Source: Alphaproteobacteria bacterium (GTDB lineage: Bacteria > Pseudomonadota > Alphaproteobacteria > CAAHEQ01 > UBA3637). From it: a stretch of 64,000 nucleotides of DNA. A model generated the notes under the pieces. That model made no database searches, was not told where the DNA came from, and saw only the letters and a program-made list of their open reading frames with translations. The position numbers were made by a program, and so were the translations under genes. The stretch lies in NCBI GenBank assembly GCA_045635565.1, contig JAZTVX010000021.1, positions 15,078 through 79,077 of the forward strand. Reading direction: 5' to 3'. How positions within the stretch are numbered: position 1 is the stretch's first letter; each line of letters opens with the position of its first letter. Shown piece by piece: positions 1 to 64,000 of the stretch.

Positions 1-19
1 AAATACGATTTCTATTGCG

Positions 20-703
20 ATGCTCTTTTTGTTGCCTAAAGTTGAACCAATACGTGAAAATGTAAAGGGTGTTACAGCACGTATTAAGGAATTATTTTCA
101 ATTACTAAGAATACGCTATCAAATCCGAATTTATGGCCTTATATCTTTTATTCCGGAACAGTTGCCGCAACGACCATGGTTTTTGTTTGGAGTTTTCAAC
201 CTTTAATGATTGCGGCTCATATACCGGTTCTTTTGTTTGGTGTGATTTATTGTGTTAATCATGCTGTTCGAGGATGTGCCGGATTGATGTTGGATTTTAC
301 CCTTAAAACATTTTCATTAAATAAAATTGCCAAGATAACTTATGTTTTGTATATTTTATCATTTATATCGGCTCTTATTATTTTGTTGACAAAAAATCCG
401 TATGTCGGTGGTTTTTTGCTGTGTTTTATTTGTGTCGCTATTGGTTTTCAATTAACATTTACACTCGGTTCGGTTGCTCGTTTGCATACATTTGTCCCAT
501 CTTCAATTCGTTCGACATCTTCATCTGTTAATAATTTAATATCTCGCTTTATGGCTGGTGTGATGTTAATTTTGTTTAAAGTCGTATTAGATGGTGTATC
601 GTTGGAATGGTCTTTTGTCATATACTTGCTTTTGTTTTCTTTGAGTTTTATTTTTCTGCGTAAAGTATTAACATTAAGCGAAAAACCGAAGCATTTTATC
701 TGA
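20..703 (+). CDS. Polytopic membrane protein, probably the C-terminal part of a transporter. The frame is open to the window edge, so it is likely 5'-partial.
   Basis: Multiple hydrophobic helices. No in-frame stop between position 2 and the ATG at 20. No diagnostic motif recognised. Confidence 0.4.
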   Translation: MLFLLPKVEPIRENVKGVTARIKELFSITKNTLSNPNLWPYIFYSGTVAATTMVFVWSFQPLMIAAHIPVLLFGVIYCVNHAVRGCAGLMLDFTLKTFSLNKIAKITYVLYILSFISALIILLTKNPYVGGFLLCFICVAIGFQLTFTLGSVARLHTFVPSSIRSTSSSVNNLISRFMAGVMLILFKVVLDGVSLEWSFVIYLLLFSLSFIFLRKVLTLSEKPKHFI

Positions 704-835
704 ATAACTTGCTCCTTATTTTGATTTAATCATCTGGCACCTAAAACAGATTTTTTTATCAGATTTTTAAATTTTTATGGCAATTAGAATAAATGAAATG
801 ATAGTTATATTGGTTAGTTTTTGTAAAGTTAAGAG

Positions 836-870
836 ATAAAAAAACCGTTGATAAAATCAACGGTTTTTCT
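836..870. terminator. Bidirectional rho-independent terminator, downstream of hup on the minus strand
   Basis: Hairpin aaccgttgataaaatcaacggtt flanked by an A-run and a T-run. Confidence 0.6.
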
Positions 871-883
871 ATGTTTTCTTAGT

Positions 884-1156
884 TTAATTGACAGCGTCTT
901 TTAAGCCTTTTCCTGCACGGAATTTAGGTTGTTTTGAAGCTGGAATTGTAATTGTTTCACCTGTACGTGGATTACGTCCTTCGCTGGCAGCACGTTCAAC
1001 AGTTGTGAATGTACCAAAGTTAGTGATACGAACTTCATCACCAGATTTGATGGCGGTTGTGATGGCTTCAATAGTTGCTTCTAATGCTTTGGAAGCATCT
1101 GTTTTTGTCAAGCCGGCTGTTTGAGCAATTGCATCAACTAATTCTTGTTTATTCAT
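884..1156 (-). CDS. hup: HU family DNA-binding protein
   Basis: 90 aa. MNKQELVDAIA...RNPRTGETITIPA..KFRAGK is a typical HU/IHF fold signature. Confidence 0.85.
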   Translation of the reverse strand: MNKQELVDAIAQTAGLTKTDASKALEATIEAITTAIKSGDEVRITNFGTFTTVERAASEGRNPRTGETITIPASKQPKFRAGKGLKDAVN

Positions 1157-1480
1157 ACGAAAACTCCTTTTTAGAATTGTGCTTTATTAAGGTGTACAAG
1201 GCTGTTCCCTGACAATATTATCTTAACGATTATTTATTTGAATTGTCAACAAACTTTTTATCATAATGGTAAAAAAAACAGCATTTTTTTGATTTTTTTT
1301 TCAAAAAAAGAAAAAAAATGTTTTGGAGGGCTTTTTTATTGAAAAATATCTGTTTTTAAATATTTTATTAACCTTTTTGTTTCGCTTAACATTATTAGGT
1401 GTGTGGAACGAATCGTTTTTCAAACAGATTAAATGAGATGTTTGATAAAAAACAAAAAAGTTTTCATTTGAAATAATATA

Positions 1481-1513
1481 AAAAAAAGACGACTTTTTTC
1501 TCATCGTCTTTTT
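1481..1513. terminator. Rho-independent terminator after accD (minus strand), bidirectional
   Basis: aaagacgac-ttttttctca-tcgtcttt hairpin with flanking A- and T-runs. Confidence 0.6.
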
Positions 1514-1516
1514 GAT

Positions 1517-2359
1517 TTAATGTAATAATTCTAAAATATTTTGAATAACGGAACGCAAATCTCGCCGATGAACAACCTGATCAATCATTCCGTGTTCCAA
1601 TAAATAACTGGCCTGTTGAAAGTTTGCCGGCAGTTTTTCGCGAACAATTTGTTCAATGACACGCTTTCCGGCAAAACCAATAGCGGCTCCTGGTTCTGCA
1701 ATACTGATATCTCCTAACATGGCAAAAGAGGCTGTAACCCCACCCATAGTCGGATCAGACAATATTGTTATATAAGGTAATTTTTTTCCCTTTAATTTTT
1801 TAACAGCAATTGTTGTACGAGCCATCTGCATTAGAGAAAGCATTCCTTCTTGCATGCGTGCCCCTCCAGAAGCCGGTACTAAAATAAGTGCTGCTTCTTG
1901 AAGTAAAGCCAATTGTGAAGCAGTCACAATGGCTTCGCCAACAGCGGTTCCCATTGACCCCCCCATAAAACCAAAATCAAATACACCAACGACAACCGAA
2001 TGTCCGGCAATTTTACCGTGAGCAACGATAATAGCATCTTCATTCTTGGATTTTTTTCTGGCACGTTTCAATCTGTCGGTATATTTTTCAATATCAACAA
2101 ATTTCAAGGGATCTTCTTTAACCTTAGGCAGTTGAATAAGTGTATATTCCTGCTTGTCAAATAACATGTCCAACCGCTTGAGGGAAGGCAATCGAAAATG
2201 ATAATCACAATACGGACAAACGTAATCGGCCTTTTCAATTTCAGCATGATAAAGCATCGCACCACAAGATGAACATCTATCCCAAAAATGATTTGGAACT
2301 TCCTTTTTGTTTGTAGCGACCTTTACCGTCGGACGTGTTAGGCGACTAAGCCAACTCAT
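1517..2359 (-). CDS. accD: Acetyl-CoA carboxylase carboxyltransferase subunit beta
   Basis: N-terminal C4 zinc finger CSSCGAMLY...CPYCDYHFRL, then a carboxyltransferase domain. Confidence 0.9.
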   Translation of the reverse strand: MSWLSRLTRPTVKVATNKKEVPNHFWDRCSSCGAMLYHAEIEKADYVCPYCDYHFRLPSLKRLDMLFDKQEYTLIQLPKVKEDPLKFVDIEKYTDRLKRARKKSKNEDAIIVAHGKIAGHSVVVGVFDFGFMGGSMGTAVGEAIVTASQLALLQEAALILVPASGGARMQEGMLSLMQMARTTIAVKKLKGKKLPYITILSDPTMGGVTASFAMLGDISIAEPGAAIGFAGKRVIEQIVREKLPANFQQASYLLEHGMIDQVVHRRDLRSVIQNILELLH

Positions 2360-2361
2360 TA

Positions 2362-2643
2362 TTAAGCCTTTTTATTTAAAGCATCGTTAATTGATTTTCC
2401 GGCTTTGAAAAACGGAACACGTTTAGCCTGAACATTAACGGATTCACCTGTTTTAGGATTACGACCGACACGTGCCAAACGTTCACGAACAGACAAAACA
2501 CCAAACCCACGTAATTCAACACGATTGCCGGCAATCAATGCTTTTGTGATTTCATTAAAAATTGTTGAAACAACACGTTCGGCATCATTTTTATTCATAT
2601 GTGTTTGGGCGGCCAACAAAGAAACTAATTCAGATTTAATCAT
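2362..2643 (-). CDS. ihfB: Integration host factor subunit beta
   Basis: MIKSELVSLLA...RVELRGFGVLSVRER..RNPKTGESV..KRVPFFKAGK closely matches the IHF-beta pattern. It lies 3 nt upstream of accD and is probably co-transcribed. Confidence 0.8.
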   Translation of the reverse strand: MIKSELVSLLAAQTHMNKNDAERVVSTIFNEITKALIAGNRVELRGFGVLSVRERLARVGRNPKTGESVNVQAKRVPFFKAGKSINDALNKKA

Positions 2644-2824
2644 TTTATTTTCCTTTCACTGTTAAGATGTAGTTCTTTTATCGTTTTTTTTTTATTTTGT
2701 CAAGGATGAAACAAATCTTTTTTTGCTTTTTTACATGATTTCATATTCTTGTCATATCCATAAGTTGCGAATGGGGTTTTCATATCTCAATATGTCAGTC
2801 ATTTTGAAGAAAAGATAAAATAGA

Positions 2825-3187
2825 CTATTTTTTTCGTTTTGTTTTTTTTGTCAGACTACGCTTGTTATTATGGTAGATAATTTCATTTTCTTTTATTTGA
2901 GACTTAACATTTGTGTTCGCAATACGTAAAACCAAATAACGCGTGATGAAAAAACCACTGAAAATTGACAAGAAACGAGCCATGTTTTGTTGACTTAAAA
3001 CAAGTGAAACAAAGATTAACAAGAAAATACGTAAGGTTCCTGATAAAAATAAAATCAGGCGAGGGTAATTCGATTTTTTGGAAATAAAAATCGTCTGCCA
3101 TAGCAAATATAAATAAATCAGACACAAAACAATTCCAGCACATAAATAAATGACAAAATCTTGAGCCGTTAAATCAATTTGTTGCAT
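2825..3187 (-). CDS. Small hydrophobic membrane protein with a basic C-terminal tail. Function unknown.
   Basis: 120 aa, three or four predicted TM helices, KKTKRKK C-terminus. Confidence 0.3.
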   Translation of the reverse strand: MQQIDLTAQDFVIYLCAGIVLCLIYLYLLWQTIFISKKSNYPRLILFLSGTLRIFLLIFVSLVLSQQNMARFLSIFSGFFITRYLVLRIANTNVKSQIKENEIIYHNNKRSLTKKTKRKK

Positions 3188-3223
3188 GTGTTATCCTTTT
3201 TTATGAATAAATTCACATTGTTG

Positions 3224-4192
3224 TTAAAACCAACGCATTTTTTTTAAAATAGACAGTTGCAAAACAGCAACCAAAACCAAAAACAGAGCGATAATGAGAA
3301 ATCCTCTGCTGTCATTTCCGAATGGAATACCACCAATGTTTGCTCCTAGTAAACCTGTTATAAATGTTAGAGGTGTAAAGATAACAATCACAATTGACAT
3401 GATATACATTGTTTGGTTTAAACTGACATTTGTCTTGGAATCCAATTCTTCTTGTGTAACAGTTGAATGATCTCGTGCCGAATTTAAATCTTCCACGGCT
3501 TTTGCTAAATCTAAGTAGATTTCTCTTAACTGGTTGTTGTTATCTTCCGTGAGAACAGGGTGGGTGACACTGCGTAAAACTTTAGCAACATCTCTTTGTG
3601 GAACAAGATAACGACGTAATCCAACGATTTTATGTCGTAATTGACTTAATTCTTTGCGGATATCTTTATTTCGGAAACTTTCCGGTTCAATGATGCGTTC
3701 TTCAAGTTCATCAACTTCATCACCAATTTTAGTAATAGTACGTTCAATATGTTCTGTCATGATTTTAACGAGATCGATAAAGCAATCTGAGGGCGTTTTG
3801 GGACCGTTTCCTTTTGTTAACATTGAACGAATTTTGCGAACGGCAGGAATGGGGCGATGAGAAAGTGTTAATATTCTTTTCTTTTCAATCCACATATGTA
3901 AGGCAACCATATCATCAATTTCGGCTGATTTTTGTGTATTGATACCACGCATAACAACTAAAATTCCCCGTTTTTTAGGAAAATAGCGAGGAGAAGTATC
4001 TTCATCTACTAAATTTTCAATTACTCGCTCATCTAAACGCATTTCATCAAGCCATTCCTGATTTTCAGGGTCTTTATAGTCAATATGAATCCACATGGGG
4101 CGTTCGGATTTATTCGGAACATGTTCCAAATCCAAAACTTTTGCACCGCCTTTTCCGTCAAAGGCTAAACCAAACTCTGGTGTAATGGCCAT
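3224..4192 (-). CDS. CorA/ZntB-family divalent cation transporter
   Basis: 322 aa with a soluble N-domain and two C-terminal TM helices. GANIGG sits where the CorA GMN motif is expected. The basic KKMRWF C-terminus is CorA-like. Confidence 0.6.
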   Translation of the reverse strand: MAITPEFGLAFDGKGGAKVLDLEHVPNKSERPMWIHIDYKDPENQEWLDEMRLDERVIENLVDEDTSPRYFPKKRGILVVMRGINTQKSAEIDDMVALHMWIEKKRILTLSHRPIPAVRKIRSMLTKGNGPKTPSDCFIDLVKIMTEHIERTITKIGDEVDELEERIIEPESFRNKDIRKELSQLRHKIVGLRRYLVPQRDVAKVLRSVTHPVLTEDNNNQLREIYLDLAKAVEDLNSARDHSTVTQEELDSKTNVSLNQTMYIMSIVIVIFTPLTFITGLLGANIGGIPFGNDSRGFLIIALFLVLVAVLQLSILKKMRWF

Positions 4193-4228
4193 GTGGATTC
4201 TCCTTATAATTGATATAAATAGATACTT

Positions 4229-4831
4229 TTATTCAATACAACAGTCAACAGCTTGGCGAACAAATGCTTTCATTTTACCAAATACGGATTGAGGTGTTGA
4301 AGGTGTTTCGGATGTTGTTTCTTTAACAGATTTATCAATGGTTTGTGTAGATTGTGGTAAAACGGCACTGGCTGTTTTTTTGACATCTTCTAATGAATCG
4401 GGTTTCCATGATATATCTTTAGTATCAACCAAATTCATATTTAAGCCCCAGAACAAACAATATAAGTCATATGCCTGATTGAATAAATCATATGCTTCTT
4501 TGGTGTTGTTCATGGATTGCTGTTTTGTACCGACTTCCATCAGCCGCATGGATGTTGCTAATAAGTGTTTGGAAATACACCAAACTTCCCCTTCGTAAGA
4601 CGGGATAATTTTTAGCATCAAATTTTTACGCATTTCACGCACATCCTGTACGGTATCATAAAAAGAATTTTTTCCCGTTTTGGCTCCCGAAAAAATAAGG
4701 TGTTCTTCAATGGAAATCAAATTCATAATGGCAATTGTTAAGTCTTGATCCGAAGACAGATCTTTCGGGTTTTTCTTTTTCATGTTATCCATGCGTTCGA
4801 CAAATTCTTTAACACTTTTTGCTTTTTCCAT
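4229..4831 (-). CDS. Hypothetical protein
   Basis: 200-aa ORF with coding-like composition. No recognised motif. Confidence 0.4.
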   Translation of the reverse strand: MEKAKSVKEFVERMDNMKKKNPKDLSSDQDLTIAIMNLISIEEHLIFSGAKTGKNSFYDTVQDVREMRKNLMLKIIPSYEGEVWCISKHLLATSMRLMEVGTKQQSMNNTKEAYDLFNQAYDLYCLFWGLNMNLVDTKDISWKPDSLEDVKKTASAVLPQSTQTIDKSVKETTSETPSTPQSVFGKMKAFVRQAVDCCIE

Positions 4832-4855
4832 GTGTTTCTCCTTGTAGGTTGTTAA

Positions 4856-5401
4856 TTAGAGTCCTGCTTTGTCAGCCAAATGGCATTCACAGAGCGGATA
4901 AAAATAGAATATAACGCTTAAAATGGCTACAAACAGCACTGGAACAACCACTTTTTCAAAAGGAAAGTGGGCATGTCCGTTGTTTTTTTGCTTCATCCAT
5001 TCGTAAAAATTGATTCCCAACATAAAAGCACCTGCACCGACTAAATTACTAAACAAAAAGGAATCAATGTATAAAAATCCAATGATAATCGGGTCGTATG
5101 TCAATTGTGATATATACATGAATCCAATTGAGCCAATCGAAGCAAGCATTAAAATGGAATCGCGTCCGGCAAAATGCCAATTTTTCTTATTAAACCAACG
5201 AATTAAAAAGTAGCCGAAAATTGTCAATAAAGCACCGGACCAGACACCAATAACGCACTTGTCTAATCCCGATTTTTCAGCTAAATACAATGAAGCACCA
5301 ACAGTGACCATACAAACAGGACAAGCAGGGTTGGCAAAAGATTTGAATGAACAAATAATTGTAAAAATAAAAGTAAGTAGTTTAGACATACATAACCTCA
5401 A
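4856..5401 (-). CDS. Integral membrane protein with CPVC and CEC motifs. Possibly a DsbB-like thiol-disulfide oxidoreductase.
   Basis: 181 aa, about four TM helices, a CxxC at the start of the first loop and a Cys pair near the C-terminus. The spacing is not classical DsbB. Confidence 0.35.
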   Translation of the reverse strand: MRLCMSKLLTFIFTIICSFKSFANPACPVCMVTVGASLYLAEKSGLDKCVIGVWSGALLTIFGYFLIRWFNKKNWHFAGRDSILMLASIGSIGFMYISQLTYDPIIIGFLYIDSFLFSNLVGAGAFMLGINFYEWMKQKNNGHAHFPFEKVVVPVLFVAILSVIFYFYPLCECHLADKAGL

Positions 5402-5577
5402 TCAATATTTTCCAAAAATATAGGTTCTTTATAAAAAGGTTTTAGAAAAATTGCAACAAAAAAATAATTATCATGTCAGATAATGTGTTTTTATTGTGTA
5501 AAAGAGGTTTTTTGGTCGTTTAACATTGGTTTTCGGCAAAAAAGTGTAAAAAAAATGAAATAGACACAAAAAAAGTA

Positions 5578-5606
5578 TTTACTCTCAAAAATTAAGTTGG
5601 TATAAT
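5578..5606 (+). promoter_or_regulatory. Strong sigma70-like promoter for the 5639-9069 operon
   Basis: TTTACT-17nt-TGgTATAAT (extended -10), followed by the RBS GAGGGTGGGG before the ATG at 5639. Confidence 0.5.
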
Positions 5607-5638
5607 AGAGAGAGTATTCAGCTGAAAGAGGGTGGGGT

Positions 5639-7234
5639 ATGGTTTTTTGGTCAACCGTTTTAGCGTTTATAATCGGTATTATGACGTATATTATTTATCC
5701 GAGAGAGGATCAAATTTCAACCGTTCATATGCCTGCATCGGAAGCATATATTTCCGGTTTTGTGGCGCAACATCAAGCCGCAAAGGATTACTTGCGTGAA
5801 GCATTGATTGGATTAAACAAATTGTCTGGTAAGGTTTCTGCAACGCATAGTGAAGGGGCAATTCTGGTTCTGTCTGGTGAAAAAGATGGAGAAGAAACGT
5901 CGCTTGTTAATTTTATGCCGATGACGCAAACCGTTTCAACATCGTCAGACTTGAAACCTAAGTCTGGTTTTACCAGTGTTTTAGGATGTTTTACGCATCC
6001 TGAACGAAAATACGTTTCGGGTGGTGGTTCTAGTGGATATATGGTCAGTTCGCTTCAGTCATGTACGAGTGAAACCGCTCAAACGAAGTATGTTTTTACA
6101 TATGGTCCTTTACCGGATGAAGCCGATATGCCGTATATGCGTAATAAGATTTTGTTGTGGGAAGCAGCCATTTTACGCAGAACACACGGGAGCCCTGATT
6201 GCGGCTTTTTGCAGGAAAAAAATGGGCGTTACTATGTGAACAATTCTTCACATTTAACCAGAACAATTCCGACTAAATTTGTCGAACAGTTGTCAGATTA
6301 CATTTCTGTTGGTGATAATAAACGTGTATTGGTAGAAGATGAAAACGGGTATGCTGTTCCTCTTTTATTTTGCATGACACCGGCGAATGATCCTTATCCT
6401 CGAGCAGGATTGGTTGCTAATTACGATTCGATAATGAATACAGGTGAAGCGGGTGTTCATGCTGTTACGATTACCGAAAATGATAATAAATGGGTCAATT
6501 TAGGTAATGGCGTACATGGTGAAACATTCGTTGATGCTGTTGTTGAAGGGGATGGTAACTGGTATGTGCCTGATACAGCATTATGTGAAGAAAATCCGAA
6601 TCATTTGTTTTGTACGCATGATAAAGGGTTTTCATTTAATAACAATAGATTTGTTAAAACAGGGATAAAACAAAAATCTTTTGGCAGTTCGTTTACCATT
6701 TCTATGATGGGGCGTTTCGATGGTAAAAATGGCGTTTATGGTGTTTTTGGAACAGAATATACTTGTACGCCGACGGCTGGTAATCCGTGTTTAACGGCCG
6801 AGTATGACAGCAACAATAATATCTTTCGTGTCAAGTTAACGGCGTTGGGTGGAAAAGTATCTGTGTTGGCATATCCTGTACAGGCTGATACAATCACTCA
6901 AATTGATTATATTGTCAATCCGGGTGGGCATAAATTATTTATTGATGGTAAGCACGTTAAGGGTGATTCGTTTTCCTCATCGAATACAAGTTGTACTATT
7001 TGTACGGAAATTTCCGGATTGGCAGAAAATGAGTTTGTTATCGGTCGAAATGCGGAATGGGCAAATCGCTGGAAGGGTGTTATGTACAATTTCTTGTTGT
7101 ATAAAAAAACGCTCTCGATTGCCCCTGATATGACAGTAACAGGTAACGAAAAAATGGAAAAGTTTGATGTAAAAGGTTTGGCTCGTGTTCATAAAACGAA
7201 TTCAGATCGGTATAATTATCAAAAAATAAAATAG
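5639..7234 (+). CDS. Hypothetical exported or membrane-anchored protein. It is the first gene of an operon with the pseudopilin-like gene.
   Basis: 531 aa with a single N-terminal hydrophobic anchor and a Cys-containing extracellular-type domain. Confidence 0.5.
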   Translation: MVFWSTVLAFIIGIMTYIIYPREDQISTVHMPASEAYISGFVAQHQAAKDYLREALIGLNKLSGKVSATHSEGAILVLSGEKDGEETSLVNFMPMTQTVSTSSDLKPKSGFTSVLGCFTHPERKYVSGGGSSGYMVSSLQSCTSETAQTKYVFTYGPLPDEADMPYMRNKILLWEAAILRRTHGSPDCGFLQEKNGRYYVNNSSHLTRTIPTKFVEQLSDYISVGDNKRVLVEDENGYAVPLLFCMTPANDPYPRAGLVANYDSIMNTGEAGVHAVTITENDNKWVNLGNGVHGETFVDAVVEGDGNWYVPDTALCEENPNHLFCTHDKGFSFNNNRFVKTGIKQKSFGSSFTISMMGRFDGKNGVYGVFGTEYTCTPTAGNPCLTAEYDSNNNIFRVKLTALGGKVSVLAYPVQADTITQIDYIVNPGGHKLFIDGKHVKGDSFSSSNTSCTICTEISGLAENEFVIGRNAEWANRWKGVMYNFLLYKKTLSIAPDMTVTGNEKMEKFDVKGLARVHKTNSDRYNYQKIK

Positions 7235-7263
7235 GTATCAATATACGTAAAGGAGAAAGAAAA

Positions 7264-9069
7264 ATGAACAAAAAACAACTTAGTGAAAAGGGAGCAATTA
7301 TCGTTGAAGTTATTGCGGTTATTGCTTTGCTCGGGGTGTTGGGACCAATGTTGTTCAAACAAGTTCTTTCCCGAAATGAAGAAGTTGATAATATCAATAT
7401 CGCTTCCGAAATACGGTCGGTTAAGGAGGCTTTGTCAGCTTATATCCTCACGAATAAGCAATTGTTGACGACCAATGTCGGTTGTGTTACAACGGGGATT
7501 GATATTACGGAGTATTTGCCGATGGGTATGGAAGATTTGCCGGACGGTTATAATTTGGTTGTTTGTACGATTGCTCCAGATACATCTGGTTCATCACCGG
7601 CAGCACCTACATTTATTCAAGGATTTATTGTTCCGAATGAATACGTTGTTCCAGAAAATTTGGGTTTGAAACGAGCGGCTCGTATTGCAAATTTGATTGG
7701 TACGGATGGTGGTATTTATCAAAACGGTAGTGTCAATGGTACAGCCGGGGGTTGGGGTATTGATGATTTTGATGGTTTGGAAGGGTTGCAAACGGCATTA
7801 GATAATTCAGCAGTAGCCGGTGGCAGAAATTACACTTATTTGGCAACGACGGGTATGGATACATATGTTCCCGAATATATTGTTGAAGATTACAGTTCAG
7901 GTTTTGTGACTATTCCAGATAATTTGGCTTTTGCAAAATTACATGCCAGTTCGTATTTTTCCATTGGTTCTGGGGGGGGTAATTGTTATGAAAAGAAACA
8001 TAATACAATGAATATTACCGACGAAGGTTATACAGCAGTTGATGATGAAATTTATACAGTTGGTGAAAATAACTGTGATCCGTTATTTTGGGTGGGAGCC
8101 GCTGATGGGTCAACAGCTGATAAGTCAAAATCGGGTATTGTTTATGTCAAAAATAATTTGATGATTGGTCGTCGAAATAAATCTGACAGACAGGCTGTTG
8201 GTATTTATGCCCGTTCGGATTCATTAGATGATTCGGCATATCGTCCTGATTCGTCTAAAGAAAATCGGATTGAAGTTTATGACAATACAGGGACGGCAAA
8301 AGTTGTTATTAACGGTAAAGGAGAGATTATTTCTAAAACCACAAGACCGTTAACAGATTCTTTGACATCTGATAGTGTTGAAACGTTAACAATGGCGGAT
8401 GGTTCTATTACTTCCAACATTAAGGGACCAAATACAGGATCGGCATTTGCAGTTGATCCGGCATATACATCCGTTATGAATGATATTCGTCTTGAATCAC
8501 GGGGTGGGGCTCGTTTAAGTGATATTTTGCCCAATTATATTACAAAAGAGATTGCTTATTTGAAAGGGCGTGGTCCGACTGTTTGTATCCCAGGATGTCC
8601 GAAGGGATATGCTCCCGCCATTGTTGTGATGCCGGTTGCTTGGCAAAAAACAAAAATCAAATACTCTGATATGAAAGATATTTTAGATGCACAGGTTGAT
8701 GTAACAGAAGAAAGTGTGTCTGGCGAAGGTAGTCACAAACATAATGTTGGTGTTTCTGTGACTATTAACTCGGATAAGCAAGATCTTACGGTTTCCGAAA
8801 CAGGATTGATGATTCAAATTGCAACATCAGAAATGGGACAGGCCATTCATAAAGAAGAAGCCTCAGACGAAGATCAGGCCGATGATAGTGATACAACGAC
8901 TATGCCATATCAAGGTAGAGAAACGTGTACGCATGGACAGTGGTTTATATATTCACACTATCCCGATTGGGAATATCAACGTGATGATGTTCATGTTATA
9001 GCACAAACGTATTGTGTATATGACAAAACTGCATTTGAAACTCCAGAAAAAAATCGTCCGTTAATGTAG
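7264..9069 (+). CDS. Large (601 aa) protein with a type IV prepilin-like N-terminus
   Basis: MNKKQLSEKG|AIIVEVIAVIALLGVL has a Gly at -1, a Glu at +5 and a hydrophobic helix, the same arrangement as class III prepilin signals. It starts 30 nt after the upstream gene. Confidence 0.55.
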   Translation: MNKKQLSEKGAIIVEVIAVIALLGVLGPMLFKQVLSRNEEVDNINIASEIRSVKEALSAYILTNKQLLTTNVGCVTTGIDITEYLPMGMEDLPDGYNLVVCTIAPDTSGSSPAAPTFIQGFIVPNEYVVPENLGLKRAARIANLIGTDGGIYQNGSVNGTAGGWGIDDFDGLEGLQTALDNSAVAGGRNYTYLATTGMDTYVPEYIVEDYSSGFVTIPDNLAFAKLHASSYFSIGSGGGNCYEKKHNTMNITDEGYTAVDDEIYTVGENNCDPLFWVGAADGSTADKSKSGIVYVKNNLMIGRRNKSDRQAVGIYARSDSLDDSAYRPDSSKENRIEVYDNTGTAKVVINGKGEIISKTTRPLTDSLTSDSVETLTMADGSITSNIKGPNTGSAFAVDPAYTSVMNDIRLESRGGARLSDILPNYITKEIAYLKGRGPTVCIPGCPKGYAPAIVVMPVAWQKTKIKYSDMKDILDAQVDVTEESVSGEGSHKHNVGVSVTINSDKQDLTVSETGLMIQIATSEMGQAIHKEEASDEDQADDSDTTTMPYQGRETCTHGQWFIYSHYPDWEYQRDDVHVIAQTYCVYDKTAFETPEKNRPLM

Positions 9070-9086
9070 TAACACTTTGTTATTGG

Positions 9087-9124
9087 AATCATGCACAATT
9101 ATGGAATTGTGCATGATTTTTTTG
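9087..9124 (+). terminator. Rho-independent terminator after the 7264-9069 gene
   Basis: atcatgcacaatt-atgg-aattgtgcatgat hairpin followed by ttttttt. Confidence 0.65.
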
Positions 9125-9309
9125 CATCTATTTATAAGGTTTATAATGTCTGAATGGTGATAAAACACACCTCAATATGAATTGACGTCTCATCAATTCA
9201 TCGGTTGACTGAATTTGGTTATTAAATATATATTATCTGGAATGGAAGGATAAAAATAAAAGTTGATTCAAAATAAAAGCCATTTTTGAAGTGATATCTT
9301 TATGTCTTA

Positions 9310-10431
9310 TTATTTGTTTTGCTTGAGGTGCTTTTGAATAAAGTATTTGAGCGGTTTTTCAATACCTTCAACCAATAATATTGAAACAACAAATGAAACA
9401 AATAGAACACTCATAAACAATGTTAACCAATCTAAAACAGGGATACCGGTTTTAATTGTATAATAATTCTTATAGATATCAATGAAAAGAAAATGAAACA
9501 AATAAATAGGCCATGTATATACACCAATGATTTGAAAAAATTTATTGCAAATAATCATATTTGAGTGAATCATTTGAGAGATAATCAGAAATGCAAATGC
9601 AATAGCCCACATGGTGTGCTTGTTTATCAGAAAGATAAAATTGAGATGATATAAATTTCCGTATATCAATATTAAACTGATAACAACCAATGAATAGGAT
9701 AGAAGAACAGGATTTTTAAATGATACTTTTTTTATTTCTAAAAAGATATAATAAAGTAATATACCCAAAAAAAACGTTGGTAAGTGTGGTAAAAAAGAAA
9801 ATGTATTGACATAATTTTTAAAAATATACATATCAAAATGATAGTCAAAAGGTTTTAAAGATAATAAATAATTATTGAAAACATAGGAAATAAAAATACT
9901 CATTATAAAAAATAATATACTTTTAGTGACTGAATTATTCAATTTAAACAGGATAATCGATAGTAAAATAAATACAATTAAGGTTCCAATAAACCATTCT
10001 ACACCCAGAATACTGTTACAATATAAGGGGAAAAAACCGTGAATAAAAGACAAATGAGTCAGTATATTTTTTAATGTGATAGTTTTTTCCCCACCCAGCC
10101 AATAATGATTGCCATGCCAGCATGAACAAATAATGACGGCTATATAGAATAGAGGGATAAATCGTATAATCTTGTATTTAAACCAAGAAATACCATTTTT
10201 AAAATTATATATTTTTTCTTCAAAATAAAAAGATAAACTGCGATATAATAAAAATGCGGATATTAGGAAAAACAATGTAACTCCATATTTTCCACAATCA
10301 CCGATGCGGGCAAATATGCCTGTCAATTTGCTGTCAGCATTTGTATGAATAAGCAGTACCAATAAAATTGCTAATCCTTTTAAAGCATTAACCCAGTTTA
10401 AAGATGTTTTATTTTTGATTATCATATTCAA
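9310..10431 (-). CDS. Acyltransferase family 3 (OafA-like) integral membrane protein
   Basis: 373 aa, about 10 TM helices, and the N-terminal motif WVNALKGLAILLVLLIHT typical of acyltransferase_3. Confidence 0.7.
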   Translation of the reverse strand: MNMIIKNKTSLNWVNALKGLAILLVLLIHTNADSKLTGIFARIGDCGKYGVTLFFLISAFLLYRSLSFYFEEKIYNFKNGISWFKYKIIRFIPLFYIAVIICSCWHGNHYWLGGEKTITLKNILTHLSFIHGFFPLYCNSILGVEWFIGTLIVFILLSIILFKLNNSVTKSILFFIMSIFISYVFNNYLLSLKPFDYHFDMYIFKNYVNTFSFLPHLPTFFLGILLYYIFLEIKKVSFKNPVLLSYSLVVISLILIYGNLYHLNFIFLINKHTMWAIAFAFLIISQMIHSNMIICNKFFQIIGVYTWPIYLFHFLFIDIYKNYYTIKTGIPVLDWLTLFMSVLFVSFVVSILLVEGIEKPLKYFIQKHLKQNK

Positions 10432-10479
10432 ATTCCTTCATACACATAGTTTATAAAGGGATATATTATATTATGTCAA

Positions 10480-10510
10480 TAAAAAAAACGGCTTAAATAA
10501 GCCGTTTTTA
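10480..10510. terminator. Terminator downstream of the FadL-like gene (minus strand)
   Basis: aaacggcttaaataagccgttt hairpin with an A-run and a T-run. Confidence 0.6.
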
Positions 10511-10528
10511 TAAGATAAGATTCAACTG

Positions 10529-11842
10529 TTAGAATTTATATTGGAATCCTAAACTAAACATATCTGCATCAGCACTGTATTTTAAATTTGTTTCGGATTC
10601 TCCATTAGCTTCACCGTGAGCCGTTCCACCGTGTACGAAAATGTGCGTATAGCCGGCATCAAACTGCCAATTATTGATTTTATAACTAGCACCCAAAGAA
10701 GTTAAAATACGACGTCCGTCAGGAATGCGAGCTGTCCGATATTCGGCTGATTTGATAACAGTTTCATCATATGCTACCCCTGTTCGGAAAGCCCAGTTTT
10801 TGTTGTATCTGTAATCCAAACCTAAAGAATAGAACCATGTGTTTTTCCAGTTTTCATGTGTTTGAGAAACAGCACTACCATCGGCTTTGCGAATGATATC
10901 AAGATTTTTGAAACGACTCCAACGTGTCCATTTTGCCGTACCGGAAAGTGTGAAACATTTATTCAAGTCATAAGCACCTGATAACACCAAAACTTCCGGA
11001 GTGATAACTTTGGCTTTGATGTCTTGTTTACCGTTCATGGATCCCGTCGGGATAAAACCACGTCCCGGAACATATGTTTGAGCAGGCATACCAGAAATTT
11101 TTAAATCACCTTCCAATTCATGAGAAACTTTCGAACGAAAAGCAACACCCAAACGAATATCTTTGCGAGGAGTTATAGTTGCCCCCAATGTATAGCCGAC
11201 CCCGTAATCATCACCACGTAAATCATTGGCACCGGTATCAAAATATAAACCGTTGCTTTCAACTGAACCACCTAAACGTGCCGTAATATATTGAATATTC
11301 AACGCTGCTCCTAAAGCAACCATGTCTGTTACCTGATAAGAAAGAGCAGGACTGACATTGATGGCAGATAATTGACTGATACCGGCATGAGATTGTGCAA
11401 ACCAATCATTTTTATAGTCAGTTGCCAACCCATATGGAACATAAACGCCCAATCCCAAAGTCGCTTTATCATTGATTTTTTGTTGAGCAAATACGTGACC
11501 TAATACACGTGTCGGACGCGTATGACCACTCCCTGAACGATTACCTAAACGAGGCATACCATTTGCATCAACTGAACCTTGAGTTTCAATTGAACCTTTA
11601 TAATCAAAATGTAAACTAACAACAGAAGCACCGGCTTGGAACCCGCTTTTATCATTGTATTGCATACCGGCCGGATTGAAAGCAAGTGCGGAATAATCAT
11701 CAGCTACAACACCTTGACCTGCAAAAGAACGTCCCATGCTTGTTGTTGAATATTCCGATAAGTGCCAACCGGCAGCAAATGATTGATTGGCAATTAAACT
11801 TAAAGCGATAGTACTAACCGCCATTGTCATTGTTTTTTTCAT
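10529..11842 (-). CDS. FadL/TodX-family outer-membrane beta-barrel transporter for hydrophobic compounds
   Basis: Signal peptide, then GWHLSEYSTTSMGRSFAGQGVVADD..ALAFNPAGM, which is FadL-like. Alternating beta-strand pattern ending in a C-terminal Phe. Confidence 0.75.
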   Translation of the reverse strand: MKKTMTMAVSTIALSLIANQSFAAGWHLSEYSTTSMGRSFAGQGVVADDYSALAFNPAGMQYNDKSGFQAGASVVSLHFDYKGSIETQGSVDANGMPRLGNRSGSGHTRPTRVLGHVFAQQKINDKATLGLGVYVPYGLATDYKNDWFAQSHAGISQLSAINVSPALSYQVTDMVALGAALNIQYITARLGGSVESNGLYFDTGANDLRGDDYGVGYTLGATITPRKDIRLGVAFRSKVSHELEGDLKISGMPAQTYVPGRGFIPTGSMNGKQDIKAKVITPEVLVLSGAYDLNKCFTLSGTAKWTRWSRFKNLDIIRKADGSAVSQTHENWKNTWFYSLGLDYRYNKNWAFRTGVAYDETVIKSAEYRTARIPDGRRILTSLGASYKINNWQFDAGYTHIFVHGGTAHGEANGESETNLKYSADADMFSLGFQYKF

Positions 11843-12065
11843 TTGATAACTCCATATAATATTGAAAAAAAAACTAGTTGTTATTTGCCATTTAATGCTA
11901 TTTTATGCAATCTGTTTTTGATTTTTTGTAACAAAATGTCATAAATGTGTATTTGTATTGTCATATTTTTGTCACAAAACATAATATTTATGTGAAATAA
12001 GAAAAATACATTGTATTTTATTGAAAAAAATAATACTATCCTAAATTAGAAATGAAAGGATACAC

Positions 12066-12980
12066 ATGATTTACATAAAGTTAATAATCGGTTTGGCACT
12101 ATTAGTTTATGGTGGTAATATGCTTGTTGACGGTTCTGTCAAATTGGCTAAACGTTTGGGGATTTCTTCTTTGTTGATTGGTTTGGTTTTGGTTGGTTTT
12201 GGAACGTCAACGCCTGAATTGGTTGCCAGTTTGATTTCTGTTTTTGAAAATTCTGAAGGGATTGCCGTTGGTAATGTTGTCGGTAGTAATATTGCCAATA
12301 TTTTACTCGTATTAGGGGCTGCGTCCGTTATGTATCCCGTTTCGATTGATATTAAGGCATTTCGACGGGATGGGGTGATGTTAGGTATCAGCACAGTTGC
12401 TTTGATTATTGCGGCACTATCGGGAGTAATCAGTCGTTTCGCAGGTGTTGTGATGGTTTTGTGTCTGTTGGGATATATTTGTTATTCATATTATGTTGAT
12501 AGAAAAACACATTTGGAAGAAAAAAATAATGAAGCCTTACCAAATGGTTGGCTGGCTTTGGCACAGGCATTTGTTGGTATTGCTTTGACAGCATATGGGG
12601 CTGATTTGTTGGTTAAAAATGCCATTGAAGTATCAAAATTATGGCATGTATCGGATTCGGTCATCGGTTTAACAATTGTAGCAGTTGGTACGTCATTGCC
12701 AGAATTGACCGCTTCAGTTGTTGCTTCATTTAAAAAAGAAAATGGTGTTGCATTTGGTAATGTTGTCGGTAGTAATATTTATAATGCCTTATTTATTTTG
12801 GGAACGGTTTCCGTTTGTAAACCCGTTAATATTCCGACCGGTATGGAAAAAGATATACTCATTATGACAATTGTAACAATATTATTGTGTAGTATTGCAA
12901 TATGGCAAAAAAAATTCACACGGTTGGTAGGAGTATTGTTTTTATTGTCTTATGTCATATATACCTGGTTGTTGTTTTAA
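12066..12980 (+). CDS. Ca2+/Na+ antiporter, CaCA family (YrbG-like)
   Basis: Two alpha-repeat motifs GNVVGSNIANILLVLG and GNVVGSNIYNALFILG. Confidence 0.8.
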   Translation: MIYIKLIIGLALLVYGGNMLVDGSVKLAKRLGISSLLIGLVLVGFGTSTPELVASLISVFENSEGIAVGNVVGSNIANILLVLGAASVMYPVSIDIKAFRRDGVMLGISTVALIIAALSGVISRFAGVVMVLCLLGYICYSYYVDRKTHLEEKNNEALPNGWLALAQAFVGIALTAYGADLLVKNAIEVSKLWHVSDSVIGLTIVAVGTSLPELTASVVASFKKENGVAFGNVVGSNIYNALFILGTVSVCKPVNIPTGMEKDILIMTIVTILLCSIAIWQKKFTRLVGVLFLLSYVIYTWLLF

Positions 12981-12989
12981 GGAGTAAGT

Positions 12990-14084
12990 ATGGTTAAAAC
13001 GGTTGCTGTTGGGCTAAGTGGCGGTATTGATTCGACACTTGCAGCCTTGTTGTTGTTAGAGCAGGGGTATCATGTTATCGGTTTAACAATGTCCATTTAC
13101 AATAAAGATATTCCAAATTTAAAACCGGCCGATAATTCGTGTTACGGTCCTGTTGAAAAACAAGATATTCAAGTTGCCCGTAATATCGGTAAACAATATG
13201 GTTTTGATGTTCATGTATTGGACTGTTCGGAAGATTATAAAAAATTGGTTTTATCTTATTTTAAGCAATCTTATTTATCGGGAATAACACCTAATCCCTG
13301 TATTAAGTGTAATGAAATAATGAAATTTGGTATGCTTCATGATAAAGCCCGTGATATGGGAATTGCCTTTGATTATTTTGCAACCGGTCATTATGCTCGT
13401 ATTCATAAGGATAATCATTTTGTTTTACAAAAAGGGATTGATATAAAAAAAGATCAAAGTTATTTCTTATATCGGTTATCACAACAGACACTTTCAGAAA
13501 CGCTTTTTCCCTTGGGTAACTTGACGAAGGAACAAGTGCGGATGATGGCTCGTGAACGGGGACTTTCTGTCGCTGATAAAGCAGATAGTCAAGACTTTTA
13601 CAGTGGTGATTACGTTGATTTGTTGGAAGAGAAACCTCGTACAGGGAATATTATTCATGTTTCCGGTCGTATTTTGGGAACACATCGTGGATTTTGGAAT
13701 TATACAATTGGTCAACGTAAGGGGTTGGGTATATCATTTCCTGTTCCGTTATTTGTGGTTGATATTGATGCCCAAAATAATCATGTGATTGTTGGGGAAG
13801 CTGAAACAACCTATATATCAGAAACGATATTAACGGATATTGTTTGTCATGATAGAGATATTTTGTCAAATTCAAAACCTGTTTTGGCCAAGTATCGGTC
13901 CTCGGGCAAGGAAGTTCCTGCTCAATTATTTTATGATAAGGAAAATGATAAAATACATATTGTTTTCGATGAACCACAACGAGCCGTAACACGAGGACAA
14001 TCTTTGGTTTGTTATTCATGTGAAGATGATATATCCGTTCTATGTGGTGGTATTATTCAAGATGTTATCAAAACGAATATTTAG
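12990..14084 (+). CDS. mnmA: tRNA-specific 2-thiouridylase
   Basis: PP-loop VAVGLSGGIDS, a conserved Cys, and a MnmA-like central and C-terminal domain. 364 aa. Confidence 0.9.
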   Translation: MVKTVAVGLSGGIDSTLAALLLLEQGYHVIGLTMSIYNKDIPNLKPADNSCYGPVEKQDIQVARNIGKQYGFDVHVLDCSEDYKKLVLSYFKQSYLSGITPNPCIKCNEIMKFGMLHDKARDMGIAFDYFATGHYARIHKDNHFVLQKGIDIKKDQSYFLYRLSQQTLSETLFPLGNLTKEQVRMMARERGLSVADKADSQDFYSGDYVDLLEEKPRTGNIIHVSGRILGTHRGFWNYTIGQRKGLGISFPVPLFVVDIDAQNNHVIVGEAETTYISETILTDIVCHDRDILSNSKPVLAKYRSSGKEVPAQLFYDKENDKIHIVFDEPQRAVTRGQSLVCYSCEDDISVLCGGIIQDVIKTNI

Positions 14085-14270
14085 AAAATATCTAAACAAT
14101 TTTTTCTGTAAATCACTAAATATCTATTAAAGACTTTTTTCTGTTGCATGAAGTATGGCAATCGATTCGTTTTTAATGTTTTGTGTATTTATTAAAAGAC
14201 AAAAAAAGGCTTTTGCTAAACGATAAAACCTGCTTAAAAATAACATTTAAAAATCAATATATTCTCTTTA

Positions 14271-14443
14271 AAAAACGTGTCAAAAAAAGGTACGTTATTT
14301 TTCCCATACTATTATGCGAAATACCTCTTGTCAACTAAAAAATACAATCATCTGATTTTTATGTGTTTTTTATCCTCGTATAAGCCCTTTCCGTTTCTCA
14401 AAAAAAAGCGTCAAAAAAACGTACCTTTTTTTGACACGTTTTT
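14271..14443. repeat. A 121-bp segment flanked by perfect 26-bp inverted repeats, upstream of the cysteine-rich prepilin-like gene
   Basis: aaaaacgtgtcaaaaaaaggtacgtt (14271-14296) is the exact reverse complement of aacgtacctttttttgacacgttttt (14418-14443). The enclosed segment carries TTGACA-17-TAGTAT on the minus strand, pointing away from the gene. Confidence 0.6.
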
Positions 14444-14489
14444 TTAAGGGAAGGTTTTGATTTTTTGAGACTATTTTAATGGAGGTTTT

Positions 14490-17400
14490 ATGATTCGCAA
14501 AGTGCCTTTTTTGAAACAATTTTATACACAAAAAACACAAGAATATGGCCGCAGTATGGTTGAAATCTTGGGCGTTTTGGCAGTGATTGGTGTTTTATCC
14601 GCTGGTGGGATTTACGGGTATTCGTTTGCTATGGATAAGTATCGGGCAAACGATATTGTGTATGAAGTCAATCTGCGTGCCAATGATATCTGGCATAAAT
14701 ATCAGGAAATGCCTTTGCCTGAACCGAGTGAAGATGGCACGGATTTTGATGAATTTCCAGATACAACGGGAACGGGTTATCCGATTTATATGACATCACA
14801 CCCCGATGTGGCTTTTAAAACATATGTTGAAGGTGTTTCTTCCCGTGTGTGTAAAAATGTTGTGAACATGAACTTAAATGGTGTTGTAAAAGGCATACAA
14901 TTTGTGCAGGTTGCCCAAGGGGACGGGGGTTTGGTCAAATATACAGGCAGTGCATTGATTTGTGGGGAAGATGAAACAGATAATACAATCGTTTTTACAT
15001 CATTTTTAGATTCGGAAAACAATGAAGCAGGTACAGGACAAAGTGGCGACCCATGCGTTGAAAATGCCGATTGTTCCAGCCTCTGTGGAACAGTAACCTG
15101 TGATGCCGATAAAATGATTTGTCAAAATGAATGTACGGGAACGGATAAACCGTATTGTTATGATAATGGTGAAACAGGCACTTGTGTAGAATGTATGGTT
15201 AATCAAGATTGTGTTTCACACGGAGAAAATTACGTTTGTAATATGTCGGACCATACCTGTCAAGAAATGCGTGTTTGTAATGAAGGTAAAAATTATGATT
15301 CGTCTAAACCCCAAGAATACCGTGCTAAAAACGGGGCGTGTATTCCTTGTGTGGATATTAACGCTATTGAAATCAGTTTAGATAAATTTACCGATACCAC
15401 ATTAAATATAGAAGATGATACAACAGGGGAAGAACAATGTAACGCTTGTAATAATACGCATACGGTCACGATTGATGAAGCCAATAATACGGCTTATTGT
15501 GGTGTTGGTTGTATTCGGGGTGTGACATACGAATCATTAAATGACGGTTGTATTCCATGCCGAAAACCAGATGGCTCGCCGAATGATACGGCATACCAAA
15601 TTCCAGTAACAACAAAAGCCCGTGGTTTATGTGAGGCCTGTAATCTTATCTGGTGGCGATATTCTTATCAACTAGACCGGTGTGATTACATGCCTAAAAC
15701 ATGCCCAGAAGGAACATTTGCTGTATTTGGTTACACAGATAATCCTCGCTGTGAACCCTGTACGAATCCAAATCGTGTTACTGTAATTGCTTGGGATGGG
15801 GGACGACATTTAGGTTCGTCCGTCTGGACGACAGATAAAATTAAGGCATCGTGTACATCTTGTCCGGAAAGAACAAAAGATGGGGTTTGGGCAAAACGTG
15901 AAGTTGTCTATGAAAATGTGAATGGTGCTCCTTGGCATTGTATTCCTATTTGCGAACAACCTGATGAAGAAGCTTCAATTGTAGCCTGTACCGATGCTGA
16001 TGACAGTACAGTTTGTAAACGAAAATATAGAAGTAATGGTGAGTGCTATGCATGTGATGATTCGTCTAATCGAATAATAGATACAGGTGGAACAGATGAA
16101 ATAGATACCTATGAAGAAAAAATCTGTATTGCTTGTGGACGCAAGGTTAAAAATGGGTATTGTATCTTGGAAAACACATGTGGTTTAGGACAGGTAAGAT
16201 TAAAAAACGGCACTTGTCTTTCGTGTGATAAAGAGGGATTTCGTCCTGAAATTGTTGATGAAGATGATTCGGGTTGTTTGAAAAACTGTCGTAAGAAAGG
16301 GAATGATTACAGTACAGATTCAGATGCAACAGAAACACGTTGGATATATGATAATGGGACAACAAAGTATTGTTTAAAAATTTGCCCACAAGAACAATGG
16401 CAAAACAGAAATGGCGTTTGTTTTGATTGTTCTGATGAGATGGGTAAAGAATATTCAACACACTCAACTGATTCACCAGGTAAATATTGTTCGGACCGTT
16501 GCCCTAATAGAGAGTTGACACAAGTATGGGGTGATGTTTGCCGATTAAAAATGTGCCCTCCTGATAAAGATGGTACTATTCGTTATCGGGGAAATTTGGG
16601 TGAATGTATGAGATGTGATTTTACCGGTTCAAGAGGAAATGTCCCCAATTCATGGGTAGCAAAAGCACAATGCGATTTATGCAGTAATCGTATTCATAAT
16701 GGTGGAGCAGATTTATACGGTCTTTGTGTTTTAGTTGATCCTGGTGTTAGTGGTGTTTGTAACAGTCAAAATTGGACCATACCATCAAAATTAGCAAGCG
16801 ATCATCCTGATTTATATGATGAACTTCAAGAATATGTTCGTGGTGAACATGATGGTAAATATTTTAGAGATAATGAAGGATTCTGTCATTCTTGCACGAC
16901 TGACAAGGCTGTTTCAACATCACAGGCACAATGTAATCTTTGCAATATTAAGATTATGCAACGTACATACAGTGGCAAGGTCTGTTCATTAGGTGGTTGT
17001 CAAACAAATGAATTTATGAACAACACGCCTGATTGTATCAAATGTACGCCTGCGACAGAACCAAGTTCTTATATCAATGCCACTTATCAACTCAAAATGG
17101 GGCATACGGCAACATGTGGGCAATGTGGCAATCGTCAAATATTGACAGTAGGTTCCAATAATTTGCAATATTGTGTTCCGAATGTTTGTTTGGTTGGTTC
17201 GGAATGGCAATCGGCAAGCAATGGTAAATGCAAACTGTGTCAAGAAGATAATGCTGTTCATGAAAACGGAACAGAAGCCATTTATCGTCAACAATGCGAA
17301 GCCTGTAACCGTGTCGCATTCAGTCAGGAAGCCAATGGGAAAACATCATGGTATTGTTCCAAGTTAGCAACAGATGGCACATTTATTGATAGCACAGGTA

Positions 17401-17537
17401 ATGTGAAAAGTTGTTCGACATCAGGCGATACGCAAATTGCCAATACCACCAAAGCAAGAAATATTTGTGAAGCAAGTGGATGCGATAGAGTTGCTCAATC
17501 AGATGCAAATGGCAATTGGTGGTGTGTCAAAGATTAA
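14490..17537 (+). CDS. Large secreted protein with a prepilin-like leader and an extremely cysteine-rich CxxC-repeat domain
   Basis: The leader MIRKVPFLKQFYTQKTQEYG|RSMVEILGVLAVIGVL has Gly at -1 and Glu at +5. Dozens of CxxC units follow, for example CIPCxxxDG, CEPCTNPN, CTSCPERT, CLSCDKEG. 1015 aa. RBS GGAGG. Confidence 0.6.
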   Translation: MIRKVPFLKQFYTQKTQEYGRSMVEILGVLAVIGVLSAGGIYGYSFAMDKYRANDIVYEVNLRANDIWHKYQEMPLPEPSEDGTDFDEFPDTTGTGYPIYMTSHPDVAFKTYVEGVSSRVCKNVVNMNLNGVVKGIQFVQVAQGDGGLVKYTGSALICGEDETDNTIVFTSFLDSENNEAGTGQSGDPCVENADCSSLCGTVTCDADKMICQNECTGTDKPYCYDNGETGTCVECMVNQDCVSHGENYVCNMSDHTCQEMRVCNEGKNYDSSKPQEYRAKNGACIPCVDINAIEISLDKFTDTTLNIEDDTTGEEQCNACNNTHTVTIDEANNTAYCGVGCIRGVTYESLNDGCIPCRKPDGSPNDTAYQIPVTTKARGLCEACNLIWWRYSYQLDRCDYMPKTCPEGTFAVFGYTDNPRCEPCTNPNRVTVIAWDGGRHLGSSVWTTDKIKASCTSCPERTKDGVWAKREVVYENVNGAPWHCIPICEQPDEEASIVACTDADDSTVCKRKYRSNGECYACDDSSNRIIDTGGTDEIDTYEEKICIACGRKVKNGYCILENTCGLGQVRLKNGTCLSCDKEGFRPEIVDEDDSGCLKNCRKKGNDYSTDSDATETRWIYDNGTTKYCLKICPQEQWQNRNGVCFDCSDEMGKEYSTHSTDSPGKYCSDRCPNRELTQVWGDVCRLKMCPPDKDGTIRYRGNLGECMRCDFTGSRGNVPNSWVAKAQCDLCSNRIHNGGADLYGLCVLVDPGVSGVCNSQNWTIPSKLASDHPDLYDELQEYVRGEHDGKYFRDNEGFCHSCTTDKAVSTSQAQCNLCNIKIMQRTYSGKVCSLGGCQTNEFMNNTPDCIKCTPATEPSSYINATYQLKMGHTATCGQCGNRQILTVGSNNLQYCVPNVCLVGSEWQSASNGKCKLCQEDNAVHENGTEAIYRQQCEACNRVAFSQEANGKTSWYCSKLATDGTFIDSTGNVKSCSTSGDTQIANTTKARNICEASGCDRVAQSDANGNWWCVKD

Positions 17538-17563
17538 ATGAGTTTTGTATGTTGCTAAATGAT

Positions 17564-17591
17564 GTCTCCCGCTGTTTGAACAGCGGGAGAC
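17564..17591. terminator. GC-rich hairpin between the convergent genes at 14490 and metK. Probably a terminator.
   Basis: gtctcccgctg-tttgaa-cagcgggagac. The T-tract is weak. Confidence 0.45.
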
Positions 17592-17617
17592 TATTGATTT
17601 GAAAAGAGTTCCTTGTA

Positions 17618-18682
17618 CTAAATGTAAAACATCAATCCTTCTTTGCAAAGATTTGAATAAATTGGTTTATTTAAGTTTAGTTTTTGAATAATTTCTATGG
17701 GTTTGTCGGCAATGTGTAATGTTTGAACTGAAACCTTGTTATTTTTGATTGTTTTGACAATTGCACTGGGTAATAATGCTTTTCCGATACAAGAAGATAA
17801 ATATACAAAGCATTCATCATTATCGTTCAGATATTGTTTTGCCAAATAACGAGCATATAAGTTAAGAGTTAAATCAGCTTTACTGGTATCTTTTGTCCAC
17901 GGACTGCCACCACCAACAGGGCAGGCTGTTGAATAAAAATCACAAGCCAATTTGCGACCGGTAATACCACAATCAGCAATAGCAGAATGATACGTGTAAT
18001 TACCTGTACCGTTAATAATAATGTTAATTGGTTTTTGTCCAAGCGTATCGATTATAAAATCAGTTAAATCTTCATTATGGAGCATAGGAATAGCAACAAT
18101 TGCCGTTTGAATGACACCCTTATCATCAATTGTGATTTGTGTTTTAATATCCAAACCCAAATTATCCGATGAATGGGCTTTTTGATAGAGTGCATTGTTT
18201 AATTGACGAGCCAGAACGAGTTCAATCGGCATGTTTTCCCGACCTTGACAGGCATAACCGACAAAAACGCCTTGATCGCCCCAACCGTCTTGATGAATGC
18301 CTTGTAAAATTTCACCGGATTGAATCCCTAATAAATTGATAACCCTAATTTGATGGATATTGATTGCTTTGTCTTGCCAAATCGAGGTATAACGCTCATT
18401 ATAGCCAATGGCTCGCAAGGCTTCTTTAACTGTTTCGGTTAAATCAGGTAATTGAACGTGACCACTGATTTCACCACCTAAAATAACGGTATTATCTTTA
18501 ATTAACACTTCAACGGCATATTTGACTTGATTATCCGTTTCGATGAGTTTGTCCAATAAATAACTTGTAATGAAGTCTGCTGTTTTATCAGGGTGACCGA
18601 TTGATACGTATTCTGCTGTTTTTAGCATATTGTTTCCTTTCATTTTTTTTACATTTATTGTGAAAGGACAAGAAAAAAACAA
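17618..18682 (-). CDS. metK: S-adenosylmethionine synthetase family protein (short and divergent). The real start is likely the ATG at 18628.
   Basis: SIGHPDKTADFITS...VILGGEISG and C-terminal GGGSPWTKD resemble the MetK motifs GHPDK and GGGAFSGKD. The internal start is preceded by AGGAA. Confidence 0.55.
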   Translation of the reverse strand: MFFSCPFTINVKKMKGNNMLKTAEYVSIGHPDKTADFITSYLLDKLIETDNQVKYAVEVLIKDNTVILGGEISGHVQLPDLTETVKEALRAIGYNERYTSIWQDKAINIHQIRVINLLGIQSGEILQGIHQDGWGDQGVFVGYACQGRENMPIELVLARQLNNALYQKAHSSDNLGLDIKTQITIDDKGVIQTAIVAIPMLHNEDLTDFIIDTLGQKPINIIINGTGNYTYHSAIADCGITGRKLACDFYSTACPVGGGSPWTKDTSKADLTLNLYARYLAKQYLNDNDECFVYLSSCIGKALLPSAIVKTIKNNKVSVQTLHIADKPIEIIQKLNLNKPIYSNLCKEGLMFYI

Positions 18683-18872
18683 AAAGTCATCAATATAATA
18701 TTGACCTTTGTTGCTCTTTTTAGTCCGTTTGTAAAAGTATCGCTACTTTTTGAATCAGGACAAGTAGAGATAAATCCGATTCAGGCATATTGTATAATGT
18801 TTTTTTTGAAAATGCAAGTCATATCTTCGTATTTATTAAAATACAAAAAAAACCACACAAGGTGGTTTTAAA

Positions 18873-18949
18873 TGGCGATCCCGGAGCGATTCGAACGCCC
18901 GACCCACAGCTTAGAAGGCTGTTGCTCTATCCAGCTGAGCTACGGGACC
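18873..18949 (-). tRNA. tRNA-Arg (anticodon TCT)
   Basis: Cloverleaf derived by hand. Acceptor GGTCCCG/CGGGATC, anticodon loop CTTCTAA, T-loop TTCGAAT, genomically encoded CCA. Confidence 0.85.
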
Positions 18950-18996
18950 TTTATAAAAAGATAAAATATATTACTTTTAAACTTTTGTCAATACAT

Positions 18997-19752
18997 TTAT
19001 TCTAATTGTGTACCATTTCGCATGATTTTTTCGGCAATTTCTGTTCGTGTATTATCTTTTTGATGAATAATCAATCCTGAATGTAATTCAAATGGCTTTT
19101 TTGAACCCATAATACCACGTATGATGACTCGTTTGCACGGTTTTCCTTCTTTTGAAAATATTGGAATCACTTCTATGGCTCCGAGGGCCGTTTTATTCAA
19201 AATACTTAAAATTTCAGGTAAGGCTTCCGTTCGATGAATAAGTGTGAATGTTCCTTTTGCACGTACATGTTTTAAACAGTATGTAATCCAAAACGATAAA
19301 TCGACAACTTGATGATAGGCTTGAGCCGTTTGTTTATTTTCGCGTAGCAGATTTTCTGTGTAAAATGGTGGATTTGTCACAACATGATGAAATTGTCGTC
19401 CATGAATGCCAGAGGGAGAAACAGTAATATCTTCACAAATAAATTCAGGATGACATTGATTTAGAACAGAATTTTGACAAGCATAGGTATATAATTCTCG
19501 TTGCATTTCGATGCCTGTTAATTTTAATGAAGGAATACGGGCATTTAAACAATATAAAATAATACCGGTACCTGTGCCGACATCTAAAACGGTATCACCA
19601 GATTTTGCCCGAACGGCTGATGCCAACAACACAGCATCAGACGTTGCCCGATAACCGTTTTTATCTTGTATTAACTTTACTTTTCCATCTAGAAAATTAT
19701 CAATTGTTGTATTCATGTTTTCTCTTATGACACAGGGACAAAAAAAAATCAA
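18997..19752 (-). CDS. SAM-dependent methyltransferase with an NPPF motif (TrmN6/YfiC-like or N6-adenine/N5-glutamine class)
   Basis: DVGTGTGIILY is SAM-binding motif I. VVTNPPFY is motif IV. Confidence 0.5.
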   Translation of the reverse strand: MIFFCPCVIRENMNTTIDNFLDGKVKLIQDKNGYRATSDAVLLASAVRAKSGDTVLDVGTGTGIILYCLNARIPSLKLTGIEMQRELYTYACQNSVLNQCHPEFICEDITVSPSGIHGRQFHHVVTNPPFYTENLLRENKQTAQAYHQVVDLSFWITYCLKHVRAKGTFTLIHRTEALPEILSILNKTALGAIEVIPIFSKEGKPCKRVIIRGIMGSKKPFELHSGLIIHQKDNTRTEIAEKIMRNGTQLE

Positions 19753-19771
19753 GTGTTTTGTTTAATAAAAG

Positions 19772-19800
19772 TTGACAAAGAAAATGTTTTTTGTTAGTAT
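19772..19800 (+). promoter_or_regulatory. Sigma70-like promoter upstream of the lipoprotein gene
   Basis: TTGACA-17nt-TAGTAT, about 27 nt before the start codon. Confidence 0.4.
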
Positions 19801-19826
19801 GAAAAAGAAAAGCAGAAAGGAGAGTT

Positions 19827-20243
19827 TTGATGAACAATCAAGATTTAAAAAAAATGACGTTTTTAGGAGCCGTTGCATTGAGCGGTTGTACGGATACACA
19901 TGCCGTTCAGTCTTATGTTGATGCTTTACCACAGGAAGGTATCGTTACCGATTCGGCTATGTTCAACACATGTGAAGGAGTACCGGAAGCATATTATTTT
20001 GAAATCGATACAGATATTCAAAAACAAGGTGCTGAATATGCTGGTATTGTTCATTTTTCCTGCGGGAAAGAGGCTGTTTATACAGCACAGAAGGAATATC
20101 CGATTGGTGCTCCGATTAACATTCAAAAATCTGCTCCGATTTTTTCACGCTTATTGCATTTTAATGGTGGTGAAGCAACAGATTATGATGTGGTTTTACA
20201 AAAAGCCTGTTATGAAAAATTAAGAGTTAATACAAACGGATGA
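19827..20243 (+). CDS. Putative lipoprotein. Function unknown.
   Basis: Signal peptide with a lipobox, LSGC. Confidence 0.4.
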   Translation: MMNNQDLKKMTFLGAVALSGCTDTHAVQSYVDALPQEGIVTDSAMFNTCEGVPEAYYFEIDTDIQKQGAEYAGIVHFSCGKEAVYTAQKEYPIGAPINIQKSAPIFSRLLHFNGGEATDYDVVLQKACYEKLRVNTNG

Positions 20244-20328
20244 TTGTATTTTTCAACTATTAAAAAGCCTGCTTTTAGATGATTCTAAATGCGGGTTTTT
20301 TTATGTCAAAGAATAGAAAAAATTTGAT

Positions 20329-23049
20329 TTAATGTGCTTCTTTCCAATTATTGCCACATCGTACATCAGCAATTAACGGTACAGACAATTGAATGGCTTT
20401 TTCCATTTTATCTTTTATTAACGTCATGACAGGTTCAACATCTGATTGACATACTTCAAAAATCAATTCATCATGTACCTGTAAGAGCATTTTAGCATCA
20501 AAATGATTATTCGAAAGGGTTTGATGAATTTGATTCATAGCTATTTTTATAATATCTGCTGCTCCGCCTTGAATAGGTGCGTTGATGGCGGCCCGTATTG
20601 CAAAAGAACGTGTTTTTGGATGTTCTAAACCTGAAATGAAGCATTGTCGTCCCAGTGGTGTTAAAACATAGCCGTTCTTTTTGACGAATTCTTCTGTTTG
20701 AGCCATATAGGATTTAATTTCCGGATAATGTTCTAAATACGAATCAATATAACGTTGAGCATCTGAACGTGAAATTCCCAATTGATTGGATAATCCAAAG
20801 GCTGAAATACCGTAAATTAAACCAAAATTGATGGCTTTGGCTCGTCTGCGTGTATCACTATCAATTTCTGAAAGGGGAATTTTAAATATTTGTGAGGCTG
20901 TACGAGCATGAATATCTTCATTTTTTAAAAAAGATTCTTTGAGTTGATGTACATTTGCCACGTCAGCCATAATACGTAATTCAATTTGTGAATAGTCGGC
21001 ACAAATCAGTTTGTATCCTTTTCGAGCAATAAATGCCCGACGAATTTCTTTGCCGTGTTCTGTTCGAATGGGAATGTTTTGTAAATTTGGATCAACGGAT
21101 GAAAGACGACCGGTATTTGTAACAGTTTGTAAAAAGGTCGTATGTACTCGATTAGCCGAATCGGCTTGTTTTAGCAAGGCATCAACATATGTGGATTTTA
21201 ATTTGCCGAACATACGGTGTTTTAAAATTAAATCAGCAATTTCATGTCCTTCTTCTGCTAATTTTTCTAAAACTTGTACATTAGTTGAAAATGAACCTCC
21301 CGTGTTTTTTTTATTTGCCGTTAAGCCCATTTTTTCAAATAAAATCTTGGCAATTTGTGCTGGTGAGTTGATGTTAAATTCTTCTCCGGCAATTTGATGA
21401 ATTTGTTGAGAAAGACGGTTGATTTCATCTGAAAATATTATTTTTAACTGCAATAGTTGATTAGTATCAATTAAAATACCATTGACTTCCATATGAAACA
21501 AGACAGAAATGAGTGGTAATTCAATTGTTTGATAAATGAACGGATTATTTTTTAATGATGTGTCAAACTGTGTATAAAGTTCATGTATTATAAAGAGTTG
21601 TTGGGGCCAAAAACGGACTTCATCGCTTTGTTCGACAATTTCAGTGATGTTTGTTTTTACATATTGTTGAGCTAAATCGGATAATTCTGCAGATTTTTGT
21701 GAACCGTTTAAGACATAATTTTGTATTAAAACATCATCAAAATTTTGAATGGAACAGATATGTTGTTTAAACTGATATAACAAATGTAGTTGTTTTTTGA
21801 CATCATAAGATATTTTGTGAATGTTTGAATTTTCCAATATATCAATTAGATTATCGTAAATATCTTCAAAAGGAATGTCGGAAGTTTTATGAGATTCATT
21901 AAATGAAAATAAATCAGAAACAGTGTTTCTTTTTTCTACTGATACCGGAATGATATATGGAGAGCCATTTAAATATATCCCAACAGATGAAATTTGACTC
22001 TCATTATTTAGTGTATTCAATAAAAATGTCACATCTTTGCATTGAAGAATTTTTTGATATACATTTTTCCATTCATATAATGTTTTGACCACGATAGGTT
22101 TTAAAGCAACAGGTTTCGGATCATCGATAGACGAGGGGAAGATTGTTGAATTATCACAAAACAAGTCGGATTGTTTTGTCAGCCAAGAAGATATTTTATT
22201 CGTCAGACTTTTAAAATTATTTTGAGATAAAAAGTCAAATAAAATTTTTTCATTCGGTTTTGTTAGGACAAAATCGGATATATCGGTGTTAACCGGTACA
22301 TGATCATCAAGTTGAACCAATTTTTGTGAGATATAAATTTGTTCTTTGTTTTGAATTAAACCTAATCTGCGTTTTTCACTTTTTATATCGTTAATGTGTT
22401 CAAAAATGCCATCCAATGAATGAAACTCATTGATGAGTTGGGCCGCCGTTTTCGGGCCGATACCATTTGCCCCAGGCACATTGTCGATAGAATCCCCCAT
22501 GAGTGATTGAACATCTACAACCTTATTGGGCAACACTCCGAATTTGTTGATAACATCTTCTTCGGTAAGTGTTTTTTTCTTCATTGGGTCATATAATGAT
22601 ACACCATCACATATTAACTGCATTAAATCTTTATCAGCAGAAATAATCCGGACGAATTGCCCGGCTTTACGAGCCAAACGGGTATATGTTGCGATTAAAT
22701 CATCTGCCTCAAACCCTTCCATTTCAATTTGAGGAACATTCAAAACACGACACACTTCTCTGATTAACGGAAATTGAGGGATAAGTTCCGGTGGAGTTTC
22801 TTTTCGGTTTTGTTTGTATGCCGGATAGATATTATTTCTAAAATTATGACGGGCGGCATCAAATACGACAACCATATGAGAACACCGGCAATCGTTAATC
22901 AATTGGATTAACATATTCATAAATCCGTAAACAGCGTTAACAGGTGTCCCGTCTGAACGTGTCATCGGAGGCAGTGCATAAAAAGCACGAAAAATGTAAC
23001 CAGAGCCATCAACAAGACAAACTGTCTGATTTTCTTTCTGTTTTGTCAT
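20329..23049 (-). CDS. polA: DNA polymerase I
   Basis: 5'-3' exonuclease N-terminus VCLVDGSGYIFRAFYALPP. Polymerase motifs include RRxAKxxNFGxxYG and LLQVHDELIFE. 906 aa. Confidence 0.95.
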   Translation of the reverse strand: MTKQKENQTVCLVDGSGYIFRAFYALPPMTRSDGTPVNAVYGFMNMLIQLINDCRCSHMVVVFDAARHNFRNNIYPAYKQNRKETPPELIPQFPLIREVCRVLNVPQIEMEGFEADDLIATYTRLARKAGQFVRIISADKDLMQLICDGVSLYDPMKKKTLTEEDVINKFGVLPNKVVDVQSLMGDSIDNVPGANGIGPKTAAQLINEFHSLDGIFEHINDIKSEKRRLGLIQNKEQIYISQKLVQLDDHVPVNTDISDFVLTKPNEKILFDFLSQNNFKSLTNKISSWLTKQSDLFCDNSTIFPSSIDDPKPVALKPIVVKTLYEWKNVYQKILQCKDVTFLLNTLNNESQISSVGIYLNGSPYIIPVSVEKRNTVSDLFSFNESHKTSDIPFEDIYDNLIDILENSNIHKISYDVKKQLHLLYQFKQHICSIQNFDDVLIQNYVLNGSQKSAELSDLAQQYVKTNITEIVEQSDEVRFWPQQLFIIHELYTQFDTSLKNNPFIYQTIELPLISVLFHMEVNGILIDTNQLLQLKIIFSDEINRLSQQIHQIAGEEFNINSPAQIAKILFEKMGLTANKKNTGGSFSTNVQVLEKLAEEGHEIADLILKHRMFGKLKSTYVDALLKQADSANRVHTTFLQTVTNTGRLSSVDPNLQNIPIRTEHGKEIRRAFIARKGYKLICADYSQIELRIMADVANVHQLKESFLKNEDIHARTASQIFKIPLSEIDSDTRRRAKAINFGLIYGISAFGLSNQLGISRSDAQRYIDSYLEHYPEIKSYMAQTEEFVKKNGYVLTPLGRQCFISGLEHPKTRSFAIRAAINAPIQGGAADIIKIAMNQIHQTLSNNHFDAKMLLQVHDELIFEVCQSDVEPVMTLIKDKMEKAIQLSVPLIADVRCGNNWKEAH

Positions 23050-23582
23050 TATTTGCTCTTTTTGGGAGTTGTTTTTGTTGTACCTTTTTCAACAATGGGA
23101 GTTTTCGCAGACTGTTTTTTTGTGATGGCATCTTCTTCAATTATATCTTCGGATTCCTCTAAAGATACAACAGTTAAAGAGGCTCTGTCTTTTTTATTTT
23201 TAGCATTTTGTAATGTTAATTCTTTTAACGATGTATAGGCAACTTTACAATGTTCGGGACAATATGGCTTGCCGGTTTGACAATCTTTACCACAAAAATG
23301 GAAATCAGGATCTTTAATTTCACCAATCGGCCAACGACAGGAATTTAAACGTAAATCCAATAATGTAACGTGTTTAGGTTCTTCTTTGACAATAGCCACT
23401 TTTTCCACAGTTTTTTTTGTGGATTTTTTAATGGGAGAGGGACGAGCATCTAATTCCAAGCGATGTACTTTCCCGACGACGGCATTCTTGCTCATGCCTA
23501 ATTCACGACCGATTTCAACCGTGCTTTTCCCTTTTTGCCATAATTTTTTCAATTGCTTAATTTTTTCGGGTGTCCAAACCAT
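23049..23582 (-). CDS. gcrA: GcrA cell-cycle regulator homolog
   Basis: MVWTPEKIKQLKKLW..STVEIGRELGMSKNAVVGKVHRL plus C-terminal CRWPIG....FCG...PYCPEHCKVAY match the conserved N- and C-terminal GcrA blocks. Its stop overlaps the polA start by 1 nt. Confidence 0.8.
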   Translation of the reverse strand: MVWTPEKIKQLKKLWQKGKSTVEIGRELGMSKNAVVGKVHRLELDARPSPIKKSTKKTVEKVAIVKEEPKHVTLLDLRLNSCRWPIGEIKDPDFHFCGKDCQTGKPYCPEHCKVAYTSLKELTLQNAKNKKDRASLTVVSLEESEDIIEEDAITKKQSAKTPIVEKGTTKTTPKKSK

Positions 23583-23636
23583 AATTCTATCCTCTCAAAA
23601 ACGTCTGTTCAGAATAGTATATCCTTTTTTTTAGAT

Positions 23637-24737
23637 TTAGTCAATATATATAGGTAATCCGATGTATATAAAATCATGTTGGTGATAAATTTTTCTTAAT
23701 TCATCTGCATACGGAGCAACAAATATAGCATCGCCGGGAGTAGCCTCATACATCGAAAAATACATTTGTGTCGATGTTAAAGGCTTGTCTTTTTGAATGG
23801 GATTTTCTTTTCTTAATTGACTAAAGCCTATGGCTTCGATCAAAGACATACGGTTAACTCGAACAGAACGTAAAATAATGTCTGATTTGACGGCAAATTC
23901 TTGTGCGTTTTGCCAACCTTGCTTTTGAATAAACTGTTCAAAAGCATCTTTAAACTTTGTTTTTTGAATGCTTTGAACCCAATGTTCAAATGGATTAGCA
24001 ACGGCTTCAGGAACTTTATCAATAATGAAAGAACGTAATTCGGAAGGTAAATCAGGGTCTTTCATTGATTTTATGAAAGATGTTAAGGTATTTAATGTGG
24101 CTTGCGTGCGTTGAATGTCTGAAATGGTTAAAGAAGTTTTATTATAATTTTTTTCAATTTTGGCAGGCAATTGATGCGATTCTCTTAATGAACGAACGGC
24201 ATAATCGGCTATTTCAATGGCACTTCTTGCTTGTGTTTGAGGCGTATTTGTAAAAACCGATTGCAACATAAACGATTTTTCCGTTGGTTGAGGTGTTTCC
24301 CAATAATCCGGATCTAAAAAGTAATAAAAGACAGCTGGTAAATCATCAAGATGCTTTTTGGCAAATTCCTGCATGACAGGTGCAATAACAGTTGGTTTTT
24401 TACCCTTCCATACGATAATTTGAGGGTGTGATTTTATTTTATGCGAAATCAGTGTTTCTTCATGTATAAACGGGAAAAAGTATTGCCGTTTATCATAAGG
24501 AATTTTTAACAGATTTTGCAATAAATAGTCATCGTAAAAATATAGGTTTTTATTCTCATCAACGAAATTTTTTGTTTCTTGTAAAAGTGTAATTCCATCA
24601 TTTAATACACTGTTTTTATTTGAGTTGTTTTGAAGTATTGTGTTTTTACTGAAGTCTTGTGATAAAGCAAGAACAGGAACATTAAACATTAAAACAAACA
24701 ATATGAAATATGAAAAAGGGGAACTTTTTTTCATCAT
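23637..24737 (-). CDS. Hypothetical secreted protein. The likely start is MMKKSS at 24737. The ORF track extends it to 24827.
   Basis: Signal peptide after MMKKSSPFSYFILFVLMFNVPVLALS. The internal ATG overlaps the upstream stop by 1 nt, which suggests translational coupling. Confidence 0.4.
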   Translation of the reverse strand: MMKKSSPFSYFILFVLMFNVPVLALSQDFSKNTILQNNSNKNSVLNDGITLLQETKNFVDENKNLYFYDDYLLQNLLKIPYDKRQYFFPFIHEETLISHKIKSHPQIIVWKGKKPTVIAPVMQEFAKKHLDDLPAVFYYFLDPDYWETPQPTEKSFMLQSVFTNTPQTQARSAIEIADYAVRSLRESHQLPAKIEKNYNKTSLTISDIQRTQATLNTLTSFIKSMKDPDLPSELRSFIIDKVPEAVANPFEHWVQSIQKTKFKDAFEQFIQKQGWQNAQEFAVKSDIILRSVRVNRMSLIEAIGFSQLRKENPIQKDKPLTSTQMYFSMYEATPGDAIFVAPYADELRKIYHQHDFIYIGLPIYID

Positions 24738-26179
24738 TATCCTTTTCTGCCTTTCAAACGTGGATTGGTTATTTGAATTTGATATGTCAAAATTGTTTCT
24801 CCATTTGCCGGTATTGAAATAACCCATTTAACACGATCAGATGTTTCTTGTGTATGAGGGTAATTTTCCTGTGTTATTTTCCAGTTGTTCGAAAAGTTTT
24901 CAAAGATAATAACTTCTTTAAGATTGTCAGAACCGTTTTTAATCGTTATTTCATAAGTTGATATCGTTGTATCTATACCGATTTTTTCATGTGATGTACG
25001 TTTTGCATTGGCAAAAAGATCGAATGCTTCACCCATTCTCAAACGAACCTTGGCAAGATTAGGTGTATGAACAATTCTGTTTTCTCCTAGAAAGATACTT
25101 TTATCGTTACTAGATTTTTTATAAAGGCGAATAACACCTTTGGGTAAAGGTATGCCTAGGCCATTTTCTTTCGTATTAGAAAATTGATACACAATCGTTG
25201 GCTTGATATTTTCTGCCTCTGTTTGGTATGGACGTAGGGAATTGTCAAAAATATATTCTTTTTTCAGTGTGGCTTCTTTAATACTCATTAAGGAAACCTG
25301 TTTTGTTTGTTGGGATAAAATTGATGTTTTAAACGGTAATGAGTAAACATAAAAATCAGAAACTTCTTCAATTGTTCCAGCTAAACTATCCTCGGCTACT
25401 TCTGATTTAAAGCTATTAGCAGTATACGCCACCATGCGTGGGGAACGAATTGACTGACGAACGATGTTTATATCTCCGGCAACTAATTGAATAGATGCAT
25501 TATCAAAAGTTGTTCCTGATTGATTGGCAAGGGTAATGAAACCATTTAAATTCATTTTGTCTTCGGTATCATTGATTTCGGCAACATAGTTTGCCTGCCA
25601 TGACAAACCTCTTGTTAAATATGTTAAATCAATACTTTGATTTCCAGTTTTAACAGATTGTAAATTCATGGATAATGATGGTTTTGAAATTAATCCTTTT
25701 GGCATCGCTTTAAGCAAAACATTACCCGCAAAATGAGTGTAAATTTCTCCGTTTGCTTCTACAATCGGTTGTTCGTTAAAAGCAATTAAACGTCCTTCTT
25801 TTTGAATTGGTTCACCTGTTTGAGGGTGAATTGTTTGTAAAATCACATCTTGTCCGACGGATTTTTGTAATAAGGATTGCGAGGTAATTAAATCATAGTT
25901 AAAATTTTGTTCAATAACGGTTAATCCATTACCTTTTAACAAAGCACTTTCCGGAATAATTTGAGCCGAAATATTTTCATAAGAAATTTGATTGAAGCCT
26001 TCTTTTAAAGATGTTTCACGCACATCGTTTATCAATGCTACATTTTCATTATAAATCGTTATATTTAAGTCTTTTTGTTGTGATGTTGGAATGATATTTG
26101 TTGGTGAAGCCATAACCTGTGTACAATAAAATAATACTCCTAAACAGCATCCGATGCTTAATTTTTTATTTTTTTGCAT
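24737..26179 (-). CDS. Hypothetical secreted protein
   Basis: 480 aa with an N-terminal signal peptide. Its start overlaps the upstream stop by 1 nt. Confidence 0.4.
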   Translation of the reverse strand: MQKNKKLSIGCCLGVLFYCTQVMASPTNIIPTSQQKDLNITIYNENVALINDVRETSLKEGFNQISYENISAQIIPESALLKGNGLTVIEQNFNYDLITSQSLLQKSVGQDVILQTIHPQTGEPIQKEGRLIAFNEQPIVEANGEIYTHFAGNVLLKAMPKGLISKPSLSMNLQSVKTGNQSIDLTYLTRGLSWQANYVAEINDTEDKMNLNGFITLANQSGTTFDNASIQLVAGDINIVRQSIRSPRMVAYTANSFKSEVAEDSLAGTIEEVSDFYVYSLPFKTSILSQQTKQVSLMSIKEATLKKEYIFDNSLRPYQTEAENIKPTIVYQFSNTKENGLGIPLPKGVIRLYKKSSNDKSIFLGENRIVHTPNLAKVRLRMGEAFDLFANAKRTSHEKIGIDTTISTYEITIKNGSDNLKEVIIFENFSNNWKITQENYPHTQETSDRVKWVISIPANGETILTYQIQITNPRLKGRKG

Positions 26180-27804
26180 TAGTATTCCCCCTTTTGTTGT
26201 GTTTCTGCGATTAATTGTTTTGTTATATTGCGATTATTTTGTTGTGCTAGATCTAGCCATTTTGCATCCAAATCAATGGCTGCCATATATAAATAATGAC
26301 GCATGAACAGATTGAAAACAGCCTGTTCCGTTAAACCATAGAAAATATTTTGATTTAACATTGTTTTTTTATAATGTTGAATATATCTTTGGTGTTCATG
26401 TTGTCCGATAATGTAATAGAATAATGAGACAATGACAAACATCATACAACATAAGATGACTATTATTACCCATGAGGGGGTAATATCTTTCTTAAACGAC
26501 AGGTAAACGCCTCCACAGATAATAACAAGACCTGTCAGCCAATATTTTGCCGATATTTTGATGTAAATGATAACGTTAAGTAATGTGCGTCCCCATTTAC
26601 TTTGAGCATATCTAAATAAAAATTTCTGACGACAGGGAATGGGATTCAGTTGATAAAATGATACAAATTGTGGTAAAATGCGACCGTTGTATAAACAATT
26701 CAGTTCTAATGGATGTAGTGATTGAATAAATTGAACGGTTTTCTTGTTTCCTTTTGTGAAGAATAAATAAATTCCAGACAGAAATAAGTACACGACGATT
26801 GAAATAAGAACAAAAATAATCAGAAATGAGGAGGGATTTTGATTTAATAGTTTTTCCCATGAAAAATCACTTGTACTTTCATTTTGAAAAATATGGTTTA
26901 TTTTCACGGACGCCAATGCCGGTATCGGATTGTTAATGCGATAAATCGTATTACCTGCCGAATCAGTTTGTTCATTATAGGCGTTTTTGATAATGGCTTC
27001 ATTTCGACCAAAGTACAGACCGTTTGAAACAGGAATTACTTTGTTTGGGAAAGAAACGTAAACGGTTAAGCGATTGATGGGAAGGGGCCATTTATATCCT
27101 GTAACATCAAAATCAAGGTATCCCTTTTGTTTATCGAATAAAACAGCGTTTTTGATTAGATATTTTAGGTAAAAGGAATGATATCCTGCCGGTAAGTACT
27201 CTGTATTTTTGATTTCAATTTCATCATCTGCGACGGAAATAACCGGTGTGAAATTTTGACCGTCAATTCGGGCTTTTAACAATTGAAAATAATCATTTTT
27301 ATTGTTTTCCAATCGTTCGAACGATAAATTTCGCGTAAATAAACTATTTTGCGGATTAACTGTGTATATAAATTCTTCAACGCTGATGGTTGTTTCATCA
27401 ATCAGTCGAATGATGGAAATAAAATCACTGGTGTGTGGAACATACAAAACGGCACCTGCTTCACCAAACGGTGGTTGATAATTGATTTCGGGTGTGTTTT
27501 GTATCGGTGCTGCAAATTTCTGTGGTTGAGAATTAGCATTTCTGTTTTGGAAAAATTTATCATCTGTAATTTGCGTTGTTCCAAATAATCGTTTTTTCTC
27601 TTCATCCATCCAGCCTGACATTTTTTCCGGTTTAGGCATACCTACCGTTGGTTCTATTTTCACAAATGGTGTTCCCGTATAGATACCGGAACTGGGCTTG
27701 TTGCGATTGGATATGTCAAGCAAGTTTTCTGTGCTGACGGGTATTTTCGAAAATGCTGTATTAAAACAACAAAGGATTAAGAGAAAGAAAACTATTTTTT
27801 TCAT
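26179..27804 (-). CDS. Hypothetical membrane protein. A signal peptide and extracytoplasmic domain are followed by a C-terminal multi-TM region. The architecture is DUF2207-like.
   Basis: 541 aa. Its start overlaps the nth stop by 4 nt (ATGA). Confidence 0.4.
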   Translation of the reverse strand: MKKIVFFLLILCCFNTAFSKIPVSTENLLDISNRNKPSSGIYTGTPFVKIEPTVGMPKPEKMSGWMDEEKKRLFGTTQITDDKFFQNRNANSQPQKFAAPIQNTPEINYQPPFGEAGAVLYVPHTSDFISIIRLIDETTISVEEFIYTVNPQNSLFTRNLSFERLENNKNDYFQLLKARIDGQNFTPVISVADDEIEIKNTEYLPAGYHSFYLKYLIKNAVLFDKQKGYLDFDVTGYKWPLPINRLTVYVSFPNKVIPVSNGLYFGRNEAIIKNAYNEQTDSAGNTIYRINNPIPALASVKINHIFQNESTSDFSWEKLLNQNPSSFLIIFVLISIVVYLFLSGIYLFFTKGNKKTVQFIQSLHPLELNCLYNGRILPQFVSFYQLNPIPCRQKFLFRYAQSKWGRTLLNVIIYIKISAKYWLTGLVIICGGVYLSFKKDITPSWVIIVILCCMMFVIVSLFYYIIGQHEHQRYIQHYKKTMLNQNIFYGLTEQAVFNLFMRHYLYMAAIDLDAKWLDLAQQNNRNITKQLIAETQQKGEY

Positions 27805-28478
27805 TTAGTGTCTGCCTTATTCGAAGTGGATAATTCTTTCTTTTCATCTGACACACAAACCTGATAAAGGGGACATTGCTCACATAATGGTCGTCGGGCA
27901 GTACAAATATAACGTCCGTGCAACACCAAAGCCAACCCCACATCTGATTTATAATTTTCAGGAACCAACTGATTCAATTTCTTTTCAATTTCTTCCGGTG
28001 TTTTTCCCGTGCATATTTTTAAGCGGTGACATAAGCGAAAAACATGTGTATCCACCCCGATGGAAGGAGCATGGAAGGCGATGTTTAAAAAAACATTGGC
28101 TGTTTTACGTCCAACACCGGGCAATGTTATTAATGTATCGAAATCTGACGGAACAATCCCAGCATATTGATTAACAATAATATCAGCTAAACGTATGATG
28201 GATTTTGATTTGTTGTTAAAATAGTTGACTGTTTTTAAATACGTTTTTAAGTTTTCTTCGCCAAGATTTAAAATGGTTTGAGGTGTATCAGCCACTTGAA
28301 ACAAAACATCGGTTACCTTGTTGACGTTTTTATCTGTCGTTTGAGCCGATAAAATGATAGCTACAAGTAAAGAAAAATGATTTGTCCAGTTAAGTTCACA
28401 TCTGGGATTAGGATAAGCCTTTTCCAGTGTCTGAAAAAAGATATTTCTTTGTTTTTTTGCCATTAAACTCATGAACAA
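27801..28478 (-). CDS. nth: Endonuclease III
   Basis: HhH-GPD motif LPGVGRKTANVFL and the Fe-S cluster loop CTARRPLCEQCPLYQVC. Confidence 0.9.
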   Translation of the reverse strand: MFMSLMAKKQRNIFFQTLEKAYPNPRCELNWTNHFSLLVAIILSAQTTDKNVNKVTDVLFQVADTPQTILNLGEENLKTYLKTVNYFNNKSKSIIRLADIIVNQYAGIVPSDFDTLITLPGVGRKTANVFLNIAFHAPSIGVDTHVFRLCHRLKICTGKTPEEIEKKLNQLVPENYKSDVGLALVLHGRYICTARRPLCEQCPLYQVCVSDEKKELSTSNKADTK

Positions 28479-28482
28479 TCCT

Positions 28483-29436
28483 TTACTTATTGCGTTGTTT
28501 TATCATATAAGCCACTTCTTTTAAAATATTGCCTTCTTTTCCGAAGATGTCAACACATTGTGCGGCTTGTTGTGCGTGATAATGTGCCAGTTCCTGTACC
28601 CGTTCAATGCCGTACAATGTTATAAATGTTGTTTTGTGGGCATTTGCATCTTTGTGCAGTGTTTTTCCAACAATTTTATCATCTCCTAACGCATCAAGTA
28701 AATCATCCGTTATTTGAAATAATAAACCAATATGAGAAGCATATTTTTTTAAAGAAGATAATATTTCGTCAGAACAATGAGATAAAATACAAGGGGATAT
28801 ACACGCATATTCAAGTAATGCCCCCGTTTTTAATATTTGCATTTGGCGAATTTGATTTTCGGATAATGTTATTGTTTCGCCCAAAATATCAATCATTTGA
28901 CCGCCAATCATGCCTTGTGAACCAGCACATTTAGCCAGCATATGTACCAATTGACATTTTTTATCAGGTGATACAATCCAATCCGGATTGGTTAATAATT
29001 CAAAGGCTTTTGTTAATAAGGCATCTCCCGCCAAAATAGCCGTTGCTTCATCAAATTGAATATGTGTTGTCGGTTTGCCTCGTCGTAACACATCATTGTC
29101 CATAGCCGGTAAATCATCGTGAATCAAAGAATATGTATGTACCATTTCCAATGAGCAGGCAACTGTCCACAAATCTGTTTCGGAACATCCCAGTATATTA
29201 CCGATTGTCAGAACAAAAAACGGGCGTAAAGCTTTTCCCGTGCTGATAGAAGAATATTGCATGGCTTCGACAACACGTCGTGTCAAATCATTCGGTAAAG
29301 GCAAAACACTTTCAAGTTTGTCATTTAATACCCTGCGAATAACCGTAAAATCATTTGTTAAGTTGTTCATCAAAATCTTCCGTTCCGACTGGTGTATTGC
29401 CGTCAATAACCAACAAATCGATTTTTGATTTGGCAT
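28483..29436 (-). CDS. ispA: Farnesyl diphosphate synthase / polyprenyl synthetase
   Basis: First and second Asp-rich motifs LIHDDLPAMDND and ITDDLLD. Confidence 0.85.
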   Translation of the reverse strand: MPNQKSICWLLTAIHQSERKILMNNLTNDFTVIRRVLNDKLESVLPLPNDLTRRVVEAMQYSSISTGKALRPFFVLTIGNILGCSETDLWTVACSLEMVHTYSLIHDDLPAMDNDVLRRGKPTTHIQFDEATAILAGDALLTKAFELLTNPDWIVSPDKKCQLVHMLAKCAGSQGMIGGQMIDILGETITLSENQIRQMQILKTGALLEYACISPCILSHCSDEILSSLKKYASHIGLLFQITDDLLDALGDDKIVGKTLHKDANAHKTTFITLYGIERVQELAHYHAQQAAQCVDIFGKEGNILKEVAYMIKQRNK

Positions 29437-29599
29437 TTTTTAATTTTTCCGTGCACAAATTACGCATTTTGACACCTCGTTCGTATGCTTGTACGGCTTC
29501 CTCCAATTTAATACGACCACTTTCCAACAAGCGAACGACATTTTCCAATTCAATCATGGCTTCTTCAAAAGATAAATCTTCAATCGGTTTATTATTCAT
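29351..29599 (-). CDS. xseB: Exodeoxyribonuclease VII small subunit
   Basis: 82-aa helical protein, SFEEAMIELENVVRLLESG...LEEAVQAYERG, which is classic XseB. Confidence 0.8.
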   Translation of the reverse strand: MNNKPIEDLSFEEAMIELENVVRLLESGRIKLEEAVQAYERGVKMRNLCTEKLKNAKSKIDLLVIDGNTPVGTEDFDEQLNK

Positions 29600-29616
29600 A
29601 GGTTATTCCTTAATTT

Positions 29617-30048
29617 TTAATGACCGCAGGTGCATTTATGGGTGTGATGATGACATTCATCTTGTTCGCAATCATCTGTTTTTGTCGTATGACAACAGCA
29701 TTCATCTGACATGCAAGATGATTTTTTGGTTTTAGTTGAACATCTTTTGTTTTTTTGATGTTCTTCAAAGGCTTTACGGGATGCGTGCGAATCAATCAGT
29801 TCTTTTTCACGCAAAGCAATTTTGTTAATTAAATCCCAAACCGTTTCTCGTGTTGAAAAAGCATCTTGAATTGTATTGATATCTGTTTGTGTTTCTTCAA
29901 TCTGATTCAATAACTGCATCAATTCTTCCTGTAAATCGAATGCGTTATTTGAAATAATCTGCATTTCTTCCAATAGGATTTTCGGATTTTGTGAGGTTTC
30001 TAATAATTTATTCAGATGATTTATTTTTTTTTCAATTTCTGCTTTCAT
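29617..30048 (-). CDS. Hypothetical coiled-coil protein with a Cys/His-rich C-terminal tail
   Basis: 143 aa. It ends in CSTKTKKSSCMSDECCCHTTKTDDCEQDECHHHTHKCTCGH. It is the first gene of the minus-strand xseB-ispA-nth operon. Confidence 0.4.
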   Translation of the reverse strand: MKAEIEKKINHLNKLLETSQNPKILLEEMQIISNNAFDLQEELMQLLNQIEETQTDINTIQDAFSTRETVWDLINKIALREKELIDSHASRKAFEEHQKNKRCSTKTKKSSCMSDECCCHTTKTDDCEQDECHHHTHKCTCGH

Positions 30049-30130
30049 GTTGTTTCCCTTTCATTTTTAATTACTCTAAACAATCTCATTCCTAAATACA
30101 AGTTTTTTATTCTAAAAAAATCAAAAAAAT

Positions 30131-30159
30131 TTGACTTTGATAATAACGAACGTTAAAAT
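30131..30159 (+). promoter_or_regulatory. Sigma70-like promoter of the tolC-macA-macB operon
   Basis: TTGACT-17nt-TAAAAT. RBS GGAG before the ATG at 30230. Confidence 0.4.
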
Positions 30160-30229
30160 ACGTCCATTAAAATAAAAAATGAACAAAGAATGATAAAATG
30201 ACGTTTATTCAGTAGAGGAGTTTTGAAAT

Positions 30230-31594
30230 ATGCAATTAACGCTTAAATCTGTTTTGTTATTAACATTGACTTCCGTTGCTTTGCTGAGAAGTTATTCCGC
30301 CTTGTCATCAACGGATATTTTTTCTGTTTATCAGGCCAAAGCCCCACAAGGTTGTGTTGATAAAGATATCGGCAAGGGAAAAATCGGTTTGGCAGAGTTG
30401 ATTGAAATCGGATTATGCAACAATCCTTCGCTTAATCGGGGATATATGCAGGTTAAGGTTTCTGAGTCAAGTTTAGGTAAATCAAAATCTGAATATTTGC
30501 CTCAAATTTCAGGAACGGCAGGTATATCAGATACATTTTCGAAAAATGAAAATTTGGGAACATCTAAATCTGATCCGTACAACGGTAATATAGCCTTATC
30601 ATGGCTTTTATATGATTTTGGTGGAAGGAGTGCTCGTATTGAGCGTGAAAGGGCATATCTTAATCAAACACAATTTACGTATAATGCGTTATTGCATGAT
30701 ACCATTTTGGCAATCAACAATGCGTATTTAGATTTATTAAGTAGTCAAGAAGTGTTAAAAAGTGCTAAAACCAGTCGTGGAAGTTATCAAAAATCATTTG
30801 AGGAGTCGTCTCGTCGGTATGAATTAGGATTGGTTTCATTAAGTGACAAGTTGCAGGCAAAAACAAGTTATGAACAATCAAAATTAGAAGTTGTAACAGC
30901 TGAAAATACTGTTAAGCAAAATCAAGGTAATTTGGCTATTTTGCTTAATTTATCACCTGATACGACCTTTAATTTAAAAAGTCCATCCAAAAACGATGAT
31001 ATTACACGTTTGGCAACAGGTACTCAAACCGTTCAGGATTTAATGAACTTGGCTATTGAATTACGACCGGAAATTAAAAGTTCACAAAGTGTTGTAAAAG
31101 CAGCAAAAGAAAACATTGATGTTGCGAAGTCATTGAATATGCCTACTATCTCGGCAACTGGTCGGTTGACATTTAACGATGATTGGAAATATCATAATCC
31201 GTATGAATATGGTTCATCTGCAGGTTTTAATGTATCTGTCCCTTTATTTACGGGATTTTCAAACACATATAATATTTATCAGGCAAAGTACGGATATCAT
31301 CAGTCAAAATACGGTTTAATCGAAACGCAAGATATGGTTAAAAATGAAGTATGGGCTTCATTCCAGAATTACAATACGGCTGTAACGGCTTATGATATCA
31401 GTCAAAAAGTGTTGGAAAGTGCCGAAGAAGCCGAACGTGTGGCTTTTGCCATGTATCAGGTCGGAAAAGGTGATATTTTGACACTTTTAACAGCCAGTTC
31501 TAATTTAGCATCGGCACGGAAAGAAGTTATTGTTGCTTTTTATGCTGTTCTTAAAAGTAAATCAAATCTTTATCGTGCAATTGGGAGATTTTAA
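30230..31594 (+). CDS. TolC-family outer-membrane efflux protein
   Basis: 454 aa with a signal peptide and the two-repeat alpha/beta-barrel pattern of OEP proteins. Confidence 0.8.
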   Translation: MQLTLKSVLLLTLTSVALLRSYSALSSTDIFSVYQAKAPQGCVDKDIGKGKIGLAELIEIGLCNNPSLNRGYMQVKVSESSLGKSKSEYLPQISGTAGISDTFSKNENLGTSKSDPYNGNIALSWLLYDFGGRSARIERERAYLNQTQFTYNALLHDTILAINNAYLDLLSSQEVLKSAKTSRGSYQKSFEESSRRYELGLVSLSDKLQAKTSYEQSKLEVVTAENTVKQNQGNLAILLNLSPDTTFNLKSPSKNDDITRLATGTQTVQDLMNLAIELRPEIKSSQSVVKAAKENIDVAKSLNMPTISATGRLTFNDDWKYHNPYEYGSSAGFNVSVPLFTGFSNTYNIYQAKYGYHQSKYGLIETQDMVKNEVWASFQNYNTAVTAYDISQKVLESAEEAERVAFAMYQVGKGDILTLLTASSNLASARKEVIVAFYAVLKSKSNLYRAIGRF

Positions 31595-31596
31595 TT

Positions 31597-32766
31597 ATGG
31601 ATAATACAACCCAAACATCATTTGTAAAACACGGTTTTACGACAGTATGGCAAAAAAAATGGTTGCGATACGGTGTGTTAATTATTTGTATTGGTGGAAT
31701 GTTGTTGTTTTTTATGAACAAGGGTCATTCTTTAACAGTTAAAAATTTTGACATTGTATCCGTTGAACGGGGTAATATTGTTGAGACGGTTACGGCAACA
31801 GGTAAAATACAGCCGATAAACACAGTTAGTGTCGGCACTCAAATTTCAGGTATTGTTGAAACGGTTTTGGTTGATTATAATGATGAAGTTGAAAAAGGCC
31901 AGTTGCTGGCTCAACTGGATACGGCATTATTAACGGAAAATAAAAATGATGCCAAAGCCCGTTTGGATTTAGCATTGGCAAAGCAAAAAATTGCCCAACT
32001 CAATTATAATCGATATCAAAAACTACATAATGATAAACTGATTGCCAAGGCTACATTTGAAGAAACTGAAATCGCTTTAGCAGGGGCTGATGCTGATGTA
32101 TTAACAGCAACGGCAGATGTTAATAAGGCAGATAGAAACTATGGGTATGCACAAATTACCTCACCTGTATCGGGAACAGTCATTTCAAAAGAAGTAGAAC
32201 AAGGACAAACGGTTGCTGCCAGTTATCAAACACCAACTTTATTTTTAATTGCCGAAGATTTATCAAAAATGCAAATTGAAGCCAATATTGCCGAAGCCGA
32301 TATCGGTTCTATTGTGAAAGGAATGTCGGCTACTTTTACGGTTGATGCTTATCCGAACGATACATTTAATGGGGTGGTAAAACAAATTCGATTGTCACCG
32401 ACAGAAGAATCAAACGTTGTGATGTACACGGTTGTTATTGATGTAGATAATTCTTCCCGTAAACTTCTTCCCGGTATGACAGCATTTGTACATATTGTTG
32501 TTCGTGAAGCACATGATGTACTACGCATTCCGACAAGTGCTTTACAATTCAAACCTTCAACTCTTTTGAAACAGTACGTTGAAAAAAGGAAAGTCAATTT
32601 GAAAGCCACTGAAAGCATGGTTTACCAGTTTAAAAATGGTAAGTTGATACCGGTTGTGTTTGAACGAGGTATATCTGATGTTTCTTTTATTGAGGTTAAG
32701 TCCGGCTTAAAAGAAGGAGAGGGTGTTATTACTGAATTTCTTCAACGAATGGGTCGTCGCTCATGA
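31597..32766 (+). CDS. HlyD/MacA-family periplasmic adaptor (membrane fusion protein)
   Basis: N-terminal TM anchor, a coiled-coil hairpin, and lipoyl and beta-barrel domains. Confidence 0.8.
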   Translation: MDNTTQTSFVKHGFTTVWQKKWLRYGVLIICIGGMLLFFMNKGHSLTVKNFDIVSVERGNIVETVTATGKIQPINTVSVGTQISGIVETVLVDYNDEVEKGQLLAQLDTALLTENKNDAKARLDLALAKQKIAQLNYNRYQKLHNDKLIAKATFEETEIALAGADADVLTATADVNKADRNYGYAQITSPVSGTVISKEVEQGQTVAASYQTPTLFLIAEDLSKMQIEANIAEADIGSIVKGMSATFTVDAYPNDTFNGVVKQIRLSPTEESNVVMYTVVIDVDNSSRKLLPGMTAFVHIVVREAHDVLRIPTSALQFKPSTLLKQYVEKRKVNLKATESMVYQFKNGKLIPVVFERGISDVSFIEVKSGLKEGEGVITEFLQRMGRRS

Positions 32767-33476
32767 ATGATAAAGTAATTGTTGTCCAAGATTTGTGTAA
32801 AACATATTACATGAGCGGAGGATTGTCTCAATCTGTTTTGAAATGTATTTCATTTGAAATTACCACTGGTGAGTTTGTTGCCATTATGGGACATTCCGGT
32901 TCGGGCAAATCAACATTGATGAATATTTTAGGTTGTTTGGACCGACCGACGGATGGTACCTATTTGTTAGATGGTGAAGATGTTTCATCTCGCACAGATG
33001 AAGAATTAGCACGTATCAGAGGACAAAAGATTGGTTTTGTGTTTCAAAACTTTAATTTAATGATGAAACGAACATTAGCCGATAATGTTTCGCTTCCGTT
33101 GATTTATCAGGGATTTAAAGAAAAAGAACGTTATGAGAAAGCCAAAGAAATGCTTTCTGCCGTCGGCTTGGTTGGGTATGAGGATCGTTTGCCATCACAG
33201 ATTTCAGGTGGTATGCAGCAGCGTGTTGCCATTGCTCGGGCTCTTATCAATCATCCGGCTATTATTTTTGCCGATGAACCGACGGGTAATTTGGATACAC
33301 AAACATCAGATGAAATTATGCGTTTGTTTTCAGAACTTAATCAAAAAGGCATTACCATTGTTCTGGTAACTCATGAAGAAGATGTTGCCAACTATGCTCA
33401 TCGTATGATTAAAATAACAGACGGAAAAAAAGAATATGATGGCCTTCGTTCAGATTATTTAAAGGAAGCAAAATGA
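32763..33476 (+). CDS. ABC transporter ATP-binding protein (MacB/LolD-like)
   Basis: Walker [13 protein letters not shown] signature [15 protein letters not shown], Walker [13 protein letters not shown]. Confidence 0.85.
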
Positions 33477-34690
33477 TTTATCAAATTTTAAAAGAGGCAT
33501 GGATTTCTATTAGTGCGTATAAATTGCGGACTTTTTTAACCATGTTGGGTATTTTAATTGGTGTCGCTGCTGTGGTAATGATGGTATCTGCCGGTCAAGC
33601 TGTTCAAAATGAAATTACCAAAACATTTGATTCCATGGGTACAAATTTAATTATCATCGGGCCGGGAGAAACTGTTAAAGGCGGTATTCGTGGGGGCAGG
33701 GGCAAACCAACTGTTACGTTTGAAGATATTGATTCACTTAAAACGTTAAAAGACGTTCAGACGAGCAGTTATGTTGTTAATTCTGCTGTTCAGGCTGTCT
33801 ATGGTTCCAATAATTATGGTGTAAGTGTATATGGTACAACACCGGATTATATTGATATCGGTAATTGGGAAATTGAGCAAGGGCAAATGTTTTCTGAAAA
33901 AGACCTGCGTTCTGGTAAACCTTATATTGTTATCGGACAAACGGTGGTGGATGAATTATTCGGTCTTCAAAATCCTATTGGAAAAGTTATTCGTTTAAAA
34001 AGCCAACCTTTTACTGTTATCGGTGTATTAAAAGGCAAGGGAGATGGTATGATGGGGGATGATCAAGATAATATTGTTTTGATGCCCGCAACCACGTTAA
34101 GACAACGCATACATGCCGGTATGCGCCATAATTTTGCTAATGTTGGATTTGTTAAAGCGGTTAGTGAAGATAAAATGGAAGTAGTTGCCAATCGTATTGA
34201 ATACCAATTAAGAGCTCGTCATCGTTTGAAAGAAGGTGTTGTCAATGATTTTAGTGTCCGTTTAATGACTGACATTGTTGAAAAAGTACGCCGTGTCGGA
34301 TTTATTTTGTCTGCGTTATTAGCGGCGATTGCTTCCATTTCTTTAATTGTTGGCAGTATCGGAATTATGAACATGATGCTTGTATCCGTTACGGAAAGAA
34401 CACGGGAAATTGGTACTCGAAAAGCATTAGGGGCTCCGAATAAATGGATAATGGTGCAATTTTTGACGGAATCAATTCTGATTTCATTTATGGGGAGCTT
34501 TATTGGTATGATATTAGGTGTAATGCTATCTCAAATCGGTGGGGCAATATTGCAAAAAGAAGTTCCGATTTCTATCTGGTCAGTGGTCATATCTGTGTTA
34601 GTTGCTATTATTGTCGGTGTTGTATCAGGTTTAATGCCTGCTATAAAAGCCATGAAACTTGATCCGATTGAAGCATTAAGATATCAATAA
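33473..34690 (+). CDS. ABC transporter permease, FtsX/MacB-like. The large periplasmic domain lies between TM1 and TM2.
   Basis: 405 aa with four TM helices and a MacB-type periplasmic core. It overlaps the ATPase gene by 4 nt. Confidence 0.8.
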   Translation: MIYQILKEAWISISAYKLRTFLTMLGILIGVAAVVMMVSAGQAVQNEITKTFDSMGTNLIIIGPGETVKGGIRGGRGKPTVTFEDIDSLKTLKDVQTSSYVVNSAVQAVYGSNNYGVSVYGTTPDYIDIGNWEIEQGQMFSEKDLRSGKPYIVIGQTVVDELFGLQNPIGKVIRLKSQPFTVIGVLKGKGDGMMGDDQDNIVLMPATTLRQRIHAGMRHNFANVGFVKAVSEDKMEVVANRIEYQLRARHRLKEGVVNDFSVRLMTDIVEKVRRVGFILSALLAAIASISLIVGSIGIMNMMLVSVTERTREIGTRKALGAPNKWIMVQFLTESILISFMGSFIGMILGVMLSQIGGAILQKEVPISIWSVVISVLVAIIVGVVSGLMPAIKAMKLDPIEALRYQ

Positions 34691-34732
34691 TGCTTTTATT
34701 TAACGAAAGACTATTTATGCAAGAAAACAAAA

Positions 34733-34762
34733 AAAACGGAAGAAAAAATCTTCCGTTTTTTT
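34733..34762. terminator. Bidirectional rho-independent terminator between the efflux operon and the PFOR gene
   Basis: aacggaagaaaaaatcttccgtt hairpin with A-runs and T-runs on both sides. Confidence 0.65.
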
Positions 34763-34772
34763 ACTTGAGCAT

Positions 34773-37700
34773 CTAATCTTCATTTTTGGCTAAACGTTCA
34801 TACAATTTGAAACGTTTATCAATTTGTTCTTGGGCTTTTAAAACCAATTTGTCGTAATGGTCTGCATTGCTTTGGCGTACAGCTTTAAAACGAGTTTCTG
34901 TTGCCATAAATTCAGATATCGGACGGGTTGGTTTACTGTCCAATTGGAACGGATTCAATCCTTGTGCTGAACGACGAGGATCAAATCTGTACAACGGCCA
35001 CAACCCCGTTTCAACAGCCATTTTTTGGTGTTCTAATCCCATTTTGCCAATATCATAACCATGTGAAATACAGTGACTGTATGCAATAATCAACGATGGC
35101 CCGTTAAAACTTTCTGCTTCGTTGATGGCTTGCAAAGCATGCATGTCTTTTGCACCTAATGAAATACTGGCGACATAAACACCCCCGGATGACATAGCTA
35201 TCATACCCAAATCTTTGCGAGGTTGCTCATTACCGGCAATGGCAAATTTTGCTGAAGCTCCAATAGGTGTTGCTTTGGAACGTTGACCACCGGTATTGGA
35301 ATAAACTTCGGTATCCATAACCATAATATTCACATTTTTACCAGAGTAAAGAACATGATCTAATCCACCATAGCCAATATCATATGCCCAACCATCACCA
35401 CCTAAAATCCAGACGGATTTTTTAACCAAATAGTCAGCATTATCAAATAATAACTTGGCTTTGGGTGTATTCATTTGTGATAATGTTTTCTTCAAAATGG
35501 TAATCCGATTGCGTTGTTCAACAATGCCTTGTTCTGTTGATTGGTCGGCACTCATGATAGATGATACCAAATTTTCGTCCAAATCAAGTTGCATGCTTGT
35601 CAACAGTTGACGGGCAAATTCTGTTTTTGAATCAACGGATGTACGCATACCCAATCCAAATTCGGCATTGTCTTCGAATAATGAATTAGCCCATGCCGGT
35701 CCCCGACCATCAGCATTTTTGGCGTAAGGTGTTGTTGGCAAGTTACCACTGTAAATGGATGAACAACCTGTTGCATTGGCAACAATCAATCGGTCACCGA
35801 ACAATTGTGTTATCATTTTAACATACGGTGTTTCACCACAACCGGCACAGGCACCCGAAAATTCAAATAACGGACGCATTAAAGCCACTGATTTAATTTG
35901 TTTTGGTGAAAGTTTTGTTCTGTCGGAATCAGGCAAAGACATAAAGAAATCAAAATTTTGAATATCTTTGTTTAAGTGTGTTTCAATCGGAACCATGGTA
36001 ATGGCTTTTTGCTCTGGATTGTTTCTGTTTTTTGCCGGACAAACTTGTGAACACAATGTACAACCCGTACAATCTTCCGGAGCAACTTGAATAACATATT
36101 TATCACCGGCAAATTCTTTTCCTTTATAATCAGTACATTTAAACCCATCTGGTGCATGTTCCAAATGTTGCGTTGCAAAAGTTTTGGCTCGAATGGCGGC
36201 ATGTGGACAAACAGATACACATTTACCGCATTGAATACATAAATCAGGATTCCATTCCGGAATATCTTGAGCGATACGTCGTTTTTCATATTTTGCCGTA
36301 TCTGTTGGCCATACCCCATCAGCTGTCCATTCAAATGAACTGACAGGTAATTGTTCTCCTCGACCTTCAATAATTTTTCCTGTTACTTGTTTAATCAATT
36401 CCGGAGCATCTTCCGAAACGCCAGTTTGACGTTTGTAAACTGAATTAACGGCACCGATTTTGATTTCATGAAGGTGAGCCAATGATTCATCAACGGCTTT
36501 AATGTTGGCATCAACAATATCCTGACCTTTACGTGCATATGTTTTTTGAATAGCTTTTTTAATTTTTTCAATGGCTAATTCTCTGGGTAAAACACCGGAT
36601 ATTGCAAAAAAGCATGTTTGCATAATGGTGTTAATGCGTCTGCCCATACCGGTTTTTTCGGCAACATCCATAGCATCAATAGCATATAATCGAATGTTTT
36701 TATCAACGATTTCCTGTTGAACTTCTATTGGTAAAGAATCCCATACCTTATCGGTTTTTTCATTTGAATTGATAAGAAAAACAGCATTTTGACTGGCATA
36801 GGATAACACATCTGTTTTAAACAGGAACGGTGTATGGTGACAGGCAACAAAATCAGCTTGATTGATTAAATACGGAGCCTTAATAGGATTTTTGGAAAAT
36901 CTTAAATGAGAAATTGTCATCCCACCTGATTTTTTGGAATCATATACGAAATAGGCTTGCCCGTAGTAATCATCACCGTCCGCAATAATTTTAATCGAGT
37001 TTTTATTGGCACCAACCGTACCGTCCGAACCTAATCCGATAAAGACAGAACGGTTTACATCTTTTCCTTCAATATTGAAAGTATTATCGTATGATAAAGA
37101 TAAATGCGTGACATCATCATTGATACCAACAGTAAAATGAGCCTTTTCTTTATTTTCAAAGATAGCCTTTACCATGGCCGGTGTAAATTCTTTTGAAGAT
37201 AAACCATATCGACCACCTAAAATTTTTGGCATATGCGATACAGCACCATTTGAAACACCTTCTGCCAAAGTTGACACAATATCGAGATATAACGGTTCCC
37301 CAACTGAACCGGATTCTTTCGTTCTGTCCAAAACGGATACATATTGAACCGTTTTCGGTAATGCTTCAATAAAGGCTTGTTTGGGGAAGGGACGATATAA
37401 ATGAATACCGATAACCCCATATTTTGTTCCATTCTCATTCAGTGATTTGACGGTTTGTTCAATTGTTTCAACACTGGAACCAATGGCAACTATAACATGT
37501 TCGGCATCTTGTGCCCCATAATATTGCACCAAATGATAAGCCCGTCCTGTTACTTCTTCAAAACGACGCATAGCTTTTTCAACCAATGTAGGACAAGCAT
37601 TATAGTATTTGTTTGATGCTTCCTTAATCTGGAAGAAAACATCCGGATTTTGTGCTGTTCCCCGAATTGTCGGATTTTCGGGTGTTAAAGCATTTTTGCC

Positions 37701-38315
37701 CGTAAAATCGGTCGGAATGTCTGCCATCAATTCTTTTAATTCTTCATCGGAAATTAAATCAATTTTATTGATTTCATGAGATGTTCTGAATCCGTCAAAA
37801 AAGTGAATAAACGGAATGCGTGAAAGGAATGTGGACATTTGTGCAATAGCCGCAAAGTCTTGTGCCTCTTGAACGGAATTGGAAGCCAACATCGCAAAAC
37901 CCGTTTGACGACAAGCCATAACATCTGAATGGTCACCAAAAATAGATAAGGCGTGACCGGCAATCGTTCGAGCGGCAACATGCATAACAAATGGTGTTAA
38001 TTCACCGGCAATTTTATACATATTCGGAATCATTAACAATAAACCTTGTGACGCCGTATATGTCGTTGTGATTGAACCGGCTTGCAAAGAACCATGCACA
38101 GCTCCGATAGCACCGGCTTCGGATTGCATTTCCAAAATTTGAGGGACTTTGCCCCAAATATTTTCAACACCGGCAGCTGACCAGGTATCTGACCATTCAC
38201 CCATCGGAGAAGATGGTGTAATCGGGTAAATAATTGAAACTTCATTTAATTTATGTGCAACAAATGCTGCAGCTTCATTTGCATCAAGCATTTTTGTTTT
38301 GTGTTTTATAGACAT
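34773..38315 (-). CDS. nifJ: Pyruvate:ferredoxin (flavodoxin) oxidoreductase
   Basis: 1180-aa single-chain PFOR. Ferredoxin-like CIQCGKCVSVCPHAAI and CTGCTLCSQVCP, the TPP-binding GDGW motif, and the N-terminal pyruvate-ferredoxin oxidoreductase domain. Confidence 0.95.
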   Translation of the reverse strand: MSIKHKTKMLDANEAAAFVAHKLNEVSIIYPITPSSPMGEWSDTWSAAGVENIWGKVPQILEMQSEAGAIGAVHGSLQAGSITTTYTASQGLLLMIPNMYKIAGELTPFVMHVAARTIAGHALSIFGDHSDVMACRQTGFAMLASNSVQEAQDFAAIAQMSTFLSRIPFIHFFDGFRTSHEINKIDLISDEELKELMADIPTDFTGKNALTPENPTIRGTAQNPDVFFQIKEASNKYYNACPTLVEKAMRRFEEVTGRAYHLVQYYGAQDAEHVIVAIGSSVETIEQTVKSLNENGTKYGVIGIHLYRPFPKQAFIEALPKTVQYVSVLDRTKESGSVGEPLYLDIVSTLAEGVSNGAVSHMPKILGGRYGLSSKEFTPAMVKAIFENKEKAHFTVGINDDVTHLSLSYDNTFNIEGKDVNRSVFIGLGSDGTVGANKNSIKIIADGDDYYGQAYFVYDSKKSGGMTISHLRFSKNPIKAPYLINQADFVACHHTPFLFKTDVLSYASQNAVFLINSNEKTDKVWDSLPIEVQQEIVDKNIRLYAIDAMDVAEKTGMGRRINTIMQTCFFAISGVLPRELAIEKIKKAIQKTYARKGQDIVDANIKAVDESLAHLHEIKIGAVNSVYKRQTGVSEDAPELIKQVTGKIIEGRGEQLPVSSFEWTADGVWPTDTAKYEKRRIAQDIPEWNPDLCIQCGKCVSVCPHAAIRAKTFATQHLEHAPDGFKCTDYKGKEFAGDKYVIQVAPEDCTGCTLCSQVCPAKNRNNPEQKAITMVPIETHLNKDIQNFDFFMSLPDSDRTKLSPKQIKSVALMRPLFEFSGACAGCGETPYVKMITQLFGDRLIVANATGCSSIYSGNLPTTPYAKNADGRGPAWANSLFEDNAEFGLGMRTSVDSKTEFARQLLTSMQLDLDENLVSSIMSADQSTEQGIVEQRNRITILKKTLSQMNTPKAKLLFDNADYLVKKSVWILGGDGWAYDIGYGGLDHVLYSGKNVNIMVMDTEVYSNTGGQRSKATPIGASAKFAIAGNEQPRKDLGMIAMSSGGVYVASISLGAKDMHALQAINEAESFNGPSLIIAYSHCISHGYDIGKMGLEHQKMAVETGLWPLYRFDPRRSAQGLNPFQLDSKPTRPISEFMATETRFKAVRQSNADHYDKLVLKAQEQIDKRFKLYERLAKNED

Positions 38316-38468
38316 GTTTGTTCCTTTCGAATATTCTGTGTTTTTTTATACAGGAAACAAAATCAAATGTCCAATAAAAAAATATGTTCATGATAATAAT
38401 TAAGACCATAATTTTCAAAAGTGAAGGTGGTAACAAATAATAAAAATACAATTTGTGATAAATTATAC

Positions 38469-38497
38469 TTGAAAAAAAATTTTTTAGGGTATATATT
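38469..38497 (+). promoter_or_regulatory. Candidate promoter for tRNA-Val
   Basis: TTGAAA-17nt-TATATT ending 11 nt before the tRNA 5' end. Confidence 0.35.
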
Positions 38498-38508
38498 GCT
38501 TTCTCGTT

Positions 38509-38585
38509 GGGTGTATAGCTCAGTTGGTTAGAGCGTTACGTTCACATCGTAAAGGTCGTCGGTTCGAATCCAACTACACCCACCA
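38509..38585 (+). tRNA. tRNA-Val (anticodon CAC)
   Basis: Acceptor GGGTGTA/TACACCC, anticodon stem TTACG/CGTAA with loop TTCACAT, T-loop TTCGAAT, encoded CCA. Confidence 0.85.
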
Positions 38586-38591
38586 TTTTTA

Positions 38592-39290
38592 TTAACTGTT
38601 TATATGGTTATTTTGTCTTACTAAATCCATCAGATTTAAATGATACGATTCAACGAGTTGTGGAGAAAAAGGAACACTTTCCTCCGTTATTATTTCAAAA
38701 TTTTCCTGTAATAAATTTAATCGTTTGTATTTCGATGTTGATGCATACGGATTTAAGCAGCAAAGAAATTGATTATCATCAGGAATTTGTACAAGGTATT
38801 GTTCATCAAATAGGATAAAAGAAGGTATCCTTTCATCTTGTCCCCAATCTAATATACGGATATTTTCGGCATAAGGCAGAGCAGAGATAAGAGGGTGTGT
38901 TTCATTGAAATGTTCATCTGTTTTGAAGGGCATAGCTTGCGTTAGTTTTTCATTGGCTAATACGTCCCGTGTAACAATCAAAGATAATCCTTTTATCTTT
39001 TCTGGGAAATATTCGGAAAAGCAAGATAAATAAGGGTACATTTTGTCAAAATCATCTTTATTTAAAAATAGTTGCACGTGTTCGCTTTGCTCTGTTAATA
39101 ACTGACACATCAGTAAAATACGATTATCATTATATGAAATGGGAAATATTTCCTTGTAATTTTGTTCAATTGCCTGTTCATATGTTTTAATAATTTTTTC
39201 ACTTTTTTGAGTTGACATTTTCGCATTCACCTTTTTAAAGTTTTCAAAAGTACCAGATACCAAGTTATCAGATTTTTTCGTAAATTTCAA
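38592..39290 (-). CDS. Hypothetical protein (island)
   Basis: 232-aa ORF. No recognised motif. Confidence 0.35.
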   Translation of the reverse strand: MKFTKKSDNLVSGTFENFKKVNAKMSTQKSEKIIKTYEQAIEQNYKEIFPISYNDNRILLMCQLLTEQSEHVQLFLNKDDFDKMYPYLSCFSEYFPEKIKGLSLIVTRDVLANEKLTQAMPFKTDEHFNETHPLISALPYAENIRILDWGQDERIPSFILFDEQYLVQIPDDNQFLCCLNPYASTSKYKRLNLLQENFEIITEESVPFSPQLVESYHLNLMDLVRQNNHINS

Positions 39291-39452
39291 TCCTGTTTCA
39301 TCTTTATTATTTAAACAGGTTATTTATATGATTCAAAATGATTTTTTTAATGAAAACATTGACAATTGGTCAATGTTATAATACTATATCAAAAATTCAA
39401 CAAAGATGAGTGTTGATACACAAAATGGATAATTGAATACAGGGAATACACT

Positions 39453-40316
39453 ATGAATTTTAATATGAAAGAAAATTTAATGTTAGAACAAACAACCAAA
39501 CAATCAGAGTCTAAAAAAATAAATTTAGAATTAAAAGCAACTTTACGTCGATTATCTTTGAAACACCGACAAACCTTAATGAATACAATTGTAGAACAAC
39601 AAGAAGATGGGGTTTTTTGTATAGAACAATTATTGACTAATTTATTAACATCTGCAATTTTGATATCACCAATTAAACCGGCTGTTGTAAGAGCTAACAT
39701 GATGAAAGAGCCAGCACAACAATTATGTTGTCTTGCTGACTATGATGTGAATGTTAATTTAAATTTACTACCGATTAAAGATGCTGATTATCCGTTGTAT
39801 TTGGAATGTTGGAATGGTAAAACGCAGGAAGTTGTTGATTTAATTCATCGATATGCAACAATTTTATATTCTTTAAAGAAAGATGACCTTATTTCATTTG
39901 CCCAAGAAGTGTGTTTGCCGGATACCGAAGAAGAAAAGGTCCAAAAAGAAACTCGATACAAAGAACTTGAACAGAAAGCATTGTCTTTGCATCGTTCAGA
40001 ATACGACAATAATCCAAGTTATAAAGCAATGTTTGATATGTTTTATGAGGACGAAAAAACAGAAAAAGAAGTATGTTGTGTCGGGTTTAGAGGTGTTACA
40101 AACATTACACCTTATGATTTTGAACCTCCTAAAAAAACGGGAGCGAAAATTATTGGGGCTTTATTGGCTGTTAGTGCTGTTGCGACAGGTGTTTATTGTT
40201 TGACACAAAACACAGATGATAATGCATCTGAACAAGTGGTACCCCAGATGCAAAAAATTATGGAACAAAAACCTGTGGTTCAACCAACCAATAGTCGTGG
40301 TGCTAAAACAATGTGA
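39453..40316 (+). CDS. Hypothetical protein with a near-C-terminal TM helix and a tail related to the shared SRGAR tail family
   Basis: It ends ...AKIIGALLAVSAVATGVYCL...VPQMQKIMEQKPVVQPTNSRGAKTM. Compare VPQIQKITDQKKMLPQDTSRGAREN in the 52328 gene. Confidence 0.45.
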   Translation: MNFNMKENLMLEQTTKQSESKKINLELKATLRRLSLKHRQTLMNTIVEQQEDGVFCIEQLLTNLLTSAILISPIKPAVVRANMMKEPAQQLCCLADYDVNVNLNLLPIKDADYPLYLECWNGKTQEVVDLIHRYATILYSLKKDDLISFAQEVCLPDTEEEKVQKETRYKELEQKALSLHRSEYDNNPSYKAMFDMFYEDEKTEKEVCCVGFRGVTNITPYDFEPPKKTGAKIIGALLAVSAVATGVYCLTQNTDDNASEQVVPQMQKIMEQKPVVQPTNSRGAKTM

Positions 40317-40626
40317 TGAATGAAAATGTTTAATAAGATTACCGTTCAATGTACAATCTCAATCTAATGGGGAACTCGAATGGAATAATTTATCAATTTT
40401 ATAAATAGCCTTGCTAAAACGCAAGGCTTTGTCAATAGAACAAATATTATTTTCGTCTTGACAATGATTTGTGACTGTGTTAGCATCCCTCTGTTATGAT
40501 GCAAATATCTCAAAACATCAACAAAAAACATAAAAATCTTTCGTGGAGAGATCCGACATAAGATGCCTTTTTTAATATAAATATAATATTTTATTCAAAC
40601 ATTTATATTAGGAAAGGATTTTTAAA

Positions 40627-41343
40627 ATGACTTTATTGCATAGCCAATCAGAAGAACCGTTTGTTCTTTCGGCGACATCGAAATTGTTATTGAAAGAATT
40701 GCTTCAATTACGACAAACAGGTCAAAACAGACCGGTTCTTATAGCCATTTCAGGTGAAAGCGCTGCCGGAAAAACAACTTTTATCAATACGTTAAAGCGA
40801 ATACTAAAATCAGCAACGTTTATTGATGCCGATAACTATTTTAATGATTTATCACAAGAAATTCAACAGGCAGGTTCTTTTGCTAATTTGGTGGAGCAGG
40901 GGTTTGAAAGTGATGCTCCAACGTCATTTCAATTAAAGCAATTGGAACAGGATTTAAGGACTTTAAAATCAAATAAAAGTGTATGGATACCGCTATATGA
41001 TATGAAAACGGGAAAAAGTTTTTCTGATGCACAATTTATTCAACCATCAACATTTATTTTTGTAGCCGGTATTTGTACGTTGTATAGGCCAGTATCAGAT
41101 TTGTTTGATTTTAAAATCTATTTACAAGCAGATGAAAAATTGAGGTTTGAACGATATATGAAACGAGCCACAGAACGAGGACAAACACAATCAGAGGCAC
41201 AACGGCAATATGCCTATATATCTAAAATGGCACAAAAATACATTTTACCTCAACAAAAACAGGCTGATATAATTGTCAAAGGACGATTGCCGAAACATTA
41301 TTTGCAACAGTTGTTTATACAAACAATTCGTTCAATCGTATAA
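40627..41343 (+). CDS. P-loop kinase of the uridine kinase/phosphoribulokinase family
   Basis: Walker A LIAISGESAAGKTTF. 238 aa. Confidence 0.55.
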   Translation: MTLLHSQSEEPFVLSATSKLLLKELLQLRQTGQNRPVLIAISGESAAGKTTFINTLKRILKSATFIDADNYFNDLSQEIQQAGSFANLVEQGFESDAPTSFQLKQLEQDLRTLKSNKSVWIPLYDMKTGKSFSDAQFIQPSTFIFVAGICTLYRPVSDLFDFKIYLQADEKLRFERYMKRATERGQTQSEAQRQYAYISKMAQKYILPQQKQADIIVKGRLPKHYLQQLFIQTIRSIV

Positions 41344-41482
41344 TGATGAGACACGTTTAAGTCGTCTATTAAAATAAATTTGATTCCGGATAAAGCAAAA
41401 ATAATATCTTTATCCGGAATTTGACAATGATAAAGCCTGACTTATTCAGCGAGACTTTGTTATTGGACATCGAAATTGTTGC

Positions 41483-41875
41483 TTATCCTCGTTGTCTGGA
41501 TTCTTTCCTTTTTTTATTCAAATAAGCGTTAGCAGTTGAGGATTTTCCTGCTTGATTTAATCTGTTTGCTACATAAGATTGTTCATATGCTTCCCCATTA
41601 AAAATAAAATTACCGACTGTTCTTGCTTGTTTGATGATTGGCATATCTTTAAATGAAGATTTATTATCACAAAATTCTGAAATCGTTTTAGATGCTCTTG
41701 CACACATCATTTCAGCATCATCTTTTAATAGGATTTTTTTACCTAATTTTTGTTCGGCATGTTTTTTACCACTTTCAATGCCAATACTATCCAGTTCAGC
41801 CAAAAGTCGTGCTTCATAAACTTTGGGTCTAAATATCGCACAAAATGTATCTTCTATATATTTAAATATATTCAT
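41483..41875 (-). CDS. Hypothetical protein. An intact paralog of the pseudogene at 52798-53185.
   Basis: 130 aa. About 60% identical over about 110 aa to the interrupted reading frame at 52812-53185. Confidence 0.4.
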   Translation of the reverse strand: MNIFKYIEDTFCAIFRPKVYEARLLAELDSIGIESGKKHAEQKLGKKILLKDDAEMMCARASKTISEFCDNKSSFKDMPIIKQARTVGNFIFNGEAYEQSYVANRLNQAGKSSTANAYLNKKRKESRQRG

Positions 41876-41892
41876 TTTATAGAATCCTTTCT

Positions 41893-43239
41893 TTATTCAC
41901 TTCTTGCACCCCGACCTTCATCTTTGGGTTTAATATTGGTATTTTGATGACTAATTAGAGTAGGGAAGGTAATTGTCAAATTATCAGATGTTGCTTCCGT
42001 GTTGGTCGATATAGAAAAATAAAAAGGTTGTTGATTGGAATATGCTGGCTTTCTTGTTATTTCTTGACATTTTTGTTCTTCTTGAAACACCTCTTTGAAT
42101 GTACGTGTAATCATATTTCTAACGACTAAAGGCAAATCATTATTGATTGATGATTTTGCTTTTTTCCAATCAATTTTTGATTTTTCATCTTCTGATAATG
42201 TTTTCATGATATAATTAAAAGCGTTTTTGTCTCTTTGTAGAAATGTGCACCCTAATATTTCTTCAATTGTGAACATGTTTAAATTTTTAGAAAAAATAGG
42301 ACATTTTTTTTGATAGAGATGAAACATTGCAAACGGGTGCAATTCTTGAATGGATATACTAGCCATTATGGCTCTTTCTTCTTGAGTGGCTTTTTCATAA
42401 ACCATATCAATAATGTTTTTGTTGCATGTTAAAAGTGCCTCTTTTAAAGGATAGCTATACTTATTAGGTTGAAAGGTTGCGCCTGCATCTAACAAAAGTT
42501 TCACCATTTTTTCATCTTGATGAACAATTGCATAACTTAAAGACGAATTCCCTGCCCAAAACATTTCTTTTCCCCACGTACTGTCTTTATTTTTTTCTTG
42601 AGCAATATTTAAAATTCTTTTAACCAGAATTTCATTTTTGTTTCGAACAGATATTGATAAAAACTCAGATGTACCAAGATTGTTCATAATTTCAGCCCCA
42701 TGTTCAAGAAGCAAAAGAGCCGTTTCGGTGTGATTATGATAAACCGCAGCACGCAAAGCGGGGCTTTCTTTATCACGTTCAAAAAAGGAGGGGTTAATTT
42801 TTGCCCCTTTTTTAATCAACATCGCCACAATTTCTGTTTGTCCAAAAGTAGAAGCCACCACTAAAAGGCTTTTATTATCCCCTGTTTTTTTATTCGGGTT
42901 TAAACCGTTTTGCAAAGCGTGTGCCACTTTTTCAACCAATCCCTCTTTAACCCATTCAAAAGATTGAAAATCTTCATATTTTTTTAAATAAGACGTAATT
43001 TTTTTAACGTTTCCAGACAAAATAGCATCTTTAAAGCGATATTCATCTTTTCCTGAAAAAAACTCCAAATCAATTTTTTTGTTTAAATTGATGAAATAAT
43101 TGAAAATTTCAATAGTTTTCTTTTCAGTCGGATATAAAAAAACACTTTCTCGTTCATATTTTTCAATCATTTCTTTCAGTTTTGAATAATCCCCTGTTTT
43201 AAAGGCATTTTCAAAAAGTTCATTAAAGACAGTATTCAT
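41893..43239 (-). CDS. Ankyrin-repeat protein with a shared-type C-terminal tail (…DEGRGARSE)
   Basis: ANK repeats, for example KSLLVVASTFGQTEIVAMLIKKGAKINP and PALRAAVYHNHTETALLLLEHGAEI. 448 aa. Confidence 0.7.
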   Translation of the reverse strand: MNTVFNELFENAFKTGDYSKLKEMIEKYERESVFLYPTEKKTIEIFNYFINLNKKIDLEFFSGKDEYRFKDAILSGNVKKITSYLKKYEDFQSFEWVKEGLVEKVAHALQNGLNPNKKTGDNKSLLVVASTFGQTEIVAMLIKKGAKINPSFFERDKESPALRAAVYHNHTETALLLLEHGAEIMNNLGTSEFLSISVRNKNEILVKRILNIAQEKNKDSTWGKEMFWAGNSSLSYAIVHQDEKMVKLLLDAGATFQPNKYSYPLKEALLTCNKNIIDMVYEKATQEERAIMASISIQELHPFAMFHLYQKKCPIFSKNLNMFTIEEILGCTFLQRDKNAFNYIMKTLSEDEKSKIDWKKAKSSINNDLPLVVRNMITRTFKEVFQEEQKCQEITRKPAYSNQQPFYFSISTNTEATSDNLTITFPTLISHQNTNIKPKDEGRGARSE

Positions 43240-43262
43240 TTTATTTTTCTTCCGTTAAATTA

Positions 43263-44018
43263 CTACTCTGTTCTTGCACCACGGGAAGTGTCTTGTGTTG
43301 GCAATTGCTTTTGGTCTGTTATTTTTTGGACCTGTCTTGGAATATCTACATCATCTCCTTGTATATTTTCATCTGGGTAAGGCGGAATTCTGTCCAAAAG
43401 TGTTTTTTCATAATTTTCAACAGGTTGAACTGTAATATCTTGCACACGAACAATCGGTGTTGGAAATTTTTGTTCTAAATCCTGATCGCTGATTGGCATA
43501 ATGCTTTTTTCTTCAATGGCTTGTCTGATATATGCTCTAACAGTTTGGCTGTGTTTACTCTTTTTGCGTTCAAATTCAAGTATCCCATTTTTCATAGCAT
43601 CCGAATAAGCCAAAGCAACAGGTGTGTATCCCATTTTATTCACTTTTGTTATAGAGGCTCCATTATTCAACAATGCAACAACTAACTCTTCTCCACCTTT
43701 TTGTTGAACAGCCATATGCAAAAGAGTATCCCCATCTATATCTGCTTTTTTAACATCACATGTCTTATTCTGCACTGATTTGATAATATATTTTTCTAAT
43801 TCAGAAGTATATTGAGAATATTTCATAATTCCTATGTATTCCAATGTTTCACAAGCGGTATTGGATTTATTAAGAACGTTGTCTAAGTCTTTATCAAAAT
43901 CTTCTTCAGTATATGGAAGCAATTGTCTGTTAAAAATGGTAGTTGCAATATTCGCAGTTTTTTTTACTAATTGTGAAAGAAAACCTATTTCATCTTTTTT
44001 ACCAGTATTCGTTGTCAT
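43263..44018 (-). CDS. Ankyrin-repeat protein with the conserved C-terminal tail (…PRQVQKITDQKQLPTQDTSRGARTE)
   Basis: ANK repeat DGDTLLHMAVQQKGGEELVVALLNNGASI..GYTPVALAY. The tail is shared at DNA level with the 51781 and 52328 genes. Confidence 0.7.
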   Translation of the reverse strand: MTTNTGKKDEIGFLSQLVKKTANIATTIFNRQLLPYTEEDFDKDLDNVLNKSNTACETLEYIGIMKYSQYTSELEKYIIKSVQNKTCDVKKADIDGDTLLHMAVQQKGGEELVVALLNNGASITKVNKMGYTPVALAYSDAMKNGILEFERKKSKHSQTVRAYIRQAIEEKSIMPISDQDLEQKFPTPIVRVQDITVQPVENYEKTLLDRIPPYPDENIQGDDVDIPRQVQKITDQKQLPTQDTSRGARTE

Positions 44019-44290
44019 GATAATACCCTTTTTTTATATTTATTCGACATTTTTTATCTCATATGGTGGTCGGTTTTATAGCATATTTAAAGATATCTGT
44101 CAAATATTATCTAAAAACATAGAGAAAATATAAGGAAGTAAAATCCAGTCAGGTAAAATAGTTTTTATAATATTTGACAAATGGTTTATGGAACAAGTAT
44201 ATAGGCATTCAATAGAAGACAGATTGATTTTCGTGTTATAAATTTTGCAATTTTAAACCATGCTTTTGCTTGATATCAATAACATTTCGA

Positions 44291-45484
44291 TTACATATCA
44301 GTGCATACAGCGTATCTTGCCTCATTGTTCAAACCTGTCGGGTTTACATAACCGTTTGAAGGATTGATATGATAACTATAACAATCAGAGTAAGTATCTG
44401 CCATCCACGACCAGTCAGAACCATACGCTTTTTTCATTGCGGCTGTTGGTGCTGATATATTTGTCGTGCTGGATGTTGTTATTCCGATAGTTCTATCGGC
44501 ATGACAATATCCCCATCTGTTTTCACATCCTGTGGGACAGAATTTGTAGGCACATTTGTAATCGGCTACTTTAACAAGACGTTTTCCTAGAGCTGTACAA
44601 AAATGATCAGCACTCCACCAATTCATTGGGATAGATGACATAACAAACGGCGGATTGGATGATTCTTTTGGTGGTTTAAGCGTTGTATTTTTACAAGAAC
44701 CTGTCATACCTTGTGTATCTTTTGTGCATTTATTTCCACCAACATCTGTAATATGACAATACAATCCTCTGTTGCAATCGCTATTACTTTTGCACGTTTC
44801 TGTTTGCATTTCGCATGTTTTTGAAGATGTGAATCTTGTATTTAATTCATTACAATAGCATTGAATAATTTCCCCTGTTTGCGAATTATGCATTGTCTCA
44901 GCTAAACCACCCAACCCATCCGGTGATGTATTTTTAGGACAAATAAGTAATGGTAAAACCTCTGTATTAAAAAATAACATTATTGTGTTATTTTTATCTA
45001 AACAAACTGCATTTTCATCAATAGATACACCATTTAAGAGTTGATAAACAACATATTTTAAAACATTAGATGACATTTGTATGTTTTTGCAAAGTGGCTT
45101 ATTCACATTGGTTAATGATATCCAATAACCAGTTTCTTTTACATGGCATTTTCTTTCTTTTTTGCCGGAATTGCCACAACCATAATCAAACAGATAATTT
45201 CCGGTTATCATTGTACCATTATCGTATGGATCAACTAATGATAATATTTTTTGCTTATCGTAAGATGTTACCAATTCGATCATCAGTTGATGTGATACAT
45301 TATTGATTTCATTTAGCACATTATTTGCATGATATTTATTCATTGCGTACGTATAACCCGCAATACCGATAATAGAAAGTACACCGACAATGGCTAAAAT
45401 ACCTAACATTTCAACCATGCTACGACCTCGTTGTGTTGTCAATGTTTGTAAATTTTCTGTTTTTCGATGCAAGAAATGAATCAT
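44291..45484 (-). CDS. Cysteine-rich secreted protein with a prepilin-like leader. Third paralog. The start is taken at the internal Met. The ORF track extends it to 45580.
   Basis: MIHFLHRKTENLQTLTTQRG|RSMVEMLGILAIVGVL parallels the leader of the 14490 gene. The C-terminal half is Cys-rich (CHITDVGGNKCTKD...CKNTTLK...). Confidence 0.55.
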   Translation of the reverse strand: MIHFLHRKTENLQTLTTQRGRSMVEMLGILAIVGVLSIIGIAGYTYAMNKYHANNVLNEINNVSHQLMIELVTSYDKQKILSLVDPYDNGTMITGNYLFDYGCGNSGKKERKCHVKETGYWISLTNVNKPLCKNIQMSSNVLKYVVYQLLNGVSIDENAVCLDKNNTIMLFFNTEVLPLLICPKNTSPDGLGGLAETMHNSQTGEIIQCYCNELNTRFTSSKTCEMQTETCKSNSDCNRGLYCHITDVGGNKCTKDTQGMTGSCKNTTLKPPKESSNPPFVMSSIPMNWWSADHFCTALGKRLVKVADYKCAYKFCPTGCENRWGYCHADRTIGITTSSTTNISAPTAAMKKAYGSDWSWMADTYSDCYSYHINPSNGYVNPTGLNNEARYAVCTDM

Positions 45485-45605
45485 ACTACCCCCAAATAAA
45501 ACAACGTTTCTTGATAAAAACATTCCATAACAAAATATCCTTTTTGGAGGCATGATATTGGATATTTTGTCTATTGTCAATAAAAAAATAACATCTAAAT
45601 GCCCT

Positions 45606-45636
45606 CAAAAAATGATATTTTTTCAATATCATTTCT
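45606..45636. terminator. Hairpin between the giant repeat-protein gene and the pilin-like gene. Possible terminator.
   Basis: aaatgatatt-ttttc-aatatcattt is a perfect 10-bp stem. There is a T-run on the minus-strand side. Confidence 0.4.
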
Positions 45637-45783
45637 TATAAAAGAGGCTATAAGTGATGCTCTTGTTTTAGAAGGATTATAAATTAACTAAACGTCTAAC
45701 CCATAATTTTCTAAATATTCTTTGCTCCACAAAACAGCCTCTAAAGTATCATTATAGGAAACATTATGGGGCTTTAATTGGTT

Positions 45784-48700
45784 TTATTTTTTCTGGTTAA
45801 TAACCTCTAATACATTATATTCATCGATAATATCGTTGTGATGATTGGTTATATTATTTTGATTCATCAATTCTGTTATATAATCATGGTGGTCTTTTGG
45901 ACCTGGATATATCATTTTATCATTAAGAAGTGAATAATATGCATTTTTGATAAGTGCTCCGATTTCGAATTGAATTTTATTTTCAATACTCGTTCCTTGT
46001 TTTTTCCCGTTAATAAACACATTTTTACTATGTCTGACAACATTTTGATCATTTGTTTTGATAATGTTACTGCTATCTAATGTTAAATGGATTGGTCTTC
46101 TGATTAAAGCCAACTGTGCAGTTGCACTATAATCAAGAGTATCCTTGATATTACCAATAACGATTTTCTTATCTTTTGTTTTGATAATTCCTTTGTCTTT
46201 AATATCACCAGTTATACTAACATTTGGTGTTTGAGTCGTCAAAGAAAGTGTTTCTGTAGTGAGGTCTTTTATTTTCACATCAGTATCAGAAGAAATAACA
46301 ACATCTTTGGATAAAATTTTATTGTAATTTGCTCCATTTCCCGTGTTGTTCAAATGAATAAGATCGCTTGCAATAGCGTTTACGTTGTTTTCATTTGATA
46401 GATCAATTTTTAACGCATTCTCTTTCCCAATTGATTGACTGGCTGTTAATGAAACATTTTTAGCAAAAATATTTGTATCATCAGAAGACAAGCCATTCAA
46501 AATGCTCATGTCAGTTGTAATATCAATATTATTGGAAAAGTCATTTGTAAGCCCTATGATTATTCCCAGATGTAAATCTTGAGATGAGTTAACTGTTAGA
46601 TTATCAACAACACCACTTAAAATGCCATTAGCTTTTAATTCATCAAGTGTTACATCTTTGCCAAAGATATCTAAATCTTCATTAACAAAAACATTGTTTA
46701 GTATTGCATTTGTATGAGTTGTAACAGAAATACTACCCGTTTCTGATATTAAATTGTTAGCCATGATGTTGTTTTTTGCATCAATCATAGCATTACCAAC
46801 AGATATTCCCTCGTTGATATTTAAAACATCTCCAATGCCTTTTATAAATGATTGTTCTGCTTGATATTTCAATCCTTCACCCGCTTTATTTGATGGTGTT
46901 GACACAACCAAGAAACGCTCTCTTGAACCAATGTCTTTACCTTCAACTGTAGTTAATGAAATATTTTTAGCGTTAATATTTACTGTTTCTATTTTTTCAA
47001 ATTTTTCAGAAACATTGCTAATATTTCCTGCAGATACAACTTTAACAGTTCCTAACGCACCTTCGCCGTTATTTGTATCAATCTTATTGATTTTTAATCC
47101 ATTTTGAACATCTTCTGTTCTTAGATAAACATTACTTTCACCTTTAGATAAGATGGTTACCCCTTTGGTTGAAGACAAATTTATTGATGAAGTTTGACTC
47201 CCGACATCACCACTTGCCTTAATTGCAATTTGTTCGCCAGCAATAGAGGAAGCATCAGTTGCATTTTGAACACCTTTATTATTTGTTAAGGTTACATTTT
47301 TAGAGGCTCTAATTGTTCCAATTTTCATATCGTTGTCAGAAACATTTTGGATATTAATACTGTTTAATCCCCCTAGCTTACCATTGTTATATCCAGCAGT
47401 TGCATTTATTGCCCCATTTATATTCACTTCAAGATTTTCGATATTCCCGGCTTCAGATGAAAGAGTTAAATCTTTACCTGCAAATAAGTTATAGTTTTTA
47501 TTTTTATCAGAACTTGCTGTGGCTATAATTCCAAAGGTAGAATTTAATGCTACATTTCCTTCATTTGATTGAATATTGTCGATATACATTGTTGCAATAG
47601 AATCTAAATATATATCATTTTTAGCTTCTATGTTGTAAACACCATTCTTTGCAAATTTTAATGCAGAATCTTTTGTTCCAATTCCACCATTTAATGCTTT
47701 TAAATAAATTTCGCTACCTATGATATGATATGGACTATAAGTTTTGGTGTTGCCGGCAATGATTGAGCCTTCTTTACTTTCTAAAGATATTTTTCCATCA
47801 TTTTCTGATACAATTGAAGATACAACTAAATCGCCTTTATTTGTAATAGAAATGTTGTTTTTAGCTCTGGCTTTTAATTCGTTAACATCAATATCAATAT
47901 TTTCATTTTCAGTTGTATCAAGAAGGATGCTATCAGCTCTTAATTCTAAAGTGTCAGCAAAAATATTTATCTCTTTTCCAATACCATTAAAGTTTTTGTT
48001 AGAGGATGCGAGATAGGCATTGCCACTTGCATTAATGTTAATATTGCTTATCTCTGTATATGGATAATTGATATACACGTCTTTACCACTTGCAGTTAAA
48101 GTTCCATTATTTAAAACTTCAACTTGAATGGCTTTGATTGCAGATCCATTTTCTGTTAATGATTCACCAATATTATTTTGAGTATTTAAAGTAATATTAT
48201 TTGCTGAAATGATAGAATTTGTACCATTCGCTAAAATGCTTCCGTTTGATGTGATATTAACATCACCATGAGCAGCAGAAACGTTGTTGTTTAATAATAT
48301 ATTACCGCTTCCATTAGATGTAATATTAATTTCTGGTTTATCAAATCCTTGAAAGTCAATTGAAATAGAATTGTTTTTAACTTCATAAACCGGATCATAA
48401 TTAACCGTTACGGTTTTATATTGTTTGCCAGTAAATAATTCAACAAGCCATGAACGAGGTTCATAAACTTGATAAGAATATGTTCCACCGGCAGATGTTA
48501 TTGTGTAAGCATCCTTACCGGGAGTATATGTTGTTGAATAAACTTTTGCACCGTCAGCCCTTGCAACAACAGATGTTTCATTACCAAAGAATCCGTTTCC
48601 TTGAGTGTTTCCTGTTGCTGAAGTAATAATTTCACCCTTATTAACATAAACTTCATATTTTCCGGCATTAGAAGATAAAAACTCGTTTGTTAAGTTATCA

Positions 48701-50052
48701 TGAGACAGATTATCAAAAGTATCTCCACCATCTTCTGAAGAAAACTTGAAGTCATTGATTGTTAATTTACCTTGAGTGTTGATATCGGCATTTAATGTAT
48801 TTGTAACCAAATTGTATTTTGAATTATTTATAATATTGATATGTCCGTATCCGTTCAAAAGAACAATTTTACCTGTGTTTGAACTGCTGACAATATTTCC
48901 AGTTAATGTAATATCGCCACCTTCAATATTTGTTTTAAACAAGTGAATATCTCCAGTGACATTTCCTGTTTTAGTTGAGTCGGTTGGTTTAAAATAGGCC
49001 TTGATTTGTTTCAATTGAGATAAATCACTTGTATCATCTGTTAAAGTTAAATAATAGTATTCTTCCCCTGTTTGACTTTTTGTCATTTCGGTTTTAACAC
49101 CATTGATAATCTGATAATATGTATCACCTTCTTTGACAATTGATAGGTCTGGAATGTTAATTTCTTTAATTTCACTTCCGCTTTGAATTAATCCGTTAAC
49201 ATCTATTGTTTTTGCTTCAATATTAATATTTCCAGTTGCAACAATGGCACCATTTTCATTTGCACCGGCAATTTCTATTTCATTTGAAGTATATTGTTGG
49301 TTAAATCCTCCGTTTGGTACTTTTATTTCCAAGTTCTTTGCTTTTAAATTTCCTTCAGATAAAATACTACCAGTATTGTTAATGATAGAAATAGAACCAG
49401 ATGTGTTTTCAACATTGCCTCTTAAAACGATATCACCGGCCTGAGAATTGATGTTAACACTTGGATCATTGGCATTCACATGGTTCACAATGGATATTTT
49501 TGTATCAATGGTTTCATTTACTATATTTTGTGTAATAGAGGAGGGGATACTTGTTCCATAAATACCACCTTTTAACTCTCTATCGATAATCAAATCACCA
49601 TAAATGATGTTATTAGCGCTATAGTTTTGAATATCAATTGTGAAATTATTTCCAGGGGCTGTAATTGAACCTGATCCTGTGATATTCCCCGTTAAATTGA
49701 CTTCACCTGATCTGATAATAATATCATCTACAACCATCGAATATATAGAAGTATCAGAGGAGGCATTTTCTTCTTGTCTGTGTTGTAGTTCCTCTATTTT
49801 TGCCTGCAAATCTTTAATGTCATCAGTATATTTTTCTCTGGTTTCTTCTAATATAGCATTTATTTGATTGATATTATTTTCGGCAGAAGACATTGTGCTT
49901 TTATAAGTTTCAATTGCTATATTATTTTCATTTATTTGTATTGTATCTTGAGCTATTTGTTTGGTTAAAGATTCTTGTTTTGTTATTACAGCAAATAAGG
50001 CATCAGAGTAAGCTTGACTGTTTTTGCCTCCAGTATTATATGCATCAATCAT
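45784..50052 (-). CDS. Giant (1422 aa) beta-helical repeat protein. FHA/adhesin-like Asn/Gly/Ile-rich repeats. It has no signal peptide and no TPS domain.
   Basis: N-terminal coiled coil, then repeats such as GNITGSGSITAPGNNFTIDIQ and GDIVLRGNVENTSGSISIINNTGSILSEGNLKAKNLEIK. Confidence 0.6.
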   Translation of the reverse strand: MIDAYNTGGKNSQAYSDALFAVITKQESLTKQIAQDTIQINENNIAIETYKSTMSSAENNINQINAILEETREKYTDDIKDLQAKIEELQHRQEENASSDTSIYSMVVDDIIIRSGEVNLTGNITGSGSITAPGNNFTIDIQNYSANNIIYGDLIIDRELKGGIYGTSIPSSITQNIVNETIDTKISIVNHVNANDPSVNINSQAGDIVLRGNVENTSGSISIINNTGSILSEGNLKAKNLEIKVPNGGFNQQYTSNEIEIAGANENGAIVATGNINIEAKTIDVNGLIQSGSEIKEINIPDLSIVKEGDTYYQIINGVKTEMTKSQTGEEYYYLTLTDDTSDLSQLKQIKAYFKPTDSTKTGNVTGDIHLFKTNIEGGDITLTGNIVSSSNTGKIVLLNGYGHINIINNSKYNLVTNTLNADINTQGKLTINDFKFSSEDGGDTFDNLSHDNLTNEFLSSNAGKYEVYVNKGEIITSATGNTQGNGFFGNETSVVARADGAKVYSTTYTPGKDAYTITSAGGTYSYQVYEPRSWLVELFTGKQYKTVTVNYDPVYEVKNNSISIDFQGFDKPEINITSNGSGNILLNNNVSAAHGDVNITSNGSILANGTNSIISANNITLNTQNNIGESLTENGSAIKAIQVEVLNNGTLTASGKDVYINYPYTEISNININASGNAYLASSNKNFNGIGKEINIFADTLELRADSILLDTTENENIDIDVNELKARAKNNISITNKGDLVVSSIVSENDGKISLESKEGSIIAGNTKTYSPYHIIGSEIYLKALNGGIGTKDSALKFAKNGVYNIEAKNDIYLDSIATMYIDNIQSNEGNVALNSTFGIIATASSDKNKNYNLFAGKDLTLSSEAGNIENLEVNINGAINATAGYNNGKLGGLNSINIQNVSDNDMKIGTIRASKNVTLTNNKGVQNATDASSIAGEQIAIKASGDVGSQTSSINLSSTKGVTILSKGESNVYLRTEDVQNGLKINKIDTNNGEGALGTVKVVSAGNISNVSEKFEKIETVNINAKNISLTTVEGKDIGSRERFLVVSTPSNKAGEGLKYQAEQSFIKGIGDVLNINEGISVGNAMIDAKNNIMANNLISETGSISVTTHTNAILNNVFVNEDLDIFGKDVTLDELKANGILSGVVDNLTVNSSQDLHLGIIIGLTNDFSNNIDITTDMSILNGLSSDDTNIFAKNVSLTASQSIGKENALKIDLSNENNVNAIASDLIHLNNTGNGANYNKILSKDVVISSDTDVKIKDLTTETLSLTTQTPNVSITGDIKDKGIIKTKDKKIVIGNIKDTLDYSATAQLALIRRPIHLTLDSSNIIKTNDQNVVRHSKNVFINGKKQGTSIENKIQFEIGALIKNAYYSLLNDKMIYPGPKDHHDYITELMNQNNITNHHNDIIDEYNVLEVINQKK

Positions 50053-51225
50053 AGTTTTGAGTACGGTGATTTATTTAATCTCAACACGTTAAGAAAAGAT
50101 TTAAATACTTTTAATCGGAATGCGCGTTCTGTTAAAATGAGAGCAGAATTAAAACCGGGTGAAAAGTATGGAACAACAGATGTTAAAATGGTTGCTGAAG
50201 AAAGTTTTCCATATCATTTATCTACTTCATTTGATAACTTTGGCAGGGATACAACTGGAGAGCATAGGGGAGGGTTGGTCGCTTCTTCAGATTCATTGAT
50301 TGGATTTCAAGATAGGTTATCAGTAGCATTCAATATGTCTCGTTCATCTTCTAATCCTTATGTTGATTATAGTATACCAATTAACCATAGTGGAACAAGA
50401 ATGGGGATTTCATATATGTATGGTAAAAGCGAAATCAGTTTAGATAATAATGCTGATTTTGATTTAACAGCAAAATCAAGAACGCTTAGTGGGTATTTAA
50501 CGCACCCGCTTATTGATACTTCAAAAGGGAAATTAAATCTTAATACCTCTGTTAACGCAAAAAATTCACATGCAGATATTTCGGATATTACCTATTCCAA
50601 ATATAAAGGCCGGTCTGTTGCTGTTGGATTTGGTGGTAATTATAACTTTAATAACAGTATGTTATATGCTTCATCATATTTGACTTCCGGGGTTATTGAA
50701 GATCATATAAAAGATAAGAAACATAGTTTTAGCAAAGTGAATGCTGATTTATATTATATACATTATTTGCCTTCCAGTATTGTTGGAACTTTTAAGGCTG
50801 GTGGGCAGTATTCACCTGACAATATGGCCTATCTTGAACAATATCAAATTGGCGGAATTTCAAGTATCAGAGGATATTCAGAAGGTTTGTTGATGGGAGC
50901 AAGTGCTTATTATACCAACCTTGAAATGTTATTCCCAATACCATTTCTACCTAAAACAATCAATGTTCCTTGCAAAAAAGATGAAACATTCCACTTAAAA
51001 GATTCAGTAAAATTTGCTACTTTTGTTGATCATGGGGCTGTCTTTCATCATGATAGACCAACAGAAAAAGAAAACTTTTTGTTAAGTGCAGGTGTTGGCT
51101 TAAGATTTGCTTTAAGCAAATATATTTCTGCCAGATTTTATGTCGGATTCCCATTGATGAACAAAAAAACATATCGAGAATCTGATGCTGCCTTTCATTT
51201 TGATATAATTGCTGTTCCTTTTTAA
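50014..51225 (+). CDS. TpsB (ShlB/FhaC)-family outer-membrane transporter. Apparently 5'-truncated: no signal peptide and no first POTRA domain.
   Basis: POTRA2-like LRKDLNTFNRNARSVKMRAELKPGEKYGTTDVKMVAEESFPYHLSTSFDNFGRDTTGEHRGG. The Omp85/TpsB L6 motif is present as ISSIRGY. C-terminal beta-strand ends in Phe. Confidence 0.55.
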   Translation: MTVFASSIICINHSFEYGDLFNLNTLRKDLNTFNRNARSVKMRAELKPGEKYGTTDVKMVAEESFPYHLSTSFDNFGRDTTGEHRGGLVASSDSLIGFQDRLSVAFNMSRSSSNPYVDYSIPINHSGTRMGISYMYGKSEISLDNNADFDLTAKSRTLSGYLTHPLIDTSKGKLNLNTSVNAKNSHADISDITYSKYKGRSVAVGFGGNYNFNNSMLYASSYLTSGVIEDHIKDKKHSFSKVNADLYYIHYLPSSIVGTFKAGGQYSPDNMAYLEQYQIGGISSIRGYSEGLLMGASAYYTNLEMLFPIPFLPKTINVPCKKDETFHLKDSVKFATFVDHGAVFHHDRPTEKENFLLSAGVGLRFALSKYISARFYVGFPLMNKKTYRESDAAFHFDIIAVPF

Positions 51226-51448
51226 GACAAATTAAAGAAATGAGAGACAGTTAAGGTATAGAGAATATTATAGTTGATAAGATTGTTATGAAACAGATAA
51301 AAGAACACCTAAAGAATAATTAAAAAATTAGAATGAGTAAAATGATATTTGAAAAACACATTAAAACACAATAATCCTTGTAAGATACCCCAAAATGTGC
51401 TATTGCTATGGATTGAGTATATTTGAATGAAATGAAAGGAAAATTATC

Positions 51449-64000: not shown

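Follow-up and report, generated by a model that had tools for sequence, protein, structure and literature searches.

Phase variation by promoter inversion has a familiar example in the fimS switch of Escherichia coli, in which 9-bp repeats surround 314 bp of DNA at a single locus, with tyrosine recombinase genes adjacent to it. Invertons, defined by inverted repeats that flank a promoter next to a gene, are a well-known kind of element (PMC11602134), and the invertible promoters of Bacteroides fragilis have a multi-locus, trans-acting organisation (PMC4747536). Surveys with PhaseFinder and DeepInverton mention the Alphaproteobacteria just in a comparison of GC content. Our literature search found no description of the repeat family reported here, of switches in these Alphaproteobacteria or of the protein family that they would control, and a large switch family in uncultured gut Alphaproteobacteria has apparently gone undescribed.

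The window, by which we mean the whole 64-kb stretch of DNA that was analysed, comes from the chromosome of a Gram-negative bacterium, has a G+C content of about 34% and encodes GcrA. At the sequence level, one locus in it corresponds to the generic definition of an inverton, having inverted repeats and a promoter between them, upstream of a gene for a cysteine-rich, pilin-like protein. We consider that this locus is probably an active invertible promoter which, in the orientation recorded in the window, is OFF.

Inverted repeats and promoters at the window locus

The locus lies between mnmA and the gene that it would control, and comprises the following features.

12990-14084, plus strand: mnmA, the upstream neighbour; the switch promoter of the window points toward its 3' end.
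14202-14269: left flank, an imperfect mirror of the right flank, with a decayed copy of a 5' UTR (RBS GCAGG, start ATC).
14270-14296: left inverted repeat, 27 bp, AAAAAACGTGTCAAAAAAAGGTACGTT, with outer arm GTGTCAAAAAAA and core GGTACG at 14289-14294.
14297-14417: putative invertible segment, 121 bp, promoter-bearing; homologous segments occur in both orientations in sister clusters.
14306-14311, minus strand: -10 hexamer TAGTAT (TATTAT in relatives), 17 nt from the -35.
14329-14334, minus strand: -35 hexamer TTGACA of the switch promoter, facing away from the gene and invariant in five aligned loci.
14408-14445, plus strand: complete arm-core-arm site, gcgtcaaaaaaa / cgtacc / tttttttgacacg, then T7.
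14418-14444: right inverted repeat, 27 bp, with core CGTACC at 14420-14425 and outer arm TTTTTTTGACACG.
14445-14489, plus strand: fixed 5' leader of the gene, with TGATTT at 14458-14463 and the RBS GGAGG at 14481-14485 (not at 14478, where it had been placed before).
14490-17537, plus strand: the controlled gene, encoding 1015 aa with a prepilin-like N-terminus and about 100 Cys, mostly in CxxC pairs.

An earlier note on this DNA had described 14271-14296 (AAAAACGTGTCAAAAAAAGGTACGTT) and 14418-14443 as exact reverse complements enclosing 121 bp. Both the complementarity and the length of the enclosed segment (14297-14417) were confirmed, and the perfect match proved to be one base longer, so that 14270-14296 and 14418-14444 form a perfect inverted repeat of 27 bp. 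When other copies were sought in the 64-kb window with up to three mismatches to the 26-mer, these two sites were the only ones, and 100 dinucleotide-preserving shuffles contained no match. Beyond the perfect repeats, imperfect complementarity of 78% extends over 100 nt per arm, pairing 14202-14301 with 14413-14512.

The two sites are not equally complete. A third partial copy of the repeat, gcgtcaaaaaaa at 14408-14419, abuts the right repeat and makes the right site a near-perfect palindrome consisting of arm, core CGTACC and arm; the inner arm of the left site is degenerate (7/10). The motif TGATTT is found symmetrically 13 nt outside each repeat (14251-14256 and 14458-14463). In reverse complement, the left flank (14202-14269) can be aligned to the 5' UTR, RBS and ATG belonging to the gene at a related locus (L001), but with GCAGG and ATC in place of the last two; such mirroring of the gene leader by this flank (14202-14269 with 14445-14512) could stem from an ancient inverted duplication or from the loss of a divergent partner gene. 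Between 13900 and 14700, nothing scored near a gathering threshold in an Rfam scan.

A consensus scan confirmed the minus-strand promoter TTGACA-17-TAGTAT that the earlier note had seen inside the segment, pointing away from the gene at 14490 (10/12). Between the right repeat and the gene, the sole plus-strand promoter match is TTGAGA-18-TATGAT; its -10 overlaps the ATG and it is not conserved in related loci, so the earlier statement that no convincing forward promoter lies between the right repeat and the start codon stands. A promoter formed from the TTGACA inside the right repeat was considered and rejected, as there is no -10 at 16-18 nt downstream in any of five loci. A second leftward promoter match (11/12) spans 14256-14283, with TTGACA in the left repeat followed after 16 nt by TATATT at 14256-14261. 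Four of five related loci keep this -10, and none of the loci has a minus-strand gene on its left. A divergent gene as the target of the leftward promoter was likewise rejected, because throughout the cluster the gene to the left is encoded on the plus strand.

In the present orientation, RNA of the right site (14408-14445) folds into a hairpin (-12.2 kcal/mol) that lies just before the gene and has a U7 tract behind it. After inversion the perfect inner arm would adjoin the left repeat, where the hairpin would reach -14.6 kcal/mol and be followed by U8, and the right site would become a poor hairpin. Among the relatives, the perfect palindrome is on the right in L039, in which the promoter faces away from the gene, and on the left in L075 and L080, in which it faces the gene. 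The hairpin may block read-through from mnmA in both states while sparing transcripts begun inside its inner arm.

The putatively controlled gene and its relatives in the window

The N-terminus of the 1015-aa protein, ...EYG|RSMVEILGVLAVIGVLS... (G|RSMVE and then a hydrophobic helix), is invariant in 38 homologues, as are the approximately 100 cysteines, most of them in CxxC pairs. Residues 1-185 were modelled with AlphaFold2 (pLDDT 73.6); in the model, an N-terminal helix of 52 residues (19-70) precedes a β-sheet, and the best PDB match of this model was the type IV pilin TcpA, with E = 1.9e-3 and a TM score of about 0.4. A Pfam scan of the protein gave no family, NCBIfam prepilin models reached an E of about 0.1 only, which is below significance, and a PDB profile search with the protein family gave no match. 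Given the N-terminal motif and the TcpA match, together with Pfam and NCBIfam scores that are not significant, the term pilin-like seems to us reasonable but not proven. The wealth of CxxC pairs among about 100 cysteines recalls the variant surface proteins of Giardia.

Homologues of the protein were found exclusively in MAGs of uncultured gut Alphaproteobacteria, with several paralogues per genome. Compared with its paralogues the gene is a mosaic; identity to L002 and L005 is 90.6% over the final 816 nt and 80-83% in the 5' parts, and against L001 it matches at 82-85% with the middle unmatched. This pattern of nucleotide similarity suggests recombination among members of the family. Assemblies in which the flanking DNA is 99.4% identical do not contain the exact gene of the window.

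A second pilin-like gene (...RGRSMVEMLGILAIVGVLS...) lies on the minus strand of the window at about 44291-45484, with its likely ATG at 45484, and has no inverton. Its promoter, TTGACA-17-TATCAT at 45580-45552 (11/12), is fixed and faces the gene, which indicates that this promoter type is used for the family in the organism of the window. A perfect 11-bp palindrome pair (45530-45540 and 45560-45570) brackets the -10 of this gene. Elsewhere, a 21-nt inverted repeat that is 86% complementary, has its arms 46 nt apart and contains TTGACA lies at 44095-44182, between two minus-strand genes. The window also has three ankyrin-repeat ORFs (in the regions 41893-44018, 45784-51225 and 61173-63947), and in the same regions a 1422-aa ORF that has no Pfam family adjoins a gene of the ShlB/FhaC outer-membrane type, the two being possibly a two-partner secretion pair.

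Probable switches upstream of related genes

Scanning species-representative genomes with an alignment of the family brought up over 560 related N-termini; 80 loci were taken for comparison. In the 520 nt that precede the conserved GRSMVE motif of pilin-like genes from MAGs, perfect inverted repeats of 12-32 nt enclosing 100-145 nt turned up at about 20 loci. On a strict count, 19 of 77 upstream regions have such a repeat; the same criterion selected 6 of 400 random windows of those loci and 1 of 308 shuffles. The distance from the end of the right repeat to the start codon was 21-58 nt for 18 of these loci and 129 nt for the remaining one (L031). The repeats themselves differ among clusters and follow a common plan, which is an A-run, a core of the form GG(T/G/A)(A/T)C(G/C) and a T-run, and a second arm often turns each site into a palindrome.

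Near-identical repeats stand at L005, L010 and L033, all from RGIG4106, and more than one switch was found in single MAGs, namely L039, L075 and L080 in BRZ_DV__bin2 and L053 and L083 in E20__bin339. Several switches per genome with one repeat consensus are thus seen in the relatives; of the window's own genome, one switch in 64 kb is visible.

Five loci (the window, L005, L010, L020 and L033) were aligned. All of them retain the repeats, both promoter hexamers and the 17-nt distance between these hexamers, whereas the spacer sequence of the window differs from that of the other four. Across the same five loci, 6 of the 27 arm positions have changed on both arms and none on one arm only, and 97% of the cells are complementary, a level of covariation that no shuffle reached. 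In these alignments the arms are kept identical within loci while the loci diverge, as would be expected if the arms recombine with each other or must match. A scan of metagenome contigs with GTGTCAAAAAAASGTMCSTT gave five unrelated single matches, with no partner repeat and neither a further copy nor a flipped form of the switch of the window type, and a protein search with a spurious 58-aa ORF spanning the whole switch gave no candidate contig in either orientation.

A different promoter arrangement was observed at L004, L007, L012, L015, L028, L062, L066 and L084, where a GGGAC core lies between a -35 TTGCAA and the -10. In classes of the L004 type, the -35 is located at the inner edge of the repeat, on the invertible DNA, and the -10, either TACACT or TACAAT, in the fixed right flank. 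Since the core lies within the promoter spacer, inversion in these sister classes would separate the two hexamers of what is a split promoter. When the sister classes with the GGGAC core face the gene, an A-tract block is also placed upstream of the -35. L025 (3640-3990) has an inverton facing the gene and, about 45 nt beyond it, a solo site with a complete TTGCAA-17-TACAAT promoter, which gives the impression of two switch remnants in tandem. At L004 (4251-4620), the DNA separating gyrB from the inverton contains a unit of about 120 bp repeated several times in tandem. The DNA before the pilin-like gene at L040 (2250-2510) has no switch, is richer in G+C and appears foldable.

Both orientations among homologues

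All upstream regions were compared with each other by BLAST and then subjected to signed clustering, which gave 11 clusters with no sign conflicts. The BLAST comparison contained many long minus-strand matches, and these were limited to the inner segments. Orientation was mixed in four of the 11 clusters, with collinear flanks and with breakpoints at the repeat core. The mixed clusters are as follows.

L007 and L066 against 16 loci.
L025 against L018, L022 and L078.
L039 against L075 and L080, all in one MAG and 96% identical over 164 nt.
L053 against L083, both in one MAG.

Identity of the inner segments was 93/113, 110/127 and 107/127 when one member of the comparison was flipped, and 58/113, 74/127 and 73/127 when it was not. 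The exchange of the base beside the GGGAC core is exactly the one that a crossover within the repeat would produce. The promoter TTGACA-17-TAnnnT faces the gene in L083, L075 and L080 and faces away from it in their flipped partners L053 and L039. In the cluster to which the window itself belongs (the window, L002, L005, L008, L010, L020 and L033), all seven loci have the promoter facing away, that is, OFF.

Assembly breaks at the probable switch

Look-ups of the exact protein products of mnmA and metK of the window gave no match. A cluster of near-identical MnmA proteins (P0117) led to four contigs of the same species from four samples, which are 99.3-99.4% identical to the window over 1.5-6.2 kb. 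These contigs end at window positions 14231, 14231, 14276 and 14301; two stop 39 nt before the left repeat and the furthest stops 5 nt past it. From the other side, the contigs that carry the three closest homologues of the gene begin inside or at the repeat just upstream of it. More generally, of the 33 MAG contigs that end at most 4 kb upstream of pilin-like genes, 14 end within 350 nt of them, against an expectation of 2.9 (P = 2.5e-7). Breaks of this kind are what mixed orientations would cause, although multi-copy repeats or strain variation could cause them too, and we take them as supporting evidence and not as proof. A more distant relative, with an mnmA 84% identical to that of the window, has neither switch nor gene at the corresponding place.

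Candidate recombinases

A search for recombinase genes, which the earlier note had suggested, found no tyrosine or serine recombinase in the 64-kb window. Pfam scans covered 49 of the 53 window ORFs that are 120 aa or longer (the other four overlap longer ORFs) and gave no recombinase, integrase, resolvase or transposase (Phage_integrase and Resolvase included). When XerD and Hin seeds were compared with all ORFs of 84 loci, amounting to about 600 kb, just two orthologous XerC-like genes were retrieved, and the Hin seed gave no match.

These XerC-like genes, at L039 (2386-3444) and L040 (1201-2250), are 58% identical to each other and lie directly upstream of pilin-like genes in two MAGs. Both score 300-310 bits against TIGR02224, below its cut-off of 335. 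At L039 an inverton of the GGATCC class lies between the XerC-like gene and the pilin-like gene, and at L040 no switch is visible. We rejected these genes as proof of the invertase, since they probably encode a housekeeping enzyme and the adjacency may be due to chance. The plan of the sites is compatible with simple tyrosine-recombinase sites and with Hin-type serine-invertase sites alike. The half-site TGTCA-A7-GG appears to resemble hix and the Mpi consensus, and the repeat core appears to resemble the Mpi consensus ARACGTWCGT and the hix half-site of Hin.

Proposed mechanism and alternative explanations

We propose that a site-specific recombinase, encoded elsewhere in the genome and acting in trans, pairs the two 27-bp repeats. 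Each repeat would belong to a site composed of an A-run arm, a 6-bp core and a T-run arm, and strand exchange at the GGTACG/CGTACC core would flip the 121-bp segment. In the recorded orientation, TTGACA-17-TAGTAT would fire leftward, toward the 3' end of mnmA, and the right-site hairpin with its U-run, in the putative role of a terminator, would sit between upstream transcription and the gene. With the promoter directed leftward and this hairpin and U-run before the gene, we propose that the gene is OFF. After inversion, by coordinate arithmetic, the -10 would be at 14403-14408 and the start near 14415, and transcription would run through the right repeat, producing a leader (5' UTR) of about 75 nt and expression of the 1015-aa protein; the hairpin would then be upstream of the promoter, beside the left repeat. 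We infer that flipping continues at the window locus.

The proposal of the earlier note that this is an invertible ON/OFF promoter switch, currently OFF, gains support from the recurrence of the layout, from the presence of both orientations at homologues and from the conserved hexamers, and it is further backed by the covariation of the arms and by the breaks of same-species assemblies at the repeat. A second reading takes the locus to be a former inverton, now frozen, in which inversion has ceased at the window locus and throughout its cluster, leaving the gene permanently silent or expressed in another way. The single orientation shared by all seven loci of the window cluster is the reason for keeping this reading under consideration, and the lack of a recombinase in the window and the degenerate inner arm of the left site would fit it as well. 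A frozen switch is nevertheless unlikely in our view, because arm identity over 27-30 bp is perfect within each locus, with six compensated changes and no one-sided change, because the promoter hexamers are intact, and because same-species assemblies from four samples break at the repeat. A majority of OFF loci is, moreover, also found in a sister cluster that does have flipped members (16 versus 2).

Less probable still is a static region, in which the repeats are operators for a dimeric protein, for example in looping repression, and flank a promoter for a leftward non-coding transcript, with no inversion taking place. Reverse-complemented inner segments between collinear flanks in four clusters, with breakpoints at the core, would be left unexplained by such an arrangement, as would the assembly breaks, and there is no minus-strand gene to the left in any locus of the cluster. 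What speaks for it is the symmetry of the locus, in that each site is palindromic (arm-core-arm) and TGATTT recurs 13 nt outside each repeat, together with the second leftward promoter match (11/12, TTGACA in the left repeat and TATATT at 14256-14261). The pair of protein-binding palindromes that the earlier note had offered as an alternative is disfavoured on account of the flipped inner segments between collinear flanks. The least credible of the explanations, and a very improbable one, is that a MITE-like element happened to insert upstream of the gene. In its favour, the segment is short, is bounded by terminal inverted repeats and has related copies at several loci per genome in either orientation. 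Against it, the flanks (...tattctcttt and taagggaagg...) have no direct repeat in common that would mark a target-site duplication, the 64 kb hold one copy, BLAST of the switch against plasmid and phage records showed no similarity, and the related copies, which were sought only upstream of one gene family, lie 21-58 nt from the start in 18 of 19 cases with homologous flanks. This suggestion, also made earlier, thus fails on both target-site duplication and copy distribution.

Significance and comparison with known systems

On the reading of the window locus as an active inverton, we can envisage, more tentatively and with the odds somewhat against so broad a claim, that the switch is one node of a genome-wide regulon. 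This regulon would consist of dozens of invertons that share an arm-core-arm site and a trans-acting invertase. Under its control, giant surface proteins that are pilin-anchored and CxxC-rich, and that form a very large and mosaic family, would be expressed combinatorially or near-exclusively. If this were true, the regulon would be a bacterial counterpart of the antigenic variation of protozoan variant surface proteins. The switch family would show that uncultured gut Alphaproteobacteria vary a large repertoire of pilin-like, Cys-rich surface proteins by DNA inversion, as Bacteroides varies its capsules. Such variation would be relevant to the evasion of immunity, to resistance against phages and to colonisation of the guts of animals and humans. 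The switch family would also explain the systematic breaks of metagenomic assemblies upstream of pilin-like genes, and the repeat consensus, which is an A-run, a GGNNCS core and a T-run, may be usable for scoring ON and OFF states in existing metagenomes and for finding the invertase.

The earlier note had likened the locus to switches of the fimS type. In both, the invertible segment carries the promoter of a downstream gene of the pilus or adhesin type and the outcome is ON/OFF phase variation, and in this respect the comparison holds, since the putative switch would work in the same way, by promoter inversion before a pilin-like gene. In the strict sense it does not, because there is no adjacent gene resembling fimB or fimE. 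In contrast to fimS, the locus described here has 27-bp repeats around 121 bp, belongs to a multi-locus family and has no recombinase within 64 kb.

Given the lack of an adjacent recombinase, the switch would function like fimS and be organised more like the multi-locus, trans-acting system of B. fragilis. The likeness to the Mpi system of that species extends to the many promoter segments per genome, to the shared repeat consensus and to the position of the segments upstream of paralogous loci for surface structures; it also includes the absence of an adjoining recombinase from most switches and the OFF state of most loci at any one time. The two systems differ in their targets, which are capsule operons in B. 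fragilis and pilin-like proteins here, in uncultured Alphaproteobacteria of another phylum. They differ also in the promoters, which are of the Bacteroides type TAnnTTTG in the one and of the sigma-70 type TTGACA/TAnnnT in the other, and in the length of the segment, which at 100-145 bp is shorter here than in B. fragilis.

Follow-up and report, generated by a model that had tools for sequence, protein, structure and literature searches.

The open reading frame at 14490..17537 (+) of the analysed stretch of DNA, 64 kb long and called the window below, encodes a protein of 1015 aa. With a probability of roughly 0.6, this protein is a modular pilin of giant size that belongs to a type IVb-like pilus system characteristic of one clade of uncultured gut Alphaproteobacteria, and it most likely serves as a large pilus-borne adhesin. 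The first-pass annotation had proposed that a class III (prepilin peptidase) signal heads a very large secreted domain, and this architecture is borne out by an invariant Gly/Glu pair, by type IV pilin matches in the PDB, and by the small pilins of relatives. It had also regarded a large module on a pilin as unusual, yet modular pilins are a documented design in wide use for presenting adhesive modules, with the pilus tip as the probable location (PMC8179133). Here the design takes the form of a pilin module followed by ~835 aa of Cys-rich repeats that match no described domain.

Organization of the giant gene

The product begins with a hydrophilic, basic leader peptide (aa 1-20, MIRKVPFLKQFYTQKTQEYG; 14490..14549, +), which ends in the invariant Gly20 at a predicted prepilin-peptidase site, G|R. 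It is followed by the pilin module (aa 21 to ~178; 14550..15023, +), a Cys-rich linker region (aa 181-273; 15030..15308, +), and eleven tandem divergent repeats of ~65 aa each (aa 274-1015; 15309..17534, +). An intrinsic-terminator-like hairpin with a 12-bp stem containing 8 GC pairs lies 27 nt past the stop codon (17564..17591, +), and the gene appears to be monocistronic.

Class III signal and pilin module

Class III signals are defined by a hydrophilic leader of ~6-30 aa that ends in Gly (PMC4471445), and the 20-aa leader with its terminal Gly20 agrees with this definition. The hydrophobic stretch after Gly20 spans ~21 residues broken by Glu at +5 (RSMVEILGVLAVIGVLSAGGI). Exactly three class III-like N-termini were found in the window by a six-frame motif scan, in the genes at 14490, 44291, and 7264, with the N-termini G|RSMVEILGVLAVIGVL, G|RSMVEMLGILAIVGVL, and G|AIIVEVIAVIALLGVL, respectively. 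All three have the Gly (-1) and Glu (+5) initially reported, only that the sequences had been quoted in an order other than that of the genes. In 72 homologues of the giant protein, Gly20 (-1) and Glu25 (+5) are invariant, and the best-conserved stretch of the family is GRSMVEILGVLAVIGVLS.

When a 55-aa N-terminal profile was searched against the PDB, five type IV pilins came out on top with G-1/G-1 and E5/E5 aligned (E 0.004-0.04), and the hydrophobic stretch aligned in register with PilA and geopilin. Further features of the module are a Gly (+14) and a Tyr (+24), as in the PAK pilin sequence. The predicted model shows the fold typical of pilins, a long alpha-1 helix packed on an antiparallel beta-sheet. 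The helix comprises 48 residues (aa 23-70) and includes the hydrophobic alpha-1N segment with Glu25, the sheet has five strands (aa 98-172), and Cys121 and Cys158 are conserved. Structurally, the modelled module comes closest to CofA, TcpA, and PilS, all of them type IVb pilins. Arg at +1 is unusual and counts against the assignment; a long leader (~15-30 aa), a residue other than Phe at +1 (here Arg), and the larger alpha-beta fold are the features of the type IVb subclass, and all three were found. Leaders of 20 aa occur in both the 14490 and the 44291 genes, and lengths in homologues range from ~6 to >20 aa, partly owing to uncertain starts.

Membership in Pfam N_methyl (PF07963), suggested at the outset as a check, was not confirmed, with 13.6 bits for the giant protein against a gathering score of 21.2. 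Every family member tested remained below the threshold, and 9 of 22 N-termini matched at E <= 1 (best E 0.009). Canonical small pilins of a relative (L074) with the same N-terminus reach only 17-20 bits, so the N_methyl model under-detects the GRSM(V/I)E subfamily, whereas small family members do match Pfam PilS and Bundlin. Searches of Pfam and NCBIfam with the full-length giant protein returned no match, and the 7264 and 44291 proteins yielded only GspG and PpdD-type matches far below threshold.

Other class III-like genes in the window

The open reading frame at 44291..45580 (-) has 429 aa if counted from TTG. This TTG at 45580 is part of the -35 box of the gene's own promoter (TTGACA-17-TATCAT), and the true start is ATG 45484, giving a second family member of 397 aa (44291..45484, -) with a 20-aa leader and its own RBS. 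A homologous N-terminal module of ~150 aa is shared with the giant protein (36% identity, E 7e-17), while the C-terminal parts are unrelated. In the 44291 protein, the module leads into a Cys-containing region and then a C-terminus that bears a weak likeness to C-type lectin domains, and a full-length homologue is present in a relative (L030). The gene at 7264..9069 (+) encodes a separate pilin-like protein of 601 aa with a 10-aa leader, the N-terminus G|AIIVEV, and 8 Cys. Its match to the giant protein is confined to 23 residues from the leader and helix (E 0.014), and only its first ~60 residues resemble a pseudopilin or pilin alpha-1. GspG is matched at E 8e-5, far under the cut-off, and the GspG structure 5wda at E 0.003.

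The three genes had initially been described as paralogs. Judged by sequence comparison, this description does not extend to the 7264 gene, and for the other two it applies to the ~150-aa module only. Likewise, two giants with CxxC repeats had been named, of which the 14490 protein is one (19 CxxC), while the ~400-aa protein has 20-21 Cys and no CxxC. Two further open reading frames were considered and rejected. The one at 5639, considered as a fourth prepilin, has a hydrophobic N-terminus but no leader or Glu5, and stops lie just upstream; a 181-aa membrane protein at 4856-5401, considered as a TadV-like prepilin peptidase, gave no match to Peptidase_A24 or the acidic motif.

Family, hosts, and pilus machinery

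In total, 1344 protein clusters share the N-terminus of the giant protein; those named by taxon are all Alphaproteobacteria MAG proteins, and a few clusters bear the names PilE or FimT/FimU. The mature length in 117 instances ranges from ~115 to 995 aa, mostly 115-250 aa, and the longest family members reach 1151 aa. The family thus extends from ordinary pilins to proteins of ~1000 residues, which rank with the largest pilins predicted. A MAG from roe-deer caecum is the closest genome, and other relatives stem from gut and rumen metagenomes, which leaves the earlier designation as an intracellular alphaproteobacterium unsupported. The window has 34% GC and includes a pyruvate:ferredoxin oxidoreductase, and the organism is an anaerobe. 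At least five dispersed paralogues occur in the nearest MAG, and family genes are scattered among housekeeping genes outside pilus operons. A literature search on the GRSMVE/GRSMIE motif, pili of the lineage, and Cys-rich class III proteins returned nothing relevant.

Neither a prepilin peptidase nor an ATPase, platform protein, or secretin was found within the 64-kb window, and the ~47 kb around homologues, taken from L001 and L002 of the nearest MAG and from L006 of another relative, likewise contained no machinery. Machinery was found in other relatives. In L074, a tandem array of four pilins (152-193 aa) comes after PAP_PilO, T2SSE, and T2SSF; all four begin with ..G|RSMIEMLGVLAIIGVLS, and three of them match Pfam PilS and/or Bundlin. 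L091 and L092 carry TcpQ, Secretin, PAP_PilO, T2SSE, T2SSF, and a 183-aa pilin starting with G|RSMVEML, and the same operon is found in L093 and L094. A 7-kb contig (L031) combines a Peptidase_A24 fragment (E 8e-11) with a family gene. All of these contigs come from relatives of 39-51% GC, and those bearing the machinery, with 44-51% GC against 34% in the window, belong to a different genus. Based on GC proxies from amino-acid composition and on NCBI accession blocks, none of the top 120 ATPase relatives was linkable to the MAGs with giant proteins.

In the strongest rival reading, the giant would be a processed pilin-like protein that is never polymerised. The class III signal would then serve export or anchoring only, and the protein would face the periplasm from the inner membrane or join a short pseudopilus or "bindosome"-like structure, on the model of type II secretion pseudopilins and of those archaeal sugar-binding proteins that have class III signals. 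Such a fate would suit genes dispersed among housekeeping genes without a pilus operon, a mature protein whose 995 aa far exceed the size of any subunit demonstrated in a type IVb filament, and the presence of a GspG-like second pilin-type protein at 7264; class III signals, moreover, do not always make pili (PMC4471445). Nevertheless, this reading appears unlikely. The carrier has a full type IVb pilin fold and hence more than a signal, the same module heads tandem small pilins adjoining secretin-containing operons, and modular pilins of >800 aa are already catalogued (PMC8179133).

Under the preferred reading as a giant modular pilin, the hydrophobic alpha-1N helix would first insert the prepilin into the inner membrane, where a Peptidase_A24 prepilin peptidase would cut after Gly20, removing the 20-residue leader and leaving Arg at +1. 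The pilin module (aa 21 to ~178), with its CofA/TcpA-like fold, could then dock into a filament of small pilins with the GRSM(V/I)E N-terminus, built by a machine of TcpQ, secretin, PilO, ATPase, and platform protein. Because of its size, the giant subunit would most likely be a minor pilin of low abundance that occupies the filament tip, like CofB, TcpB, and other modular pilins. There it may display the 835-residue module with an expected ~39 disulfides in three Cys knots and eleven ~65-aa repeats. This module is presumably elongated, which would permit passage through the secretin, and it would form an arm for adhesion or ligand binding. With several divergent paralogues in each genome, a repertoire of alternative arms may be available on one conserved carrier. 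If the giants are indeed pilus-borne adhesins, they would show how poorly known host-associated bacteria attach to their partners.

Cysteine-rich cargo

The giant protein contains 80 Cys (7.9%), with 19 CxxC and ~ten C-x3-6-C pairs. In the linker region, 15 Cys are arranged in short C-x4-5-DC-x3-8-C knots; they are invariant or nearly so across the family, and model confidence is lower there (pLDDT 59-76). The repeat is predicted with confidence (pLDDT 92), aa 274-565 being well modelled, and its unit, which contains beta-hairpins and a single short helix, follows the pattern C-x2-C ... C-x2-C ... C-x3-6-C. Eleven ~65-aa units are alignable with six conserved Cys each, and nearly all Cys are invariant in the 72 homologues. 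The repetition noted at first is thus real, although "dozens" of CxxC was a generous count. In three dimensions, the eleven repeats are predicted to form a disulfide-rich rod.

The cargo had been likened to furin-like or VSP-like domains, and the searches did not bear this out. No Pfam family matched at E <= 0.1, VSP and furin-like models included, no PDB sequence matched at E <= 10, and Foldseek comparison of the full-length model with the PDB for structural neighbours gave nothing significant (best E 0.9, with Amuc_1100 and CofB as weak matches only). The likeness to furin-like/EGF-receptor Cys-rich domains and Giardia VSPs lies in the high Cys content, the frequent CxxC, and the repetitive extracellular architecture, whereas the unit found here differs in its six Cys over ~65 aa and its short helix and has no detectable similarity to them in sequence or structure. 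Among 1.84 billion proteins, 43 sequence relatives were found, all with lengths and domain offsets of this bacterial pilin family. Since the 835-residue cargo is confidently predicted and has no relative in sequence or PDB structure, the modelled repeat is a candidate new fold.

It is improbable that the CxxC domain is a metal-binding array (Cys4 zinc-ribbon-like, iron-sulfur, or haem) for sequestration or for extracellular electron transfer along the pilus. CxxC pairs 20-30 residues apart have the classic zinc-ribbon spacing, zinc fingers of the CXXC and GATA types are the sole non-pilin profile matches in the PDB, all of them very weak (E 0.2-0.7), and the organism is an anaerobe with pyruvate:ferredoxin oxidoreductase. 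However, none of the 19 CxxC is followed by the His of a CxxCH haem c site, the unit has six conserved Cys instead of four, and the domain is extracytoplasmic. The number of Cys is furthermore even in 92 of 100 full-length homologues, with totals that vary in steps of two, which is the signature of disulfide pairs.

Least probable is an ordinary Sec signal-anchor on a membrane-anchored or secreted Cys-rich protein with a coincidental Gly and Glu: the sub-threshold N_methyl score and the lack of peptidase or machinery in the window would fit it, but Gly-1 and Glu+5 are invariant in 72 homologues within the protein's most conserved segment, the top PDB matches are type IV pilins in register, and the identical N-terminus occurs on Pfam-recognised PilS/Bundlin-type pilins adjoining T2SSE/T2SSF, secretin, and PilO.

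Comparison with known modular pilins

The giant protein resembles CofB of the enterotoxigenic E. coli CFA/III pilus and TcpB of Vibrio cholerae in that a type IVb pilin module is followed by extra domains, and CofB is described as a modular pilin located at the tip (PMC8179133). The machinery of the relatives, consisting of TcpQ, secretin, PAP_PilO, ATPase, and platform protein, is likewise of the Tcp/R64 kind. CofB and TcpB differ in size (~400-520 aa against 1015 aa with eleven Cys-rich repeats) and are single genes inside a pilus operon, whereas many dispersed paralogues are found here. The extra domains of CofB, a beta-repeat and a beta-sandwich, are also unrelated to the repeats in sequence and fold. 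A small pilin carrier with a C-terminal functional module is also seen in Streptococcus sanguinis PilB (vWA) and PilC (lectin), where the module is proposed to confer adhesive properties on the filament (PMC8179133).

Modules grafted onto pilins give type IV pili new functions. The catalogue of Raynaud et al. 2021 contains >1200 modular pilins in 264 architectures, which were found via the IPR012902/N_methyl signature together with a known domain (PMC8179133). Catalogued cases require recognisable domain signatures, and the family described here evades both filters: the giant protein has a sub-threshold N_methyl score, no Pfam domain, and a module without known relatives. At 1015 aa it also exceeds the 860-residue extreme of that survey (PMC8179133). 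The GRSM(V/I)E N-terminus can serve as an annotation marker for a type IVb pilin subfamily missed by current models.

Inverted repeat upstream of the giant gene

A repeat search in the upstream region identified an inverted repeat that is long but imperfect, with a left arm at 14223..14301 (79 nt, 82% complementary) and a right arm at 14413..14491 that overlaps the RBS (GGAGG, 14482-14486) and the start codon. Its perfect core comprises ~27 nt (AAAAAACGTGTCAAAAAAAGGTACGTT). The 111-nt segment between the arms (14302..14412, -) contains a sigma-70-like promoter, TTGACA-17-TAGTAT, from 14334 to 14306, which is oriented away from the pilin gene, with no gene ahead of it on that side. The same layout with identical 111-nt spacing was found upstream of homologues in L001, L002, and L099, where the outward-facing promoter reads TTGACA-17-TATTAT. 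A different repeat pair is present in L098, and its centre is not alignable in either orientation.

Invertons of gut bacteria include fimS of E. coli and the capsule promoters of Bacteroides. The upstream region shares their layout of inverted repeats around a short segment with a strong promoter directly upstream of a surface-structure gene, with the promoter facing away, and the segment at 14302..14412 is accordingly a candidate invertible promoter in the OFF orientation. Unlike in known invertons, no recombinase was found among window open reading frames of >=120 aa, and no flipped copy of the segment occurred in five homologous loci, with the four comparable ones sharing one orientation.

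In the R64 thin pilus, PilV is a minor pilin with a constant N-terminus whose shufflon-swapped C-termini set binding specificity. The family found here has in common with R64 a PilS/PilO-type type IVb system and a constant N-terminus with alternative C-termini. It differs in that the alternatives are separate full-length genes, whereas those of PilV are brought into a single gene through site-specific recombination, and the candidate switch at the DNA level would act on the promoter. A more speculative and rather improbable reading is that the giants are interchangeable, phase-variable type IVb tip adhesins, each paralogue with its own invertible promoter and with an undescribed disulfide-rich repeat rod able to pass the secretin. 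Populations would then show a shifting repertoire of pilus tips, which would parallel the R64 shufflon and Neisseria pilin variation but operate by promoter inversion, with conserved inverted-repeat cores of 27-30 nt on either side of an outward-facing consensus promoter at each paralogue. Should the upstream repeats prove to be genuine switches, they would represent a further case of phase-variable pilus tips. A search of Rfam with the upstream region gave nothing credible. The arms are imperfect and, at 61-79 nt, unusually long, and they extend over the RBS and start codon, for which reason a role of the repeat at the RNA level is also possible.

Class III signal and pilin module

The 1015-aa protein encoded at 14490-17537 (+) is most likely a modular type IVb-like pilin. 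Its ATG is preceded by a GGAGG at 14482-14486, and a strong terminator-like hairpin (17564-17591) follows 27 nt past the end of the gene. About 100 full-length homologues of 870-1150 aa were found. In an alignment of 72 homologues, Gly20 and Glu25, positions -1 and +5 of the predicted prepilin-peptidase site, were invariant, and GRSMVEILGVLAVIGVLSxGGIxGYxYAMDKYRANDI was the best-conserved stretch of the protein. The N-terminus fits the published class III definition, a hydrophilic leader ending in Gly followed by approximately 21 hydrophobic residues with Glu5, the leaders of type IVb prepilins being 15-30 aa long (PMC4471445). The class III architecture proposed in the first-pass annotation was further borne out by a PDB search with a 55-residue N-terminal profile, in which five type IV pilins ranked first in exact register (E 0.004-0.04). 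The Pfam N_methyl model, suggested there as a check, scored 13.6 bits, below its curated threshold of 21.2, and reached E <= 1 in 9 of 22 family members. The carrier is a new, HMM-evading type IVb pilin subfamily.

A six-frame scan of the window identified exactly three class III-like N-termini, in the open reading frames at 14490, 7264 and 44291, all of which exist. They are not three paralogs, however. Homology between the 14490 and 44291 proteins (36% identity, E 7e-17) is confined to an N-terminal module of ~150 aa. The GspG-like pilin-type protein of 7264-9069 (+; 601 aa, 8 Cys) shows a match over just 23 leader-and-helix residues (E 0.014). The 44291 gene was listed at 44291-45580 (-), which gives 429 aa from a TTG start. 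ATG 45484 is taken as the real start (397 aa), since a G-rich ribosome-binding site and a TTGACA-17-TATCAT promoter precede it and the TTG belongs to the -35 box of that promoter. Its product, described earlier as a second giant CxxC-repeat protein of ~400 aa, contains zero CxxC motifs. The cargo of 44291-45484 (-) differs from that of 14490; the best PDB matches of its last ~130 aa were solely C-type lectin domains (E 0.07-0.9), aligned at a WxxAxxFC motif, which suggests a putative pilin fused to a C-type-lectin-like domain.

Cysteine-rich cargo

The 1015-aa protein contains 80 Cys (7.9%), arranged in 19 CxxC motifs and ~10 C-x3-6-C pairs. The pilin module is followed directly by three short C-x4-5-DC-x3-8-C knots in aa 181-273, and eleven divergent but alignable repeats of ~65 aa each, with the pattern C-x2-C ... 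C-x2-C ... C-x3-6-C, fill aa 274-1015. Nearly all Cys of knots and repeats are invariant in the family. The repeat reported earlier is thus real, although "dozens" of CxxC units overstated it. A separate model of aa 274-565 was very confident (pLDDT 91.8, pTM 0.82) and predicted a repeat unit of beta-hairpins and one short helix.

No match to the cargo was found in Pfam or NCBIfam, nor in PDB sequences at E <= 10. When 1.84 billion representative proteins were scanned exhaustively with phmmer, the cargo had just 43 relatives, all with the lengths and domain offsets of the giant-pilin family. The supposed likeness to eukaryotic furin- or VSP-like repeats holds for cysteine spacing and for nothing beyond it, and the cargo is, at the level of sequence, a repeat without detectable relatives. 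The architecture is of a known class, the modular pilins, but carries a new cargo. The whole protein, with 1015 aa (up to 1151 aa in the family), exceeds the 860-residue extreme of the modular-pilin survey (PMC8179133). This is of moderate-to-high relevance for pilus biology and protein-fold discovery.

Small pilins and pilus machinery in relatives

The N-terminal profile retrieved 1344 protein clusters; those named to taxon by a source were all Alphaproteobacteria MAG proteins, a few of them labelled PilE or FimT/FimU, and the top matches were mostly short fragments, many labelled "partial". A metagenome scan gave >468 loci, 78 of which were fetched. Mature length in 117 instances ranged from ~115 to 995 aa, the majority being 115-250 aa, often in tandem arrays, with a tail of Cys-rich members at 320-990 aa.

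On contig L074, PAP_PilO, a 306-aa ORF, a T2SSE ATPase and a T2SSF platform protein are followed by four tandem pilins of 152-193 aa, all four starting ..G|RSMIEMLGVLAIIGVLS and three matching Pfam PilS and/or Bundlin. L091 and L092 carry TcpQ, Secretin, PAP_PilO, an unknown ORF, T2SSE, T2SSF and a 183-aa G|RSMVEML pilin; this type of operon also occurs in L093 and L094, there without adjoining pilins. A 7-kb contig (L031) combines a Peptidase_A24 fragment (E 8e-11) with a family gene. Because the same N-terminus heads pilins beside type IVb machinery in relatives, the GRSM(V/I)E type identifies, judged by sequence, a true subfamily of pilins whose machinery is of the Tcp/R64-like type IVb kind. 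GC contents of 44-51% in machinery contigs, 39% in L031 and 34% in the window limit this evidence by lineage. The main reservation on the pilin reading is that the link to machinery in this exact lineage is presumed. The window contains no pilus machinery, and no pilus ATPase could be tied to the MAGs that carry giant proteins.

Two to five divergent copies of the small pilins stand in tandem in several contigs (L054 144-2131; L074 5829-8114; L039; L022; L061), which suggests that filaments are heteropolymeric or that the major subunit, too, varies antigenically. In three independent contigs (L007 911-1317, L008 525-937, L009 384-697), the pilin N-terminus is encoded by a 55-aa ORF that shares 4 nt with a following ORF of ~80 aa. 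This may represent a small pilin that is split or frameshifted, or else a very short pilin consisting of alpha-1 alone, comparable to the 80-aa example of L010/L011. In L091 (444-2854), genes for TrbC/VirB2-domain proteins, one of them with 530 aa, immediately precede the type IVb operon.

Proposed mechanism and alternatives

For the giant pilin we infer leader cleavage, assembly into a filament, a position at the tip, a rod shape and adhesive function. Its alpha-1N would mediate insertion of the prepilin into the inner membrane, a Peptidase_A24 enzyme would cleave the leader after Gly20, and the pilin module would join a filament of small GRSMxE pilins. Given the bulk of the protein, it would most likely be a minor subunit at the pilus tip, a location proposed for CofB and modular pilins generally (PMC8179133), where the long disulfide-braced module would be displayed as an adhesin. 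That several paralogues of a genome use the same conserved carrier points to alternative binding specificities.

Alternatives were ranked by confidence. The strongest, though improbable, is a processed but non-polymerised protein anchored in the membrane or on a pseudopilus. A metal-binding array, for which the CxxC motifs might be read, is more doubtful still. The Cys number is even in 92 of 100 full-length homologues and totals vary in steps of two, the signature of obligatory disulfide pairing (~40 bonds) rather than Cys4 metal sites; haem sites are excluded as none of the 19 CxxC motifs is CxxCH. A plain Sec anchor, which the sub-threshold N_methyl score would favour and the invariant Gly-1 and Glu+5 speak against, is very unlikely.

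Inverted repeats upstream of the giant gene

Long, imperfect inverted-repeat arms (14223-14301 and 14413-14491) with a perfect core of 27 nt lie directly upstream of the 14490 gene, the right arm reaching it. The 111-nt segment between them carries, on the opposite strand, a near-consensus sigma-70 promoter (TTGACA-17-TAGTAT) that faces no gene. The same layout, with 111-nt spacing and an outward TTGACA-17-TATTAT promoter, lies upstream of homologues at L001 9251-9483, L002 9736-9968 and L099 1754-1986; layout and spacing are thus kept in four loci including the window (14223-14491), with repeats of 61-79 nt and perfect cores of 27-30 nt. From its layout, the element resembles an invertible promoter in its OFF orientation, a candidate only: all loci share the orientation with the promoter away from the gene, no flipped copy was found among them, and no recombinase was found in the window. 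Upstream of the homologue in L098 lies another, different pair of repeats (1792-1962; 35 nt, 101-nt spacing). The 44291 gene has its own fixed promoter and no such element.

Three independent metagenome contigs end within the upstream repeats (L095 1-62, L096 1-208, L097 1-79), and L003, L004 and L005 end in them or in the part of family genes that encodes the conserved N-terminus. Multi-copy sequence, orientation heterogeneity, or both, could have broken the assemblies; sequence that paralogues have in common would explain the breaks equally well. In L093, a 548-aa tyrosine-recombinase-family (Phage_integrase) gene (14182-15828) directly follows the type IVb platform-protein gene, and its product is a candidate agent of DNA-level switching in the clade.

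Host lineage and neighbouring genes

Homologues named to taxon by a source were all from Alphaproteobacteria MAGs, the nearest genome in the species collection being "Alphaproteobacteria bacterium RGIG4106" from roe-deer caecum, which encodes at least five paralogues that are 57-77% identical to the 1015-aa protein. Related contigs came from gut-type metagenomes, two labelled human gut, and the "intracellular" lifestyle assumed earlier finds no support. In five MAGs giant members occur in pairs ~5 locus tags apart (E7014_06415/06440, IJO11_05080/05105, IJC11_04630/04655, IJ440_02745/02770, IKJ28_01545/01570), so that paralogues are clustered rather than dispersed in some genomes.

The window encodes the alphaproteobacterial regulator GcrA and pyruvate:ferredoxin oxidoreductase. 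Three ankyrin-repeat proteins (41893-43239, 43263-44018 and 61173-63947, all -), an unusual density for a bacterium within 64 kb, hint at association with eukaryotes, host or protist. The gene at 5639-7234 (+) encodes 531 aa with an N-terminal membrane anchor, without leader or Glu5, and with a weak Laminin_G_3/concanavalin-A-like lectin match (E 0.0013). The 7264-9069 gene starts 30 nt after it, forming a two-gene unit, and both may be further pilus-associated proteins, as lectin modules of that Pfam family are common in modular pilins. A large repetitive protein (45784-50052, -; 1422 aa, beta-strand-like repeats, no Pfam match) and a divergent ShlB/FhaC-type outer-membrane transporter (50014-51225, +; E 2.5e-34) probably form a two-partner secretion system. 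The 1422-aa gene is immediately followed, on its downstream side, by the small pilin-lectin gene.

Follow-up and report, generated by a model that had tools for sequence, protein, structure and literature searches.

Probable remnant of an LktA-like two-partner secretion locus in an uncultured gut or rumen alphaproteobacterium

In the genome of an uncultured gut or rumen alphaproteobacterium, two long open reading frames (ORFs) meet head-to-head: mechanical ORF calling gives 1422 aa on the minus strand (45784..50052) and 403 aa on the plus strand (50014..51225), with ends overlapping by 39 nt. The initial annotation of this DNA, whose two ORFs and mechanical overlap we recovered exactly, had read them as a two-partner secretion pair in which both products miss their export determinants. 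Are these secreted proteins of an unusual kind or pieces of genes? We addressed this question in a window of 64 kb (the whole stretch of DNA analysed), which is part of a contig measuring at least 103 kb from a metagenome-assembled lineage. We found that the front ends of two back-to-back genes are gone, namely tpsA, for a giant secreted surface protein, and tpsB, for an outer-membrane exporter. Region 45784-51225 is very probably what remains of a two-partner (type Vb) secretion system for an LktA-like filamentous adhesin, both of whose genes were truncated by a single deletion of about 10.6 kb.

Table 1. Coordinates of the features discussed (window numbering)
Feature	Position	Strand	Description
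tpsA 3' remnant	45784..50070	-	1422-aa ORF (45784-50052) plus six homologous codons (ITVLKT) ahead of a chance ATG
Spurious 5' extension of the 403-aa ORF	50014..50062	+	Antisense of the tpsA remnant, not derived from tpsB
Proposed deletion junction	50063..50070		8 nt ACGGTGAT that fit both tpsB (+, codons D-G-D) and tpsA (-, codons I-T-V)
tpsB 3' remnant	50063..51225	+	Starts at the second base of codon 192 (numbering of the 578-aa allele) and ends with the stop; C-terminal part of POTRA2 and complete ShlB/Omp85 barrel with IRGY
Strain-level indel	51279..51369		L032 carries 1.8 kb more here (L032 2138-3923; blastn, boundary sequences)
Small-gene array	51370..53440	+	Common to the window and L032, 97% identity

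Two gene fragments

The plus-strand fragment corresponds to the 3' two-thirds of tpsB. Its product matches the Pfam ShlB model over its entire length (PF03865, E 2.5e-34, model positions 1-311 of 311) as well as PF01103 (E 1.7e-14), and the L6-loop motif (V/I)RG(Y/F) is present as IRGY at residue 268 of the remnant. Two intact alleles of 578 and 588 aa (P0006 and P0127, on L026 and L032) possess POTRA_2, POTRA and ShlB domains; in the 578-aa allele, Pfam places POTRA_2 at 92-165, POTRA at 167-210 and the barrel from 228, and the break falls at residue 192. No POTRA domain, POTRA_2 included, was matched by Pfam in the window's tpsB product. As for a signal peptide, the N-terminus is missing in the alignment and no hydrophobic segment occurs within residues 1-60 of the called product. 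Thus, the barrel with IRGY and the N-terminal losses described initially are both real, while only the C-terminal part of the reported POTRA2 is there. The remnant is 99.3% identical to the intact alleles (L026, L032) at the nucleotide level and 100% at the protein level, its five substitutions being all synonymous (5/5), and shares 69% identity with residues 207-593 of the L002 TpsB. It is by descent an incomplete member of the TpsB family, from which the source record calls a 362-aa product starting at an ATG at 50137. A 415-aa sequence (P0007), considered as a second truncated TpsB allele, was rejected, a scaffold run of N having made it.

The minus-strand fragment represents about the last 1,428 of the roughly 4,700 codons of an intact tpsA, i.e. 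its final ~30%. In tblastn searches, the 1422-aa product showed passenger homology to TPS-domain-bearing, tpsB-adjacent proteins, with 37-47% identity (E = 0) to the C-terminal regions encoded by giant genes next to tpsB (L001, L002, L006-L011, L024, L025). In L002 the similarity is split over two ORFs, residues 1-166 aligning with the C-terminal region of an upstream giant ORF and all later residues with the ORF that follows it. In eight relatives the homology starts at 'ITVLKT M', and the ATG of the 1422-aa ORF is an internal position occupied by W or L in the homologues. An in-frame TAA lies at 50073-50071. The frame remains open over 4.3 kb, in a genome with a G+C content of 31%.

The 1422-aa product is indeed devoid of a signal peptide and of a TPS domain, as initially noted: neither Pfam nor NCBIfam gave a TPS match, and the NPNG and FxxPxG motifs and a hydrophobic N-terminal segment are all absent. 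The hemagglutinin-like repeats attributed to it fail at the sequence level, self-BLASTP detecting no repeats and Pfam no haemagglutinin repeats. For residues 560-1160, AlphaFold gives an all-beta model of high confidence (pLDDT 88), and a Foldseek search with this model returned non-significant matches only, mostly to beta-solenoids with the TpsA adhesin EtpA on top. We found in the remnant no VENN, VDNN, ELYN or NEALV pretoxin motif and no toxin domain in Pfam, and no immunity gene is evident with it. Its C-terminal 320 residues show 35-39% conservation with relatives, versus 43-47% in the rest of the protein; this conservation is close to that of the remaining protein and therefore not that of a hypervariable toxin tip. 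A promoter and terminator scan gave nothing exceeding shuffled expectation (28 promoter-like sites found versus 37 expected). Singleton departures from otherwise invariant columns, counted as a measure of relaxed selection, amount to 72 in the window, 115 in P0004 and 38 in L006; these counts are confounded by phylogenetic distance and hence uninformative. A query with the N-terminal 246 residues of the remnant had zero matches and missed the query protein itself, making it uninformative, and no contig was retrieved by a look-up of the exact 1422-aa product.

Native arrangement and junction

What the locus looks like when intact can be seen in L032, the orthologous locus of the same species. 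It is 99.3% identical to the window over 50063-51278 and 97% over 51370-53440, and the orthology follows from this common downstream gene array. Here tpsB is intact and tpsA starts 202 nt upstream of the tpsB ATG, on the opposite strand; the first 112 nt of L032 encode, on the minus strand, the TpsA N-terminus MKYSRTTITQLSKWYKQIL..., and tpsA is visible for these 112 nt only, as the contig ends there. The same divergent layout is found in L004, L005, L028-L031 and L012-L023. The close relatives L004, L005 (JAZLCE010000012.1) and L028 (ERZ27256955 k141_1340796) hold intact tpsA and tpsB genes head-to-head about 200 nt apart; in L028, the tpsA called is 4,699 aa long and the spacer measures 200 nt. 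Head-to-head geometry is thus native to these genes, and the synteny comparison proposed at the outset, looking for an intact pair, finds one in relatives of the same layout.

At the N-terminus, the relatives' TpsA proteins have both a signal peptide and a TPS domain of the LktA type. The TPS domain was found in L001, L004 and L028, with 117 bits for NCBIfam NF012204 (adhes_FxxPxG, 'leukotoxin LktA family filamentous adhesin'; cutoff 60), 38 bits for TIGR01901 (cutoff 29.1) and 40-46 bits for Pfam TPS (cutoff 33.5). In part of the wider family (L002, L006-L011) the genes are co-directional, in the order tpsA-tpsB-ompH. As a side observation, this family of very large (4,700-5,200 aa) LktA-type TpsA proteins, with its two gene orders, is common to uncultured gut Alphaproteobacteria and Gastranaerophilales-labelled MAGs; we know of no activity for any of its members.

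In base-level alignments, identity to tpsB begins at 50063 in five orthologues (L026, L003, L004, L005, L027), and left of this position there is no similarity to any of the tpsB orthologues aligned. From the other side, tpsA protein homology extends to 50070. The 8 nt that fit both genes are a putative microhomology, estimated at up to 8 nt. The 39-nt antisense overlap is mechanical, not a real gene overlap: it is an ORF-calling artefact, because the 403-aa ORF was extended into antisense tpsA sequence, and the genes have at most 8 nt in common. The tpsA side was compared over 10-kb flanks, in which L028 ends ~38 codons and L004 ~230 codons short of the junction. As L028 is the closest locus, the deletion size, taken from the 4,699-aa relative, and the microhomology are estimates, and the tpsA-side breakpoint would lie within the interval given in Table 1. 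The junction is known from one assembled contig; its 30-mer and a tpsA-side 24-mer had zero matches in the JGI metagenome contigs, the one collection searched.

Beyond tpsB, the window differs from L032 by a second strain-level indel, where the extra 1.8 kb of L032 holds a 341-aa prepilin-like gene on the minus strand. The region is therefore structurally variable, and more than one event may have been involved at this locus. Long inverted repeats flank the region (41.6-44.1 kb versus 51.6-53.0 kb) and correspond to paralogous small genes; they were rejected as mediators of a rearrangement, as none reaches the junction.

A proposed deletion and its alternatives

In the intact state, tpsA (about 4,700 codons, minus strand) and tpsB (578-588 codons, plus strand) would diverge from a spacer ~200 nt long. 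In this layout, a single deletion of about 10.6 kb would have removed the first ~3,270 codons of tpsA, with the signal peptide, TPS domain and the larger share of the passenger; the entire spacer, presumably with both promoters; and the first ~191-201 codons of tpsB, with the signal peptide, linker, POTRA1 and the beginning of POTRA2. The ends would then have been rejoined at 50063-50070, probably via short microhomology. Intact head-to-head relatives minus their middle give the state of the window, and the breakpoint initially supposed to have truncated both genes is supported as a deletion. Of the initial proposal, an inversion or deletion near 50030, the deletion is retained, the inversion is not, and the position moves to 50063-50070.

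Both remnants are predicted to be non-functional, the TpsA piece because it has neither a Sec signal nor the TPS domain needed for recognition by the transporter, and the TpsB piece because it has neither a Sec signal nor the substrate-binding POTRA domains. Expression of both has presumably been lost. The loss is recent, because both remnants are free of disabling mutations (0 stop codons or frameshifts) and the tpsB differences are synonymous only; the description of a decaying system does not fit, no decay being visible. We regard the event as ordinary, recent gene loss.

A false join of mid-tpsA to mid-tpsB in the assembly, the organism holding an intact locus like that of L032, appears unlikely. 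The window does come from a metagenome-assembled lineage, assemblies are often interrupted at giant genes (the contigs of L026, L029-L031 and L032 stop in or beside tpsA), an intact allele exists at 99.3% identity, no second contig with the junction was found, and undamaged fragments are also expected from a false join. However, the two sides have at most 8 nt in common at the junction and none left of 50063, when a jump in a k-mer graph needs far more, and the sequence contains no run of N such as scaffolding leaves. The order and orientation kept are exactly what a simple deletion would leave of the native arrangement. Moreover, L032 also differs from the window elsewhere (five SNPs, 3% downstream divergence, the 1.8-kb indel), and these further differences indicate another strain rather than the same DNA assembled otherwise. 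The junction is thus presumably present in the cells as well as in the assembly.

We consider it improbable that an inversion or translocation left the missing halves joined together elsewhere in the genome. While the inspection covered 64 kb of a contig that is 103 kb or longer, and an inversion starting from the co-directional tpsA-tpsB-ompH order could yield a head-to-head junction, the divergent order already exists in the same species and in the nearest relatives, so that a plain deletion suffices. Such an inversion also predicts the 5' part of tpsB directly downstream of the tpsA remnant; a 429-aa ORF for a prepilin-like protein (44291-45580) sits there, and neither the tpsB nor the tpsA 5' part was found in the 64-kb window at the DNA or protein level. 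An inversion from a co-directional ancestor was rejected on these grounds.

That the fragments function as they stand, as a stand-alone 1422-aa protein with another export or as a silent tpsA recombination cassette of the Neisseria tpsC or orphan cdiA-CT type, is very improbable. The long open frame speaks in its favour, but the recent origin of the fragment accounts for it well enough. The alternative export route initially envisaged for the giant protein meets an ORF that starts mid-protein, the tpsA homology running six codons further to the junction; there is no hydrophobic N-terminus, and promoter-like sites are no commoner than chance would give. Nor does the window hold an intact tpsA, a VENN-type pretoxin motif or a C-terminus variable enough for a toxin tip. 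We would give little credit to a more speculative role, in which the tpsA remnant is kept as a silent donor for a full-length tpsA elsewhere or, more modestly, intact and deleted alleles coexist in natural populations as a surface protein of ~4,700 aa is repeatedly shed under selection (e.g. host immunity, phage).

We thus retain the recent deletion, whose importance beyond annotation is small. The annotated 1422-aa and 362/403-aa 'proteins' are ORF calls on gene fragments, and should be annotated as pseudogene fragments belonging to a single two-partner secretion locus. This avoids reading them as a signal-less giant adhesin with an unexplained export route and a POTRA-less transporter. The presence of the system varies among strains of one species, which may bear on strain-level surface variation in gut communities; this presence/absence and the large LktA-type TpsA family are modestly useful side results.

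Comparison with known systems

LktA of Fusobacterium necrophorum is a protein of about 3,200 aa. The tpsC cassettes of Neisseria, like orphan cdiA-CT modules, follow downstream of an intact tpsA, share its orientation and come paired with immunity genes. The window's tpsA fragment resembles these cassettes as a tpsA gene devoid of its 5' end, and so of a signal peptide and a TPS domain; it differs in abutting a truncated tpsB at a deletion junction with no intact tpsA nearby, and no second tpsA-like sequence lies beside it in the 64-kb window. Concerning contact-dependent inhibition (CdiA/CdiB/CdiI), the solved structures nearest in sequence to the intact TpsB allele are those of CdiB (PDB 6WIM and 6WIL, E 5e-18), but there is no sign of such a system in the window, because a VENN pretoxin motif, a hypervariable C-terminal tip and an evident immunity gene are all absent.

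In two-partner secretion, the N-terminal TPS domain of a Sec-dependent TpsA is recognised by the POTRA domains of TpsB, a 16-stranded Omp85-type barrel with the L6 motif (V/I)RGY (PMC5422565). Compared with FhaB/FhaC of Bordetella and ShlA/ShlB of Serratia, to which the window genes are similar in sequence at the level of Pfam domains only, the window keeps the barrel and IRGY but has lost both recognition modules and both signal peptides. There is also a likeness in kind to LktA/LktB: intact relatives of the window's tpsA share the FxxPxG-type TPS domain (NF012204), and their very large exoproteins are encoded beside a ShlB/FhaC-type transporter. They differ from it by their larger size of about 4,700-5,200 aa and by a gene order that is divergent or tpsA-tpsB-ompH, and the copy in the window differs further in being wholly devoid of the TPS domain.

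The open reading frames and their relatives

As initially annotated, two open reading frames overlap by 39 nt in this region of ~31% G+C (Table). The + strand product covers the whole Pfam ShlB barrel model (E 2.5e-34), also matches the Omp85 model and carries the IRGY motif; no POTRA domain was detected in it with Pfam. The 1422-aa product has no significant family in Pfam or NCBIfam and lacks both a TPS motif and a hydrophobic N-terminus. It cannot extend further since an in-frame TAA lies seven codons 5′ of its ATG on the - strand.

A protein search returned only four relatives of the 1422-aa protein, two of which could be placed on contigs, each with a same-strand giant ORF of 3,283 aa or more upstream. 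At one of these loci (L002), the relative is followed by an intact 593-aa TpsB, the outer-membrane transporter, and then by an OmpH gene. By tblastn against the window, residues 1-166 of the window ORF correspond to the C-terminal part of the L002 upstream giant ORF and the remainder to the second ORF. What the window ORF represents is thus the 3′ part of a single, very large gene; this gene is divided into two ORFs in L001 and L002, though not at the same point, and is one uninterrupted frame in L006-L009. The + strand fragment is 69% identical to residues 207-593 of the L002 TpsB. A TPS domain lies at the N-terminus of the giant relatives, where NCBIfam NF012204 ("leukotoxin LktA family filamentous adhesin") scores 117 bits for a cutoff of 60; in L001 and L004, the TIGR01901 and Pfam TPS models also exceed their cutoffs. 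The relatives thus form genuine two-partner secretion pairs, with the giant protein as the exoprotein TpsA.

A conserved, helical, coiled-coil-like stretch of ~90 residues (remnant residues ~20-100) lies in the mostly beta-rich TpsA passenger of all aligned relatives, at ~70% of the full protein length. In several of them (L002, L001, L024), the giant tpsA is interrupted near this same segment; the G8 run in L002 may reflect a sequencing error or act as a slipped-strand switch between on and off states.

The hemagglutinin-like repeats initially attributed to the 1422-aa remnant were not recovered, as self-comparison gave no sequence repeats. AlphaFold modelled residues 100-700 poorly (pLDDT 60) and residues 560-1160 confidently (pLDDT 88, pTM 0.84) as an all-beta structure with many short strands. 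Foldseek found no significant PDB match for either model; among the non-significant hits for residues 560-1160, the TpsA adhesin EtpA came top, followed by other beta-solenoids. The predicted structure is consistent with a possible beta-helical passenger fold.

Coordinates of features in the window and in related loci
Feature	Sequence	Coordinates	Strand	Source
1422-aa ORF	window	45784..50052	-	ORF listing
403-aa ORF (mechanical TTG start)	window	50014..51225	+	ORF listing
Coiled-coil-like stretch	window	49750-50000		
Nucleotides assignable to both tpsA and tpsB (ACGGTGAT)	window	50063-50070		
Gene with common tail	window	39453-40316	+	
Gene with common tail	window	41893-43239	-	
Gene with common tail	window	43263-44018	-	
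Gene with common tail	window	51449-51706	+	
Gene with common tail	window	51781-52224	+	
Gene with common tail	window	52328-52780	+	
429-aa prepilin-like gene	window	44291-45580	-	
130-aa gene	window	41483-41875	-	
Degraded paralogue of 130-aa gene	window	52810-53396	+	
tRNA-Val	window	38509-38585		
tRNA-Ser(tga)	window	53424-53513	-	
tRNA-Ser partial copy	window	53219-53273		
tRNA-Ser partial copy	window	53388-53442		
tRNA-Ser/integrase comparison segment	L032	5945-6853		
tpsA frame change at G8 run (GTGGGGGGGGAAC)	L002	9770-9785		
tpsA stop and frame change	L001	9930-10000		
tpsA in-frame stop	L024	~4590		

Native gene order and the junction

Scanning one genome for each species yielded 23 loci, every one on an uncultured gut or rumen MAG that carries the label Alphaproteobacteria or Gastranaerophilales. 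Mapping reference proteins onto the loci revealed two layouts. The co-directional order tpsA-tpsB-ompH is found in L002, L006-L011, L024 and L025, whose TpsB are 66-70% identical to that of the window. In the divergent layout (L004, L005, L012-L023), tpsA starts on the opposite strand ~200-230 nt from the tpsB start; the nearest relatives of the window among the scanned loci, L004 (85%) and L005 (79%), belong here. L028, a close relative, has the same layout: its TpsB (P0012, 91% identical to the window's) and a tpsA called at 4,699 aa diverge from a 200-nt spacer. The MAGs of L012-L023 (TpsB identity 54-59%) are labelled Gastranaerophilales, Vampirovibrio or Cyanobacteria, and one Muribaculaceae, which suggests horizontal transfer between gut bacteria or else errors in binning or labelling.

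Searching with the TpsB fragment retrieved P0006, a 578-aa protein with POTRA_2, POTRA and ShlB domains that matches all 386 residues of the fragment with 100% identity. Its cluster includes the window's own 362-aa call (P0126) and the 588-aa P0127, encoded on the 10.7-kb contig L032, which contains the P0006 contig (L026) at 100% identity. L032 919-2137 is 99.3% identical to window 50063-51278, with five substitutions, all synonymous, and L032 3924-5985 is 97.0% identical to window 51370-53440, the array of small genes that extends downstream as far as tRNA-Ser. L032 thus comes from a different strain of the same species and carries the orthologous locus. In the opening 112 nt of L032, the - strand codes for MKYSRTTITQLSKWYKQILIKCALFNATIF..., a TpsA N-terminus as in L028 and L004, and this tpsA starts at a distance of 202 nt from the ATG of tpsB. 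A head-to-head arrangement is therefore the native state in this species, and what is peculiar to the window is the missing middle of the locus.

In a base-by-base alignment with five orthologues, tpsB identity begins at 50063 with no match to its left; 50014-50062 of the + strand ORF is antisense of tpsA sequence. On the - strand, protein homology shared with eight tpsA relatives starts at ITVLKT-M (I[DTP][VE][IV][KQ][TK] in the relatives), reaching 50070 and being lost beyond. The ATG at 50052 is a chance start codon, since this position is W or L in relatives. Thus, the 8 nt at 50063-50070 are assignable to both genes and would fit a putative microhomology-mediated deletion; the L028 tpsA sequence reaches to within ~38 codons of the junction.

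The initial annotation had placed a breakpoint truncating both genes near 50030, by inversion or deletion. A deletion is supported, its position being refined to 50063-50070, while an inversion or translocation is very improbable: the divergent native order makes it superfluous, and the window contains none of the products that it predicts. An assembly error joining the middle of tpsA to that of tpsB is a somewhat less remote explanation and still an unlikely one, as the joined sides share at most 8 nt, no N gap marks the junction and a deletion in the native layout would give exactly this geometry. That the 1422-aa ORF is a functional stand-alone protein or a silent cassette is the least credible reading, because tpsA homology runs through and past its start codon, export signal and pretoxin motif are absent, and no intact tpsA lies nearby.

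Flanking genes

Six genes lying in mirror orientation on either side of the TPS remnant have unrelated N-terminal parts (with ankyrin repeats in two) and a common C-terminal tail, "...PQ[VI]QKITDQK..QDTSRGAR.E*", preceded in several by a hydrophobic helix. This tail, conserved at the DNA level too (up to 85% over 59 nt) and limited among the fetched loci to the window and L032, could be a shared signal for secretion or anchoring, or else a recombination module. A 130-aa gene also has a mirror-image paralogue across the TPS locus, degraded (194 nt at 72% identity) and broken into short ORFs. A prepilin-like, Cys-rich 341-aa gene lies just downstream of tpsB in L032 and L026 and is absent from the window (51279-51369 versus L032 2138-3923); a 43% identical, 429-aa paralogue with a prepilin-type N-terminus (GRSMVEMLGILAIVGVLS) is encoded just downstream of the tpsA remnant.

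Within the 3′ end of tRNA-Ser, L032 departs from the window and continues with a phage-type integrase gene. The tRNA-end sequence has a degenerate second copy 170 nt away in the window, and three copies in L003. An integration hotspot at tRNA-Ser appears to border the variable region with the TPS locus, and tRNA-Val may mark the other side of this region.

Extent, age and consequences of the deletion

Depending on the start codon used, tpsB has lost its first 574-604 nt, namely the signal peptide, linker, POTRA1 and first part of POTRA2. The break falls at residue 192 of the intact allele, in which Pfam matches POTRA at 92-165 and 167-210 and the barrel begins at 228. As estimated from L028, tpsA would lack ~3,270 of ~4,700 codons, and the whole deletion would measure ~10.6 kb, 202-nt spacer included. 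The missing parts were not found elsewhere in the 64-kb window at the DNA or protein level, and promoter-like signals did not exceed chance expectation.

Neither remnant contains a stop codon or frameshift, and the tpsB remnant differs from the intact allele only by synonymous changes; the deletion is therefore recent, and the locus, rightly called broken at the outset, as yet shows no visible decay of the kind then proposed. Altogether, an ordinary, recent deletion inactivated a natively divergent LktA-like tpsA/tpsB pair in an uncultured gut alphaproteobacterium. Two-partner secretion depends by definition on Sec to export both partners and on POTRA domains that recognise the TPS domain (PMC5422565), and we therefore infer that the tpsA and tpsB remnants are both non-functional.
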